DNA of 62,523 bases, counting the filler, from Neophaeotheca triangularis (Eukaryota), in the NCBI GenBank assembly GCA_054600435.1. It is 8 parts of 8 records of this genome, joined end to end, with 100 filler letters (N's around TTAATTAATTAA, not from the genome) between each part and the next. Parts side by side here need not be neighbours in the genome. Positions count along the whole stretch, not along the records: positions 1 to 13,450 come from BAAIJX010000123.1; 7 more parts are not named here. One strand, written 5' to 3'. The translations under genes and the position numbers were made by a program. Below the pieces are notes generated by a model. The model ran no database searches, was not told the DNA's origin, and saw only the letters and a list, made by a program, of their open reading frames with translations. Shown piece after piece: positions 1 through 62,523 of this stretch; the stretch's first letter is position 1, and every line of letters starts with the position of its first letter.

Positions 1-121
1 TAACCCTAACCCTAACCCTAACCCTAACCCTAACCCTAACCCTAACCCTAACCCTAACCCTAACCCTAACCCTAACCCTAACCCTAACCCTAACCCTAAC
101 CCTAACCCTAACCCTAACCCT
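1..121 (-). repeat. Telomeric repeat (TAACCC)n, chromosome end of contig 1
   Basis: 20 perfect TAACCC units at the contig start; canonical filamentous-fungal TTAGGG telomere. Confidence 0.97.
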
Positions 122-122
122 G

Positions 123-1700
123 AAGTACTCTAAAACTATCTCTAAATTTCTAGAGCTTCTAGCTCTAAATATCTACTTACTTAGTAGTAGTCCTTTAAGA
201 GGTAGAGCTTTAACTCTTATTAAATTTAGAAATAGTCCTCTAGGAACTCTTAGGAATCTATTCTATGATTCTAGTACTAGTTTACTAGCCTTAGAGACTA
301 CTAATTTATCTAAAGAAAGAGATACTAGTCTTATTAGTAACTCTAATATTAGATTCTTACCTTTAAGACTTAGTACGGCTATAATCTACTATATTACTAT
401 AGTTATACCTTTTATAGAATATCTTTCTATTAGGTATCTAGCTAAAGATACCCTAGAATATAATCTTTTTAGTACTAGTATTACTAAGATTATTAGTAGT
501 ACTACTCTATCTACTATCTTAAAGGATTATAAAACTAAGTACTTAAGAGTTAGTTTAGGAATTAAGAGCTATAGACATCTTATTACTTATATTATTAAGG
601 AGAGAATAGTAAAGGATAATATAGAGTTACTAAGTCCTAGTAATAAAAGAGATATAATTAGTAAACGCTCTAAAGAAGTATCTATAGAAGACATATTAGG
701 AGGACATACTAATAGTATAGCTAATCGATATTATGCTAGAGAGAGAAACTATTTTAGTAATAGGACTAGTAATATTACTAAAAGGAGTCTAGACTTTACT
801 AAGCTCTACTTTAACTTCTTTAATATAGCTAGAGATAAGGCTATTAAAGATATTATAAGAGATAATCTAGATAATTATAACTCTAATTCTAGTAACTCTA
901 GTCTATATAGTAATAAGTCTAAAAGACTCTATACTAAAGTAAAGACTAGAGCTAGTCTAAAAGAAAGAGAAACTAGAGCTAGTCTAAGAAGAAATTCTTC
1001 TAGAGATCGTAGATCTAGTTCTAACTCTAGCTTAGATTCTAGCTCTATAGATATAGACTCTAAGGAAGAGAACCTAATGGCTACTAATATTATAGATCTA
1101 AGATCTAATTCTAGTACTAATAGTAGCTATAATCCTACTAGATCTAAAACTAAAGAAAGATCTATCTCTAGATCTAAGAAAGAAAATAGACTAGAGACTA
1201 AGAAGCTTAAAGAGCTAGAAAATACTATAATAAGCCCTTCTAAAAATACACTAATAGAAGGCTATCTTAATAATATTAATAAGGATAACCCTAAAGATAC
1301 TAGTAAGGGTAGAGATATAGACTTAGATCTAGATTTAGATCTAGGTTCTTTCTTTACTATAAAGAGTAGTAAAGAAGATAGTATAGAAGTATCTAGCTCT
1401 AATAAAGAGCTAGATAATAGATCTCTAAATCTAGAGAGTAACTTTAATAGATTTAGATTAGGATCTAGTATAGGAGGGCCTACTAGTAGTATAAAAGGGC
1501 CTAGTATAGTAGGATCTAAAAGATCTTGTAATAATAGAAATAGTAGCTCTAGTAGAGATCTAAGTCTAGAAAATAGAATAGAAGATAACTTTACTAATAT
1601 AGAGGATAATCTTTCTAATACTAAGACTAAAGAGAAAAAGAAAGGAGGTAGACCTAAAAAGATTAAAACAGGAAAAAAGGGAAAGCCTAGAAAGGAGTAA
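123..1700 (+). CDS. 5'-truncated 525-codon open frame: tyrosine-recombinase-like domain (resembling the region N-terminal to the helicase in fungal telomere-linked RecQ helicases) plus Ser/Arg/Asn-rich tail and basic GRP end
   Basis: Hand translation is stop-free from 123 to TAA 1698-1700, in frame with ORF 1077..1700: FLELLALNIYLLSSSPLRGRALTLIKFRNS..RNLFYD..IRFLPLRLSTAIIYY..LGIKSYRHLITYI..LGGHTNSIANRYYARE. This fits the YR pattern R(198-200)..RH(573-578)..GH(702-707)..Y(729-734). No ATG before 1077; the frame runs into the telomere. Family call is from motif recall. Confidence 0.7.
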   Translation, partial: KYSKTISKFLELLALNIYLLSSSPLRGRALTLIKFRNSPLGTLRNLFYDSSTSLLALETTNLSKERDTSLISNSNIRFLPLRLSTAIIYYITIVIPFIEYLSIRYLAKDTLEYNLFSTSITKIISSTTLSTILKDYKTKYLRVSLGIKSYRHLITYIIKERIVKDNIELLSPSNKRDIISKRSKEVSIEDILGGHTNSIANRYYARERNYFSNRTSNITKRSLDFTKLYFNFFNIARDKAIKDIIRDNLDNYNSNSSNSSLYSNKSKRLYTKVKTRASLKERETRASLRRNSSRDRRSSSNSSLDSSSIDIDSKEENLMATNIIDLRSNSSTNSSYNPTRSKTKERSISRSKKENRLETKKLKELENTIISPSKNTLIEGYLNNINKDNPKDTSKGRDIDLDLDLDLGSFFTIKSSKEDSIEVSSSNKELDNRSLNLESNFNRFRLGSSIGGPTSSIKGPSIVGSKRSCNNRNSSSSRDLSLENRIEDNFTNIEDNLSNTKTKEKKKGGRPKKIKTGKKGKPRKE

Positions 1701-2039
1701 TAATCTTTTCTAGTCTTAGATTACTTTATACTACTATATTTTAATATTCTTACTCTTTACTAATAGTCTTATTGTTCCTTTTTTAATCTAAGTACTTAAC
1801 TTACTATATCCTAATACTATAAATTCCTAGTAATGATAAATCTTAACTCTAACTCTAACCCTAATTTATAGAATTACTAAGTCTTAGTTTTACTTAAAAG
1901 AGTATAGATTTAGGGAGGGATACTTCTTAAGAGTAAAGCCTATATTAGTAAAAGATATAGAAGTACTAAGCTTTTAAGATTACTTTATAGTATAAGGTAA
2001 TTCTAATATATAGAGAATACTAAAGTAAGTAGGGAAGTT

Positions 2040-3620
2040 AAGATATATATAAAGCTATAGATTTATTAGATTATAACTAGTAGTCTCTAAAGACACTATT
2101 AGGTCTAGTAAAGTCTACTAAGCTAGCTAGAAGTCCCTAGAAACTTCCTAGTACCTTTACTAATACTAAATTTCTAGAGTCTATAGTAAGTTCTTAGTCG
2201 ATTTATATAGAGGGCTATAGATTTACGACACCTTAGCTAGTAGTTTCTATAGTTACTTTTAGGTCTAGTAAAGCCTATAACACTAGCTAGAAGTCCCTAG
2301 AAACTTCCTAGTACCTTTACTAGCCCTAAATGTTTAGAGCCTATAGTAAGTTCTAAGTTAATCTATATAGAGAGCTATAGATTTACGACAACTTAGCTAG
2401 TAGATTCTATAGATACTTTTAGGTCTAGTAAAGCCTATAAAACTAGCTAGAAGTCCCTAGAAACTTCCTAGTATCTTTACTAGCCCTAACTATCTAGAGT
2501 CTATAGTAAGTTCTTAGTTAATTTATATAGAGGGCTATAGATTTACGACACCTTAGCTAGTAGTTTCTATAGATACCCTTAGGTCTATTAAAGTCTATAA
2601 AACTAGCTAGAAGTCCCTAGAAACTTCCTAGTACCTTTACTAATACTAAATTTCTAGAGTCTATAGTAAGTTCTTAGTCGATTTATGTAGAGGGCTATAG
2701 ATTTATAACACCTTAGCTAGTAGTTTCTATAGATACCTTTAGGTCTAGTAAAGCCTATAAAACTAGCTAGAAGTCCCTAGAAACTTCCTACTACCTTTAC
2801 TAATTCTTACTATTCTAGCTCTATAGTAAGTTCCTAGTCAATTTATATAGAGAGCTATAGATTTACGACACCTTAGCTAGTAGTTTCTCTAGATACCTTT
2901 AGGTCTATTAAAGTCTATAAAACTAGGTAGAAGTCTCTAGAAACTTCCTACTACCTTTACTAATTCTTATTCTCTTAGGTTTATAGTAAGCTCTTAGTCG
3001 ATTTATATAGAGAGCTATAGATTTACGACACCTTAGCTAGTAGTTTCTATAGATACTTTTAGGTCTAGTAAAGCCTATAAAACTAGCTAGAAGTCTCTAG
3101 AAACTTCCTACTACCTTTACTAATTCTTATTATTCTAGCTTAACCCTAAGTTCTTAGTCGATTTATATAGAGAGCTATAGATTTACTAGAGCTTAGCTAG
3201 TAGTTTCTATAGATCTTCTTAGGTATAGTAAAGTCTATAAAGCTAGCTAGAGCTCCCTAGAAACTTTATAGTACTTTTACTAATTCTAAATACTAAGTGT
3301 CTATAGTAAGCTCTAAGTCGATTTATATAGAAAGCTATAGATTTACTAGACCTTAACTAGTAGTTTCTATAGGTCTCTATAGATATACTAAAGCCTATAA
3401 AACTATCTAGAAGTCTATAGAAACTTCCTAATATCTTTAATATCTAATTCTTCCTATAACCCTCTTATAAAAAGTATTACTAGGATTTATAGAGAGTTCT
3501 ATAGATTAACGTTAGACCCTAGCTCATTTTCTATAGACTCTATAAACCCTATAGATCCTAGGAAAACTAACTAGAAGTCCTAGAAAACTTCCTAGCTCTT
3601 ATAAAAACTAATTCTCTAAA
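2040..3620. repeat. Subtelomeric tandem array, 160-bp unit, about 10 copies
   Basis: AAGTCCCTAGAAACTTCCTA or a close variant recurs at 2131, 2291, 2451, 2611, 2771, 2931, 3091, 3251, 3411 (exact 160-bp period); terminal copies are more degenerate. Confidence 0.95.
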
Positions 3621-3665
3621 TTTTGCCGGTAAAACAGAGTTATACCATTAGAGTGGTTATACTAG

Positions 3666-4016
3666 ATTTCGACATCCGTTCTACGCCAGAAGACCCTCGC
3701 TATTGCCATCTCCTCGTCATCCGCCTGCAACACTTTCTGGTCTTTTGTCTCCCCATACATTTTCAATCCGGACTACGGTAACCTTCGGGCGAGGATTGGT
3801 TTCGTCTTTGGTGCCTGCATGCTGATCTTTTTCGTGCTCGGCTTCTTGTACGTACCCGAGACGCGCCGCCGGACGTACGAGGAGTTGGATGAGTTGTTCA
3901 TGAGCCATGTCAAAGCGCGCGACTTCAAGAAGACCGTCACAGTTGCCGAAACCCGAGCCAACGAGGCTTACGGTCTTTCTGAAATCAAAAAGGATGACAG
4001 GAATGATTCGGTTTGA
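3666..4016 (+). pseudogene. 3' remnant of an MFS sugar porter (alpha-glucoside permease type), 5' part missing
   Basis: Frame of ORF 3819 extends to 3666: ISTSVLRQKTLAIA..SPYIFNPDYGNLRARIGFVFG..VPETRRRTYEELDELF; the upstream sequence is the AT-rich array. Confidence 0.85.
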
Positions 4017-4192
4017 TTTGGAGGACCGTAGAATGTTAGTACTCTACTTCAAACTCGACCACTGTCTACAGATGCCAAGTGTACAGCTTTCCCCACCTAT
4101 TCTTACCTAAACTTTCGGAAAGCACCTAACTACCAAGTGAAGCACCTACTAGATAGACCTTATCAACATGTTTGTATCGCATCGCTATCATC

Positions 4193-4747
4193 ATGTCTCT
4201 TTACAACGTAGACCCTAAGCCAGTAACGGAGCCAAACGACACTGAAGTCAACGAATGGGCAAGGACGCCGCCTGAAACCGTCGCGGACGACCTGCTCGGC
4301 GCCGAAGATCCCCTTGGTGATTCCATCCGCTCGACTTCGGTTCCCTGGCCAGGCTCAACCTTCATCCTGCGCTGCATTACTACCGGTCGCTTGCTCACTC
4401 TCCTCGATGGAAGCATCATCCTCGCCTCGCCGGGAAGCGGGGGCTCGTATCATTGGGAGTGCATAGAACACAAAGGCTGGCTGGCTTTCCGAAGCCGCAT
4501 TTCAGGTCGCTTTCTGGGGCATAACAAGAATGGGCGGCTCGTGTGCACGGCGGACAAGCAGCAAGGGTGGGAGAACTTCACGGTCCGCCCGACGCCAGAG
4601 GGGAGCTATCTCTTGTTCATGACACATCACGAGAGGTTGTGGAGGGTGGGCTTGAAGCTGGAAGAGGGCGGGGTGGAGAAGCTCTTCAAGATGAACGCTG
4701 CTGACGCGAGGGAAGCGGCGATTGAGTGGGACTTCATCAAGGCGTAA
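4193..4747 (+). CDS. Uncharacterised fungal protein (184 aa), possible beta-trefoil-like repeats
   Basis: Intact ORF from ATG 4193; WPGSTFILR..HWECIEHKGWLAFRSRISGRFLGH..WENFTVRP; fold is a guess. Confidence 0.7.
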   Translation: MSLYNVDPKPVTEPNDTEVNEWARTPPETVADDLLGAEDPLGDSIRSTSVPWPGSTFILRCITTGRLLTLLDGSIILASPGSGGSYHWECIEHKGWLAFRSRISGRFLGHNKNGRLVCTADKQQGWENFTVRPTPEGSYLLFMTHHERLWRVGLKLEEGGVEKLFKMNAADAREAAIEWDFIKA

Positions 4748-4948
4748 AATAAGCTGCGAACTGTCTCGGTCATGGGACGAGACGAGCATTAGTGCTATCA
4801 TGGAGGGGCCTTGAAGAGGAACGAGATCACGACATTACGACACGATGCAGCATTGAGAGCGGTTGTGATCAACAAAACAAAGTTACTCGTGATCTATCTT
4901 GTGTTCGGAAGGGCATTGCTGTGGCTCGGAAACCCACGAAATCACACT

Positions 4949-6670
4949 TCAAGCAATGGCGTACACCCTTCCCTCGTACGGTGCCAGTGTCTGCCTGCTT
5001 CCACCCTTCAATGTGCCAATGAGCAGCTCCGCAGAGCTGTATTCGCTGGACAAGCCATTAGCCTGTCTTTGGCTGGTGAAGTTCAACACCACAATAACCT
5101 TCTGATCTTGGTATTTCTTGGAATAGGTGAAAGTGTTCTGGTTCTCGGAGTCGAGACACTGAAAGTCGCCGAAGACGAACGTGTCGAGATACTTCTTGCG
5201 AATCTGGAGCAGCAACTTCCAGAAAGCCAACACGGAACTGGGGTCACCTTCCTGGGCAGCGGCGTTGATCTCGCGATAGCTGTCGTTAGCTCGCATCCAT
5301 GGCTTAGCTTTGGAGAAGCCTCCATTTTCTGAAGAGTCCCACTGCATAGGGACTCGGGCGTGGTCACGGGCAAGGTATTGCAAAGCCTCCTTTGCACCCT
5401 GAAGTGCAGCCGGGTCACCATTGGTGTTGCGCTTGACCATGTTGTAGTAGTTTGAGGAGTCGAGGTCTTTGTACTCGTCCATGGACCACGAGAGAGGCAT
5501 GTTGATCATGCCAATCTCCTGACCTTGGTACAGGTAGAGTGTACCCGACAACGTCACCAGCATCAATGCCAGCATTTTGGCTGATATTTCACGAAACTCG
5601 TGGGAATCGTTTCCAAAGCGGGATACCGCCCTAGCCTGGTCGTGGTTCTCGAGGAACGAGGTAGACCATGAGTCGGTTCCTGACATGATGCTCTGAGTCC
5701 TCGATACTGCCGATTTGAATTCTGGCAAGGTCCAGTTGAACGGGGTGGTCTGAAACTTAAATTGGCCAATGCCGACATCAACAATGTCGAATTGGAACAC
5801 CATGTTCAGGGCTTTCTCGCTTGCGCTGACGTACTTCTGCACCCTAGCCATGTCCGGGGTATTGGGACATTCTCCAACCGTCATAGCATCGTATTTGCTC
5901 AAGACAGCGTTCATCTCGGCGAGGAATTCGAACATCCTTGGGCCGTTGCAGTACTGCATCCCGGCAAATTGCGTGGCCTCTCCGGGTTGTGTGACAGGAG
6001 CATCGATCAAGTCCCCCTTGCTGTACATGTTCACGGTATCCACGCGGAATCCGTCAACGCCTCGCCGGAGCCAGAACTCCATGGCCTCCTCATAGATCGC
6101 GGCTCTGGTCTCCTCATTCTCCCAGTTCAGGTCTGGTTGCTCGGGTGCGAAGAGGTTCAGATAGTACTCTTGAGTCTGCTCGTCCCAAGTCCACGCCGGT
6201 CCAGTGAAGTTGCTCCTCCAGTTGTTGGGTGGATGGCGATTGCCATCCTCGTCGTACTTTGCTGGACGCCAGATGTACCAGTCCCTTTTGGCATTCTGGG
6301 TAGAGCTTCGAGACTCTTTGAACCACTTGTGCTGATCCGAAGTGTGGTTGATGACCAGATCGAAGATGATCTTCATGCCGCGGTCGTGTGTCTCGGAGAT
6401 GAGCCTTTCGCAATCCTCAAGTGTGCCGTAGGGAGGGTAGACGCTTTGATAGTCGGAGATGTCGTATCCCATGTCAATCTGGGGTGAATCATAGTGAGGA
6501 CAGGTCCAGATAATATCGACGCCCAGTGATTGAATGTAGTCGAGTTTCTGAATGATACCTTCCAGATCACCAATTCCATCGTTATTGGAGTCGTTGTAGC
6601 TTGCAGGGTAGATCTGGTAGACAACGCCCGATTTCCACCACGGGGCGTGTTCGAACGTTCTACCGGGCAT
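4949..6670 (-). CDS. GH13 alpha-glucosidase (maltase / oligo-1,6-glucosidase family)
   Basis: WWKSGVVYQIYPASY, DMGYDISDY, DLVINHTS, catalytic GFRVDTVN / TVGEC / ENHD, YLYQGQEIGM; intronless 573 aa. Confidence 0.97.
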   Translation of the reverse strand: MPGRTFEHAPWWKSGVVYQIYPASYNDSNNDGIGDLEGIIQKLDYIQSLGVDIIWTCPHYDSPQIDMGYDISDYQSVYPPYGTLEDCERLISETHDRGMKIIFDLVINHTSDQHKWFKESRSSTQNAKRDWYIWRPAKYDEDGNRHPPNNWRSNFTGPAWTWDEQTQEYYLNLFAPEQPDLNWENEETRAAIYEEAMEFWLRRGVDGFRVDTVNMYSKGDLIDAPVTQPGEATQFAGMQYCNGPRMFEFLAEMNAVLSKYDAMTVGECPNTPDMARVQKYVSASEKALNMVFQFDIVDVGIGQFKFQTTPFNWTLPEFKSAVSRTQSIMSGTDSWSTSFLENHDQARAVSRFGNDSHEFREISAKMLALMLVTLSGTLYLYQGQEIGMINMPLSWSMDEYKDLDSSNYYNMVKRNTNGDPAALQGAKEALQYLARDHARVPMQWDSSENGGFSKAKPWMRANDSYREINAAAQEGDPSSVLAFWKLLLQIRKKYLDTFVFGDFQCLDSENQNTFTYSKKYQDQKVIVVLNFTSQRQANGLSSEYSSAELLIGTLKGGSRQTLAPYEGRVYAIA

Positions 6671-7734
6671 TTTCGAGGTTGCGCGCTGCGAGTGTAGGGA
6701 GGATATAGAGAAGACGAAGGATTTCTGTCGTAGAAACGAGAAGAGTGTTGCAAACGGAGGAGCATGAAGCGCAGAGGAGCCGACTTAAATGTAAAAGGGC
6801 TGACAGCCATCATCTCATAGTCGACATTGACCCATATTGGATCATGTTGCACAAGGGACTCTCAGTCCCAGAATGCTCTTGATTCGTTGCCCTCCTCATC
6901 CAGGTCGACGTGAGTAGCTGGACGGAGTCTCTTTACCCACGAATTGGCCCAACATCGATCCGGTATCATTGGGGATGATCTCGCCTGAATTCTCGGGGCT
7001 TTCACTCTGCCTCAATTGGTCAGATATCGGTCCGGAGCCTTGACAAGATGCACATGGATGCCGCCGATAATGGTGAGATTTAGACTCGGAAACTTGCACA
7101 CGTGCTGCCCATGGGGTTATGGGGCAGAATCTGCGGGGTGTGCATGGACGTTGGAGGTAGTCGATAGGTACCTCAACAGCTTGCAAACTCTTTCTCCTTT
7201 CCTATACGTCCATTGTCGGTCCGGCACCGATTACCGCTGCACTTTTGCACAAGACTCATTACATATTCGGCCCGGCTTTCACGGAACAAACCAACTCTTG
7301 TGTGAAGTTGTGTTTGACTTTGGACAGTGGCAGCGGACTACTGAGAACAACTTGTTGGCTTGCCCCGAGCCCTCGACTGTTCGGACCATCGTGGCGTCGC
7401 GTCTTGCCATTTCTCCATTGGACCACAACCGGTCCGACAAGACACTTTCTTGTGGCGTGCATTGTTGGTGAGGCATATCCTTCTTGGAATCGCTGGCTTG
7501 TCCGAGATTGTATCGCCATTCTCGCTACTGTTCGAAGGGCTTTCTTGCATTGAGACCATGGACACCCTACTTCCAGGACCAAGGCACTTTGAAGGATATA
7601 ATAAGACCGTCCTATCCTCCAATTGACAGACCTGCACATCGCCATCGCATCTCTTCCTCCGGCATCTAAGCTCCTCAAGTCGACCTTGAACCTACTCACC
7701 CCACGACTCCTCCGCCTTGTCTATCCCAGCGACC
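6671..7734. promoter_or_regulatory. Bidirectional promoter between maltase and permease
   Basis: Divergent gene arrangement as in yeast and Aspergillus MAL clusters; CreA-type SYGGRG site GCGGGG at 7133-7138; several CGG/CCG triplets; TATA-like TATATAA near 7596. Confidence 0.6.
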
Positions 7735-9534
7735 ATGTCTTCCAAGCAGGATGACAACCAGCACAATGCTATTGAAACACCACGCGCAGTGAGTCTGTTC
7801 GACAACTTCTACGCCCAGATTCCCGATGCTGACAGTAGCCTAGGACTCCGTCGCATTCGAAGACGCTCAGGCCGCAGCCGCGACCAACGCAGAACACAAT
7901 GCCGGTCTTTTGGCAAACCTGAAAAAGTTCCCGCACGCGGTCGGGTGGTCCGTCCTGCTCTCGGCTACGATCATCATGGAAGGCTTCGACATAGTCCTGA
8001 TCAACAGTCTCCTAGCTGTGCCCGCATTCCAACGAGCATTTGGGGAACAAATGCCAGACGGCAGCTGGGAAATCACAGCTGCATGGCAGGCCGGTCTTAC
8101 GAACGGAGCTTTGGCTGGACAAGTCATGGGCCTTTTCCTCAACGGAATCATTGCGGACAGATATGGCTTCCGAAAGACGATGATTGGGGCCTTGATGGCC
8201 ACCACGGCTTTCATCTTCATCGTTTTTTTCACCCAAAGCTTGCCTCAGCTCCTGGTCGGTCTCTTTCTCTGCGGAATCCCGTGGGGTGTCTTTCAAACCT
8301 TGACCGGAACCTACGCCGCTGAAGTCTGCCCTACGAATCTGCGATCTTACCTGACCTCTTACGTGAATATGAAGTAAGTCGTCAGGATTCATTAGTACGG
8401 CGACAGGCTCTAACACTCTAGAAGTTGGGTCATAGGGCAATTTCTTGCTTCTGCCGTGCTCCAAGGCGTTGGAGAACGCACCGACCAATGGGCCTACCGC
8501 ATCCCTTATGCTCTCCAATGGATGTTCCCTGTCCCACTCATCATCGGCATCTATCTCGCCCCGGAAAGCCCATGGTGGCTGGTTCGCAAAGGACGACTCG
8601 AAGATGCCAAAAAAGTCCTGGTGAGGCTGGCTGCGAAGAACTCGCCCACCCAGGACTTGGACAACATGGTTCAAATGATGGAGCAAACAAACGAGTACGA
8701 AAAGACTTTGAACGAGGGTACCTCCTACTTCAACTGCTTCAAGGGCGCTGATCTTCGACGCACGGAGATTGTTTGCGCGGTCTGGCTAGTCCAGACGCTG
8801 TGCGGCTCTACTTTCATGGGATACTCAACGTACTTCTATCAGCAAGCTGGATTGGACGTCAGCGCATCCTTCAGCATGTCGCTTGGGCAGTATGCGCTGG
8901 GTCTCATTGGTGTTGTAGTATCTTGGTTTTTGATGCCGCACTTTGGACGACGCACCCTGTATGTGTACGGACAGGCTTCGGTAAGCTCTACCATATGGCC
9001 CCTACGCCAACTCCAGTGCTAACTTTCGACCAGCTATGCTGCTTGTTACTCATTATCGGCTTCGTCGGCATTCCTGCAAGGCAAGACAACGACACCGCCC
9101 GGTGGGTGATCGGCTCAATGCTCTTGATTTTCACCTTTGTCTACGACGCAACTGTGGGACCCGTCTGCTATTCACTCGTCACCGAGTTGCCTTCGACAAG
9201 GCTTCGCCAAAAGACAGTTGTCCTTGCTCGCAACGCCTACAACATCGCTTCGATCGTTACGAACGTCCTGACCACTCAGCAACTCAATCCCGGAGCCTGG
9301 AATTGGGGTCCGTACAGCGCCTTCTTCTGGGCAGGGACTGGCGCCGTAATGTTCGTCTGGTCCTTTTTCCGTCTGCCCGAGCCCAAGAACAGGACTTATG
9401 GCGAGCTTGACGTGCTTTTCAATCTGAAGGTCCCGGCTCGCAGATTTGCTCAGACCAACGTGAACGTCGAGACGCATGGTGTTGTGGAAAACGGGGTTGA
9501 GAAAGGCGAGACTGTGTTTGTGGAGAAGTGCTAA
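7735..9534 (+). CDS. Maltose / alpha-glucoside:H+ symporter (sugar porter family), 4 exons
   Basis: Introns 7789-7843, 8374-8421 (or 8424), 8981-9033 join ORFs 7910, 8456 and 8773; motifs IIMEGFD, DRYGFRK, YAAEVCP, PESPWWL, GPVCYSLVTELPSTRLRQKT, LPEPKNRTYGELD. Confidence 0.95.
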
Positions 9535-9829
9535 GACCAGGCAACTTCGTAGGGCTCGAAGAGGAGATCTGAATTCGAAATAGATAGTTAGCTTTGTTTC
9601 CCAATCTGCAAGACGTCCATTTGCCAAAGAATATTGCTGTTCTTGCGCCTTGCAATTGGGTGTCGTGACCGACTGACCGTGGTATATGCCTTGTCCTAGC
9701 TCCTCCACGTGTATATATAATATCGCCGAGTCAAATAAATGCGGGGCTCCCATCAACTGGCTTGTGGATGCACACTGCTCCTTTCCGTCTATTCTGCTGA
9801 ATACTTCGTCAAAGATCCGTCTCCAGTCA

Positions 9830-11269
9830 ATGGAGTCTCAAAAGCGGGTGTCACAGGCTTGCGATGCGTGCAAGAGACGTAGGGTCAAATGCAGCGGTGG
9901 TGTCGATTGCCACGAGTGCGCACACCTCAACATGCGCTGTGTGTACAGTCCACGAGCACCCAGGCAGAAGACGAGAAGCCGTCGAGGCGCCGTGATTTCG
10001 CAATACAAACAAGAAGTTGCCGGCTCAAAGATTGCAGTCCATTCTTCAGAACCCGAGCCAAAGGACCCGGAGTGTAGTCATATCCCCGAAGGCCCTCAAT
10101 ACACCAAACAATTCTTTCTGGACCTGATTCCTGGCTATGAAGCGAGTGTCTACCCGACTCACCCTGTCGTGAGCCCAGCAGAGTTGCGTACGCTCATTGG
10201 GCGAATCGACAATGACCAAGAAGCTAAAGCCTTCATATTCGCGACGGGGGCTATCACCATCTCATTGTCTTCCGGAGGCAACAATCCGACGCCATTACCA
10301 GCCAGTCAGGCCCATGACTTGATCGAGACCGCTCGAGTGCTGTGCCGCCCTGTCGGTATGAGCTACAAAGCCTCTGTCCCGTCCATCTTAACGTCTCTTT
10401 TCATCCATCACTGTTTGTACGATCAAGGCGAGTTTCAGTCGGCGTTCCTGTACATACGCCACGCTCTAAGCATGTTAGAGCTGTTACGGGTGCGCGAGAC
10501 TGCTTCCGATCCCAGCGTTGCTGGTCCAGAAGCTCTGAAACGCCATCGATTGTATTGGTTGCTGTTCATACAGGAGCGCTTCATGGCCATGAGCGAGTAC
10601 AAGAACGTCGTTCTCCTCCCTTTGCCTTTCATTGCCGAAAGAGCCCCGGAAATGCCCGAGAGCATACACGAGTATTTTCTTCGTCTCATAAAGCTATTCA
10701 GCTTAGTAGACTCGACCTTCGTACAAGGATGGCTGACTCAATATACTGGAGCCGAGCACCAAGTCACTACGGCGGCTTGGATGAGAAGAAAATGCGAAGA
10801 GATTCTGAGAGACGCAGAAGAAGCCGAGCAAGAGAGAGAGAGACTCGACAGCATGCAGCTCGCCGATTTGACCATCACTCGCCACTGGCTAGCGACTCAT
10901 GTTTGGCGCATGGCCATGTCCACGGGGCATCTCAAGAATCTCGGGAGCGAGGAGTACCTCACATTATTCTTTCCGGTTCAACTGGCCGATCGATTACGGC
11001 AAGAAGTGACTACATACTCCTTTGAAAGTATCGAGATCCATGGCACAGGCATCGCTCAGAAGCTCTTCGAACTCACCGACACCTTGGCCGATCTGGTTTT
11101 GCATGTCCCGCCAGCTTCCCTGGGAGAGTATGCCGACCGTATCGATCTACTCACTTTCTTATTGCGGATGACGTTTCGGTCCGCGATGCTCGATGCTACT
11201 CGCAAAGCTATTCTGGAAGACAAGCTGCACCGAATATACAGCCTGGACCTCACCATCAACAGTTCGTAG
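9830..11269 (+). CDS. Zn(II)2Cys6 transcription factor, probable MAL-cluster activator
   Basis: ACDACKRRRVKCSGGVDCHECAHLNMRCVY binuclear cluster right after ATG 9830; fungal TF middle region (RHRLYWLLFIQER, IEIHGTGIAQKLFE); adjacent to maltase and permease. Confidence 0.93.
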   Translation: MESQKRVSQACDACKRRRVKCSGGVDCHECAHLNMRCVYSPRAPRQKTRSRRGAVISQYKQEVAGSKIAVHSSEPEPKDPECSHIPEGPQYTKQFFLDLIPGYEASVYPTHPVVSPAELRTLIGRIDNDQEAKAFIFATGAITISLSSGGNNPTPLPASQAHDLIETARVLCRPVGMSYKASVPSILTSLFIHHCLYDQGEFQSAFLYIRHALSMLELLRVRETASDPSVAGPEALKRHRLYWLLFIQERFMAMSEYKNVVLLPLPFIAERAPEMPESIHEYFLRLIKLFSLVDSTFVQGWLTQYTGAEHQVTTAAWMRRKCEEILRDAEEAEQERERLDSMQLADLTITRHWLATHVWRMAMSTGHLKNLGSEEYLTLFFPVQLADRLRQEVTTYSFESIEIHGTGIAQKLFELTDTLADLVLHVPPASLGEYADRIDLLTFLLRMTFRSAMLDATRKAILEDKLHRIYSLDLTINSS

Positions 11270-12370
11270 TATCACGCACTTGAGAACCCTCGATGTCGGA
11301 TCAGCAACATCCCACGACCACAATCACGACAATAGGGGTGTTGGAACTGCGCATCAACCCTTTCGGCATACCCTTCCACTCGAGCTGCTCTACAACTGCT
11401 AAAGTTATCCACTCCAACAAAGACCGAGTGGATGCGCTCGACTCTACAACATTCATCCCTGCTCCTGCCGTCGTCATAGGCTCCAGAGGCCACCAATACC
11501 ATCGTACTCACTAGATGAGGCCTTCTCCTTCGGTCCAAGCTTTAGTCATCTTGCTCAAAGCAACATCATCTACTATCATCGCGATCAAAGCAGTTCCCGT
11601 ATTCGACAAAACCACGGCGATGTCGATACGGTCGAGAAAGACGCGGGAGCGGGAAAAGAGCGCCTTGGTCAACTGGCTTCGTACACGAGCATTTGGAACG
11701 AATTGCCCAACTCTCGTCAGGAAACGACTGTCGCTTCGCGTTTTCGAGCGGCAAAAGCGAACGTGTACGCGTGTGGCATGGGCGTCGGCTCTGAATAGCA
11801 CAGCAAAGGCGTAGAAGATTGACTGAAGATCGGATGACTCGCATTGTTCGAGAGTAAGGAAGGCTGGCACGCTTTGCTTATATATTGGCGGCCGAAATGG
11901 GGCACCAAGCCTCGCAGCAATCCGATCATCGGGAGCCCGAAGCGTTTAAATGGCCTGCCGCCGCCGGCTGGAAGGCTCGAAAAATGCTGAGAACAACGGC
12001 AATGCTTAGTCGTTGTTGCTTCGATGTGCTACAGGAATGTATTGCATGCTCACCCTTCACTAGGTACATCGCTGATTCTGACGGGTTCAAGCACTGCGTC
12101 TGTAAGCGGTAGGCGCACTGAGACCTAAATTTCATCATGGTATCTGCACAAGGCTGTAAGTTCCGAGCAGCACGCACTGTTGGTTCTACTGCAGCAAGAC
12201 CAGTGGGATCGTTGGGAATGTGTGGGTGTCATAAGAGACAATTATCAAGCCTAGGGGTACTAAATAGAAGAAATAAGAAAGTGCCCTCAGCAATAGCAAT
12301 ACACATTCACAACTGAGTTTTAATTCGACCTGCCTTCTCCTCTAATTCCAAATCTTGAGAATCAGCAGCT

Positions 12371-13190
12371 TCAGACGACATCATACTTCTCCCCCGTCTT
12401 CTCCTCAACCTCCTTGACACTCTTGACATGCGTCTCATCTTCTTCCAGCTTCTTGACATAAGCCCTCAATTTTGCATTTGCCCCCTCCTCGATCTTGCCC
12501 CGCTTCACGGACGCCATGAGCGGGAAACTGAGCATGATATCCGCAGCCGTGAGCTCCTTACCACAGAGATACTCGCCACCTTGCGGCGATGTCTCTAGCT
12601 GACCGTTGAGGAAAGCAAAGTGAGCGGCGAAGTTGTCGGTCAAGTAGAGATTGTAAACTTTGTCTGCGATGCCACGGGTGACGGGTTTGATGAAGAATGG
12701 GACAGGGGAAGCGGCGATTTCTACAAAGACACATTAGCATCGACGTGGGCAAGGGCAAAAGGGCCCGAAAGCTTCGAAGAGAAGGAATAGCCTACGGTCA
12801 ATGAACACGGAGATCAACATCAAACTCATCAAACTCCCCTCGGCATAATGCATGAAAAACCTGTACCGCATCCACTCCTCGCTCTCGCCACCAATCTGGC
12901 CCTCCATACCCTCTCTGTACCTCTTGGGTATCAAGTGCGGCGCAAAGTACTCGCACAAGTACTCAGTCATTGCGCCAGACTCTGCAATAATGCGAGGTTC
13001 AGCGCCAGTGGATGCGGGAGGCTCGACTTTGATGACGGGGGATTTGCCCAAAGGGTGGATCTCTTTGAGTTCCGGGGGTGCGAGTTTGTTGGGTTGACGT
13101 TTGAAGACGACGATCTCATAAGTCATTTTCTGTGACTTGGTGCATTCTTCCAGGAGCCAGACTATGCGTTGGGAGCGGGACTTCTCGAGC
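12371..13190 (-). CDS. Glutathione S-transferase (Gtt1/Gst3-like); first exon not resolved
   Basis: LEKSRSQRIVWLLEE, IHPLGKSPVI, IAESGA, HYAEGSLM, LTAADIMLSFPL; intron 12721-12795; acceptor at 13191. Confidence 0.9.
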
Positions 13191-13450
13191 CTGAAGGCTG
13201 CAGGTTAGTTTGAGGTCTTTTGGAATGATAGTTTGCGCCCATTCAGTGGGATTTTGAGTCTGGTCTCATCGTCTCTACAGATAGGCCGGAGCGGGAAGAT
13301 TGACTTGGGAGGCAATTGGGGCACACAAAGTGGACGTGGGGGGGGGGGGGGGGGGCCCTCACCATTAAACCTTAACCATGGTCTTTTCATATGAATCCGA
13401 CATGGGGAGCGGAGTTGACCTATTAACGTCGGTCGGGGGTTTGTAAATAA

Positions 13451-13550
13451 NNNNNNNNNNNNNNNNNNNNNNNNNNNNNNNNNNNNNNNNNNNNTTAATT
13501 AATTAANNNNNNNNNNNNNNNNNNNNNNNNNNNNNNNNNNNNNNNNNNNN
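13451..13550. other. Artificial contig spacer (also at 24858-24957, 34882-34981, 44601-44700, 49553-49652, 54070-54169, 58326-58425)
   Basis: N-run + TTAATTAATTAA (stops in all six frames) + N-run, 100 nt each time. Confidence 0.98.
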
Positions 13551-16500
13551 TACAATCATACTAACACTAGAGATTAGCCCCTTAAGACTATCGATACCTC
13601 TAGAGATTCTAGAATTATAAGAAGACATGATAGTAATAGATTCTAAAGACAACTCCGAATATGATTATACTGACGATAACGAACTAGACGACAACGATGT
13701 AGTAGAGTTCATTATATATAGACTAGGTCTAATCAAGAAAATGGTTATTCATATCATATAGTTATATGAAGAAGTGTTCCTAGTAATCTAAGGCAAACGA
13801 TACTTAGAACCTAATCAATTCGAAGCTATACTTATATGACTATAAGTAATGTTCTAGGACTACTAAAAGGTCGCTGTCGAGTATAACACTACTACCTTTG
13901 TCTAGGATAGGCTACTAATAGGAAGTACTTTCTATAGAGAAAATAGCTATATTACGCTAGATAGGATATAGATCCTATACACGATAAGACAACAAGTTAA
14001 GATAGTCAAGAATTATTATAGAGAATTCTAGCTTATCTAGGAGTAGTAGAGAGAAGAAGAAATCACGCTATAAGAAATGAAGAAATAAGTATAGGATTCC
14101 TTAGACTAATAGATAATAGTACTATACGAAAAATTTCTACTACTAGTCGACTAAAAGATGATTCTTAGACATGTTAAAGTAACTACATGAGGACCTATCA
14201 CTACACACATAATCTAAGGAAAAGTTATGATTAGACCTTAGGACGGACCCCTTTATTAGGAAGTCTCTCTCGAGATAGCAGATTTATCTACTTACTTCTC
14301 AAAAAACGAATAGGACCTATCGCTAAGAGCGAGCGTTAGGAACTAAACAACATAAATGCTTAACATGAAATAGTATTAGGAACGGTCTTCTAAACAATAT
14401 ATACTATCGATAGATACGAAACCTTTACTATAATAGATTCTAGAGCTAGTAGAAATTTTATCTCGGAAACGTTCGTATATTAGTATAGGCTAGCTACCTA
14501 GAAGAAAACAGATAGTAGGTACAAACTAATAGCTATAGATAGCTTATTACTACCTAACGTGGATAGCGAAATAGTACTACTACTACTTGTCTTCTAAAAG
14601 TATTATGAGCAAATTGTCCTAGACATTATACCTATAGCTAGATATGATGTCGTTCTAGGTACTCCTTAGTTAGAATAACATAATCCTATAGTAGATTGGA
14701 GAAAACGAGTACTTACATTTAATAGGTATAGTTATGTTACTACAACTTACCCTATGTACTAGTAGCGATCAATAGTAGATAAGAGAAGGTAGATTAATGA
14801 AACATATCGCTAATCAACTATAATACTAATACGAATTAGATCAGACTCTATAGGTACCGAACTAGCCTAAATAGACTAATAAGTAAGAGTTGAGGAAGGA
14901 AGTCATATACCTTCGGATATCCCTAGAGAATTTAGGAAATAGAAGCGCCTTTTCTAGGAAGAGGAAGGAGTAGCTACTCTACCTAGACACTAACTATAGG
15001 ACTACTAAATCGACATTTAGCCTAGTATAAAGATACTATAGGGGCCACTTTACGCGCTATCTGAAAAAGAGCTCGAAGAGTAATGATAATAGCTAGATGA
15101 AAAAATGAAGAAAGGATAGATTCGACCCTCTATTTCATTAGCTACTTCACTACTGTTTTTCGTTCTAAAGAAAGGAGGAAAACTATAAATAGTTATCGAT
15201 TTTAGGCGACTTAATGTGATTACTACTAAAAACCGTTATCTACTACCTAACATCGACGAGATAAGAGACCGACTTACTAGTTCATACTAGTTTACTAAAA
15301 TCGATCTCCGAGATGCATTCTATTTAGTTAGAATAGTAAGGGGGGAAGAGTAGAAAACAGCTTTTCGAACGCGCTACAGACTTTACGAATTCTAGGTTAT
15401 ACCTATAGGACTTATAAATGCCCTAGTAACCTATTAACAACTCATTAATAACATCCTATAAGACCTACTCGACATTACTATTATCGCCTATATTAACGAC
15501 ATATTAGTCTTCATGAAAGGATCATGAGAACAGTATACTAAGGACATATATACTGTGTTCGAACGACTCGATAAGGTAGACTTTAGGATAGTACTAGAGA
15601 AGTACGAGTTCTATAAAAAGGAAGTTGACTTTCTAGGCTTTATAATTAGCACTACTAGGATCTAAATAGACCTAAAGAAAACTCAATCAATCGAGGAATA
15701 GCTAATACCTAAGTTAGTTAAGGATATCTAAGTATTTATTAGACTAGCTAACTATAATCGGAAATTCATGTAAGACTATTTAAGGCTCGCTATGCCTCTA
15801 ACTAATCTCACGAAGAAAGATATACTATTTATATAGAGAAAGATTTAACAACAATCCTTTAATAAGCTTAAGGAGTTATGTACGACTATCCCTATACTTA
15901 GGATGTTTAACCCTAAGAGACCTATCTAAATCGAAACTAATGCCTCTAATAGAGTAATAGGAGCTTACCTTATATAGGAGGTTGAAAATAAACGATACCC
16001 TATTACCTACTTCTTAAGGAAGATGTCACTAGTAGAATAGAATTACGAGATCTATAATAAAGAACTACTCGTAATCATTATAGTATTACGATACTAGAGA
16101 GTATACTATAAAGGAGTAACTAGACTAACTATTTACTTAGATCATAAGAACCTATAATACTTCATAACTACTAAGGAACTATTATGCTAATAATGTAGAT
16201 AGTTAGAGCTACTCGGACAATATAAGTTCGATATAGTCTATACTCCTAGAAAAGACAATAGGCACGCTAATACGCTAAGTAGAAGAAGCGACTATATAGA
16301 AGGGTACCTTCTATAGCAACACTATATACTAAAGGTTAATAAGGATAGAAGCCTAAGCGCTAACCCTTAGGAATTTAACTTAGTATTATGAGTACTATAG
16401 GATAACACTAAAGAATTCCCTATTAAATATAGGAAGTTTAGGGTTCTAAACAAAAAGGAATGCTAGTATATCTAGGACTACTACAATAGACCTACTAACG

Positions 16501-18500
16501 GACATCTAGGAATCGCTAGAATAGTAGAACACATTAGATATAACTTCATGTTCCCTAGAATGAGATAGAAAGTCTTAGAGTATATTAAGAAGTATACAAG
16601 CTACTAATAGAATAAGGCTTTAAGACATACTAAGTATAGAAACCTTCAATTCTAAAAGCTACTAGATCTACTATAGAATGAGGTTATAATGGATTTCATC
16701 ATTAAGCTACTAAGATCTAAAGACCTATTAATAAATAAGGACTACGATTCAATTCTAGTTATAGTTAATAGACTCATAAAGTATTCACATTTTATTCCCT
16801 ATAATGAGACAATTACTATAGAGGAACTCGGATACCTTATCCTCGACAGATTAGTATAATACTATAGTATTCTAACAGTTCTAATTACAGATAGAGATAA
16901 GCTCTTCATATCTAATTACTAGAAAACCTTAATTTTAGTAATCAGAGTGAAACACAAACTATCGATAGCATTTCACCTAGAAACTAATAGATAGACAGAA
17001 TGCTTAAACTAATCCCTCGAAACATACTTAAGACATTATATTAACTATACTTAGGACAATTAGGTAGCGCTCTTACCTATAGTACAGCTCGTACTTAATA
17101 ACAATACCTTAGAAACGATAGGCATAACTCTATTCTATATGAATTTCAGAAAGGATCTAAATACCTTTATAGAGCTAAAGCTAGGACTACTCATGGAAAG
17201 AGCCCTATAAACGTCTTCGTAGCTATAGGAAGCACATAAATAGGCGAAAGATAAGATCATATAGTTATAGTAGCGACTCGAGTCATAAAGACATAAGGAC
17301 TCTAAAATGGCACCTTAGCTTAAGAAGGGGGATAAGGTATACTTACTTATAAAAAACCTGAAGATAAGGAGACAAACATGAAAACTAGACCATATTAAAG
17401 TCGGACCGTTTCTAGTTAGAGAATAGAGAGGAAAAGTCAACTACCTCCTCTAACTCCTAAAAGACGCTAGAGTCTACCTAGTCTTCTATATATCCTTATT
17501 AGAACTAGTAGACGCTGAAACACTAATCTAAGACACCTTCTACCATAATCTACTAGAAGAAGAAGCCGAGTATGAGGTCGAAAAGATTCTAGATAAGAAC
17601 GGTTAGAACTACCTCATGAAATAGAAAGGATATCCTATAAGCGAGAACACCTAGGAACCTAAGGACAACTTACTTAATTACTAGAAGGCCCTATAATAGT
17701 ATTACTAAACAAACTACCCTAAGCGCTAGGGCTTATTAGGAGACAGTCGTCCTAAGGAAGAGGATCGAACGATAGAAGATCTAGTTTAGCGGATAGCTCC
17801 TCGAGCTCTTACTCCTAAATGCCGCGCTCTTCTATAGCGATAGTATCTCTAGCCTACCTTTCGTTCTAATCAAGTTGTTTTAGAAGACGAGACTCCTATA
17901 CTAGTACCTCGCTATACTAACTATATACGGCCTCTAGAGATAGCCGAGCCTCCTCTAGCTCTTCCCTGTTTTTTACTATCTTCTCTTTTAGAGAGAAACG
18001 TTCATGCATTAAACTCTAGAACTCTGACATAGTAATACGAATATCATAACTCTAGTTATTTGTCGTATTATAGACACTATAGTAGCAGCTCTAGACATGT
18101 ACCTTATATACTTACCCTGTCTTTTTATAAGGACTACACTTTATCGGTATATCGTCTCTAAAGTTCTTAATGAATGTAGCGATGTTATGTCGATAAGTAG
18201 TCGAAGAAGATTTGCGTTGTTTTTGAACCTAGGAATTCATGTTAGCTAAAGGAAGAGGAAGGTAGCGTTATGATAAAGAGTAGATAAGCTTTAGGACGAA
18301 GCTAGGCTAGAAGGGGGATAGTGTTATAGACATACTCACGACTACTAACCCTACGACAGAACATACCTTACATATACTACATATATGATAGAGCACATAG
18401 AGTATATAGAGAATAGAGTATATAGAGTACCCATAATAGAGTATATAGAACATGTAGAGCGCTCTATAATAGAGCACTATAGAGTAGACAGATCACGACA
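13551..18500 (+). mobile_element. RIP-inactivated chromodomain Ty3/Gypsy LTR retrotransposon, copy A (5' part off contig)
   Basis: Degenerate RT (GPLYALSEKEL ~15041; AYINDILV for YxDD ~15486), RNase H (IETNASN ~15930), integrase (GHLGI 16501; MDFIIKL 16689), chromodomain (YEVEKIL 17571; ENT*EP); PPT AAGGGGGATAG then TG at 18322; putative LTR 18322-18500; many TAA/TAG stops. Confidence 0.93.
17670..18240 (-). pseudogene. RIP-damaged antisense Cys-rich / coiled-coil ORF in the 3' region of Gypsy copy A
   Basis: ATG at 18240: MNS*VQKQRKSSSTTYRHNIATFIKNF..KCSPYKKTG*VYKVHV..; Tyr at spacings expected for Cys (TGT>TAT), then a Glu/Leu-rich helix; 3' end approximate. Confidence 0.55.
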
Positions 18501-18502
18501 AT

Positions 18503-19918
18503 TAGATACATGAATCTCCTTTATATTTAGGTAGCGACATTTCCTAGATAGAGATTTGTGTTCAACTTATGTTATAATCTTACTAAAAGGTCTATAGTAA
18601 TACTTCATGTATCTTTAAAATCCTTATAAAGGAAATACCCTTACTAGCCTTCTACGATATCTCTCCTCTTCTACTACGAGCTCTACCCATAAGACTACCT
18701 TATAAGATCATAACACTAATTTAAAGGTCTATTAGCTCTATAAGATCTACTACTAAACCCGCTCGCTATATAGCTATATCTTTAAAACCCACGAGGCCTC
18801 TACATTAGCCTATAACTACATAGAAAAGCACTACAAAATTAATAAGGACGGCCTAACTATAATGTCACGACAGAACTACCCTAATTCCGTTAAAATTTGG
18901 TGAAGATTTAGGGGCCAAAATCTAATAGGGGGGAAGGGGGGGGGGGGTAGTTCTATTAAGATTATAGGCATGTTAAAGAGTGACTAGAGGGTCTATAGCG
19001 GTCTAATATAGTAAGGCTATCTCTTCGATAGTCCTATTAAACGAGCTAGGTCATTATCGTATTATTTAAGTCTAAAGGCTACTCTAGCCTATAATCTTAG
19101 TTACTAACTATAGGTTTTACGCTATCTTCTCTATCTTTTAACGCTTACTAGTGTTTCTCTACTTTAGGTAGTCTTAGTGCTCGTATCTAGTATGTCTATA
19201 GGCCGCTATCTCGGTAGAGAGTTAAAGTAATCCGATAAACGTCTCTCGATAACATCTTCTACATGTTCGGTCGCTATTATATAGTATACTAGGATGAGGA
19301 TGAGAAATAAACTATAGACTATAGCTATAATAGCGCTAATAGCGATCTATAGCTACTACTTTATTAGGCTAATAAGACCTCCTAGAACTATACTAAGTGT
19401 AGAAAACCTAATGAAAAGAACTATATAAGGTATAAGTCCTATATCCCCTATAATAGTTAAGGTAGGTAAGAAGCGAATACTAAGGCGACTTACTATCTTC
19501 GGTTTTCCTCCCTTCCTATCTAGCGTTATATAATATCACCTAAATATCCTTATAAATAATTCGACTATCCTCGTCTCTAAAAATCTCGGCATATCTTTTA
19601 ACTAGCTATATACCTATCTCGTGCCCATTTCTAATTATCTACTATACTACTATCTGTCTTATATAGTTAATTAGTAAAGATCGCTTTATGACTAGTAACT
19701 ACATATTATAATCCTATAAGGTAGTCTTATAGGTAGAGCTTATAGTAGAAGAGGAGAGATATCGTAGAAGGCTAGTAAGGGTATTTCCTTTATCATAAGG
19801 ATTTTAAAGATATGTGAAGTGTCGCTATAGACCTTTTAGTAAGATTATAACATGAGTTGAACACAAATCTCTATCTAGGAAATGTCGCTACCTAAATATA
19901 AAGGAGATTCGTGTGTCT
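18503..19918. mobile_element. RIPped element bounded by ~210-bp inverted repeats (long-TIR DNA transposon relic?)
   Basis: 18503-18715 is the reverse complement of ~19705-19918 apart from transitions and a small indel; no recognisable transposase motif inside. Confidence 0.6.
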
Positions 19919-20039
19919 CGACTATCTTACTATCGAGATAGTCGATTTCTACTTACTATCTCGCCCGTTAAGTAGTCGAGCGAGGTCGACTGTCTCGACG
20001 CGAGCTAAGCGAGACATAGTAGGAGTCTTCGGCCGAAGT

Positions 20040-23000
20040 GTGGTTAGGATATAGCTTGACTACGTTTCGTCGAGACACTACGTTCCTTAGCTCTTAATCC
20101 TTCTATACTAACTAATGAAATCCTATGTTCGGGAAATCCCATAACACTATCCCTCTCCTAGGGCGCTTGTCCTAAGCGGTCCGTAACTTAGTAAATAGTT
20201 CTTTTCCCTACTTCTCTCTTCTCTTATCATCTTACGATGTCCCGCTCGAAACAAAACCGCCTTCGTCTTACTTAAGAGATTTAACATAATAGTTACCTAG
20301 TTCCGTTCCCTTATGATCGCTGTTTTTCTTCTAGCCACGACTATATCGCTATAGAGAGTTTTTCCTAACTGAAATGTTTAGAGTATGTTCGTTAGGGTAA
20401 GGTATACGTCAATCTGTTATAGGCTTCCCTAGATCATACTTAGGAGGAATACTAGAAAAAGGTTGATGAGGATAAGGAGGAGTTAGCTTATATTATGGCT
20501 CGGTTAATGTATAATAAAGCGATTCTTCGTTAGGCTAAGGCGCGTGCTCGCTATAAGGCTAAGTGTCTTATATTAGAGATAGACGTATTAGGAGAGCTAG
20601 AGTTAGAGGATTGTCCTACTATAGATATGACTATAGGTCTCTCTCCTACTATCTAGTTGTCGCTAGACTTCATTAATAACGCGACCGACCCTTTCCTACC
20701 TAGCGATACTATTATAATAGCTTCTAGTAGTTAAGTAAGTTATCCTTAGGTTCCTAAGTGTTTTTGCTTATAGGATACCCTTTCCACTTTATGAGGTAAT
20801 TCTAACTGTCTTTGTCTAGAATCTTTTCGACCTTATATTTAGCTTCTTCCTCTAGTAGATCGTGGTAGAAGGTGTCCTAGATAGGTATTTTAGTGTCTAC
20901 TAGTTCAAGTAAGGATATATAGAATACTAGATAGACTCTAGTATCTCTTAGGAGTTAGAGGAGGTAGTTGACTTTTCCTCTTTATTCTTTAACTAGAAAC
21001 GGTCCGACCTTAACATAGTCTAGTTTTCGTGTTCATCTCCTTATTTTCAGGTTTTTCATAAGTAAGTACAACTTATCCCCCTTCTTAAGCTAAGGTACTG
21101 TTTTAGAGTCTTTATGTCTTTACGATTCGAGTCGCTACTATAACTATATGATCTTGTCTTTCGCCTATCTATATACTTCCTATAGCTACGAAGACGTTTA
21201 TAGGGCTCTCTCTACGAGTAGTCCTAGCTTTAGCTCTATAAAGGTGTTTAGATCTTTTCTGAAGTTCGTATAGAACGGAGTTATGCCTATCATTTCTAAG
21301 GCATTGTTATTAAGTACGAGCTATACTATAGGTAAGAGTACTACCTAATTATCCTAAGCGTAATTAATATAATGTTATAAGTACGTTTTAAGGGATTAGT
21401 TCGAGCGTTCTATCTATCTATTAGTTTCTAGGTGAAATGCTGTTAATAGCTTGTGTTTCACTCTAATTGCTAAAATTAAGGTCTTCTAGTAGTTAGATAT
21501 GAAGAGCTTGTCTCTATCTATAATTAGAACTATTAGAATACTATAGTATTATACTAATCTGTCGAGTATAAGGTACCTAAGCTCTTCTATAGTGATTATC
21601 TCACTATAGGGAACGAAATGTGAATACTTCATGAGTCTATTAACTATAACTAAGATCAAATCATAGTCCTTACCTATCGATAGGTCTCTAGATCTTAGTA
21701 ACTTAACGATAAAATCTATCGTAACCTCGTTCTATAGTAGATCTAGTAGCTCCTAGAATTATTGGTTTCTATATTTAACATGTCTCGAAGCTTTGTTTTA
21801 TTAGTAGCTTATACATTTCTTGATGTACTCTAAGACCTTCTATCTCATTCTAGGAAATATGAAGTTATATCTAATATATTCTACTATTCTAGCGATTCCT
21901 AGATGTCCGTTAGTAGGTCTATCATAGTAGTCCTAGATGTACTAGCGTTCCTTTTCATTTAGAACCCTAAACTTCCTATGTTTAATAGGGAATTCCTTAG
22001 TGTTATCCTATAGTACTCGTAGTACTAAGTTAAATTCCTAAGGATTAGCGCTTAGGCTTCCGTCCTTATTAACTTTTAGTATATAGTATTACTATAGAAG
22101 GTGTCCTTCTATATAGTCGCTTCTTCTACTTAGCGTGTTAGTATGCCTATTGTCTTTTCTAGGAGTATAGACTATATCGAACTTATATTATCTAAGTAGC
22201 TCTAACTATCTACATTATTAGCGTAATAGTTCCTTAGTAGTTATGAAATATTGTAGGTTCTTATAATCTGAGTAAATAGTTAGTCTAGTTACTCCTTCAT
22301 AGTATACTCTCTAGTATTATAATACTATAACGATTATGAGTAGTTCTTTGTTATAGATCTCGTAGTTCTATTCTACTAGTAATATCTTCCTTAAGAAGTA
22401 AGCGATAGGGTGTCATTTACTTTCAACCTCCTATATAAAGTAAGCTCCTATTACTCTATTAGATATATTAGTTTCGATTTAGATAGGTCTCTTAGGGTTA
22501 AACATCCTAAGTATAAGGGTAGTTATACATAACTCCTTAAGCTTATTAAAGGATTGTTATTAAATCTTTCCCTATACAAATAGTGTGTCCTTCTTTATGA
22601 GGTTAGTTAGAGGTATAGCGAGCCTTAAATAATCCTACATAAATTTCTGATTATAGTTAGCTAATCTAAGGAATGCTTAAATGTCCTTAACTAACTTAGG
22701 TGTTAGCTATTCCTTAATTGATTGAGTTTTCTTTAGGTCTATTCGGATCCTAGTAGTGCTAATTATAAAGCCTAGAAAGTCGACTTCCTTTTTATAGAAC
22801 TCGTATTTCTCTAGTACTATTCTGAAGTCTACCTTGTCGAGTTGTTCGAATACTATATGTATATCCTTAGTATGTTATTCTCATGATCCTTTCGTGAAGA
22901 CTAATATATCGTTAATGTAAGCGATAATAGTAATATCGAGTAGGTCTTATAGGATGTCGTTAACGAGTTACTAATAAGTTACTAGGGCGTTTATAAGTCC

Positions 23001-24857
23001 TATAGGTATGACCTAGAATTCATAAAGTCTATAGCGCGTTCGAAAAGCTGTTTTCTACTCTTCCCCCCTTACTATTCTAACTAAATAGAATGTATCTTAG
23101 AGATCGATTTTAGTGAACTAGTGTGAACTAGTGAGTCGATCTCTTATCTTATTAATGTTAGGTAGTAGATAACGGTTTTTTGTGGTGATCGCATTAAGTC
23201 GTCTAAAATCGATAACTATTTATAGTTTTCCTCCTTTCTTTAGAACGAAAAACGGTAGTGAAGTAGCTAATAAAGTAGAGGGTCGAATCTATCCTTTCTT
23301 CATTTTTTCATCTAGCTATTATCATTACTCTTCGAGCTCTTTTTTAGATAGCGCGTAAAGTAGCCCCTATAGTATTTTTGTACTAGGCTAAATGTCGATT
23401 TAGTAGTCCTATAGTTAATATCTAGGTAGAGTAGCTATTCCTTCCTCTTCCTAGAAAAGGCGCTTCTATTTCCTAAATTCTCTAGGGATATCTAAAGGTA
23501 TATGACTTCCTTCCTTAACTCTTACCTATTAGTCCGTTTAGGCTAGTTCGGTACCTATAGAGTCTAATCCAATTCATATTGATATTATAGTCAATTAGCG
23601 ATATGTTTCGTTAATCTACCTTCTCTTATCTACTATCGATCGCTACTAGTATATAGGGTAGGTTGTAGTGACGTAACTATATCTGTCGAATATAAGTACT
23701 CATTTTCTCTAATCCACTATAGGATTATGTCGTTCTAACTAAGGAGTGCCTAGAACGATGTTATGTCTAGCTATAGGCATAACATCTAGGACAATTCGCT
23801 TGTAATACTTTTAGAAGACAAGTAGTAGTAGTACTATTTCGCTATCTATATTAGGTAGTAATGAGCTGTCTATAGCTATTAGTTCGTACCTACTATCTGT
23901 TTTCTTCTAGGTAGCTAGCCTATACTAATGTATAAATGTTTCCGAGATAAAGTTTCTACTAGCTCTAGAGTCTATTATAGTAAAGGTTTCATATCTATTG
24001 ATAGTATATGTTGTTTAGAAGACCGTTCCTAATACTATTTCATGTTAAGTATTTATGTTATTTAGTTCCTAACGCTCGCTCTTAGCGACAGGTCCTATTC
24101 GTTTTTTGAGAAGTAGGTAGATAAATCCGCTGTTTCGAGAGAGACTTCCTAGTAAAGGGGTCCGTCCTAAGGTCTAATTGTGACTTTTCCTTAGATTACA
24201 TGTGTAGTGATAGGTCCTTATGTAGTTGCTTTAATGTGTCCGAGAATCATCTTTTAGTTAACTAGTAGTAGAAATTTTTTACATAGTACTATTATCTATT
24301 AGTCTAAGGAATCCTATGCTTATTTCTTTATTTCTTAAAGCGTGATTTCTTCTTCTCTCTATTACTCCTATATAAGCTAGAATTCTCTATAATGATTCTT
24401 GACTATCTTGACTCGTTATCTTATTATGTATAGGATTCGTATCCTATCTAGTATAATATAGCCATTTTCTCTATAGAAAGTGCTTCCTATTAGTAGCCTA
24501 TCCTAGACAAAGGTAGTAGTGTTATACTCGACAGCGACCTTTTAGTAGTCCTAGAACATTACTTATAGTTATATAAGTATAGCTTCGAATTGATTAGGTT
24601 CTAAGTATCGTTTGCCTTAGATTACTAGGAACACTTCTTCATATAACTATATGATATGAATAACCATTTTCTTGATTAGACCTAGTCTATACATAATGAA
24701 CTCTACTACATCGTTGTCGTCTAGTTTGTTATCGTTAGTATAATCATATTCGGAGTTGTCTTTAGAATCTATTACTATCATGTCTTCTTATAATTCTAGA
24801 ATCTCTAGAGGTATCGATAGTCTTAAGGGGCTAATCTCTAGTGTTAGTATGATTGTA
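20040..24857 (-). mobile_element. RIP-inactivated chromodomain Ty3/Gypsy retrotransposon, copy B (inverted relative to A)
   Basis: 20720-24857 is the reverse complement of 13551-17690 with mainly transition differences; PPT AGAGGGATAG then TG at 20146 on the minus strand; LTR distal end uncertain. Confidence 0.92.
20237..20734 (+). pseudogene. RIP-damaged antisense Zn-cluster-like / coiled-coil ORF of Gypsy copy B
   Basis: MSRSKQNRLRLT*EI*HNSYLVPFPYDRCFSSSHDYIAIESFS*LKCLEYVR*GKVYVNL..; de-RIP gives C-x2-C..C..C-x2-C..C followed by a coiled coil. Confidence 0.65.
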
Positions 24858-24957
24858 NNNNNNNNNNNNNNNNNNNNNNNNNNNNNNNNNNNNNNNNNNN
24901 NTTAATTAATTAANNNNNNNNNNNNNNNNNNNNNNNNNNNNNNNNNNNNNNNNNNNN

Positions 24958-25074
24958 AACCCTAACCCTAACCCTAACCCTAACCCTAACCCTAACCCTA
25001 ACCCTAACCCTAACCCTAACCCTAACCCTAACCCTAACCCTAACCCTAACCCTAACCCTAACCCTAACCCTAAC
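24958..25074 (-). repeat. Telomeric repeat (CCCTAA)n, chromosome end of contig 3
   Basis: About 19 perfect units at the contig start. Confidence 0.97.
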
Positions 25075-25078
25075 TCCT

Positions 25079-25145
25079 GACAGATCATCTCACGCTCAAG
25101 ACAGATCACCTCACGCTTCAGACGGACAGATCACCTCACACTTCG
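25079..25145 (+). repeat. Three short direct repeats GACAGATCAYCTCACRCT between the telomere and the first ATG
   Basis: Copies start at 25079, 25100 and 25125. Confidence 0.85.
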
Positions 25146-25191
25146 AATACATACGAAAAGTCTACCTGACCCAGACCATCATTCGCCCATA

Positions 25192-26589
25192 ATGTCAGAC
25201 GAACCTTCCCGCAGGCTCTGGCAGGAGCTTTTCCAGAGCAAGAGAAGCCTCGAGGAACAAGTGAGAGACCTACAGGGTCAAGAGGAGATGCACCAGAGAG
25301 CCATGCAAGATCTTCGAGCCGAACTCAACAGCAAGGACGCCGAGCTCGACAGCAAGGACGCCGAGCTCGCGAGTAAGGACGCCGAGCTCGCGAGTAAGGA
25401 CGCCGAGCTCGCGAGTAAGGACGCCGAGCTCAAGAAGAATGACGCCGAGCTCAAGAAGAATGACACCGAGCTCAAGAAGAATGACACCGAGCTCGAGCAG
25501 ATGGACGCCGAGCTCAAGAGGAATGACAGCGAGCTCAAGCAGATGGACACCAAGTTCGAGAGGAAGGACACCGAACTCGCGAAGATGCGAGACGAACTCG
25601 AGGATATGCGAGACGAGCTCGAGCAGAAGGATACGCTTTTGCGAGGCACGCAAGGACGATATGAACGAAGCCAGCGAAAGTACAACGAAGTGTGGAACAA
25701 GTTGCACGGGCAGCAGAAACGACCGAGGCCTGAGGAAGAGGACGACGATGATCGCGGCCAGTCGGTTGACAAAGCCGCAAGAATCGCTAGCCACACTCCT
25801 GTGGGGAATCCCCCCCTTGAAGAGGCTCAAATATCCACCAGGGACCCTGCTCAGCAATCCCCAGCGCCAGCAACAGCGCCAATTCCGGCAGCAGCAGCAC
25901 CAGCACTAGCAGCAGCACCAGCAGCAGCAGTAGCACCAGCACCAGCACCAGCACCAGCACGAGCACCAGCAGCAGCACGAGCACCAGCAGCAGCAGCAGC
26001 AGCAGCAGTAGCATCAGCACCAGTACCAGCACGAGCACCAGCACCAGCAGCATCAGCAGCACCAACACCAGCAGCAGCGCCAACAGCAGCGCCAATTCCA
26101 GCAGCTCAAGGAGCACCAGGCACGAGGAGAGGCTATGGCGTCTATGTCCCCGATGGTGTCGGCCTCAGCGCCAAACCAATCGATGAAATCTGCCCTGGGA
26201 TGACCGCCAACATCGAGAAAGCTGTGAAGCAATACGACGCCTCCACAAAGAAAAGCTTTCCGAAGAAGAAGACGACAGTCTTCGAACTCCTACCGTACAA
26301 GTACTGCGCCAACGTCCGAGCCAAGAAGCTGACCGCCCAGCACGCCGTGGTCGAGGGCAAGCCTGTGGCATTCGCATGTAGCGAATGCATCCGGAGCGGC
26401 AGCCTTTGCTGCTACCAAATCGAAAAGGATGCGAGTGCCGCCAGCTTCCTCCTGGTGCTTGCACCACTTCCCCTGGAGTACCGCGTGGTTGGAGCTCAGC
26501 CGAGCGACGTAGGTTATTACGTCGCGGCCGAAGGGTCTGCTGTTCGGGAAGGTGGACAGGTCAAATACGAGAAGATGCCTTTCGAGTAG
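25192..26589 (+). CDS. Telomere-adjacent 465-aa protein: heptad coiled coil, Ala/Pro linker, C-terminal Cys cluster
   Basis: 21-bp tandem repeats encoding (KDAELAS/NDTELKK)n at ~25318-25630; AP-rich repeats 25860-26110; YCANVR..FACSECIRSGSLCC; intronless. Confidence 0.85.
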   Translation: MSDEPSRRLWQELFQSKRSLEEQVRDLQGQEEMHQRAMQDLRAELNSKDAELDSKDAELASKDAELASKDAELASKDAELKKNDAELKKNDTELKKNDTELEQMDAELKRNDSELKQMDTKFERKDTELAKMRDELEDMRDELEQKDTLLRGTQGRYERSQRKYNEVWNKLHGQQKRPRPEEEDDDDRGQSVDKAARIASHTPVGNPPLEEAQISTRDPAQQSPAPATAPIPAAAAPALAAAPAAAVAPAPAPAPARAPAAARAPAAAAAAAVASAPVPARAPAPAASAAPTPAAAPTAAPIPAAQGAPGTRRGYGVYVPDGVGLSAKPIDEICPGMTANIEKAVKQYDASTKKSFPKKKTTVFELLPYKYCANVRAKKLTAQHAVVEGKPVAFACSECIRSGSLCCYQIEKDASAASFLLVLAPLPLEYRVVGAQPSDVGYYVAAEGSAVREGGQVKYEKMPFE

Positions 26590-26888
26590 GGGTAGTTGTT
26601 CGGTCGAGTAGGGGTGGTTGTTTGGCGATAGATACGAGTGAGTAGCTACTTGAAGACTGCACCTTTGTGCCGATGCCTACGAGCATTTGCACTCACCCAC
26701 CGATTCATTCCACACCAAGAAAAAATCTTCTCCGTGACCCGGCTTCCACGACGCATTTCCCATCAAGTACATTCTTCCGTGTTTCAACTCTTTGCTCCAT
26801 GAACACTCCCCTACCCTACCAACCACTGTCCTATCTATTCATCTGCCGCTCCCGCTTCTTCCTGCTGACCCTTGGCCTCTGCATCACC

Positions 26889-29800
26889 CTATGCATCACT
26901 ACCATCCGTCACCGTCTCCTCCGTCGTCGTGTCCCACAACTCTATAGCCTCCATCACCGTCTCCTTCATCACCGTCTCCTTCATCACCGTCTCCTCCGTC
27001 ACCGTCAATGCTCTTACTCCCGCCTCGTCTCCCTCATTCAGAATTGCTTTCGTGTTTGCCTTGTCGCTCTTCGCATCATCCGCCTGCTTCTTCTTGTCCT
27101 TGTCCAACCTCGCATACCTGTAGCGCTTACGAACTTGACCAAATGCCATTTGCGCAAGCTCAGCGCCCGAGACAGCATCATCGCTCTTCTCAATTTCGTC
27201 GACCGTCGCCTGCGTGACTTGTAGGTAGGGGCTGACCTTCATGGCCATTCTCCACTCCTGCATCTCGTTGTAGGTGTTCTCCGTGAACAAGCGAATGACT
27301 TCCACGGGCTCGGTCTGTCCAATGCGATACACGCGATGGCTTGCCTGCACCTCCGAGGCCTCGTTGAACGCAGGCTCCAAAATCACCACCGTGCAGCACT
27401 TGTGGTGCAGATCGTGGCCGGCAATGTTGAGATTGTACGTGGTGATCATAATCATCGGCTCGTCATCCTTGTTGAATTGGTTGATGATTGGGTCGCGGTC
27501 TTTTGGGATGATCAGGACGTCAAGGATGATAGAGGTGATGCCCAGCCAACCAATGAGGGTGTGGACGAACTCAGCGGAGCGAGAGGAGGAGCACATGATG
27601 AGGATCTTCTGTTTGCCCGCAGGTTTTTTGTCGGCAGAGAACTGAACCTTCCAAATCACCAAGCAAAGGTACGCGAGCTTTGGTGCACCCCAAAGGAAAG
27701 CGCGAAGGTATTGGGCGGGTGTCTCGAGCGGGTCCGTGTCGGATGGGTCAAGCGCATTCTTCTTGCGCATCTCATCGACCAACTGGTCAAGAAGCATGTC
27801 CCTGATCTTCCTGAACCACGTAGTGTTCCGGGTGTAGTACGCGGCAAGACCGAGATGCGTGGGCAGGACCGAGAGCTGCGGGAAACGACGTGAGACGGCC
27901 GCCTGAGCGGCACTGGCAAGACGCTTCTTTGGCTTGTCTGACCGGGCCGCCATTGTCACGTCGGATTGCAGCAGCTCTTCGGCGTCCAGCTCCGTCTTGA
28001 GCGTTGCCAAGAGCTTCTTCCACTCGACCACCTTGGCGATCTTGCCCTCGCGGAGATCGTATGCATCTTGCTCCTGTTTGGTGTAGACAAGATCCTGCGT
28101 GCGGATGTGGAAAGTGGGCATGTCGCCTCCGCAAGTGACAAAGCTGCCGTCTTCATCCTCAACCAACGTCCCGTGGCTCCTGCTTAACATCAAGGTCTGG
28201 AAGATCATCTTGACACGCTGCGCGGCTTTTTCCGTGTCTCCATGATGATCATCGTTGTCGGCGTTGAACGCAATGTGCGGCGAGATCCAGTAGTTGAAGG
28301 CGGCTCTGGTCAGACATTTGACCTGGTCCTTGGACAGCGCGTTGTACAAGTTGTAGGGGTTGGCCTTGAAGGGAGGCGAGGTGGCTCCGTCGGCCTTTTT
28401 CTCCTCATCGGTGTAGTTTCTGAATCGCCGCATGTTGGTGTCGAAGCGCTCTTCGTGTGCCATGGAGGGTCGTCGTTTGAGATTTCTCCTTTTGCAAGAC
28501 GGAAAATGCTGGCAAAGCAGACGGACCTCTTCCTCGACGTCGTCGCCGGCGTCGTCGGCGTCGCAGGTGCATTCCCTGTAATGGCGCGGCACCCTATCCT
28601 TGAGATGCGGGCCGACGAGGTTGATGAAACGCGTAAAGACCTCGTCGTCGTCGGGATTGGCGAAGACTTCTTGGAGGGCGCGCTTTTCGTCTTGGGTCAC
28701 GGCGTAGACCTTCAGCACGTCGTCCGGCAACTTGCCGTACACAGTAGCCCGGTAAAGCTCGTTACCTTGACTAGTAGCTTGCTCCAAGTCAAGATCCTGA
28801 GTATCGAGCCACTCGGGCCTTTCGAAGAAGGCTAGATGCCCACGCACATCCTGCAGCGAGTTGTAGCAAGGTGTGGCTGTCATGCACCACCTAAAGCGTG
28901 CTTGAAACTTGGACAAGTAGGTGCCACGCGCTGTCTTCTCGTAGTTCCTAAGCGACTGGCTTTCGTCGACCACGATGCGCTCAAAGAGCCCGGCAACGTC
29001 GCTGTGCTCTTCGATCTGACTAATCTTGAGGATTTGGAGCTCGTTGATCGTCATGATGATGACGTTGTATGCACTGCGAAAAGCCTGTACATGTGAGTCC
29101 AGTTTCGTGAAGCGGACAGAGCCATCCTCCGGTCCGTTGTCATGCGCAACTTGGCCGTGTTTCCCGTCGCTTCCATGGCGCCAAACTCTCCACCTCGCGG
29201 GCAGAGCCTCTCGCGCCATCCTCTGCCACTTCTGCTCAAGGCCACTTGGCACGACAATCAACGTCGGTCGGGACGGCGTCAGAGCCTCCTCTGTCCTGCC
29301 TTGAAGCATCCAGAACAAAGTGGCCAGGTTGATGAATGCGAGAATCTGGTACGTCTTGCCGAGGCCACAGTCATCGCCACACCACCCGCCGCCATAATGG
29401 CGCTCCATCTGCACCGCCCAATAGTTGAAGATCTTCTGATGCGGCTTCAGTGCCTTGCCAGGAATTCCAGGGCCTTTGGGGTGGTTCTTGTCCGGGCGGA
29501 GGGCGAGGCAATGGACAGGCGAGGTTTGATCGGCTGGGTCCAGCCCAAGGTACTCTGACAGCCACTCCACAGATTGTTTGGCGTTCTGGGGTCCAATGTT
29601 CACATTAGACAGCATGTTCTGAACATCGCGTAGCATCAAGTCGCGGGGATCAACGTCTCCGGCTTCGCCAGCGTCGAAAAGCCGCTGTCTTCCGTCGGCG
29701 GCGTTTGCAAGCTTGTGGAAGTCTTCGCGAATCTCTGCGGCACCCTCCGAGTCCCGGGCATTGTCCTCGCTTACTAGGGACATGGCTGTCTGCAAAAGAT

Positions 29801-31091
29801 GGAGCGTCTCGGCAGAAGACCTGTTGACAAAAGGAAGCGCACGTCCGGATGCTTTCAAGCTGGGATCCTCGCGCTCATCATCGGCGTCCGGGATGTTGCG
29901 CAACTCGGGAAAGTAGCTGTCGTGCAAGAGCAGTACGTGCAACCGTCGCTCCTCCGTGTACCAGTTCTGGCTAAAGTCCTTCCACAAGGGATCGGTAGGA
30001 GGGTTGATGTTCTCGGGGCCCTCAAAGCCAAACTGGACCAGCGCGTAGTCTTGTGGCATAATCACTGCACTGCCATAGACCTCGCGCAGCCAGAGCGTCA
30101 CATCAGTCAGTGATGGGAGCTGAGCCAGAGGTCTCTCGTACTCTTGCACGTTTGCGACGGCCGCGGGCCCCTCCGCAGCCACGTTGTCTTCATCTGCCCT
30201 TTGCCTCCTCACCACAACGACAATCGGAGCCAGTTCGTCCTCATCTTCAGTCTGCAGGCGCTCCTTGTCTCCTCCTTTTGCTGCCAATCCCGATGCCTTG
30301 TCCTGCCCTTTGTCTCCTCCTTTGGCTGTCAGTCCCAATGCCTTGTCCTGCTCTTGCTGATTATGCTCTTCATCGCTGCCAGCCCCGGGATCCTTGCTAG
30401 CAGCATCCCCGCGGCCTTTCTTTTGCTTCTTGCGCTGTTTCTTACCCTTGCGCGAGACGTTGAACGAGGGATATGCAGCTCGGAATTCCTCGGTCCTGGC
30501 ATCGATCTCAGGGCGCGGAGACTGCTTGTTCTTCCCGCCCGTGAAGTATCTACCACTGCTGCGCTCTGACTGCAGTAGTCTGATGAGGGCATAGGCGTAG
30601 CGCAGCTTCTTCTCATCTGAGTCAATCGCTTTGGACGCCGACGTTGCTGCTGGGGTCGATCTGCCCTGCCAGGTAGGAAAGGTAACCTGCTTGCTCTTTT
30701 CGATGGCGCGGACGATTCTGTACACCGCGAAGCCCCAGAGCTCAGCCCAGGTCATGTTGGCCATGTGCCCACGGGCAAAGAGGGTAGCGTCGTCTTGGGC
30801 GTAGTGCTGGCGACGGCTTTGGACTTCCTGCACAGTCTGCTCGGGGTTTGGAGGAGCCGCTATTGGTGTGGAATTGGCTGAAATTTGATCGCGGCCTTCG
30901 AAGAAGAGTATCAGGTCGTTCATGAAGATGTCTGCAAAGAACTTCTGCATCGCTTGCTTGTCGGAAGCGCTCAACGACACGACCAAGCCGTCCCACGTTC
31001 GTGTTGGTATCCAGACTGCTGCTGCGCCGGATGAACCCTGAACATTGTATATGCCATGTTTCTGGCTCCAACCGGCCTTGTCGCCTGCCAT
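26889..31091 (-). CDS. SNF2-family (SF2) DNA-dependent ATPase, ~1400 aa, intronless
   Basis: Q motif LKPHQ, Walker A GDDCGLGKT, Ia PTLIVVP, Walker B IVVDESQ, III CMTATP, IV KILIMCS, V IAGHDLH, VI EVQASHRVYRIGQ; likely start is ATG 31091 (MAGDKAG). Confidence 0.93.
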   Translation of the reverse strand: MAGDKAGWSQKHGIYNVQGSSGAAAVWIPTRTWDGLVVSLSASDKQAMQKFFADIFMNDLILFFEGRDQISANSTPIAAPPNPEQTVQEVQSRRQHYAQDDATLFARGHMANMTWAELWGFAVYRIVRAIEKSKQVTFPTWQGRSTPAATSASKAIDSDEKKLRYAYALIRLLQSERSSGRYFTGGKNKQSPRPEIDARTEEFRAAYPSFNVSRKGKKQRKKQKKGRGDAASKDPGAGSDEEHNQQEQDKALGLTAKGGDKGQDKASGLAAKGGDKERLQTEDEDELAPIVVVVRRQRADEDNVAAEGPAAVANVQEYERPLAQLPSLTDVTLWLREVYGSAVIMPQDYALVQFGFEGPENINPPTDPLWKDFSQNWYTEERRLHVLLLHDSYFPELRNIPDADDEREDPSLKASGRALPFVNRSSAETLHLLQTAMSLVSEDNARDSEGAAEIREDFHKLANAADGRQRLFDAGEAGDVDPRDLMLRDVQNMLSNVNIGPQNAKQSVEWLSEYLGLDPADQTSPVHCLALRPDKNHPKGPGIPGKALKPHQKIFNYWAVQMERHYGGGWCGDDCGLGKTYQILAFINLATLFWMLQGRTEEALTPSRPTLIVVPSGLEQKWQRMAREALPARWRVWRHGSDGKHGQVAHDNGPEDGSVRFTKLDSHVQAFRSAYNVIIMTINELQILKISQIEEHSDVAGLFERIVVDESQSLRNYEKTARGTYLSKFQARFRWCMTATPCYNSLQDVRGHLAFFERPEWLDTQDLDLEQATSQGNELYRATVYGKLPDDVLKVYAVTQDEKRALQEVFANPDDDEVFTRFINLVGPHLKDRVPRHYRECTCDADDAGDDVEEEVRLLCQHFPSCKRRNLKRRPSMAHEERFDTNMRRFRNYTDEEKKADGATSPPFKANPYNLYNALSKDQVKCLTRAAFNYWISPHIAFNADNDDHHGDTEKAAQRVKMIFQTLMLSRSHGTLVEDEDGSFVTCGGDMPTFHIRTQDLVYTKQEQDAYDLREGKIAKVVEWKKLLATLKTELDAEELLQSDVTMAARSDKPKKRLASAAQAAVSRRFPQLSVLPTHLGLAAYYTRNTTWFRKIRDMLLDQLVDEMRKKNALDPSDTDPLETPAQYLRAFLWGAPKLAYLCLVIWKVQFSADKKPAGKQKILIMCSSSRSAEFVHTLIGWLGITSIILDVLIIPKDRDPIINQFNKDDEPMIMITTYNLNIAGHDLHHKCCTVVILEPAFNEASEVQASHRVYRIGQTEPVEVIRLFTENTYNEMQEWRMAMKVSPYLQVTQATVDEIEKSDDAVSGAELAQMAFGQVRKRYRYARLDKDKKKQADDAKSDKANTKAILNEGDEAGVRALTVTEETVMKETVMKETVMEAIELWDTTTEETVTDGSDA

Positions 31092-31523
31092 GCTGGCGGC
31101 TACGGCGAGAGAAGGAGAGGCGAGAGAGGGAGAGGCAAATCGGTCGGTCGGAGACGTTTGGGGTATGGAGTTTGTGGTAGTAAGTAGTGGTGGCTGATGT
31201 AGACGAGATATGAAGAGAGAGAGAGGTGTTAGTGAAGGGGATGGAGTTTCGAAAGTGAAAAGGTGTTGTGGGAGGGGAGAAAACAAACACAAGGCGGGGG
31301 TGAATAGCCTAAATATCCGCGAGCTTTCAAGGCCTGAGGCCACCAAGCTTGGACCTCCCAACGCATAGGCAGACAGCAGACATGCATGCGTTGCAGCGCT
31401 ACCTACCTGAACAAACCTCATCTCCATAGACACCACAACAGCCTACACCAGCGTGAGTGTCGTGCACAACTCCTTCGTCCCGAGACACCAGACTGACAAA
31501 CCCTCACAGCGCTACCAACGAGC

Positions 31524-32336
31524 ATGGACATCTCCCCGATAAGCAAGACATGGGAAACGGCTCTCAGGCGCCTTGCCGACGGGAGATACGACGAGGGCGC
31601 TTTTTCCCCAAGTGAGCGGCGGCCACAAACGATCCGGGACTACGACTGTGCTGGATTCATGGGTGGCAAGGGCAAGCCAGACCAAGAGACGGACTTGTGG
31701 ATGACGACAGACCTTGCGGATGAGTACATGCGAGTGCTGATGACAAGCCTCGTGGTCGACGTGGACGAGAAAGTCTGCGTCTATCCCACTTGTGTGCTAG
31801 ACAGCCTGCACCGGTTCAAGGGCCAAGAGCTTCTTCGCCAGATTGAAGAATTGATGTCCGTGGGCGACAAGCTTCCCCAGCCCGACAACCTCCACACGTT
31901 TGACCGTCTGGTCTTCCTTGTCTTCGACGAGCCTTCCCGCCACTACACCACGATGGTGGTATGGCCCAAGGAGGAGCGCGTCGTGCTGTACGACAGTTTT
32001 TACGGCAAACGCTCCGCAGGGGAAGCTGAAGGGCTGATCAAGGGCTGGCTAGAGGCCATGGGCAATCTGCGCGGCTCCGGCAAGGTGCCTCAGTGGAAGT
32101 ATTTTTCTGGCGACCAGGGCAGCTTTCAACAAACCAACTCGAACGACTGCGGCGCCGTCGCGGCCATGGCGGCGAGATGTGCTGTTATTGGGGAGGTTCT
32201 TCGTCCAGCATCGGGAACCGCGTTTGCAGTCACAAAGCTAGCCAGGGATTTTCGTTTTCGCATCGTCGCCGAGGTCCTCGCCAACAAGATCAACCCAGAG
32301 GACAGCGAGATTCCCGCTTGGTTGCAAGGCTCGTAG
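31524..32336 (+). CDS. Ulp1/SENP-like (peptidase C48) SUMO/Ubl-specific cysteine protease, 270 aa
   Basis: Catalytic order His (RHYTTMVV), Asp (LYDSF), oxyanion Gln and Cys (QQTNSNDCGA); WMTTDLADEYM matches the WLxDxxIxxY box. Confidence 0.88.
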   Translation: MDISPISKTWETALRRLADGRYDEGAFSPSERRPQTIRDYDCAGFMGGKGKPDQETDLWMTTDLADEYMRVLMTSLVVDVDEKVCVYPTCVLDSLHRFKGQELLRQIEELMSVGDKLPQPDNLHTFDRLVFLVFDEPSRHYTTMVVWPKEERVVLYDSFYGKRSAGEAEGLIKGWLEAMGNLRGSGKVPQWKYFSGDQGSFQQTNSNDCGAVAAMAARCAVIGEVLRPASGTAFAVTKLARDFRFRIVAEVLANKINPEDSEIPAWLQGS

Positions 32337-32742
32337 ATTCAGCGCAGCAGAGTCGGCGTACCAGCTCGCTTGAGGCCTCGCTTGGGGGTTTCATTGAGAC
32401 GGGATCGGGGTACGCGGAAGCAAGCGGAGGAGCATATGGCGGAGCACAAGACAGATGGACAGGTGGACGGATAGACAAGTAGACAGGTAGACTGGCAGTG
32501 GTATCAAATGGAAGCGTACAAATGCTCGCGGATATTCTTGTCTTTGTTATCTCGATAATGAGATGAGCTATGTACTTGAACGTAAGCAGGTGAGGTCGGA
32601 AGCATTGCGCAACCGCCGATCCGCCTTAGCTACTACCAACGCCCCACATCCAATCCAAATCCGGGCAATCTCCCGCTGCCTGCCCCCTGCCTGCCCTAAC
32701 CTGGCTCTGCTTTGCTTGTCGTGTACCTAGGGACCTCACCTC

Positions 32743-34129
32743 CTACAACAATGCAGCAATCGCGTCACGGCACGAACGCAGCTCGTTCATCGCCGTCGTC
32801 TTGCGCTCAAGGTAGGCCGTCTCCGCTTTGCGAAGACGGTTTCGAAGCTCTCTGATTTCGCTGCCCAGGTCTCCCATTGCCGAGGACATTGGCAGCACGG
32901 AAAAGCCAGCAACGGTCATCTGGCCCGCCTCCAGACCTAACAATGCTCCGTCGATGGCGCTCGTTGCCTGTCTGACGAGAGTATCCAGATTGACTGATCC
33001 TTGAGCGCGCTGACGAATCTGCTCTAGGCGAGAACGGGCATCAGTCGACGGGCCAGAGCCAACAGCGGGCATCAGATTCTTCGCTGTGGTGCACAACCGG
33101 GCCAACTGCGTACCCAACTCTCTCTTTATACCCGCGCCCTTTTTGCTGCCATCGAGGCTAAGGGAGCTGAGCTGCGCTGGTCGTGGTGTTTGCTGGGACG
33201 CCGGCTTGGAGGCTGTGGTATGTGTTAGCAAGATTCAGGTTTAGTTTGTGGCGCTTTGGACAAGGGAACGAACCTGGTGATGGTAAAACACCGAATCCGA
33301 ATCCTCTCTCTACACCGGGCATCACGCCCCTACGCTGCTCCAAATCCCAAAGGTCAAACGCCAACTTGCCGCCGCGCACACGGTACTTCAGCCAGTCTGA
33401 CCGCCTACTCGCAGGGGTGGTAGGAATCTTGCCCGCGGGCTTCCCGTCAACCTTCGTCCACGACATGGTGGCGGATCGCCGGCCCCATGCTGCCAAATCG
33501 TACTTCTGTCCTTTATCCGCATCTTCAGCTGCCGCTGCATCCGCTCCCTTGACCACCTTCGCCTTGACCACCTTCGCCTTAGCTGCCTCCATTTCCGCCG
33601 CATCCGTCTTCAGCTTTGGAGTTTGATCCGTCGCCGAATTGGACTTTTTCACCTTCTGCCTTTTGTCCTTTGCCTTTTGCTGGGCAGGGCTCTTCTTGCT
33701 CAAATCTCTCTGCTCAGGTAGGTCGTCTAGGGTGAGCTTGCTCTTCTTCTTCAGTGGTGTCTCCGCATGCGACTCGTTGATGCCGTGGAGCTTTCGTTTG
33801 CCGGAAGAGCTTCTCGTCGTGGGCTGCATGTCCGTGGGCTTGCTTTCCTCGTCTTCCTCGTCTTCCTCCTGCTTCTTCTTCGTCTTCTCTGCCACCTGCA
33901 TTGGCGTGGTGAAGGGCTCGGCATCATCCATGTCGACATCAGAGTCTAGGGCCTGCTGATTGAGCGCGTGTAGTTGTCCGGCAAATTCGGGGTCAACTAC
34001 TGGGTGCGGGTTCCCGTCTACAAATTTCCCTTTCGCATTGAAGGGAGGGTCGCTGTCTTCGAACTTTTTAATCATATCTGCCTTCAGGTGTAGTCGATGA
34101 GCGTCGCTGTCTCCGAAGTCTTGAGCCAT
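32743..34129 (-). CDS. Uncharacterised 441-aa charged/disordered protein with a C-terminal coiled coil, 2 exons
   Basis: Intron 33213-33273 (GTTCGT..GCTAAC..CAG) joins ORFs 33158..34129 and 32743..33231 in frame; KRK and KKK NLS-like clusters, acidic run. Confidence 0.75.
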
Positions 34130-34149
34130 ACTCGCGGTCAGGAGTAGTA

Positions 34150-34500
34150 GAGGTGAAGTTGAAACAAAGTCGCAAACAGTTTGGTAGGTAGGAGTGGTGG
34201 AGGTGGAGTTGGAGTTGAAACAAAGTCGCGAGTATTCAGGTAGGTAGAATTGCCGCGTGCGCGTGAGACCGCGAACTCAGGCTTCGTTCCACTTCACTTG
34301 CAAGTTCCCGTGGGAAATTATTCACCGTCTGAAGCTCGAACCAAAGCAATGTCTGTCTGTCCCGTCCGCGGTCAACTGTGGTGTCGTGAGGAAGAGGTGG
34401 TGGAGGTGGAGTTGAAACAAAGTCGCGAATAGTCAGGTAAGATTGCCGCGTGCGCGTGAGACCACGAACTCACGCTCCGTTCCACTTCACTTGCAAGGCT
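34150..34500. repeat. Nested direct repeats upstream of the 441-aa gene
   Basis: AGTTGAAACAAAGTCGC occurs three times (~34157, 34213, 34410); a ~55-bp TTGCCGCGTGCGCGTGAGACC..CACTTGCAAG block occurs at 34250 and 34443. Confidence 0.85.
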
Positions 34501-34574
34501 CCGTGACGCGCAACCTATTGCATGGCTTTTGTGCACTGTGCGTTAAAGGCTATAGCATACCCTGGGATCTGCCA

Positions 34575-34881
34575 TGCTTACCTCCGAGCATTCACGCCCA
34601 CCTCCGAGCAATCATTCCCACCTTCGAGCCATTCATCACGCCAACCTCCGAGCCATCATGCCCACCTGGAATCCGCCCTGCCCACCTCCGAGCCATCCAT
34701 CACGCCCACCTCCGAGCTATCACGCCCACCTCCGAGCCATCCATCACGCCAACCTCCGAGCCATCACGCCCACCTTCGAGCCATCCATCACGCCCACCTT
34801 CGAGCCATCCATCACGCCCACCTTCGAGCCATCCATCACGCCCACCTTCGAGCCATCCATCACGCCCACCTTCGAGCCATC
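34575..34881. repeat. 24-bp minisatellite (CCCACCTTCGAGCCATCCATCACG)n running into the contig end
   Basis: Degenerate 20-24-bp units from 34575 become perfect copies at 34769-34881. Confidence 0.92.
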
Positions 34882-37800
34882 NNNNNNNNNNNNNNNNNNN
34901 NNNNNNNNNNNNNNNNNNNNNNNNNTTAATTAATTAANNNNNNNNNNNNNNNNNNNNNNNNNNNNNNNNNNNNNNNNNNNNGGGGGGGGGGCTGTCGGCC
35001 TCCGTTGTAATCGGGTCGGTCTGTGTGGTGATTTCCGGATATTGTCGGAATGACGGCGACATGGTTGGTTCGCATCGCTGCATCCTCGTCGTCGATTGAT
35101 CAGCCGAGTGCGCGCTTGCAAAAGACAAAGAACCTCACTCATCGGGAGCATAGACAGACCGCTAGGCAACACTTTTATCCATACTAGCGACCACAACCAG
35201 AAGCAATCCCACCCTCACAACCTCGCGCCCGCCCCTTTTCCTCTCTCCCCCAAACCCATATCCAACACCTCCTCCCAAGCCACCTGCAACCCCGCCCCGC
35301 GAACCCAACACAGACCCGCCGACCGAGTCCACAGCCTCAAGTACCCCCTTAGCAGCTGAAAAAAAAAAAAAAACGCACCCACGACGCCTCCTCACCCTCC
35401 ACCCCTAGCACTAGCACCAGCAAAACCCCCACCCCAGATCCCCCATCCCCTATCCCCCCGCCCGTTTCAACAGACCCCAAAACCCCCCACCGCAGCCCTA
35501 AACCCCTGACCCCTGAATCCCCTACCCCCAAGCCCCTGCTCCCCCGCACCACTACCTCCCAGCGCCCCTACCCTCCCCTGGGTCAGTAGAGTCAAGCAAA
35601 AGCCAAACTCGCAGCGAAGGGCAGTTCGGGAACTTCAGCACCTAGGGTGCTAAGAAGTTTGGGTGTGGTATTATTCTAATGAAAGTTTTTTTCCTTTTTT
35701 TTTTTTTTTCGAGTAGCGGGTAGGAGGAGATGCGGACGAGATGGTTGGCGGAGACGTGTTGTTCGCCCTGGTCTTTCGTCTGCTCTTTTCGTCTACTCTT
35801 TAGTCTGCTCTTTGGTCTAGGGCGAAGATGTAGGTTCGGAGTGTGTTTTCACTGCTAGAAGTTGTCGTTTTTGGTTTGGAAGAACTCGAGGAAGCCGGCA
35901 TAGGAGTGATTACTCGGCTCTTTGCCGAGGAGGTTGGCCTAGTCTTATGGGTTTCGGAGTTAAGTAGCGATAGGGGGGTTTTTTATTTGGAAGCGTTTAG
36001 TTGTAAGGGGCACTAGTGGGTTTCGTAGTTGTCGTAGTGAGTTTAAAGTCAAGAGGGAGGAGGTAGTGGGCTATATGTAGTTGTGAAAGCCTAAGTCGTT
36101 AAAGAAGATATGGAGGGTTTTGTGGTCTGTCTTCTGCCAGGAAAGCGGTCGCTTTATCTATAGAGGCTGACGAGATACCTCTTAGATAGAAGGAAAGGTT
36201 TGATATCTGAGTCTAGGTAGATGGACTGTCTTTGCCGTTGCTATAGTCGTGAGAGGTCGGGTCAGTCTTGAAGTTGAGCCTGCGGTTATACGTAGGAGAG
36301 AGAGGAAGCATTCGCGGATTACTGTAATGATTGACGTATAGTTAGACGAGCGTTTCGCGAGACTCTATCGAAGGGTTTGAGAATCGACATCTTGTATTGT
36401 TCTGAGAAAGACCTACGCTTGTATCTTTTTACTTCTTTTTTTGGTCATTCAAAGCATTTACAAGCACCTACCTACTTGACAAGACGGGGCATACGAGGTG
36501 AACGCCTCACGATCAATCAGCAACACGGCATTAGCTGACTCGGCGGATTCGGAGTCTGACTTCGGCCCGGGTAGTCTGTCGCGGACCTGCCATTGTTTTA
36601 ACGACATCTTTTCCCTTGGAGGGAGATCCATGTAGTGACACAGCTCAGACAGGTCCAGCTATCATCTACACTCCGATAACGTTTATCTGGGAACACGGAG
36701 AAGCTATCTTCACGTATTCAGCCTCGAAAACATCGTCCAAATTTCCCTCCCTCCTACGCCGAGAGCTACATGTCACACCAAAGCGGGTTGAGGCTCCATC
36801 AGACCTACCGGCCGAAGAACTTGGCTATTAAGCGCTCAAAGGCATATCCTCTCTAACTATGCCACGTAAGGATCTCTAAAGAATAGAGGCCACTAATCAG
36901 CTTGACTGCTCGCATTTTCTGACCATCTCCTACCGGCGGATAGCTTGAGACTACACTGTTTACGTTGTGCTCTATGAATCAACCTGCTAAAGATGCCACA
37001 ATACGCCCATGGCTAGTAAGTAGAGTCTCCGACTACTTGTCAGATCCCACGAGCTGCCTCTCGCGACGAATGCTAGGTGGAGTTAGACCGCGTATTGGGG
37101 GAAAATCACCTATCCAGCTGACTGCGTGGTTGCAGCGTGAGTATCTTCTCCAGTGGCTGTAAAACGCTGCCATGGTAGATGCAGTAAATCAGGTCCCCCG
37201 TGGTTATAAAATCTCCGTCCCCCGGGCGGGTTCGGATGAGAATTTTCTTCTGCTTTGTCGCGCCTAGTGCATGCATGCACGGAAGATACTATCGATTGCG
37301 CTGGATTTGACGAAAACGGTCATCGTCGCTTTGCCCGTACTGTACTCCTTAGGAAGCCAAAGATCCAAGATGAAACCAGACGATATCAAACATGGGGGAT
37401 GCCGATGGATTGCGCTGGTTTGCTTCCGATTCGCGGGCGCCGTTAGCAGATAATGGCGCAGCGAAATGCGCAACTTGGACGGTGAAAGCATTGGAAGTCT
37501 CCCCACTTTTTCTCGACAGCAGCTATTCAATCGGGTTGCATTGAAGCGAACTATGCCGGAATTGTGTGGGTTAAAGTTAGTTGCCTACCCCTGTCGAATT
37601 TAGAATCATATCAGAGTCCACCGTTACCGGCTCACGAAATGAATGTCAAGATGTGTGGCCTATAGAGGGTATGGAGGAAACGGCTTGCGCTGTTGTCCAG
37701 CTTTTGCCCGCGAGTATCGATTATTTTCTGAGAGTGGCGAGGTCTCCATGCGAGCCGCGAGAGTTGATGAATGCATGGCACCACCTCTTAAGGCGAGGCC

Positions 37801-39254
37801 GTCTTCGACCCGTTGGTTGTCAAAGCACTGACGTTGAAGCGAAGCATGAAGTGGTCAGTCGAGGCAAAGTGCTCGCTCGCTACCACGAATGGGTATACAT
37901 GTGCAAGCTTTTTGGGAGAGGCATTGAGAAAGAATAGTGCGCCCAGGCTGTTTTGTGGAGAAATCTGGCGGACTCGGGACTCTGACCGTTTCCGAAGAAG
38001 TGTTGTGGCGAATGGAATTAGGCGTGTGTGTGTAGTAGCATGTGAGGAGAAAGGCAGATGGATAGAGAGACAATCGGTAGTCTACCGAAATGTCTAGGAT
38101 ACCTGTCGGTACTAGAATATGAGTACCTAGACACTTGTACTCGGGTTCTGCCTAAGCGGTCTAGCGTTGTGACGGCGAAGGAGACGCGAAATATGTCCGA
38201 ATAGACTCGAAGGTGTAGGTATACTACCTCCTAGTACTACCTCCTAGTACTGTAGTAGAAGGAGTGAAGGACGTGGCCAGTAGTGGGGATGGTCAACGAT
38301 GGAAGGGAAGATGGCAAAGTCGGTACCTCAGGCCTCGACCGGGCTTAGCGCCTACTAGGGGTCCACCAGCTAGCGGAACCCGAGCCGGGAAGGTCAAAAG
38401 GTTGAAGCAAACCTAAGGCCGAGCCAATCAGGGCCATAGAAAGCGACAGAACGGCAAGCAACTTCACGGAGCCCACTCCGCCTCCGTTGCGCGACAAGTC
38501 CGCTAACCCTCTTCCGGACGACAAGTGGTGAGGAACAGGGGCGGGGGTGTAAAAATAAAAATGGCATGTTTACAAGACCATGGCAAGCGAGCCGTGTATT
38601 TGAAATGCCATGGCCGACGGCGAATAGGCCGAGTGCGCAGCGGAGACAGGTCCGCCGAGTTGCACATCATCTCCCCAACCGGCTTCACAGTAGGCGGCTT
38701 GTCATTATCATGTCATTATTATGCTACCTACATAGGTCGTTACAAGACCGTGTTACTTACGTTGCAACTTGCCAGCTCTCATTGGAGGGGGTGTTTGTTT
38801 TCCTCACCTACTAACTACTGTTTGTTACTCTCCCGCTACCGGCGGTCAAGGTAGTGGAGCCTCCGCCCGGATCTCCCCCTCCCTCCCCCCGTTTGAACTA
38901 GTGATGCGAGGCATATGCTATCGCCAAGTATTTGATTAGCAAGAGTTTTGCCCTTGTTTAGCGAGTAGGAGGGAAAAGCAGGTCGAGGTCGAGGTACGAG
39001 GGAAGGCAGCTCAGCTAAGGCGCCTAGGCAGGTATACAACGAAAAGTTTAGGTACAAAGGTAAGGCTCGCCCATTGCGTTGCGTTGCATCTCGCGTGTCC
39101 CGTCCCGTCCTGCCCCAAGTCCCCTGCACACGTCACGTTACCTTGGAGGCGGGAGAGTAATAAGAGTCGAGCGAGACGGGAGGGAGTCGAGACACGACAC
39201 GCCCGTCTGAGAGAGCGGACTCGGAGCTACCTCCAGTCCAAGCATTTCAACGTA

Positions 39255-39263
39255 CTACTACCA

Positions 39264-39320
<57 letters not shown>
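39255..39320. repeat. (CTA)n microsatellite
   Basis: About 20 CTA/CCA units upstream of the YTH gene. Confidence 0.9.
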
Positions 39321-39321
<1 letters not shown>

Positions 39322-39683
39322 CTTGCTACTACTTACTACCTTACACTAACGTACACTCTATTCTCGCCATCATCATCTTTGTCAAAGGCAGCTCCAGCTT
39401 TCCCCAGCCCTTGTTGTTGTTATTGCTCTACTTTTACCCACACATACTCACCTTCCTTTTTCCCACTATCGCGCATCTTCTCGAGCTTCTCGCATACTCG
39501 CCTACGCGTCTGAACTGTGAGGTACCTACCCACTACCTACCAGTACTGTACTCTGTCGCTATCTTGAAACACACTGTACGCTGCTGCTCCGCAAAGCGCG
39601 ACTAGACCGACCAAAGCGTGTTACCGGCTTGTTACGACCTCACCGCATCCACCAATCGCGTCCTTTCTGACAGCTTTGTCAAG

Positions 39684-41758
39684 ATGGGTGACCCTTTCCA
39701 ACAAGCTCCCTCTACTCCATACCAACCCTACGACCAAGGTCAAGATACCAAAGTCCATGCGTAAGTCCCTCCCCTTTTTGCTACTTCTTATTCAATCTCC
39801 TCTGACCACAATCCCAGAAATGCCTTTCACAATCAGCTCCATCACACCGCTCAGGCTCAACGTCGCACTCCCAACTACGGCCAGTACAATGTCAACGCCT
39901 TCGAAATGGGCGCCATGGGCCATGCCCTCCCACCACATGCCTACTCACGTATGCAGCAGCAGCAGCAGCAGCAGCAACAGCGAGCTATGCAGTACCCTGT
40001 CTACGACCAACAGGGACCTCATTCTTCTGCCATGTATCAGGTCCACGCCGGTTCCCCCTACATAAACCAAGGCCCTCCACCACTACCACCAATGCAGTAC
40101 CAAAACCTGGCTTATGATCCACAATACGACAACCCAGCGGTCAATCAGCGCCAGCCAGCTCCTCCTCTTCAACCGCAATGGCAGTACGGCCAGCCGAGGC
40201 AGTACGCTTATCCCATGAATCCCGCGCAAATCTCGCCCATGAACGTCAACTTTCCCCCGCAAGCCAACATGGGTACTTATCCGGCGCCATTGGGAATCAA
40301 CACCGACTCAGGTAGGTTGTGATTAGGTTCAAGAGGCAAGGTGAAGAAAAGAAAAAGGCTGACGAGCACGCGACCTCAGGACCCGTCCCATCCTATCCTC
40401 GTGGACCTCCTCGGAAGCCGAAACAATCCGGGTTCGCGTTGTGGGTTGGAAACATCCCCCCTTCGGCAACAGTGACGGAACTCAAAGAACACTTTTCCCG
40501 CGACGCGACTCGAGACATTCAGAGCGTTTTCCTCATAGCCAAGAGCAACTGCGCCTTCGTCAATTACCGTTCAGAAGCCGCATGCGCTGCAGCTATGAAC
40601 CGGTTCCACGATTCGAGATTGAACGGAACGCGTCTTGTCTGTCGCCTAAGACGAGGTTCAATAAACAGCACGACAAATACCCCTCCCGAACCAAAAGCAG
40701 AGTCCAACTCGACCCACAAACCCGACACCACCCCTACTCAAAACGAACCGTACAGCCCGACAATCGTCGACGGCAGCAGCACCACCGCGACCGAAAACAC
40801 CAAACCCCGCGCTCCAGCCGAAGCCTCCGCCTCCCAATCCAACCCCCCAAAAATCCCAGAAAGATTCTTCATAGTCAAAAGTCTAACAATGCAAGACCTG
40901 GAAGCGAGCGTGCGGAAAAACATCTGGGCAACCCAACCCCATAACGAAGCCATCCTAAACAAAGCCTATAAAGCCGCCGACAACGTCTACCTCATCTTCT
41001 CGGCCAACAAGTCCGGTGAATACTTTGGCTACGCGAGAATGGCTTCGTCCATAACAGGCGTCGAGCGCGTCGATAGCATCGCCTCGCCTTCCGGCAACAA
41101 GATCCCCAGCGCCTCCGAAGCTGGCACCACGCCTCCCTCGGCCCCCTCGATGGTCCAAGGCCCGCAATCCATCCCCACCCCTGCCACCGCTACAGCCCCT
41201 CGCGGACACATCATAGACGACTCAGCACGCGGCACCATCTTCTGGGAAGCCTCGGACCCGTCCCACATCGACGAAAACGCCTCCGCCACGCCTCCCACCA
41301 CAACCTCGAACGGCGAAAGCCCAAACCCCTCCCCTTCTTCCAACTCCAACCCCGACGACGCCTCTTCCAGTCTCGCTACTGATTCCCCGTCTTCTTCAAG
41401 CGGCGGCCGCGTCTTCACAGTCGAATGGCTAAACACCACCCGCCTCCCCTTCTTCCGCACCAGAGGCTTGCGGAATCCTTGGAACGCGAACCGCGAAGTC
41501 AAGATTGCTCGCGATGGCACCGAATTGGAACCTAGTGTTGGGATGCGGTTGGTGGGGATGTTTGGGTTGTTGGGTTTGGGGGCTGGGGGGCCTTTGCAAT
41601 CGCAGCAACGACTTGAGCAGCAGCAGCAGTGGGAGAGCAATGGGAATTTGGATGTGAACTCTGGGAGTTTGGGGGCTAGGCTTGGCTTGGGTGTTGATGG
41701 CGTTGGCGTTGGTGTTGGGGTGGGTAAAGGTAGTGCTGGCGCGGGATCGCCTCCCTAA
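39684..41758 (+). CDS. RRM + YTH (YT521-B/YTHDC-like) RNA-binding protein, 3 exons
   Basis: Introns 39761-39817 and 40312-40379; Q/P/Y-rich N terminus; RRM (ALWVGNIP, SNCAFVNY); YTH (RFFIVKSLT..IWATQPHNE..VYLIFSANKSGEYFGYARM..LRNPWNANREVKIARDGTELEP). Confidence 0.93.
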
Positions 41759-44475
41759 AGTGGGGACCTGGCCGTCGCTCCTCCTCCGAAGATGCCGACA
41801 AGAGGGGTTTTTCTGGTGACCTCGGAACTAGGATCGAGGCTTGAGGTTACGACTGATGGAAAGAGGCGGGAAGATTGCGGATAGCAGGACGGAACTTCTA
41901 TTGCCGTTGCTTACATTTCCCCCCCCCCCCTGACCTCGCGTCTTTTGACGGGAACAAAGCGTGTCTGTATATGATGGTCGTCGCTTCACTCCCTTTTCTT
42001 CTTTTCTTGTTTCAATTTTTTCCCCTTCTTTGATCTGTTTTTTTTTTTATAGAAGAAATCTTTGGGCTTCTTAGTAGTGTCCGTCTGAGTCACTTTTGCT
42101 GATTTGTGCTTCAGTCGTTAGGTGGTTTCTTGGGTGGTTTCTTGGGTGGTTTCTTTACGTCATGGATCTTCCAGACCCTCAAGTCTAGCTCGGATCTTGT
42201 TTCGCACCCTTGAGTCAAGTAGGTCATTTCAGTCTTGAGGGTCTTAGGAGTTGCTTGAGTCTTGACGGTCTTAGGGGTCTTAGGGGTCTTAGAGCTCTTA
42301 AGGGATCGTAGGGGTCGGATCGTCTAAGTTTCAATCAGGAATCTTCCAAGTCGCCGCCCCCAAATCCTTTGAATTCAATCGGGGCATCTGCGTCTGTGAT
42401 CTTTCTCGAATCATTCCTTAGGTGGGTAGGTAGGTAGGTCATTTGAGTTCTTCTTTTTTTTTTCTTTTTTTTTTTCCCCCTTTCTTTCGGTTTCGGGCTG
42501 ATTAGGTCATTTGAGTCTTCTGGATCACTGCCAAGTCGTCGATTAGATCATCAGGCGGTCGTCTTCTCGCATGGGTCATTATCAGTCAGGTCATTTCCGC
42601 TCCTTTTCGCGCCCCTGGGGTGTTACTTTGTCTCTGGGGTCTGTCTTTTAGGTCGGCTGTTAAGTCATTGCTCGTATCACTTGATGGATGCTTTGGCTGC
42701 GGAGTCTTTTTCTTTTTTTTCTCTTCTCTTTTTTCTTCTCTTCTTTTTTTTGGAGGGGTTGCCTCTCATGGCTCGTTAGATCTTTTGGATTAGACATTTG
42801 CGTGGTCAAACTTTGGGGAATGGGAGGTTTTTGTTGTCGTAGCGTCTTTAGTCGACGAACATTTGAGTTAGGAAGGATGGGGAATGGGGAATAGGGCGTG
42901 TGGGTGGATGAGAGTCTATCAGTTGCGGGCGGGCGGGCAGTTCAGGGTTGGGGGGTTTGTGGGGCGGAACTCGCTATGCGTTGTGTATGCATTATAGCTT
43001 AGGGCCGGCCGGTGTTGGTTAAGGGCGGTGTTGGTAGGCAGTAGGGTTGGTGTTCTCTTGGCGTTGTGTTGGGCTCGATTCTTACGGTTTGGGCGCAGGT
43101 TAGGCGCAGATTTTACTGTCGGATCTTGATTTTGTTGCATTTTTGGCTGCTCGTCGAACTATCTTCTTTTCTTTCGAAATGGCCTCTTTTTCTTTTCCTC
43201 CTAGGTGTGGAATGAATGGGAAACTCTGCGGTGATGGCAATAGCAATGGCTACTTGGCATGGACTGGGTCGTTATTGGTCGCTTTTTGGTATTTTTCTTG
43301 GAGGAGCGTTACTACTGTAGTCGTTGAATTTGAGTTTGAAATTAGTTTAGTGGGTTTAGGGGGCTGATTTGGGGTGGGATTTCTGTAGCAGCTACAGTAT
43401 TTATATCTGTAGTCAGTAGTCGGGTAGCTAGTAAGCTAGAATTGTACCTGGTACGGGAAGCAAAGCTTCAAGGGATAGGGGTAGAGGGTAGCAGGTAGGA
43501 GGTATTGTTCGCTCTTTCGCTCTTGTTACGGTACTATCTTTCGTCCTTTAATTTCTCTCATCGCGGTTCGACGGTTGCTCCTTCTTTGATTGAAATTTCA
43601 CCACTCTCTCGAAATTGTACTCGCTTCTGACTTTGTCTGAAAGTTCACTTTACTCTCCTTGACTTTTTTCGCTTCCGACTCTACTCTCTTTTAACTCTAC
43701 TCCCTTTTGACTCTACTCGCTTTCGATTCTAATCCCTTTTGACCTTACCCCCTCTAGACTCGACGCCCTCTCGGCTCGACTAGACTGGCTCTCGACCCGC
43801 TACCCCATCTCGACTCCCTCTCTCTCTAGACTACAAAAAACTCGACCCGAACGAACGAGACCCAACGCCTAGCTAAGGTAAATAATCATGAAGTGCAATG
43901 TCTGTAAATTCCGGTTTTGCCGCCTGAGAACCGGAGGTCTCTTATAGTACGCTCTATCCTGCTTCCTCCCCTGCTTCCTTCTTTCCATCTTTTATCCTTC
44001 CTACTTCCCATTCCTCCCCCCAAGTCCACTAACTCCACTTCTCCACCTTCTTTCAAGCGTGTCCTGTCGATGTCAGTCAGAGTGATACTACTTAAGAGGG
44101 CCGGGACGCAGACCGGTGACAATTTTGATTTATTGTGCCTGCGCAAAGCGTACCTATGTTGCGATGTCTGGCTTTTGAGATCTGTAATGAGGCTGGGAGT
44201 GTGCTGTGGAGCTTCGTTACAGCAGGAGATGGTGGTGAGTTGGAGGCTAGGACGGGGAGGGCAGTCATGATGAAGAGGATGGGTAGGCTCTATCGGCGGA
44301 GAGGCGTTTCCCTGCTCTGGACTTCGCTCGATAAGGTATCATCCATCCGATCTTTCTATGGGTTGGCTTCGACAGCGAACTCGACTTTCGGGTGCTCTGT
44401 CGTGCCTTCTCGAATCCGCGTATTAAGCCCTTTCCCCAGAATGCTTCCAAAACAAACTCCAAGGCAGTAACGGAA

Positions 44476-44506
<31 letters not shown>

Positions 44507-44714
44507 TGGGGAAAAAACCAAAAAAAAAAAAAAAAATAAAGAACAACAACACCCAAAACCCAAAAAAACAAAAAAAACCCCCAACAACGCCAACAAAACC
44601 NNNNNNNNNNNNNNNNNNNNNNNNNNNNNNNNNNNNNNNNNNNNTTAATTAATTAANNNNNNNNNNNNNNNNNNNNNNNNNNNNNNNNNNNNNNNNNNNN
44701 GGGGGGGGTGGGGG

Positions 44715-45070
44715 GGCGTTTAAGTTGCATCGGCGGTCTTGGGATATTCGGCTGTTTTGTCGAGGCGAGGGTTGTTAGCAGCTTTGTTGACTGCATTAAC
44801 GGCATCGTGGCTTTGAGAGAGAGTTGTCGAGCGGGGGTTATTAGGGGCTGTGTTGATTGCATCAACGGCATCGTAACTGTTCAGACCGTTGCTAGGTCGA
44901 GGGTTGTTTGGAGTTTTGTTGATTACATCTACGGCATCTTTAACGGCATCTTTAACGGCATCGTGACTTTTGAGAAAGTTGTGAAAGCGAGGGTTGTTAG
45001 GGGCTGTGTCAATTACACCAACGACATTGTAACTTTTGCAAAAGTTGTCGGGTCGAGGGTTGTTGGGGGT
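44715..45070 (-). repeat. 66-bp (22-codon) degenerate tandem repeat, probably coding (partial gene at contig edge)
   Basis: CGAGGGTTGTT-like motif at ~44766, 44832, 44898, 44988, 45054 (one 24-bp in-frame insert); minus frame reads (P/A)NNPR five times with DAVxxIN-type spacers. Confidence 0.6.
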
Positions 45071-45958
45071 CAAGCAGTAAAACACTGGGAAAAGGAATGG
45101 TCGGGTTTCCAGTGAGAAAACCACACAGACATCGGGCTCGGGGACACTCTGCAGGATGCTACAAACCGGCCTCCTCACCTCGCGAGCATTTCAACTCTTC
45201 CGCAACGCAGGCAGCCACATCAATCCGGACAGCGCCTCCTCGGAGATCCTCAGCACCAGCAGCAAAACCCCTCACCGAGAGTCCTATCTCACGGCCAAAA
45301 CCATCCCAGCAGATCCTTGCCAGGGCCGTCATTCAACCCAGCGATTTTTGTGATCGTCGCTAATCGCGCATGGCTCTGATAACACCGCTGACGGTTAAGC
45401 GTGGGGAGAAGACGGCGAAGAGAGACATGTGCGTCTTCTCTTCTTCGACGTGGTTGGGGAGGAGAAGAGGGTTTGGCTGGCGGAGCAGCTTGGTTTTGTG
45501 GGCGCTGGGGGAACCTTGTGACTGCGTTCAGGTGGTGGGGTGGGGAGTGTCTTGTAGGATTCTGTCAGGGGTGGGTGTTTTGGGCGCGTGGTTGGTAGGT
45601 TGGTTGCTCGTGGGGGTTTGGGTTATGGTTTACTCGTGAGTTACCGGCATGGGTGGTAGACGGGAGCGTCTGGCCCTTGAGGTCAGTCTCATGCTGGCGT
45701 CATGAAAGCAAAGGCTTTCGGCCCGGCTAGTTGAGACCTCTTTACACATAGCTGACTGGAGGATTACTCCTTCGTTCAGGGGCCTTGAGAAAATATTTGT
45801 CATGATGTTCGCTACGTAGTGTCTCTTCGGTGCTGCGCTGATGGTCTCCCATGTGACCTTCCTGATGTATGCTTGTAGATGCCGTTTCGCCTTCTTGCTC
45901 TTGCTCTTGCCTGCACATGGACTCTTGCTGCTGACGTAGAAACCCGTATGCTCGCAAG

Positions 45959-48900
45959 CTAAGCATTCTTGCTCAGCATCTCGTACCTCTTCTTAAGCTC
46001 AACCAGGTCGTCCTTGAGGACCGCAAATTTAGGGTTCGCCTCAATTAAGAAGACCTTGAAAGATGCGCGCACTGGGCCTATAGCGCGACTTTCCTCCTTG
46101 ACGCTGGTCATCAGGTCGAAACTTTGCGCTACTGATTCCCAGATTCTGTCAATGCCTTCCTTGAGCTGCTGGCACTGAGTTTTGGTCGCTTTGATGATGT
46201 TGATATGAACCTCGCAAGCCAGCAGGCCGAAGGGCGACCGAGTCCCCGTGAGAGAAAGCTCGGAGCGGAATCGCTGCAAGGAGCGTTCCTTCACACCTTT
46301 TCCTGCGCTACTTGTTAGTAATTTCAACGTATAGCAGTCCTAGCCAGTGCATTCAAACATACCTAAGTCGTCGTTGCATTGATCATAGACACCTCTCATG
46401 AGGCCGTGGAAATAGCTCTCCTCGTGGTCCTGGGTCGCATCGATAAGGATCGCACTAAAATTGGTCAGCTAATGTCAAACCAAAACATCCAGGGGAGTAT
46501 ACTGACCGGATTTCCCTTTCGAACTCGCGTTGGCTCTCGTGGAAAAGATCTCTCACGCCGCGTACTTGCGCAGCTATACTGTCTCCAAAGTCCTCCATGT
46601 TCAAGGCCATGCTCGCTGGGTTCTCTAAGAAGCTTTGTAAGCAATTGTCTGATAATGAGCTGCTTGAAGCGCTTACCATTGAACTTCTCGACAATTCTTC
46701 GCAGGGATTTGATGATGAACTCCCTGACGGCAATCAAAGCTGCCATTTGAATTTTTTCAAACCTTCGCCTCTCTTCCCGGAAGATGTTCCTGCACGACTT
46801 AGTGAATTCCTCGTTGAAGGCTCTACGGCCCATTGATGGGGTGTTGTGATTGCCGTAGCGTCGCAGGAAAGCTCTCAAGGCGGACCAGTGTGCTTTCTTC
46901 AGCACTTTGTTGACGTAGTTCAGTGCCACTTGCGCGATCTCAAACTCCTGGGCCTTGATAGATTCCACGTTGTGCTCGGTTGAGGCACGTTCAACCCGTG
47001 AGATGTACTCCTTGGCTTGCGCTTCAACTCTGCCCTTCGGCTGGGAGATAAGCGGAAGCAAGCTGTCCCGACCCTCTACAAGTCGTTGGTAGGCCCATAG
47101 ATTTAGACCTTTGAAGAACACACTGAAGCTGTGGTTGATGTGGTTCTCCAGTGCTTCGATCACGTAAGGAGCCGCAAGCTCCAGCGTAAACCTTCGAAGG
47201 CTTGGAATGCCTGTAGTGGTAGCTTCCAAAACCGCTCCAGCAGCATCCCGATGTCCCTTGCAGATCATGTAGTGTGCATTCGAGACGCAGAAGACATTGA
47301 GGATTCTTTGATCGGTCATGTAGTGGGCCTTGGCACTTTGAAGCGACTGCGTGACATGCGTGTTCCGGGCGTTGACAATCAGGCCCATCGTCTGACTCTC
47401 GAGGGTCTCCAATCGAGACTGGCTCTCTTCGATCTTTTCTTGCAACGGACCAAAATTTTTCTTTGCCTTCGTTTTCATGACTTTCTTCTTTTGCACGTTA
47501 AGCTGCGTAATCTTCCTCTTGACCTGTTTTATCTCCTCGCGCAACTTTGAGTACTCACCGAGGGAGCACCCCATATGCTCCAGCGACTTGGCAAGGTCGT
47601 GGTCGACATTCTCGTCAGATCTTGTTGCAACAACGGCGACTTGACCCTTGAATATGGAGGCATATGTTTCCAGATACGAGTCCACCGTGGGATCGGTGAC
47701 GATACGCCCGATTCCGCAGACGATCCACAAGAAGTCGCATTGCTTGATCTGCGCAAAGGAAGCCCTGACCCGAATCTGATTCATGTCAGAAACACCAGGC
47801 AAGTCTGCTATAGTGCACCTGTCTAGTACGCGCGAGCCTCGTACTCCGATGGTGACTTGCTTGACAAAAGGCCAGAGACTAGCTTTGACGAAATCTTGGC
47901 GTGCGGTGACGAGAGGATCAAGAAGCTTCCGGAGCTGTCCTTGCGTCTCGGCTTCCTGGTATTTGCTGTATGTGCCATCGGGTCTGGATTCGAGGCCATC
48001 TTTGCACATTCGCGAGATCTCAGCTTGTACATTTACCATGAACAAAGCAATGTTCATTTCCTCTGGACGAGCAAGCTCGTCAAGCGCCTCTGTTGCCTTG
48101 TCGTCTTCAGCGAGTTCGGGCTTGAATTCGCAAAAGATAGCCTGAAATGTTTCCTTGCAAGTCACAGCGGCGCGGTGGTGTTGGGCCCGTAGCTCATCAG
48201 ACCAGTCGTCGTCGTACTCGAACTGCCACACTTTCCAGTCGCGCAGCGCCGACAGCAAAAGCTGTGCGATTGAGGTCGAGTCGAAATACTCAATTGTTGC
48301 CGAGAATGCTTTGACCTGCGAGGGCTCTGCTTTGCGATACAGTGTCACAACGTGGGTACAGCTTTGGCCAACATCGAGCTGTAAACAGTCAGTAGCTGCA
48401 AGAAAGACAGGATAAATGGGGTCACTTACAGCTTTCGCGAGGCGTGGGATGTCGGTGATTGAGTTCACCAAAGAGCTTTTGCCTGTAGATAAGGTTAGCA
48501 GACTGAGAAGATGAGCTTTTGTGATAGTCCAGCATTATACGCACCAACACCCGCAGCACCAAGCAGGCCGATGACTTGACGCTTAGCAATGGGTGGATCT
48601 TCCAGGTTCCGAGCCATGGCGACGAACTTCTCGGTCTGGCTCGACTTGCGGTAAGTGCTGTTGAGGAACCTGGCCACGCTCTGAGCGAGCTTCGCAAGGT
48701 CACGCTGTATCTCCACAAATTTGGAGTCGTAGGCAGCGCACGGTGGGAGTAGCTCATCACTCTCCTTGTAACCGTCCACGTCGACTTCATCGCTGTCTGA
48801 GTCGCCATCTTCTACATTCTCGCCTCCAAGTCCGTCGCTGCCATAGTCAGTGCCGTCGATTTCCATGTCGGAAGCATCTTCGTTGTCGCTGCCATCGACG

Positions 48901-49064
48901 CCAGAATCTTCGTTGCCCTCACTTTGGGCAGGCGTAGGGCGCGACACCGCTCTCACGTCAACTTCAGCATTCTCAAGGTCTTCACGCTTGCGCTTGCTGC
49001 GGCTGCGGGCCTGGCGGATGCCACTGTCCATGTTGGTGGTGTAGTAGGAGCCTAGATCTTTCAA
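45959..49064 (-). CDS. Dynamin-superfamily (SLIP-GC/NUGGC-like) P-loop GTPase, multi-exon
   Basis: G1 GAAGV|GKS split by intron 48483-48544; in-frame intron 48379-48429; G2 GQSCTHV, G3 ADLPG, G4 TRSD; helical C terminus with further GT-AG introns near 46675, 46505 and 46360; start uncertain (ATG 49031 or an upstream exon). Confidence 0.85.
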
Positions 49065-50064
49065 AGTGTAAGAAGTGAGCGGGCTAGGTTCATCAAGCGA
49101 TGCTGATGTAGAACGTTCATTGCCAATTGGCTACGAAGGAGGCTGTAACGCAATGTGAGATACGTACCGGTAGCTGCGCAAAGTATAGTACTGCAGAGTT
49201 GGCCAAGGAAGGAAGCGTAACGCGCACTGGATGTTGCTGTAGAAGATGGGTAGGCAGCGGATGTCGAAAGAAAGGCGGTAGAGTTGAGGAGGCCGCCAGG
49301 TAGAAAGCAGACTAGGCTTGTTCTGGCCAAGAAAGAGATGTTTATACTTCACTTGGAGTGAAGTGGAAACAGTTGGGTCTGTACTGAAGCCATTGAAACA
49401 TTACCTTGGGTGAGCCGATGTCAGCTTGCCCGGGCAGAGATGGGAATACATAATAGCAAGTCCTACGGGGATACATATGAGTGTTTCGGCGCATGATATT
49501 TTGGAAGCAGTACAGACCGCAACGCCAGCCATTGATGCCCCCCTGCCCCCCCNNNNNNNNNNNNNNNNNNNNNNNNNNNNNNNNNNNNNNNNNNNNTTAA
49601 TTAATTAANNNNNNNNNNNNNNNNNNNNNNNNNNNNNNNNNNNNNNNNNNNNTAAAACCCTTATATTAGTACTATTAAGGATTTTTAGACTAATCTAAAT
49701 AGAACAATTTACTTAATACTACTAATACTAGCTATATATAAACTTTTATTACTATCGAGTAAGTACTTCCTTAAATATAGCCTTAAAGTATAGTAAAATC
49801 CTAGAAGTTTCTTAATTTTAGGTACTAGGTACTTTAAGTTACCCTAGATTTTCTTAAGATAGGGCCTTCCCTTTCTAGACTACCCCGCATTCTTAGAGAT
49901 AAGATAGAGATAAATGAAGGGAGATATAAGGGTATTCCTTTCCTCCTTAAATTTTAAGGAAAGTAAGATACTTCTTTCTATAATCAAAATTCCCTACTAC
50001 TATATCTACCTACACTTTTACCTTTCAAGTCTTCCTAAGCCTTTACCCTAACCCTACTTCTATA

Positions 50065-50660
50065 ATGTTATTACCCTTTATCTCTATTCCTATCTCTAAG
50101 TCTAGAGGTATTAGGAAAGGGGGGAAGAAAGGTACTAATAAGGGGATTCATATTAAGTAAGTTTTTTATCTTTTTTTTTTTTTTTTTTTGCTAATACCTA
50201 ATACTTATTAGGAACCCTACCTATTATGCCGAACGGATCGTAAATACTAAGCTCCTTAAGACCTTAGAGAAGGTTAAAGAGGAGAAGAGAGCAATTTCCC
50301 TAGCTCTAGAAGAAGAGAAAGAAAAGAATAGAAAAAAGGATGAAATTATAAAAAGTATATTTCTTTCCCTTTTTTTATATCTTCTTTAACTAACTATTAA
50401 TCTAGAGAAAGAAGAGAGTCTAGTCTTCTTAAAAGGAAGAGTAGAGACCCTAGAGCTAGAGGCTCTTACTAAGGAGATTAATAGGAATAATTTAGAGAGT
50501 GAATCTCTAAATCCTATAAATCCCTTAGAGTCTCTAGAGGATTACCCTCTAGATTTTGATTTTGATTTAAGTAGTAAGTAACTCCCTTTACCTTTAATAG
50601 AAACTTATCTAACTTAAGATTATAGATTTTCCTTATAATGATTTTATATTAGATAACTAG
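50065..50660 (+). CDS. Intact 4-exon, 145-aa basic / coiled-coil / acidic-tail protein inside AT-rich subtelomeric DNA
   Basis: Exons 50065-50156, 50212-50354, 50406-50573, 50626-50660 (438 nt, no internal stop); 51-55-nt introns GTAAGT or GTATAT..CTAAY..TAG; MLLPFISIPISKSRGIRKGGKKG..LEKVKEEKRAISLALEEEKEKNRKKDEIIKKKEESL..DFDFDLSNFPYNDFILDN. Confidence 0.7.
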
Positions 50661-51229
50661 GGAAGGGATAGGAGTTAGGAGTTAGGAGTTATATAAAGCT
50701 TTATTAGTTTTTCTTTAATTTTATAACTCTCTTATAGCTATTAAGAGTAAGTATTATAAAGAGATTAGGATATCTCTTAATAGATAAGAAGGTAAGGAGC
50801 TATATTAATAAATAGATATAAAAAGTATTTATACTTAATTATAATAAGTAATCCTATTAAACTCTCTTTATTAAGATTTAACTATAGTATACTCCCTCTT
50901 ATAATTCTTAATATTAGACTATAAGGATATCCTTAAAACTTTCTTTAAAACTAATTAAGTAAAAGATATTAAACTAATATATCCCTCTTTTAATATAAAT
51001 ATAAGTAAGATAAAGAGAGGCTTTTATATTACTAATATATTCCTATCTTATAATCTCTATATAATCTATATCTACTTTATATATCTAGAGATAAGCTCTA
51101 GACATTTTTATTCTACTAATACTAAAATATATCTCTTACTTCTTAAGCTTTAGGATCTTATATTTAAATTAGATATCTTTAGGGGTAGAAATCCTTTACT
51201 TTATATATAATAAAGTAACTTCTCTTTAG

Positions 51230-51716
51230 CTAACTCTCTTCTAAAGAGTCTATAGTCTTAAACCGAGCTATTAATTCATTAAACTCTATTAGTAGTATTA
51301 GTAAAGATACTTATCTATAAAGGAGAAGATAACCTACCTTCATTATTATATATTATAGTCCCTTTAATAATAAGTAGCTCTATTTTCTTAATATAATCTT
51401 TATTAATAGGAAGATCTTCGAGATCTTTTAAGATACTTTTAGTCGATACTAGGATAGGATCTTTTTCTAATATAGAGTTAGCTAAAGGGATCATTATAGG
51501 ATAGATAAGAAACTAACCTTTTAAGAATAGATTAAATAATTGTTTTAAAGAATTTATATCTAGCTTATATTCAAGATCTTCTAATAAAGATATAATCTTA
51601 GAATAGCCTTTAAAGTAATCCTTTAGGGTTTGTAAATAAAGTCATAACTTATTCTTAGGATTAAGAGTAAGCGTAAGATTTAAAGAAGTATCTTTAATAG
51701 AAAGTAAGTAAGACAT
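51230..51716 (-). pseudogene. 3-exon gene model with one premature TGA (codon 25)
   Basis: Exons 51716-51518, 51466-51338, 51285-51230; introns GTTAGT..GCTAAC..TAG and GTAGGT..ACTAAT..TAG; MSYLLSIKDTSLNLTLTLNPKNKL*LYLQTLKDYFKG.. Confidence 0.55.
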
Positions 51717-52278
51717 ATTAAAGTAGATACTAGTAATAAGATAGAGTAGTAAAGAAAAGGAAAGAAGAAGTAGAATAGAAAGGGAAGGATTACTTATAGA
51801 TAAAGAATTATATCTTAAAGTAAAGTAATTATACTAAACTATAGGAAGTAAACCTAGATATTAGGGTATTACTTAATATTAAAGTATATTATACCTAGAT
51901 ATAAGAGGTTAATAGTATTATATAAAGAATATAATAGATATAGAGATAAGTATAAGTAAGTATTAAAGAGTTTAATAGTACTATACTTAGTTATAATAGA
52001 TTTATAGCTTAGTATAAAAGAATATAACAAAAAGTTAGGGCTTTATATCTAAGTATACTAGACTTATAGCTAGATATAAGTATATATAAAGCTTCTATAG
52101 AGTAGTAAAGATAGATATTATAGACTTAGTAGTAGTTATATATAAGTATAATATATACTATAATCCTTATAATAGGGTATAGACTAAATATACTTAAATA
52201 CTATTAGTTAGAGGCTTATAATAGATATTATAGGTTTATTACTAGATATACTTCAATAAAATTTAATTTATAGTCTAA

Positions 52279-52460
52279 TATATATAGATATAGGGTAATT
52301 ATACTAGATATACTTAAGGTAAAAAGGGTTTATAGTATAGTATATATAGATATAGGGTAATTATACTAGATATACTTAAGGTAAAAAGGGTTTATAGTAT
52401 AGTATATATAGATATAGGGTAATTATACTAGATATACTCAAGGTAAGAAGGGTTTATAGT
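52279..52460. repeat. 62-bp tandem repeat, 3 copies
   Basis: TATATAGATATAGGGTAATTATACTAGATATACT at 52281, 52343, 52405. Confidence 0.9.
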
Positions 52461-52922
52461 CTAGATATAAAGGATTATCACTAAATATACTTAGATATAA
52501 TAAGTCTTTAGTATAATATAAGTAGATATAATAATAACTAGACTTAGTAGACCTTAATCTAATAGAGTTTAAGATTAGTATAACTATATAGAGAGGATAG
52601 GAAAGATATAACTATAGTATAGCTAAAGTTAAAGATTTAAGGTATATTTATAAGAAAGTAAGTATATCTTATAGTTATATCTAGAGCTTTAGATAGAGAT
52701 ATATAAGAGTAAAGGACTTCCCTTATTTATTTCTCTTAGGACTACTAGCTCTATTAAGGGGATAACTACTACTATCTTAATCCTTAAGAATCTTTTTACT
52801 ATCTCTCTTCCTAGGACCCTTACTATAACCCTAAATCCTAGAGCTATTTCCTTAAATAACTCTTAGGATTACTAGGATCTTAGGCTTTAGTAATAAAGCC
52901 CTATATCTTAGTATATTAAGAT

Positions 52923-53718
52923 ATGTCTTATCTTACTTTATCTAAATTTATCCTAGGGTTTATTAATAATAGTAAAGATGTTTCTAGAACTAAACTAGAT
53001 AACACTCTTAAAGCTATTATTAGTAACCTTAGTAATAAAATAGATAATATAAGGATTAGAGAGTATCTTAATATACTAAGAGTAGTATATTATCTAGAGA
53101 GACTAAAGTTCTATAGCTACTCTAATTATCTTAAAGTAAAAGGTAAGTTTATTACTCTATTAAAGTAATAACTATACTAACTACTTAACTAGAGATCCTA
53201 AAAGTAAATAGGATATCTCTTAACTTTAGAGCTCTTTATTACTCTAAGGAAGATACTTCGATACTAGAGAAGATAAACTATTATATTAATTACTATAGTA
53301 TCTACTTTAGAGATTTTAGTAAGTAGAGACTAAGAGTTAAGTCTAGAGTTTAGCTAATCTTATTTTAGACCTTATTAAGATTCTCTATAAGTCTAGAGTT
53401 TTTAAGAAGGAAATTTTTAATAATACTAAAGAGTATTACATTAAAAATGGATATAACTCTATTTTTAAAAACAGAGATATTAAAGAAGATCTAGAGCTTT
53501 TAGGAAAGCTTAACTTCTTTAATAAGGGATATAGTAGGGAGGATTTAGAGGCTCTTAAAGATTATAATTCTATTGTTTTTCTAGAGGAATGTTCCTCTAA
53601 GAATCTTAGTTACTTAGAGAGATTAGAGGAGCTTAAGCCTTATAAGGCTCTAGATCTAGAGGAGAAAGAAGGAGTTAATAGAGAAGAGATAGAAGAGGAA
53701 CTCCTTATAGAGATATAG
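52923..53718 (+). CDS. Intact 3-exon, 231-aa protein of unknown function, ~175 bp from the telomere
   Basis: Exons 52923-53142, 53193-53318, 53369-53718 (696 nt, no internal stop); two 50-nt introns GTAAGT..CTAAC/CTAAT..TAG; acidic C terminus. Confidence 0.72.
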
Positions 53719-53893
53719 ATAGGATTAATAGGAAGATAGTAATTGAATATTTTTTAATATAGATCTAATACTTAAAGAACTTAGTAACTTATATCTACCC
53801 TAAATCTTAAGAATAGAGTTTACTAATAGAGTCTCTTTTATAATATACTTAAAGAATAAGAAAATTAATAGGGTTTTATTAATATCTTTGGGG

Positions 53894-54069
53894 TAGGGTT
53901 TAGGGTTAGGGTTAGGGTTAGGGTTAGGGTTAGGGTTAGGGTTAGGGTTAAGGGTTAGGGTTAGGGTTAGGGTTAGGGTTAGGGTTAGGGTTAGGGTTAG
54001 GGTTAGGGTTAGGGTTAGGGTTAGGGTTAGGGTTAGGGTTAGGGTTAGGGTTAGGGTTAGGGTTAGGGT
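53894..54069 (+). repeat. Telomeric repeat (TTAGGG)n, chromosome end of contig 6
   Basis: About 29 units, with variants TTTAGGG and TTAAGGG near the junction. Confidence 0.97.
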
Positions 54070-55836
54070 NNNNNNNNNNNNNNNNNNNNNNNNNNNNNNN
54101 NNNNNNNNNNNNNTTAATTAATTAANNNNNNNNNNNNNNNNNNNNNNNNNNNNNNNNNNNNNNNNNNNNGGGGGGGGGGGGGGGGGGGCTTGGGGGGTTG
54201 GTGGTGGGCGGATGATAGAAGAAACTTTCTTAGGGGCCGCGGGGTGCCAGGCTGATGAGTAGTAGATGATGATGAGAGCATTACTACTACTACTGCTACT
54301 TTCGCCCGGTCTCTCGACTCGGACCCATGCCATGGCAAAAAGGGTCTGCCGCACAAAATCCCGCCCAAGAAAGTACTCTGTACAGTACATAATAGGAAGT
54401 CGGTAGTACGTACTCCATTTTAGACAAGGTGGTACTGAGGTAGGGCTCACACGTACACGGTACGCCACTGCCGACCCTCTCTCACTGATCAGTCTCGTAT
54501 TATCAGGAGGTGTTATTATTATTATTATTATAATCATCAATATCATCATCATTTTGATTACCTACTAGGGTCAAACCCTCGCCCGAGATTTTCGGGGTGT
54601 CGGCTTCATTGACAATACATGAATGTTCGCCCTATTGTGCATCAAGAAGACTACCTTTACCACAGTCTACAGTGTCCCCCTGGACGATTGATCAAGTATT
54701 ATTTATTATTGCCCTAGTTGCCTTATTACTAGCTCATAGCCACGGATCACTACAATCCCGTCCAGACTTTGCCATGTCTGCCTTATCCATCAGACAAGAC
54801 GCCAATACATACTCCTGTTATACAACTGACTGCGGACATGATGCCCGAGCTCGAGGCGAGATGAATTGTCCGGACCATCATACCATGGCATGCAGGTACT
54901 ATAACTAGTTACTGTACCTAGTCTGTACTAGGTATCTAGGCCATCCCCCATATCCTGCACTGTACATCAATAAACCACATAAAGGCACTACTATGCAAGG
55001 TACAATCACGGCCGGGCATTATTATTGATTGCGGTATAATTAAATGAGGACTCTTATTGGCGAGAGCTGAGGTGGACCAGGTAGTGGCCGGAGAAGGGTG
55101 GGTGGACCTCGGGAGCTACCTAAGGATATAGGGAGGTACCCCTAAGGTCTGATCTATCCCATGCATGAAATCATCCGGTCGGTGCGGTCGCCGCCTTACG
55201 CGTACTACCACCCAAGGACTAAAAGGTACTTCAACCTAGCCTTCCCCTCGTGTTTACGCTGAAAGTCGCCCGAACCGGTCAAAACCGTTAACTACTACTA
55301 GTATGTAGGCAGTAGTGGTAGTGACTGCGAACTAGTACCACTCACGGATTATCGAGTTATTATTATCATCATTGTTCTTGTTCAGTTGAATTGACGACGA
55401 CGCCACCTCATGGGCGCGAGAAAAGACCTAGTAGTACCTGCAAGCTTCAGGCTTCCCATCATCGTACCCAGCCTACCTAGGTAGCACGCGTGGCGTCGGT
55501 AGGCCCAGACCACACCAAATTACAAGCCAGGTGCCGAGTGGTCGGGAAACCTCGACCTCGACCTCGACCATGTTCAGGGGTGGTTGGTTATACAGACGAA
55601 TCTGCGTACCACTAACTTTACTGGCGCTGCTGTGTAATCGCCCCTTTCACCATCGACGACTTTCTGTGTCACGCAAAGACTCGAGCAAATTGACAGAATT
55701 CCGTTAGACAGAGACACTCCCGAGGTGCGAGAACAGTCGAGAGATTCCCCGATTCCCATTTCGTCAGAGTTCGACGTAAAAAGAAAAAACAAAAAGACAT
55801 CAAAAAAGCTACCATCCCTCTGGTCCCTCCCTCACC

Positions 55837-57666
55837 TCACACCTTGGGTCTTGCCGTAATGTCTTCCACTTGCTCGGTGCCAGCAGGATCCGCAGCATTC
55901 TTCTCGGCACCATGCTCCACCACTTTTTCCACGGCACTGACGGCCTGGTCTGCAAATCTCCTGTCTTCGAATACTGTAAAGACACGTCAGCGAGACCTAC
56001 CACCAACAGAACGGATTTGCCCTGAAGAAGTAGACATCAACTCACAGAAAGCCAATTCCTCAAGCGTCCGATTCGCCGTCTCGGGAAAGTAAAAGTAGAC
56101 AAAGACGTTCTCAAACCCTAGCCAACAGCAATAGACTATCAACCATCTCCAGGAGATGTTGTCCAAACCAATGGGATTGAGAAAGGTCGTGGCGAACCCG
56201 GCCAGTCGGCCGAAGAATTGGAACAGCGCTATCCCCCTCGACCGCTCCGCGTACGGCCACACTTCCACCATGTACGTGTACGTCAGAGCGTTGTAGCCGA
56301 TGTTGTAGCAAGGCGAGTACGCGAAGATGAAGAAAATGGTCGCGATGCCGGCCGATGTGTTCTCGCTCCCGGCGTCGAGGGCTGTTTTGGCATATTTCAT
56401 GCTGATGGTCCAGGCAATGTAGCATAGCAGTAGACTCGCTGTGCAGGTGAGGTACATGGGACGGCGGCGGAAGCGTGTCACCACCATGGCGGCCGTGAAG
56501 GCGACCACTAGCCCCCAACAGGCTGTCGCGACGTTGAGGCGTTGTTTGAACATGCTGCTGCTGTTGCCGACCATTGCTAGGAGGTCGCCGAGGTAGTAGC
56601 TGATCTGAGAGTATAAGTTAGCAAGGGCTCTTCTACTTTTTTTTTCCCCTTAAATAACGCCATGTGTGCAACTGTGCGGGAGATACTTACCAGTGTATTT
56701 CCACTCCACTGGGTAAACAGTCCGAGCATACTCGTGACGAGAGCTCGACGTCGCATCCCAGCAGTATCGAACAGGTCAAGCCAGGATTTCTTCGAATTCG
56801 CAATCTCCAACTCAATCGTCGCCCGGATCTGAGCAATCTCGGCGGCGGCAAACTCAGACTGGCCGTCTCCCTCGGCATGATACTTGATGAGGATCTGGTA
56901 AGCTTCCTCGGAGCGATCTTTGGTAATGAGCCACCGCGGGCTCTCGGGCAGCATCATGACGAAACATATCTGCAACATGGACGGCGCAATCTGCAGGATC
57001 GAAGGCAAACGCCAGGCCCAGTTGCTCTGGATGTTGTTGGTGCCGAAGCAGATGGCCGCGGCGGTGATTTGGCCCAGGAAATACGCAACGTTGAAGAGCG
57101 AGGTGAGGACCGGGCGTTCTTTCGGGTACGCCAACTCGCCGATCAGGGCGGCGCCGGCGACGATGCAGGTCGGGATGCCAAAGCCCAGGATCATGCGCGC
57201 TGCGATGTACATGCCGGCGTTGACGGAGAAGCATTGGACGATGGCGCCGGCGCACATGACGAGGGAGCCGAGCAGGATGGCCCAGCGACGGCCGAAGCGG
57301 TCGTTGACGATGGGGACGAGTGGGAGGGATAGGATGGCGCCGAGACTGTACGAGGCTGCTATGATGCCCTTGAGGGAGCCCTGGGGATCACCAAAGTCTG
57401 CGTGGATGCCGTGTCAGCTCTAATCTTGCCGTGCTTCTTCTGTTGGACTTGCATTCAATCCATGGCGGCACAATCTGCAGGGCGTTGATGAGCTGTGAGT
57501 CGAAACCGGATGTCAGCTCGATTCCCATGCATGTTGGGAATAGGAGGAGGTATAAGAGGCGGAGGTTTGGCTTTTTGTAAAAGGGAACAGTGTCTTCGGC
57601 GACCAAACGGGTGATGATGGGGTCGGAATCGGTCTGCTTGCCTCGAGGGCCTGCCAGGATCCCCAT
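55837..57666 (-). CDS. MFS sugar porter, lactose-permease / cellodextrin-transporter-like, 4 exons
   Basis: Introns 57398-57452 (GC-AG), 56605-56690, 55974-56045; TSGFDSQLINALQ, DRFGRR, ELAYPKER, PESPRWL, FTQWSGN, YMVEVWPY, PETANRTLEELA. Confidence 0.93.
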
Positions 57667-59365
57667 TTCCGTAGTCGGGCCTCTTGATCAACCAAGGGAG
57701 CCTTCCGAAGAGACGTCAATGTCGCCCTACTTAACGGAGCAGCTTGAGCTGATAAGGAGTCGTCCCAGGACGACCAGGACAATCGATATCAGCTATATAT
57801 ATGCGCGCAATCCCGCACCACCCGCGACGACGGCTCTCACACCCCAACAACAGGCTCGACGGCTTGCCATTCCGCGTCGATCCGCCCACGAACGCCCTCG
57901 TCGTCCCCGCCCAAGACAGAACATCAAGCACGCTCCCCAACATGTAACCACCCTCCATCACGCATCACACAGAGAGCTATCTGTCTGCACCAACCCCACA
58001 AACCCGCGCCAATCCAACCTCAACACGGTGAAAGAGCGTTGGTAGTGCTCCAACCCCGAAACAACCGCAAGCATGCTGCATGCTACCCCGCGACGCCCAG
58101 CCGGCTGTAACAGATCACACAGGCCGATATGGCGAGAAGCGTTTGAGGGGCTGTGGGATTGGTGCGAAATAGTCGAAAGACGTGTCTTGCGGCAGCTTGG
58201 ACGAGGTTGGCTTTTGGGGAGGGGGGGGGGGGGGGGGGTGTTTATTCCACGCCGTAGCCGTAAACGTCACGGAGATGGCGGATAGCGTGCGAAACGCAAA
58301 AAGCTGTTTAACCTGGAGGACACCANNNNNNNNNNNNNNNNNNNNNNNNNNNNNNNNNNNNNNNNNNNNTTAATTAATTAANNNNNNNNNNNNNNNNNNN
58401 NNNNNNNNNNNNNNNNNNNNNNNNNACCAACGCTGTACCTTTGAAGAAAAAGCGACCACGCACCATGGGTCTCACACCCTCGCACCCAACACACCACCCC
58501 GACACCTCAACCGCAAACGACACTTCTCCAGCACCACCACCACCCCCCCCCCCCCCCCCCACCCACACCCCCACCCCCCCCCCCCCCCCCCCCCAACCCC
58601 CCCCCCCCCCCCCCCCCCAGTCGGCCGCGACGGTGGGGTTTTCAAAATTATCCCGTGTAGGTGGGTATAGCCCCGGGATCGCGGCAGAGGGCGGATGGAT
58701 GGAAGGTCGACGGCCATTTTTTTCCAGATGCCTACCGGCTTGAGTCGGGGGTTCAAAGGGATGTGACGACTTAAATGCAATGGCAGTGTTGAGAAGGCAG
58801 CGCGAGAGGGTTCTAGTCGAAAGTGCTTGTATTCCCTACTGCGGGCATCCGTTTGGTCGGCGTGATGAACGCACGCATTTCGGACAAGGTTGGTAAAGCT
58901 GGAATGCGGGTTTGTAGCTTGGGGGATTATGGTTCGTGAGTGTAGAAGAAGCGGGGACTGGTCTTCGCGAGCATGGTGGTCTGCAGGGGGTGGGGGTGGG
59001 GAGGGAGGAGGATGGCTTGGGAGTTCCGCTGGTTGTATTCTCGGTTTCCTACGTTCTTGACAGTTGTCGGCCACAAGTGCCGTTGTGGTTTTCTCGTGGA
59101 CTTGCGGCAGAAGGCTTGAAGCTGCAGTTGATTTCCGCTGCGGTGGCTGCTTTAATCTTCCTGCAATGCCATCCACGAGTCCCCTCCCGCACTGCAATTC
59201 AATGGCATTCCATCTCCCGCAATTCCACGGCCAACTCTGGCCAAAAGGGCACTCTCTACAACAAGCAATCACCTCGCCAGCCATCCCGCCAGCCACCCCA
59301 AACTCCATCTCAAACCAACCCCTCATTTGGCCCCCCAAAACTCACCAACCATTCTCCCCGCTAAA

Positions 59366-60621
59366 TCACCTCGCCTCCGAATACCGATCCATGAGACTAA
59401 AAACCCTTGAATTCGGCACATGACAATCCCTCCCATCCCCACACCCCAGCTCCTCCTCGAGCTCGAAGCCCAAATCCGCCTTGTAAGTTCTGATAGCGCT
59501 GGCGGCGGCGTAGCACGACGAAGTGCCCGTTTCCGTGATATCGGGCGGCGACGGTTGGGGTTTGTAATCTGGTTCTAGGGGGTTGGGGGCTGTTTGAGGG
59601 AGATTTGGATGCGAGTAGGTTTCGGGCCAGATTGGGAGGGGTTGGTTGTAGGTGTTGGTGGGGTCGGGGTTGTGGTAGGGGTAGTGGTGGTTGTGGTCGG
59701 GGGGTTGGTAGGTTGAGTTGTAGGTTGAGTTGTAGTCCGGGTAGGTATAAAAGGAGAGGTGGGGCATTGCGGGTGGTTCGTGATGTGGGGGATGTTGCGG
59801 CTGCTGCTGCTGTAATTGTGGTTGTGGTTGTGGTTGTGATTGTGATTGTATTGGACCGGGCTGTGTTCGTGGTGTCGAATGTATCTGTGGTGTTGTGACT
59901 CCACCAGGCGAACTCGAATGCGAACTGGAGTATCGCGCGGCGGCACTGCCGTTGCTAAAGACTGCTGACTGCGGCGATTCGATGGTTGAAGACCGCTGAT
60001 TCGGAACCAGATTCGCCGTGGCCAGAGGGTGCAAGCTCGCAGGCGACTCCACCGGCATGCCCATAAGCCTAGCCTCGTCACCCGCATTCGCACTCCCGCT
60101 CGCGCTCCTCCCCCTCCCGTCTTTGCTCCCGGCTCCAGGACCACAACTCCCAGCCCCAACCCCAGGACCGCAACCCCCAGACCCAGACCCAGAGCCAGAC
60201 CCACACGCCTTCTTCACCCCCAGCATACCCTCCAACTGCCCGGCAACGGCACTCACACTGCCCGCACCCATCTCCTCCCCATTGCCAAGCGCCTCAATCT
60301 CCGCATCCCCAACCCCATGCTCCTTCAACAGCTGTTTCAACCGACGATTCTCCGCGACAACTCTTCTAGCAGCCGCCTGTATTTCCGCCGAAGCCTCTAC
60401 GCCCGTCTGCTCGCAAACACGATATTTGTTCTCCAACTCGGAGAGGTATTCTTTACGGCGAGCGCGGGAGCGGCGCTGGTTGTCGCGGATGCGGGCGAGG
60501 TTGGAAGTCTTCTGCAATCCATTGTTAGATTCCCCAGAGGCTTGCTGAGTTGACGAGAGAGGGTAGTGGAAGGGCGGCTTACTATTGCATGTTCTTGATC
60601 GGAAGACATGGCTACGGACAT
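59366..60621 (-). CDS. bZIP-type transcription factor, 2 exons
   Basis: Exon 1 60621-60583, intron 60512-60582, then KTSNLARIRDNQRRSRARRKEYLSELE..IQAAARRVVAENRRLKQLL; C-terminal SSCYAAA..LGC..DCHVPN motif. Confidence 0.9.
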
Positions 60622-60749
60622 GACGTTGATGGTGTTTCCACTTTCGGGTGGATGCTTGCTCGCTTCCAATTGATTTGATGACGAGAGTCTCGGCTTGGCA
60701 CTGCGGGAAAAGTGCAAGGTAATGAGTGTGTGGGAGAGAGGGAGAGTGG

Positions 60750-60752
<3 letters not shown>

Positions 60753-60793
<41 letters not shown>

Positions 60794-61733
60794 GTGTTAG
60801 GAAGTAAAGCAAAGGGTACAGTGGCATGTAGTTGTCCAAGTGCGAACGACTACCTAGCTAATGGTAAAGAGCAAGACAGCCTCGACCCCCCATGAATTAC
60901 TTGATGTGGTCAAGTCGATCAACCTTTCCACCTACCGTACCTACCTAATAAGTCCTACCTTGCCTTACATTAACTCCAGGTGCAGTCCGGGCTTCGGCAA
61001 GAGAAGAAACCTAACCCAACATAACATACATAGTAACCTACTTGTAGCATGTGGTAAACGGGAAAACCACGTAAACCCAACCCAAACCAACACTCATGGC
61101 TGCAGCTGGCCCGATCAGCCATGACGACGAGCACTGACGACGGGCCTTCCAACATCAAAAAGGCAGCTCAACTGGCGACTAGAGAGTAACGTTAACGGTA
61201 GAGACTAACATCCCTCCTCTCCCATCAAACTTCTGCCAAACAAAACCCACTTCCTCCCCCTTCCCCTCCCCTCCGCCCTCCCAAAACTAACCCCTTCACC
61301 AATCAAACCGCCGAACCCAAATCCGATGCCGACCCCAAAGGCAAGCCGAAGCGGGAACAGTAGTAGTAGTGACTAGTAAAAGGTAGCTACCTACCTAGTC
61401 TCTCCTGCCCGCCAAAAAAACCCCTTCCCTTCCCCCGTCCGTCACCTTCAACTCCAGCCCGAAGACGACCTCGAGAAACCCCCAGCGCCCCGCCGTCATA
61501 CCTCCGATTTGGCGTCACGCGCACCCGTTCACGTAAAGTACCTACCGTCCATCCTCAAGTTACAAGACTCAGCATACATTGTCGTCCCAAACTCACCCAA
61601 GCGTGGCCGAGGGGGGCGTCGAAAAGCAAGGGCAAAACCCCGAAACGTGATTAATAAGCAAGTCGGTAGTGTGAGAGACGGGACACCTAAACAACAGCAA
61701 CAACAGAACGAAAGGTATAGAGAGAGACGGAGA

Positions 61734-61764
<31 letters not shown>

Positions 61765-61880
61765 AAGGTCTAGACCTCCCCCAACCCGAGGCCGCGGACC
61801 TGGGATGATGGATGGGTACGTACACATAACCGTCGCGACAGCCACACAACAGCCACACACACACCGTACTGTACAGTAGT

Positions 61881-61921
<41 letters not shown>
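60753..61921. repeat. Microsatellites upstream of the bZIP gene
   Basis: (GA)n at 60753-60789 and ~61741-61763; (GTA)n at 61876-61921. Confidence 0.85.
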
Positions 61922-62523
61922 CCTTATTAGACATCCCAGCCAAAGCCTATCTGAAGTGTTCAAGCTTTGCCCGTGCGCAGGAGGTACTTATTACTATACG
62001 ACAGACCTTGGTTGTTATTACATACATAGCCCCGGAGAAGTCCCTACTTTTTATTATTATTGCTATATGTTTTGGGAGATTTCGCAGCGAGGTGGGCGGG
62101 GGAAGCCGCGAGCGGGAGGATTTGGATGCAGTGGCGGGCGGGCAGCTTCGTATAGACTTTCGGGGACGCGCACGACACGACGCGCTGTCTGGACTACCGA
62201 GACTACTCACTCCAAGGGGGAACGTTTGTCGTGTTTGTTGGCTTCTAAACTTCCATCTTCTCACTCTTCTCACTCGAGTGCTCGATCTCGTGTTCAATGC
62301 TCTCTGTGTTGGCTGTAGACCGGCATGATGAGAGCAAGCGTGTAGTTGTGGCGGGGTTTGAGATTGGCAAGGCAACTACAACTACAACTACTGCCAGGTC
62401 GGGTTGGGTGAAATGGTATTACTACAACTAACTAGCTGGCAAACGACGAATGGTATATCCCACCGACCAAACACCATGCGCCCTGAGGCAAAACCAAAAA
62501 TGAAAAGAGAAAAGAACCCCCCC

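Follow-up and report, generated by a model that had tools for sequence, protein, structure and literature searches.

Telomere-linked helicase (TLH) family genes, among them Magnaporthe oryzae TLH1, Schizosaccharomyces pombe tlh1/2, Botrytis cinerea Vv3, and those of Ustilago maydis and Fusarium oxysporum, adjoin telomere repeats, as does the gene described here. The TLH domain was reportedly defined by Rehmeyer et al. in 2009. In the available parts of two sources, the architecture of the family comprises two C2H2 motifs, a TLH domain of approximately 250 amino acids that immediately precedes the helicase, and RecQ motifs (10.1101/2024.02.27.582403; 10.1101/2022.03.07.483234). The available text of the Fusarium TLH preprint gives the role played by the TLH protein as undetermined, describes the TLH domain merely as a conserved motif, and does not contain the word "recombinase" (10.1101/2024.02.27.582403). 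A literature search (supplements outside its scope) yielded no work tying a tyrosine recombinase or integrase to TLH genes, and none of the literature on Cryptons, telomeres, and helicases dealt with TLH according to the title or the start of the abstract.

Intact subtelomere domains are considered unlikely in sexually reproducing fungi in the available part of a preprint on fungal subtelomeres (10.1101/2023.02.05.527183), and telomeres are not immune to RIP according to the available part of another paper. RIP-marked intact genes are represented by histone H3 of Pseudocercospora fijiensis, where RIP acts on a sequence that is also present in other copies and selection tolerates harmless changes only (Dhillon et al., 2019; PMC6710886, available part). 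The same principle applies to the TLH genes considered here, in which the process appears to be exhausted over 500 to >1200 codons and to have cost a large multi-domain protein family entire groups of amino acids (Gln, Trp, and the majority of Met, Cys, and His).

The window, i.e., the whole stretch of 62,523 nucleotides from Neophaeotheca triangularis that was analyzed (GenBank assembly GCA_054600435.1), probably contains at its chromosome end the telomere-cut rear part of a helicase-less TLH-type gene with a recombinase-fold front domain, whose own DNA has lost nearly all codons that RIP, a defence of fungi which mutates repeats, could convert into stops.

The chromosome end and its open frame

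The chromosome end consists of the telomere repeat (TAACCC, 20.2 copies; positions 1..121), which is fused straight to the middle of a gene. Two nucleotides past (TAACCC)20, a 5′-truncated TLH-type open frame of the helicase-less AT-hook branch begins, which covers 525 codons plus TAA on the plus strand (123..1700). The frame of base 123 is free of stops from 3 to 1700; the 525 codons were counted from 123. The sole ATG in frame is located at 1077 and gives rise to the 207-codon piece of the ORF track. Within 123..1700 (GC 0.28), CpA occurs five times (observed/expected 0.06), TpG four times (0.05), CpG four times (0.13), and TpA 303 times (1.52). The translation contains no Gln, no Trp, one Met, one Cys, and two His, both encoded by CAT (576–578 and 705–707) and located within SYRH and GGH...RYYAR. 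The initial annotation of this DNA had described it as TpA-rich and nearly CpA/TpG-free, with an open frame of 525 codons of which the ORF track displays the last 207 only, and had listed the same amino acids with the two CAT codons in the YRH and GGH motifs; our counts are identical.

The two remaining plus-strand frames contain 63 and 141 stop triplets, whereas the ORF frame has none until the terminal TAA. By chance, the longest open frame reached 96 codons in 2000 dinucleotide shuffles and 99 codons in 2000 second-order Markov sequences (means approximately 50). None of the composition-matched sequences (n = 4000) thus came near the >500 open codons that the initial annotation had named as an argument against its own reading. 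No open frame of more than 126 codons is present in the other AT-rich blocks of the window (12800–25000 and 49000–54500). The opposite strand has a 152-codon frame at 1262–1720.

Relationship to telomere-linked helicase genes

A word-index search retrieved 13 relatives with E-values down to 1.7e-77, and the full search resulted in 237 clusters at E ≤ 1e-3. The TLH domain is shared with the TLH family: residues 1–246 align with the segment immediately upstream of DEAD in P0025 (E 5.6e-28), P0034 (9.8e-24), and P0037 (1e-20), and are homologous to the pre-helicase domain. In proteins with the order N-terminal C2H2 (OrsD), domain, DEAD, Helicase_C, this domain corresponds to the published TLH domain. 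In two sets of long relatives, DEAD and/or Helicase_C followed the TLH domain in 13 of 20 and 29 of 38 proteins, and an N-terminal OrsD-type C2H2 region was found in 13 of 20 and 18 of 38. Two N-terminal C2H2 zinc-finger motifs are also present in the close relatives P0014, P0015, P0026, and L002. Full-length relatives are composed of a pair of C2H2 zinc fingers at the N-terminus, a helical central region, a TLH domain of approximately 250 residues, and one of two endings, which is either the classical RecQ-type helicase or, in the branch of the window gene, a low-complexity tail with two AT-hooks.

In contrast to the classical TLH genes, the window ORF and its closest full-length relatives (P0015, P0016, P0017, P0018, and P0026) have no helicase and carry the tail and two AT-hooks instead. 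A RecQ-type helicase (DEAD and Helicase_C) gave no Pfam match in the window protein (P0001) at E ≤ 10 and none in these five relatives. The low-complexity tail (861..1634, plus strand) is rich in Ser, Asn, Lys, and Arg and has kept short islands in alignment A1 (SSLYSNKSK, LDSSS.D, and SPSKNT.I..Y). It is followed by two C-terminal motifs (1635..1697, plus strand; KKGGRPKKIK and GKKGKPRKE), which were named AT-hook-like after the AT-hook consensus; relatives display GRPKK/GRPRK twice. The AT-hooks of the window protein have no Pfam match. Endings with GRP AT-hook motifs occur in P0015, P0016, P0018, and P0026, as well as in P0002–P0004, P0008, P0010, P0012, and P0013, and the C-terminus of P0017 contains a single IGRPR.

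Judged by these alignments, the window ORF is the C-terminal part (approximately 45%) of a TLH-family member from a branch without helicase. The separate recombinase gene suggested by the initial annotation is therefore replaced by the TLH domain and tail of a TLH-family gene whose branch has lost the helicase. It differs from the TLH family in that its coding sequence is CpA/TpG-free and cut by the telomere. The cluster annotations of the relatives include a MAG protein from a lichen fungus and a "superfamily II helicase", but otherwise no "TLH" label; the label of the window gene rests on the architecture and the published descriptions.

Structure of the TLH domain

The TLH domain (123..860, plus strand) was modeled with AF2 (pLDDT 85.4, pTM 0.82). 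When the predicted structure was compared with 48161 chains by VIA-align, 28 chains had Z ≥ 5, led by XerA (Z 11.3, rmsd 3.3 over 148) and followed by XerD (10.0 and 9.5), Cre (8.0), and bacterial topoisomerase IB (7.6); bacterial and archaeal Xer proteins were at Z 9.2–11.3. The first 30 matches comprised recombinases, integrases, type IB topoisomerases, Ndc10, a protelomerase, and three DNA-binding regulators, and the first unrelated match appeared at Z 3.5. Foldseek on the PDB gave no match at E ≤ 0.001 for this model, and the fold assignment therefore rests on the VIA-align search; among the Foldseek matches listed, every one to rank 19 was a recombinase (best E 8e-3).

In the alignment of 110 domain sequences, Arg26 (codon 198–200) is conserved in 107, Lys64 (312–314) in 110, Arg151 (573–575) in 110, and Tyr204 (732–734) in 101 of 101 non-gap sequences, all codons being on the plus strand. 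His195 (705–707) is found in 85 sequences, with Arg in 13 others, and His152 (576–578) in 73, with Gln in 24. The equivalence of these residues to catalytic ones was judged by order and secondary-structure position, not by inspected superposition. The TLH domain shares its fold with tyrosine recombinases (XerA/XerD/XerH, Cre, lambda Int, and integron IntI) and type IB topoisomerases and retains the residue order Arg...Lys (hairpin)...Arg-His...His...Tyr. The His/Trp-III position is occupied by His195, nine residues ahead of Tyr204, which is presumably also the spacing in XerD, Cre, and lambda Int. In contrast to these enzymes, the TLH domain has no His in HxxR (His-II; Lys148 in the window copy, in a column variable across the family with K, N, S, Q, A, and others), approximately 20 additional residues separating the second Arg from the last His, and no detectable sequence similarity, and it sits inside a protein of >1100 residues with zinc fingers. 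A Glu following the first Arg is present in 99 of 110 relatives and is Ala in the window copy. According to the model, residues 1–246 are a catalytic domain of the tyrosine-recombinase/topoisomerase-IB type with Arg-Lys-Arg-His-Tyr in place. The recombinase-like fold proposed in the initial annotation thus agrees with the model of the N-terminal 246 residues, which matches Xer, Cre, and lambda-type recombinases as well as topoisomerase IB, and the motif residues it had chosen (R of SPLRG, K of SKE, RH of YRH, GH, and Y of YYAR) coincide with the conserved columns of the family. From its active site R..K..HxxRH..GH..Y, the R, K, R, H, H, and Y are present and the canonical HxxR His is missing.

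At the sequence level, the window protein matched no Pfam family at E ≤ 10, Phage_integrase and DUF3435 included, and no Pfam family was assigned to the TLH-domain region of 64 scanned relatives; the comparison with DUF3435 proposed in the initial annotation found no counterpart in these scans. NCBIfam gave one chance match to the window protein (E 0.1), the PDB sequence search a low-complexity match to the FEN1 tail only (E 1.3), and a profile of 25 domain sequences searched against PDB sequences no recombinase and only Csy1 (E 1). Membership in the tyrosine recombinase superfamily consequently rests on the predicted structure, without a sequence-level match to recombinase families. In the ESM Atlas, 27 of 30 feature matches were clusters without a common Pfam family, and the three shown are hypothetical proteins from Ascomycota and Basidiomycota; clusters of integrases and of NDC10_II appeared only at a score of 0.85 and provide a lead only.

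The window copy has no N-terminal core-binding (helical) domain. In L002, the 430 residues upstream of the catalytic domain (pLDDT 86.6) resulted in weak matches only, their resemblance to recombinase N-terminal domains not exceeding Z 5.0; 10 of the 50 matches listed were to the N-terminal approximately 100 residues of either recombinases or Ndc10 and were interspersed among helical proteins of no relation. Like the TLH type, Cryptons, the DUF3435 "captains" of Starships, and DIRS/Ngaro are eukaryotic, repeat-associated, and equipped with a tyrosine-recombinase domain. The TLH type differs from them in having neither a Pfam DUF3435 or Phage_integrase match nor a reverse transcriptase and in being telomere-linked, and its mobility is only presumed.

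RIP-type composition of the open frame

RIP raises TpA/ApT and lowers (CpA+TpG)/(ApC+GpT), with customary thresholds of approximately 0.89 and 1.03. The indices of the ORF (1.93 and 0.07) and of its 3′ flank (2.38 and 0.07) are beyond both, in line with the RIP-type composition noted initially. The other AT blocks of the window also have RIP-type indices, whereas the GC-rich blocks do not (0.56–0.60 and 1.23–1.31). Stop-prone codons, defined as CAA, CAG, CGA, and TGG (one C-to-T or G-to-A step from a stop), account for 1 of 525 in the window ORF compared with 5.2–9.3% in eight ordinary control ORFs. Saturating CpA/TpG RIP simulated on eight ordinary long ORFs of the window produced 335 stops in 5177 codons, i.e., 34 per 525, and the longest surviving open runs were 38–83 codons. 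Across codon boundaries, CpA/TpG was observed three times, while 2000 codon-order shuffles gave a mean of 70 and a minimum of 52; this avoidance is therefore a signature at the level of the DNA. Of the RIP-vulnerable codons, two CAT and a single CGA, ATG, and TGT each are left, and dead relatives still pick up C-to-T changes in CpG and CpT contexts; the "immunity" of the frame is relative only.

In the GC-rich relative P0017, Gln, Trp, Met, Cys, and His are as scarce as in the window protein. P0009 has a normal composition and is the sister of the window protein in a FastTree tree, in which composition-biased rows are placed unreliably. Most of the hardened relatives are known as proteins only, and their CpA/TpG loss is deduced from the amino-acid make-up. 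RIP together with selection would account for the composition of the ORF.

Selection and decay among the relatives

L002 contains an ATG, a predicted 54-nt intron (GTAAGT...TAG) within the zinc-finger region, and at least 1224 open codons with a CpA observed/expected ratio of 0.04. In P0026 (1225 amino acids), eight of the nine Cys/His residues lie within two C2H2 patterns, the ninth is H835, the lone Gln follows the second Arg, and the lone Met is M1. Relatives of 1000–1500 residues generally have hardly any Cys, His, Gln, and Met outside the zinc ligands, the active-site positions, and the start codon; the RIP-hardening is family-wide. All 15 pairs among six AT-rich copies had dN/dS values of 0.15–0.41 (NG86, which ignores the extreme base composition and the transition bias), not near 1. 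Purifying selection has kept very long frames in the relatives.

In the dead copies L001, L003, and L004, one frame is traceable with 7, 9, and 14 TAA/TAG stops, respectively. Tyr replaces His at the YRH position in all three and at the GH position in L003 and L004. Transitions account for 74–78% of the 409–508 differences, mostly in CpG, CpT, and ApG contexts, since no CpA/TpG supply is left. Other copies are hence partly riddled with stops and partly open, as L002, and the His codons asked about in the initial annotation are kept in most family members (H195 in 85 and H152 in 73 of 110) and changed to Tyr in dead ones.

Status of the window copy

A contig of sequencing run X2 is 99.2% identical over 124–1073 and extends 1355 nt further upstream, parting from the window at base 123/124 and continuing with other sequence. 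Window residue 2 aligns with residue 652 of P0015. Approximately 650 N-terminal residues, the zinc fingers, and the start codon are missing from the window copy as a result of telomere addition within the gene. Over 124–1387, the listed differences from the X2 copy number nine and are located in eight codons (five non-synonymous, three synonymous), which is too few to demonstrate constraint. In run X1, which matches the window exactly, bases 123–1474 are at single-copy depth, and a search of the window revealed no second full copy of the ORF. RIP would therefore not act on this copy at present, and with one stop-prone codon in 525 the frame stays open under RIP without selection. The window copy is probably a truncated, near single-copy relic and not a demonstrably active repeated element. 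The initial idea that selection kept the frame and the active-site His while purging mutable codons consequently applies to the relatives, whereas the window copy needs no selection. Similarly, a repeated element nearly immune to RIP is reflected in the scarcity of stop-prone codons, but not in the single-copy depth, the vulnerable codons that remain, and the dead relatives, which still mutate.

Origin of the locus and alternative explanations

Based on the predicted fold, the TLH-type protein would most likely cut and rejoin DNA via a 3′-phosphotyrosyl link, which is a plausible route for moving or recombining the element among chromosome ends, and the AT-hooks may hold the protein on AT-rich DNA. 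Since the element is repeated, RIP would strike at every sexual cycle. Copies acquiring stops would die, while survivors would lose CpA/TpG sites silently or conservatively and have Gln and Trp codons replaced, until the coding sequence could barely be damaged by further RIP and hardly any vulnerable codons persisted outside the zinc ligands, the active-site His/Gln, and the start Met. A chromosome break within such a gene, healed by telomere addition, has probably left the open, start-less, roughly single-copy fragment at the window.

The recombinase-fold domain might be catalytically dead, a DNA-binding module like Ndc10, with the family working via zinc fingers, helicase, or AT-hooks. Ndc10, a subunit of the CBF3 kinetochore complex, is a eukaryotic recombinase-like fold on AT-rich chromosomal DNA and is among the structural matches (Z 5.4–6.1); the missing HxxR His, the Arg in place of His195 in 13 of 110 sequences, and the lack of a Pfam integrase signal would also fit. 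However, Ndc10 is not known to have kept these catalytic residues, whereas the TLH domain retains Arg26 (107/110), Lys64 (110/110), Arg151 (110/110), and Tyr204 (101/101), even in members purged of nearly all other vulnerable codons, and the Xer proteins (Z 9.2–11.3) outscore Ndc10. We regard a dead domain as unlikely. Still less probable is that selection keeps the frame of the window copy as a working gene, e.g., for telomere-side transcription or for a 207-residue AT-hook protein from ATG 1077. All 525 codons are open and the X2 copy was listed with just nine differences over 124–1387, but a start codon ahead of 1077 is lacking, approximately 650 residues are gone, among them the zinc fingers and the stretch preceding the catalytic domain, the differences (five non-synonymous versus three synonymous codons) do not indicate constraint, and a frame with one stop-prone codon in 525 survives RIP without selection.

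General AT-biased codon use or a foreign origin (AT-rich donor or organelle plasmid), with Gln and Trp merely rare, could explain why CpG is low, too, and why the GC content of 0.28 is below the 0.36–0.45 obtained by simulated CpA-only RIP on ordinary genes. Against this very improbable origin, the loss is specific to CpA/TpG (observed/expected 0.06 and 0.05) with TpA at 1.52, reaches codon boundaries (3 versus approximately 70 expected) and the non-coding 3′ flank (index 0.07), and is accompanied by RIP-type indices in the other AT blocks and not in GC blocks. Moreover, the AT-rich Gln codon CAA is absent, the GC-rich P0017 shows the same scarcity of Gln, Trp, Met, Cys, and His, and dead relatives carry in-frame TAA stops. 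A chance origin of the long frame in low-complexity, strand-symmetric DNA has practically no probability left: the opposite-strand frame of 152 codons marks the sequence as somewhat frame-permissive, but 4000 shuffles gave at most 99 open codons, 204 stop triplets in the other two plus-strand frames face none in the ORF frame, and homologues were found at E 1e-77. Shuffles and homologues refute it.

With the telomere-cut, RIP-hardened TLH-type gene as the preferred reading, the recombinase/topoisomerase-type active site of the model offers a concrete hypothesis for the spread of TLH genes among chromosome ends or for telomere repair. Tentatively, and with less confidence than an even chance would warrant, TLH genes may be the engines of tyrosine-recombinase-driven chromosome-end elements (zinc fingers, recombinase domain, then RecQ helicase or AT-hooks) and at the same time be recoded CpA/TpG-free in RIP-proficient fungi. 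They would then represent an unrecognised element class and a selfish gene family constitutively resistant to RIP's mutagenic arm, retaining vulnerable codons only where chemistry demands. Frames of 500 to >1200 codons that are CpA/TpG-free and under purifying selection imply that recoding can allow a family of repeated genes to survive RIP, and the loss of entire groups of amino acids from a large protein amounts to a natural experiment on how proteins evolve with a reduced alphabet. For annotation, AT-rich blocks that look dead may conceal intact genes missed by gene finders and Pfam.

Flanking structures of the element

A search for inverted repeats in 121–3700 gave weak matches only (70–90% over 20–34 nt), as expected from low-complexity DNA, and no terminal inverted repeats, which the window unit has in common with Cryptons. 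The edges of the elements in L001, L003, and L004 had no clear terminal repeats or target duplications, and a bacterial promoter and terminator scan of 1–200, irrelevant here, was empty. The gene is followed by the AT-rich 3′ spacer of the element (1701..2043, plus strand), with RIP indices like those of the ORF, and by a tandem array (2044..3439; 160-bp unit, 8.7 copies, 87% matches) separating it from host DNA. The inner edge of the AT-rich element (3440..3640) switches abruptly to GC-rich DNA at approximately 3625–3640. Next to it lies the remnant of a sugar-transporter gene (3678..4016, plus strand; Pfam Sugar_tr, E 2.8e-10), which covers the final approximately 70 profile positions only (383–452 of 452); its 5′ part is missing and the AT-rich element occupies its place. 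Tandem repeats beside the gene are also a feature of the TLH family, and in L001 two tandem units of approximately 350 bp are located at the place matching the 160-bp array of the window.

An open frame next to the telomere

The stretch opens with a telomere repeat (20.2 copies of TAACCC, positions 1–121), two bases past which a frame of 525 codons starts on the plus strand (123–1700, terminal TAA at 1698–1700). Stop triplets are absent from this frame, versus 63 and 141 in the other two plus-strand frames. The initial annotation had described a 525-codon open frame in CpA/TpG-poor DNA, and all its residue counts and histidine codons were recovered: Gln and Trp are absent from the encoded protein, Met (ATG 1077) and Cys occur once each, and His occurs twice (CAT at 576 and 705). 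The shuffle check of the stop-free length gave maxima of 96 codons in 2000 dinucleotide shuffles and 99 codons in 2000 second-order Markov sequences, compared with 525 in the window ORF, and elsewhere in the window no AT-rich block has a frame above 126 codons. On the opposite strand, a Leu/Ser-rich open frame of 152 codons (1262–1720, minus strand) overlaps the tail of the ORF; it reflects the strand symmetry of the codons used (AGA/TCT, AGT/ACT) and most likely represents a by-product.

Within the 1578 bases of the ORF, CpA occurs five times (obs/exp 0.06) and TpG four times (obs/exp 0.05), and TpA reaches 1.52 times the expectation. Saturating CpA/TpG mutation by RIP, the fungal repeat-mutating defence, was simulated on eight ordinary long ORFs of the window and created 335 stops in 5177 codons, equal to 34 per 525. 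Codons one C-to-T or G-to-A step away from a stop account for 1 of 525 in the window ORF (one CGA) versus 5.2–9.3% in the eight controls. Since both CpA/TpG across codon boundaries (3 observed; 2000 codon-order shuffles averaged 70 and never fell below 52) and the RIP indices of the non-coding 3′ flank, which match those of the ORF, follow the same trend, the loss of CpA/TpG is a mutational signature that goes beyond amino-acid choice.

Membership in the TLH family

Pfam, NCBIfam and PDB sequence searches with the ORF protein gave no match of use. A word-index search of protein collections retrieved 13 relatives (best E 1.7e-77), and a full HMMER search with residues 1–246 retrieved 237 clusters at E ≤ 1e-3. 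The matched segment is located at about residues 600–900 of the long relatives. In two sets of these, an N-terminal C2H2 region (Pfam OrsD) stands ahead of it in 13/20 and 18/38 proteins, and DEAD and/or Helicase_C domains come after it in 13/20 and 29/38. This order equals that published for fungal telomere-linked helicases (TLH): two C2H2 motifs, a TLH domain of about 250 residues directly before the helicase, and RecQ motifs; the protein function is described as undetermined (10.1101/2024.02.27.582403; 10.1101/2022.03.07.483234).

The closest long relatives of the ORF (P0015, 1298 aa; P0016; P0017; P0018; P0026) lack a helicase but possess both the zinc fingers and the TLH domain. Where classical TLH proteins carry the helicase, the window ORF, P0015, P0016, P0018 and P0026 have a tail rich in Ser, Asn and Lys that ends in AT-hook-like GRP motifs; the C-terminus of P0017 holds a single IGRPR. 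Because the closest relatives lack the helicase and such tails end in AT-hook-like motifs, the window ORF is placed in a helicase-less, AT-hook-tailed branch of the family. In the gene model of another relative, P0009 (315 aa), an aspartyl protease segment of retroviral type (RVP_2, E 3e-4) is joined on at the N-terminus, probably an artefact of the model beside a retroelement.

The TLH domain as a predicted tyrosine-recombinase fold

The AlphaFold2 model of the TLH domain, based on a 61-sequence alignment, had a pLDDT of 85.4 and a pTM of 0.82. Foldseek returned no match at E ≤ 0.001; all listed matches down to rank 19 were tyrosine recombinases, with XerA as the best (E 8e-3). In a second, Foldseek-independent structural search of 48161 chains, the best match was archaeal XerA (Z 11.3, rmsd 3.3 over 148 residues), and further Z scores were 10.0 and 9.5 for XerD, 9.2 for XerA and XerH, 8.6 for IntI, 8.0 for Cre and 7.6 for bacterial topoisomerase IB. 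The first 30 matches comprised recombinases, integrases, type IB topoisomerases, Ndc10, a protelomerase and three recombinase-like DNA-binding regulators; the first unrelated match had a Z of 3.5.

Among 110 domain sequences, Arg26 is kept in 107, Lys64 and Arg151 in all 110, and Tyr204 in all 101 non-gap rows. The column of His195 holds His in 85/110 (Arg in 13) and that of His152 in 73/110 (Gln in 24). Three residues past Arg26, Glu is present in 99/110, with Ala in the window copy. The His-to-Tyr spacing in XerD, Cre and lambda Int is nine residues, and the TLH domain fits the recombinase active site in this spacing, in residue order and in secondary-structure positions. It differs from tyrosine recombinases in that the His of the HxxR motif is absent (Lys148 in the window copy, variable in relatives) and in that no curated sequence model recognizes it. 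In the relative on metagenome contig L002, the 430-residue region ahead of the domain was also confidently predicted to fold (pLDDT 86.6), with weak matches to recombinase N-terminal domains (Z ≤ 5.0) mixed with unrelated helical proteins.

The TLH domain is thus modelled as a tyrosine-recombinase fold; catalysis, mobility, a role of the AT-hooks and expression are putative. No report linking TLH proteins to recombinases was found in the literature covered. Both main lines of the initial annotation, the recombinase-like fold and the RIP-adapted coding sequence, were borne out, the former by the Xer matches and the conserved Arg/Lys/Arg/Tyr columns. The gene it had called recombinase-like is, however, judged by the domain order of its relatives, a TLH-family member without helicase.

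RIP-hardening and its limits

RIP-hardening extends beyond the window copy to the family: the sum of Gln, Trp, Met, Cys and His is ≤3% in 30 of 110 domain-bearing relatives and 10–20% in ordinary members. In P0026 (1225 aa), eight of nine Cys/His residues belong to the two C2H2 patterns, which leaves H835 as the ninth; the sole Gln directly follows the second Arg, and the sole Met is the initiator. The ten Cys/His of P0017 (1283 aa) comprise H1026 (YRH motif) and H1069, both in the recombinase-fold domain, and two clusters within the zinc-finger region at the N-terminus, one of which fits the C2H2 pattern. AT-richness alone does not explain this residue loss, since P0017 is GC-rich in composition (Gly+Ala+Arg+Pro 35%) and yet depleted (the five residues sum to 1.0%); its amino-acid composition suggests CpA/TpG avoidance without AT-richness.

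An intact hardened gene is found in L002, which combines a start codon (ATG), a 54-nt intron (GTAAGT...TAG) and an open stretch of at least 1224 codons with a CpA obs/exp of 0.04 and a TpG obs/exp of 0.02. The intron (502–555) interrupts the first zinc-finger region and contains a branch-like site, tactaat; its splice signals are free of CpA/TpG. Six further AT-rich copies (L005–L010; CpA/TpG obs/exp 0.1–0.2) gave dN/dS values of 0.15–0.41 in 15/15 pairs by the Nei–Gojobori method, uncorrected for composition, which points to purifying selection. A histone H3 gene with RIP marks, kept intact by purifying selection, is a precedent (PMC6710886). In a rough FastTree phylogeny of the domain, hardened and normal states switch at least seven times, and the window protein is sister to P0009, which has a normal composition (support 97); compositional attraction would lower, not raise, the count of state changes.

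The family appears to have been filtered by RIP and selection until almost nothing breakable remains. With one stop-prone codon in 525, the openness of the window frame says little about present selection. Selection on the frame, as first proposed, finds its backing in the relatives and not in the window copy itself.

The proposed near-immunity to RIP holds in part. In three dead copies of one assembly, L001, L003 and L004, one frame is retained, interrupted by 7, 9 and 14 TAA/TAG stops, respectively. Tyr, the expected RIP product of CAT, replaces His at the YRH position in all three and at the GH position in L003 and L004. Their mutual differences are 74–78% transitions, now mostly in CpG, CpT and ApG contexts; hardening therefore reduces RIP damage but does not abolish it. 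Over 3.4 kb aligned, these copies switch between CpG and TpA by double differences (CG>TG 60–82 and CG>CA 61–81 per pair, nearly balanced), which looks as if CpG had become TpA in two RIP-type steps.

Truncation by the telomere and element borders

In alignments, window residue 2 is paired with residue 652 of P0015, and window residue 4 with residue 510 of P0005. In sequencing run X2, labelled as another organism, a 2305-nt contig is 99.2% identical to window 124–1073 and extends 1355 nt further upstream, where the window has telomere repeats. Thirty of its upstream letters, read by eye in the ORF frame, contain no stop and resemble the relatives at that position. The nine differences between both copies (five non-synonymous codons, three synonymous) are too few to decide on selection. 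The window copy is a recently truncated, start-less fragment of a RIP-hardened TLH-family gene, cut by the telomere, and probably a relic.

The ORF is directly followed by a 3′ spacer of 343 nt and a 160-bp tandem array (2044–3439, 8.7 copies, 87% matches) between gene and host DNA, possibly recombination or regulatory sites. The DNA turns abruptly GC-rich at about 3625–3640, which marks the inner side of the element. Beyond it lies a sugar-transporter gene remnant (3678–4016, plus strand) of about 110 C-terminal codons (Pfam Sugar_tr positions 383–452 of 452); as its 5′ part is gone, the chromosome end was rebuilt at a break inside this gene. These borders point to two breaks: the end broken inside the sugar-transporter gene carries the element, which itself broke later and was healed by telomere addition.

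In run X1, which shows no difference from the window, bases 123–1474 are at single-copy depth (146 vs 128), and bases 1445–2043, from ~250 nt before the ORF end through the 3′ spacer, occur in two variants at about double depth; a second, more severely truncated copy is probably located elsewhere in that genome. In a metagenome assembly, a unit of the same kind (~5.3 kb) recurs with unrelated flanks (L001 vs L004, 87% identity over 5353 nt) and consists of a leader on the 5′ side, the gene and a pair of ~350-bp tandem units, which in L001 (7905–8561) take the same position as the 160-bp array. An AT-rich repeat with two inverted copies in the window (14164–16924 and 21483–24198) shows ~67% DNA identity to L004 9266–12014, which adjoins the related element in that locus; this similarity suggests that one RIPped retroelement family accompanies the gene across organisms.

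Follow-up and report, generated by a model that had tools for sequence, protein, structure and literature searches.

A telomere-adjacent contig of Neophaeotheca triangularis with a RING-less SNF2-family ATPase gene beside a gene for a putative orphan Ulp1-like protease

Introduction

Described telomere-linked helicases include Y'-Help1 of yeast and the RecQ-type TLH (tlh) proteins of fungi, S. pombe among them. Ulp1-like domains are known cargo of transposons (MULE/KI-MULE and Zisupton), and in C48 peptidases a Trp as a rule follows the catalytic His.

Here we analyzed a locus of Neophaeotheca triangularis (GCA_054600435.1) within a 62,523-nucleotide stretch of DNA, referred to as the window, from whose first base all coordinates are counted. 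A first-pass annotation had read the locus as a telomere-capped cassette of four genes, a distinct subtelomeric or selfish module containing an SNF2 ATPase and a Ulp1-like protease. Like Y' and TLH loci, it places a large SF2 ATPase gene (g2) within a few kilobases of a telomere; unlike theirs, the predicted g2 core is of SNF2 rather than RecQ type, SNF2-rel_dom and Helicase_C being the sole helicase-type domains identified. The g2 product resembles Rad5, Rad16 and Ris1 (Uls1) in its SNF2-related and Helicase_C lobes and in the long insert between them, but it is without RING or HIRAN, its insert is a family-specific helical domain, and a crude regular-expression scan found no conserved SUMO-interaction motif (SIM). 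The adjacent g3 product resembles Ulp1/SENP proteases (C48, clan CE) in the order and spacing of His-Asp-Gln-Cys and in a Q-x-N-x2-DCG stretch, which align with SENP1; it differs in that its Pfam match is partial and below threshold, no relatives were found, and Tyr, not Trp, follows the candidate catalytic His in the SENP1 alignment. As with Ulp1-carrying DNA transposons, a small C48-like ORF lies in a variable genome compartment, but neither a transposase nor terminal inverted repeats nor a fusion were found on the contig, which is truncated at one end.

Results

Layout of the contig and its telomere

Positions 24958-34881 constitute one whole contig of 9,924 bp. The window consists of eight contigs joined through seven artificial spacers (runs of N plus TTAATTAATTAA), one of which (24858-24957) directly precedes the telomere repeat; another N spacer starts at 34882, after the minisatellite, and the DNA from there on belongs to a different, unrelated contig. 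The edges of the proposed cassette are therefore assembly edges, and its right-hand "end" at 34881 is a break within the minisatellite: the features of the cassette stand, its boundaries do not. Just past this cut a recombinase, a transposase or more copies could lie, but the check for them past 34881 proposed in the first-pass annotation is void in this window. The features are as follows.

24958-25074, no strand: telomere repeat (AACCCT), 19.5 copies, the first bases of the contig (TRF, period 6, 100% matches)
25079-25144, no strand: 25-bp tandem repeat, 2.8 copies, immediately internal to the telomere (TRF, 86% matches)
25192-26589, plus: g1, 465 aa (ORF and translation)
26889-31091, minus: g2, 1400 aa (P0001), an ORF still open up to a further ATG at 31427
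31092-31523, no strand: 432-bp intergenic region that separates the start codons of the divergent genes g2 and g3 (from coordinates), presumed shared promoter
31524-32336, plus: g3, 270 aa (ORF), putative clan-CE/C48 (Ulp1/SENP-like) cysteine protease
31941-31943, 31992-31994, 32130-32132 and 32148-32150, plus: candidate catalytic residues H140, D157, Q203 and C209 of g3, respectively
34129-32743, minus: g4 as a whole (ORFs), spliced product 441 aa
33274-34129, minus: g4 exon 1 (ORF; GC3 0.65)
33273-33213, minus: g4 intron, predicted, read from the sequence, 61 nt, phase 1 (GTTCGT...CTAAC...CAG)
32743-33212, minus: g4 exon 2, C-terminal helical part including the stop codon (open frame 32743-33234, in-phase junction)
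34143-34186, no strand: partial third copy of the direct repeat below (repeat search)
34199-34312 and 34396-34505, no strand: direct repeats 5' of g4, 87% identity (self-BLAST and repeat search, families D2 and D3)
34592-34881, no strand: 20/24-bp minisatellite, about 12.9 copies (TRF, 80% matches, 12% indels), inside which the contig breaks

The architecture first described was recovered: ORF calls and TRF confirmed a telomere followed by four packed genes in the order +,-,+,-, the single intron is a canonical one in g4, and the direct repeats and minisatellite were found by self-BLAST, repeat search and TRF. The four ORFs fill the contig, with gaps between them of at most about 750 bp, and their GC3 (0.59 for g1 and 0.64-0.71 for g2-g4) compares with 0.59-0.67 for host genes on neighboring contigs; that of g1 is reduced by its tandem repeat and reaches 0.69 in its C-terminal part. 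The absence of RIP was likewise confirmed (GC 0.565, TpA/ApT 0.55, (CpA+TpG)/(ApC+GpT) 1.30). With open ORFs intact, host-like GC3 and no RIP, g1-g4 are real genes. Intron-less models of g2 (1400 aa) and g3 (270 aa) from the same 9924-bp contig are present in the protein database.

The telomere 18-mer has 57 matches in the window against 0 expected. The g1 ATG follows at a distance of just 117 bp, and the locus is indeed telomere-adjacent. This adjacency could be secondary, a terminal deletion having been healed by de novo telomere addition beside ordinary internal lineage-specific genes, in which case the telomere-capped appearance would be uninformative on function. The proximity of g1, whose frame is open back to 25081 beside the telomere, is consistent with such healing, as is the lack here of the kilobases of AT-rich, RIP-mutated repeats that adjoin the telomere on the window's other two telomeric contigs (TpA/ApT 2.09 and 1.60, with (CpA+TpG)/(ApC+GpT) 0.15 and 0.12, in telomere-adjacent DNA). 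However, the 25-bp tandem repeat between telomere and g1, absent from the window's other contigs by BLAST comparison, gives the junction a settled look, and in a second strain (run X2, which bears the same organism label) a short contig stops at about 25074, right where the telomere repeat begins, which weakly hints at the same junction there and hence at a healing that is not recent. We regard this explanation as rather unlikely.

A RING-less SNF2-family ATPase

Both lobes of g2 score above the Pfam gathering cut-offs: the SNF2-related lobe at about 28806-29441 (PF00176, E 4.2e-25, 88.9 bits vs 24.9) and the Helicase_C lobe at about 27318-27617 (PF00271, E 3.8e-07, 30.8 bits vs 23.5). Sixty-four SNF2-type PDB chains match at E<=0.001, the ATPase motifs read in P0001 are intact (GLGKT as Walker A, DESQ as the DExx box and QASHRVYRIGQ as motif VI), and residues G91, K92, D222, E223 and R780 are invariant in an alignment of 12 family members. 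The initial assignment of g2 is borne out, and its predicted product is an SNF2-family ATPase. The possible 5' extension (31092-31427) is without a coding signature (GC3 0.48).

The family-specific insert between the lobes spans about 400 aa, and its comparison with PDB folds returned no match. No RING or HIRAN was found in g2 by Pfam at E<=0.1, nor in any of 21 relatives at E<=0.001. The crude SIM scan produced one match, within the insert; a SIM-like EDEDELAPIVVVV stretch at the N-terminus falls below the acid threshold of the scan, which flagged an N-terminal SIM in none of eight relatives.

An exhaustive HMMER search identified 25 representatives at E<=1e-30, g2 itself included, and the best non-self matches are 36-38% identical in alignments that span the insert. 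All 20 relatives looked up belong to clusters of 1-3 sequences; eight of these 20 have an organism name, from seven species, four of which were checked and are Dothideomycetes, as we take the remaining three to be. In the tree, g2 is placed with two sequences from Hortaea (SH-aLRT 99), terminal branches measure about one change per site, and the family is separate from RING-bearing SNF2 proteins (SH-aLRT 94, midpoint root), a phylogenetic result that agrees with the earlier view of g2 as distinct from core Rad5/Rad16/Uls1. As judged from these sequences, the g2 clade is sparse, fast-evolving and RING-less, and its named members are all Dothideomycetes.

In strain X2, one contig spans two deletions within g2, in which 1164 nt are replaced by 1 nt and 344 nt are lost; neither is a multiple of three. 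Of its 6118 nt, 2737 match the stretch, and it continues beyond the 5' end of g2 into unlike sequence. The gene is frame-broken and therefore dispensable in that strain.

A putative orphan Ulp1-like protease

The Pfam match of g3 (PF02902, E 0.0027) covers profile positions 94-183 of 217 and, at 18.0 bits, lies below the cut-off of 20.7. All five PDB matches at E<=10 are SENP1, with E values of 0.36-0.97 that are not significant by themselves; in each of the three alignments printed for these five matches, H140, D157, Q203 and C209 align with their SENP1 counterparts. By Atlas language-model features, the C48 set accounts for 27 of the 30 clusters nearest to g3, the top score being 0.97. Two word-based searches returned no sequence relatives, the N-terminal half gave no detectable match, and the AlphaFold2 single-sequence model (mean pLDDT 40.3) was too poor for a fold search. 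The proposal of a Ulp1-like protease is thus upheld in its catalytic His-Asp-Gln-Cys set and not in its Pfam match, which stays below threshold; the g3 product is most likely an orphan isopeptidase for SUMO or ubiquitin-like proteins.

It could be argued that g2 and g3 represent core genes in single copy, orthologous to Rad5/Rad16/Uls1 and Ulp1/Ulp2 and lying near a telomere by chance, given that the best word-based matches outside the g2 family are basidiomycete RING-bearing Rad5/16-like SNF2 proteins (29-31% identical across about 30% of the query). This reading is already contradicted, and we give it next to no credence: Pfam at E<=0.1 finds neither RING nor HIRAN in g2, whose family branches apart from the RING-bearing proteins, whose nearest relative is 38% identical, whose clusters are small and whose X2 copy is broken, while g3 is an orphan in both word-based searches.

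Genes g1 and g4

Large homology searches covered g2 and g3, and g1 and g4 were compared with Pfam and PDB. An N-terminal heptad coiled coil in g1, encoded by 12.5 tandem copies of a 21-bp unit (25318-25579, TRF), is followed by a linker rich in Ala and Pro (25889-26094) and a C-terminal domain of about 140 aa with seven Cys. Pfam matches of g1 were to coiled coils only and all sub-threshold; its C-terminal part had none at E<=10 and none in PDB, and the Atlas lead for this part, DUF8257/DUF3716 (scores 0.93/0.87), is unconfirmed. The exact 465-aa model is absent from the protein collection. In g4, exon 1 is Lys/Glu/Asp-rich and of low complexity with NLS-like basic runs (best Pfam E 0.28, not credible), and exon 2 gave no match in Pfam or PDB; by minus-strand sequence and frame arithmetic the intron joins two open frames, and the contig needs no other. 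Within the scope of Pfam and PDB, the predicted g1 and g4 proteins belong to no known family, and both are probably nuclear.

Copy number, neighborhood and a possible selfish origin

Amplification at chromosome ends was not found: by BLAST, the contig and the window's other two telomeric contigs (three ends visible) have only the telomere repeat in common, which sets g2 apart from Y' and TLH. The word depth of the source-run contig is 128, where two other long contigs have 123 and 124; it gives no sign of amplification either and is a weak hint of a single copy.

The notion of a travelling module fared no better. A C48 gene or motif lay beside the g2-type SNF2 gene at 0 of 10 related metagenome loci (one with 10 kb upstream), none of 21 g2 relatives carries a C48 fusion, and telomere repeats were present at none of the 10 loci, which are on short contigs. 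Loci L002-L009 hold at least three diverged g2-type copies (84-92% DNA identity), decayed through in-frame stops, frame shifts, internal duplications and one inverted fragment. Several diverged, decayed copies would be compatible with a repeated or selfish element too. L001 and L003 share sequence downstream of the SNF2 gene as well, a pattern more readily explained by orthology of the loci than by transposition.

These data bear on whether the contig represents part of an element that is selfish or mobile, or part of an amplified family linked to telomeres as Y' and TLH are, with the SNF2 and Ulp1-like proteins as its own machinery. Patchiness of the g2 family (all 20 in clusters of 1-3), its very long branches and its frequent decay (X2, L002-L009) point that way, as does the role of Ulp1-like domains as transposon cargo, and the remainder of a truncated element could be missing. 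Yet the closely spaced ORFs fill the contig. Pfam recognized neither transposase nor recombinase nor reverse transcriptase in its long ORFs, and self-BLAST detected neither inverted repeats nor long terminal repeats of >= 80 bp within it, one end being an assembly break in both cases. The telomere repeat alone in common with the other two telomeric contigs, the ordinary word depth (weak), the 10 loci free of adjacent C48 and, on their short contigs, of telomere repeats, and the L001/L003 likeness argue in the same direction, and we hold a selfish origin to be quite improbable.

Discussion

With moderate confidence, we favor the interpretation that the contig is a dispensable subtelomeric island at one chromosome end, carrying four intact lineage-specific genes as described above. 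In this island g2 would encode a functional-looking SNF2-family dsDNA-translocase ATPase from a small, patchy clade with a conserved helical inter-lobe insert, and g3 a putative clan-CE/C48 cysteine protease that removes a ubiquitin-like modifier. The presumed 432-bp divergent promoter suggests that the two may be functionally coupled and co-expressed from it, and they may act on chromatin by combining ATP-driven remodeling with removal of the modifier. Nothing shows a mobile or telomere-specific module, or action at telomeres.

A bolder reading, which we consider very doubtful, is that g2 and g3 are a working pair representing a new class of dispensable, fast-evolving telomere-proximal elements of Dothideomycetes that are gained, decay and are lost time and again, and that act on SUMO-modified chromatin against subtelomeric silencing or for end recombination; the frame-broken X2 copy and the decayed metagenome copies would then be examples. 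Were the two genes a true telomere-linked SNF2-protease module, the selfish genes of fungal chromosome ends would gain a non-RecQ class, and SUMO removal would be tied to subtelomere dynamics.

These findings open no long-standing question; they are of use for annotation and as a case of joined contigs taking on the look of a bounded "cassette". What they support is an uncharacterized clade of RING-less SNF2 proteins with an inter-lobe domain of its own, its named members all Dothideomycetes, and a putative orphan Ulp1-like protease encoded together with an SNF2 gene on a variable chromosome end that RIP has spared.

Architecture of the telomere-adjacent contig

Identical spacers, each with TTAATTAATTAA between two runs of N, interrupt the window at seven points and divide it into eight contigs (1–13450, 13551–24857, 24958–34881, 34982–44600, 44701–49552, 49653–54069, 54170–58325 and 58426–62523). 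The interval studied is exactly the third of these, with a length of 9,924 bp, and the protein-database models for its SNF2 ATPase (g2) and its Ulp1-like protease (g3) are both assigned to this 9,924-bp contig. The telomere, the four tightly packed genes (+,−,+,−) with one intron, the direct repeats and the minisatellite described in the first-pass annotation were all found, as listed here.

Features of the third contig
24958–25074: telomere, (AACCCT) x19.5, 100% matches
25079–25144: 25-bp tandem repeat x2.8, directly after the telomere
25192–26589, + strand: g1, coiled-coil/Cys protein, 465 aa
31091 (database-model start) to 26889 (stop), − strand: g2, SNF2 ATPase, 1400 aa; ORF open to 31427
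31524–32336, + strand: g3, Ulp1-like protease, 270 aa
34129–33274 (exon 1) and 33212–32743 (exon 2), − strand: g4, charged protein, 441 aa spliced
33273–33213, − strand: predicted g4 intron, 61 nt, phase 1, GTTCGT...CTAAC...CAG
34199–34312 and 34396–34505: direct repeats, 87% identity, with a partial third copy
34592–34881: minisatellite, 20/24-bp, at the contig end

The intergenic gaps are 299 bp (g1/g2), 432 bp (g2/g3) and 406 bp (g3/g4). The contig is also GC-rich and free of RIP damage, as had been described: with a GC content of 0.565 and RIP indices (TpA/ApT, then (CpA+TpG)/(ApC+GpT)) of 0.55 and 1.30, we consider it not RIP-mutated, and the corresponding indices at the other two telomere-adjacent regions of the window are 2.09/0.15 and 1.60/0.12. 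g1 has a GC3 of 0.59, rising to 0.69 over its C-terminal part, and g2–g4 have 0.64–0.71; ordinary genes on neighbouring contigs are similar (0.59–0.67). Scans for tRNA and Rfam families identified none in the contig. Because the interval is a whole contig, the apparent cassette has a real telomere as its left limit and, as its right, an assembly break inside the minisatellite. The sequence past 34881 is part of another contig, and the proposed look for a transposase there does not apply; the impression of a capped cassette is largely a product of contig boundaries.

g2 belongs to the SNF2 family

A Pfam search of g2 identified SNF2-rel_dom (E 4.2e-25) and Helicase_C (E 3.8e-07), both exceeding the cut-off, and the motifs GLGKT, DESQ and RIGQ were read from the protein. 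The positions of Walker A, DE and motif VI do not vary across a 12-member alignment of the g2 family. The initial assignment as an SNF2 ATPase is upheld by these domains and intact motifs, and g2, as a member of the SNF2 family, would work as SNF2 remodellers do. Matches in the PDB are generic (ERCC6, ISWI, CHD1L, Snf2 and SMARCAD1), each spanning one lobe only. The 336-nt 5′ extension of the ORF has no coding signature (GC3 of 0.48 versus 0.70).

The best non-self match in a word-based search was a RING-bearing Mycena protein with 31% identity over 29% of the query. Exhaustive HMMER searching at E ≤ 1e-30 returned 25 representatives, g2 itself among them, with the best non-self matches at 36–38% identity and aligned across the ~400-aa insert between the lobes. 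Among 20 relatives examined, 18 come from one-member clusters and the other two from clusters of 2 and 3 members. An organism name is visible for 8 of the 20: Hortaea werneckii (two proteins), Paraconiothyrium brasiliense, Elasticomyces elasticus, Zasmidium cellare, Lophiotrema nucula, Cryomyces minteri and Friedmanniomyces simplex. Membership of the Dothideomycetes was checked for four of these species, and we take the other three to belong there as well; their proteins are annotated throughout with hypothetical or generic names. Viral contigs yielded no relative.

We built a quick maximum-likelihood tree (20 rows, midpoint root) with five other SNF2 proteins as outgroup; a check confirmed RING in three of these. 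The g2 family formed one group apart from the outgroup, RING-bearing proteins included (SH-aLRT 94). Within the family, g2 groups with the two Hortaea proteins (SH-aLRT 99), with terminal branches of ~1 change per site. Pfam identified no further domain in g2 at E ≤ 0.1, RING and HIRAN being absent. RING is a feature of Rad5/Rad16/Uls1, and its absence, with the separate position in the tree, rules g2 out as a member of that group. It is extremely improbable that the genes of the contig are core orthologues. From the sequences compared, g2 would appear to belong to an uncharacterised clade with named members in Dothideomycetes only.

The AlphaFold2 model of the inter-lobe insert (23-row alignment) is mainly helical, with a pLDDT of 69.8. 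A Foldseek search of the PDB returned nothing convincing for this model (no match at E ≤ 0.001), and the matches from VIA-align wide (best Z, 4.3) were helical hairpins only; we do not propose a new fold from these results. Within its disordered N-terminal region (~30300–30500, − strand), g2 contains an NLS-like RKGKKQRKKQKKGRG run, a 45-bp coding tandem repeat (30265–30355) and a SIM-like stretch of acidic residues followed by IVVVV; a crude scan of 8 g2 relatives flagged no N-terminal SIM.

g3 resembles SENP1 at its catalytic residues

The Pfam match of g3 to Peptidase_C48 (E 0.0027) scores 18.0 bits against a cut-off of 20.7 and covers only positions 94–183 of the 217 in the profile. The PDB gave five matches at E ≤ 10, each a catalytic domain of SENP1 (E 0.36–0.97), and in the printed alignments H140, D157, Q203 and C209 align with the His, Asp, Gln and Cys of SENP1, the active-site stretch reading Q-Q-x-N-x2-D-C-G. 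When g3 was submitted to Atlas, a search for neighbour clusters by language-model features, the C48 set made up 27 of the 30 nearest clusters (top score 0.97, 202 shared features). The proposal of a Ulp1-like protease thus holds for the catalytic set and the Atlas neighbours, and falls short on the Pfam score. We regard g3 as probably a divergent clan-CE/C48 protease that would work like Ulp1/SENP; its membership of C48 is likely, though its Pfam score is formally below threshold.

Word-based searches for relatives of g3 found only g3 itself among 1641 candidates of near length and none among 8000 longer candidates at E ≤ 10. The N-terminal half had nothing in the PDB beyond a chance match to laminin. 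The single-sequence AlphaFold2 model has a pLDDT of 40.3, too poor for a structure search.

g1 and g4

A 21-bp repeat present in 12.5 copies codes for the heptads of the g1 coiled coil, after which come a linker rich in Ala and Pro and a C-terminal domain of ~140 aa with 7 Cys. Above threshold, g1 matched no Pfam family, coiled-coil matches being below threshold only, and no match was found in the PDB. Atlas offered DUF8257/DUF3716 as a lead for the C-terminus (scores 0.93/0.87), which the Pfam search did not confirm. The g4 protein, rich in Lys and Glu, has basic runs and a helical C-terminus; it had no match above threshold in Pfam or the PDB (best Pfam E for exon 1, 0.28). Neither the exact 465-aa g1 model nor an exon-1-only g4 model is in the protein collection.

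Search for the SNF2–C48 pair in metagenome loci

A metagenome scan with a smaller g2-family alignment (A2) returned 10 loci with g2 relatives. One of them, L001, carries a homologue of 1145 aa that is intact, and includes 10 kb of DNA upstream of it, on the side where g3 sits in the window; this 10 kb contains genes for an M14 carboxypeptidase and a Ras-like GTPase, besides unassigned ORFs, and no C48 gene. Using tblastn, no match to g1, g3 or g4 was identified in the 10 loci at E ≤ 0.01, and the N-x(1-3)-DCG motif, found only in g3, occurs in none of them. A C48 or RING domain is present in 0 of 21 g2 relatives. Telomere repeats are absent from all 10 loci, which are short contigs, and a 282-aa divergent ORF (L007/L008) and a 245-aa downstream ORF (L003) have no similarity to g4 or g1. 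This comparison, thin at 10 loci, lends no support to a conserved SNF2–C48 pair, and the synteny proposed in the first-pass annotation was not found in it. Literature searches found no description of such a pair, which does not prove that none has been published; papers on telomere-linked helicases and SNF2 proteins dealt mostly with fission yeast heterochromatin.

Eight loci, L002–L009, represent at least three diverged versions (84–92% DNA identity) of a segment of at least 5 kb, with L007 and L008 being 99% identical. Their SNF2 gene is decayed by in-frame stops and frame shifts, and they have two internal duplications and an inverted fragment in common. Orthologous pseudogenes of related fungi would fit, as would a repeated element. 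Since L001 and L003 are also alike downstream of the SNF2 gene, the loci look less like transposed copies than like orthologous loci of related fungi.

Variation among sequencing runs

We compared three runs under one organism label (X1, X2 and X3). Every sampled word of the stretch is present in X1, which may be the source run, and its 9,389-nt contig has a word depth of 128.1, versus 123 and 124 for two other long X1 contigs, a weak hint of a single copy of the locus. No X3 contig aligned to the stretch, and the share of its words in X3 is 0.00, which does not imply absence of the genes.

In X2, g1 is present with changes in repeat length: within the g1 repeats (25318–25856), the heptad-coding 21-bp array lacks 21, 42 and 137 nt across contigs. 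A 6,118-nt X2 contig carries a copy of g2 that differs at roughly 3–5% of positions and has two deletions, one with 1164 nt replaced by 1 nt and one with 344 nt removed, neither a multiple of three. Only the first 2,737 nt of this contig match the stretch, and past the 5′ end of g2, where X1 has g3, it passes into unlike sequence. These bridged deletions and the passage into unlike sequence are the only X2 evidence used, the absence of cover over g3 (31435–32388) and most of g4 not being counted alone; from them it follows that X2 has a broken g2 without g3 after it. g2 is dispensable in one strain. The X2 substitutions do not follow a RIP pattern: the transitions are balanced (A>G 26, G>A 31, C>T 23, T>C 29).

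Near 26594, in the g1/g2 intergenic region, several X2 contigs have a summed depth of ~412 versus ~62 elsewhere, so this piece may be repeated in X2. No sign of amplification at chromosome ends was found: the locus is absent from the window's other two ends, and the X1 depth hints weakly at a single copy. Some transposons carry Ulp1-like domains. We consider it quite unlikely that the contig is one piece of some selfish or amplified element.

Other contigs of the window

Contig 1 (1–13450) is a second chromosome end with a telomere at 1–117, a RIP-mutated ~160-bp tandem array (about 2020–3618; RIP indices 2.09/0.15) and, inward of it, a MAL-like sugar cluster.

Genes of the contig 1 cluster
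4949–6784, − strand: alpha-amylase/glucosidase
8752–9534, + strand: sugar transporter
9677–11269, + strand: Zn2Cys6 regulator

Contig 2 (13551–24857) is AT-rich and RIP-like, with ends that are 4,152-bp inverted copies (90.8% identity) and a smaller 213-bp inverted pair in its interior; a large palindrome is one possible reading, and an element bearing long inverted repeats is another. Contig 6 (49653–54069) is a third chromosome end of strongly RIP-mutated, AT-rich DNA (GC 0.26), with TTAGGG repeats at 53900–54068 and one interruption near 53948–53954. Contig 4 carries an ordinary, intact gene for a YTH + RRM (YTH1-like) RNA-binding protein (40316–41758).

Discussion

An intact SNF2 ATPase core and a complete C48-type catalytic set are encoded head-to-head, 432 bp apart, next to a telomere. 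The Y′ and TLH telomere-linked helicases have a RecQ-type core, whereas the core here is SNF2, and unlike them, the g2 locus is not common to the other two chromosome ends in the window. The first-pass interpretation is partly supported. On balance we favour, with some reserve, an island of lineage-specific genes that is subtelomeric and dispensable. The telomere itself is real, and a secondary origin of its position, after terminal deletion and healing, is unlikely and would be compatible with such an island.

g2 would be a dsDNA translocase that remodels protein–DNA complexes, and the putative activity of g3 would be removal of SUMO or a different ubiquitin-like modifier. For g1, g2 and g4, basic runs resembling an NLS suggest nuclear proteins, and g2 and g3 may be co-regulated. 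What stays is an apparently uncharacterised SNF2 clade and an orphan, probable Ulp1-like protease on a variable, RIP-free chromosome end.
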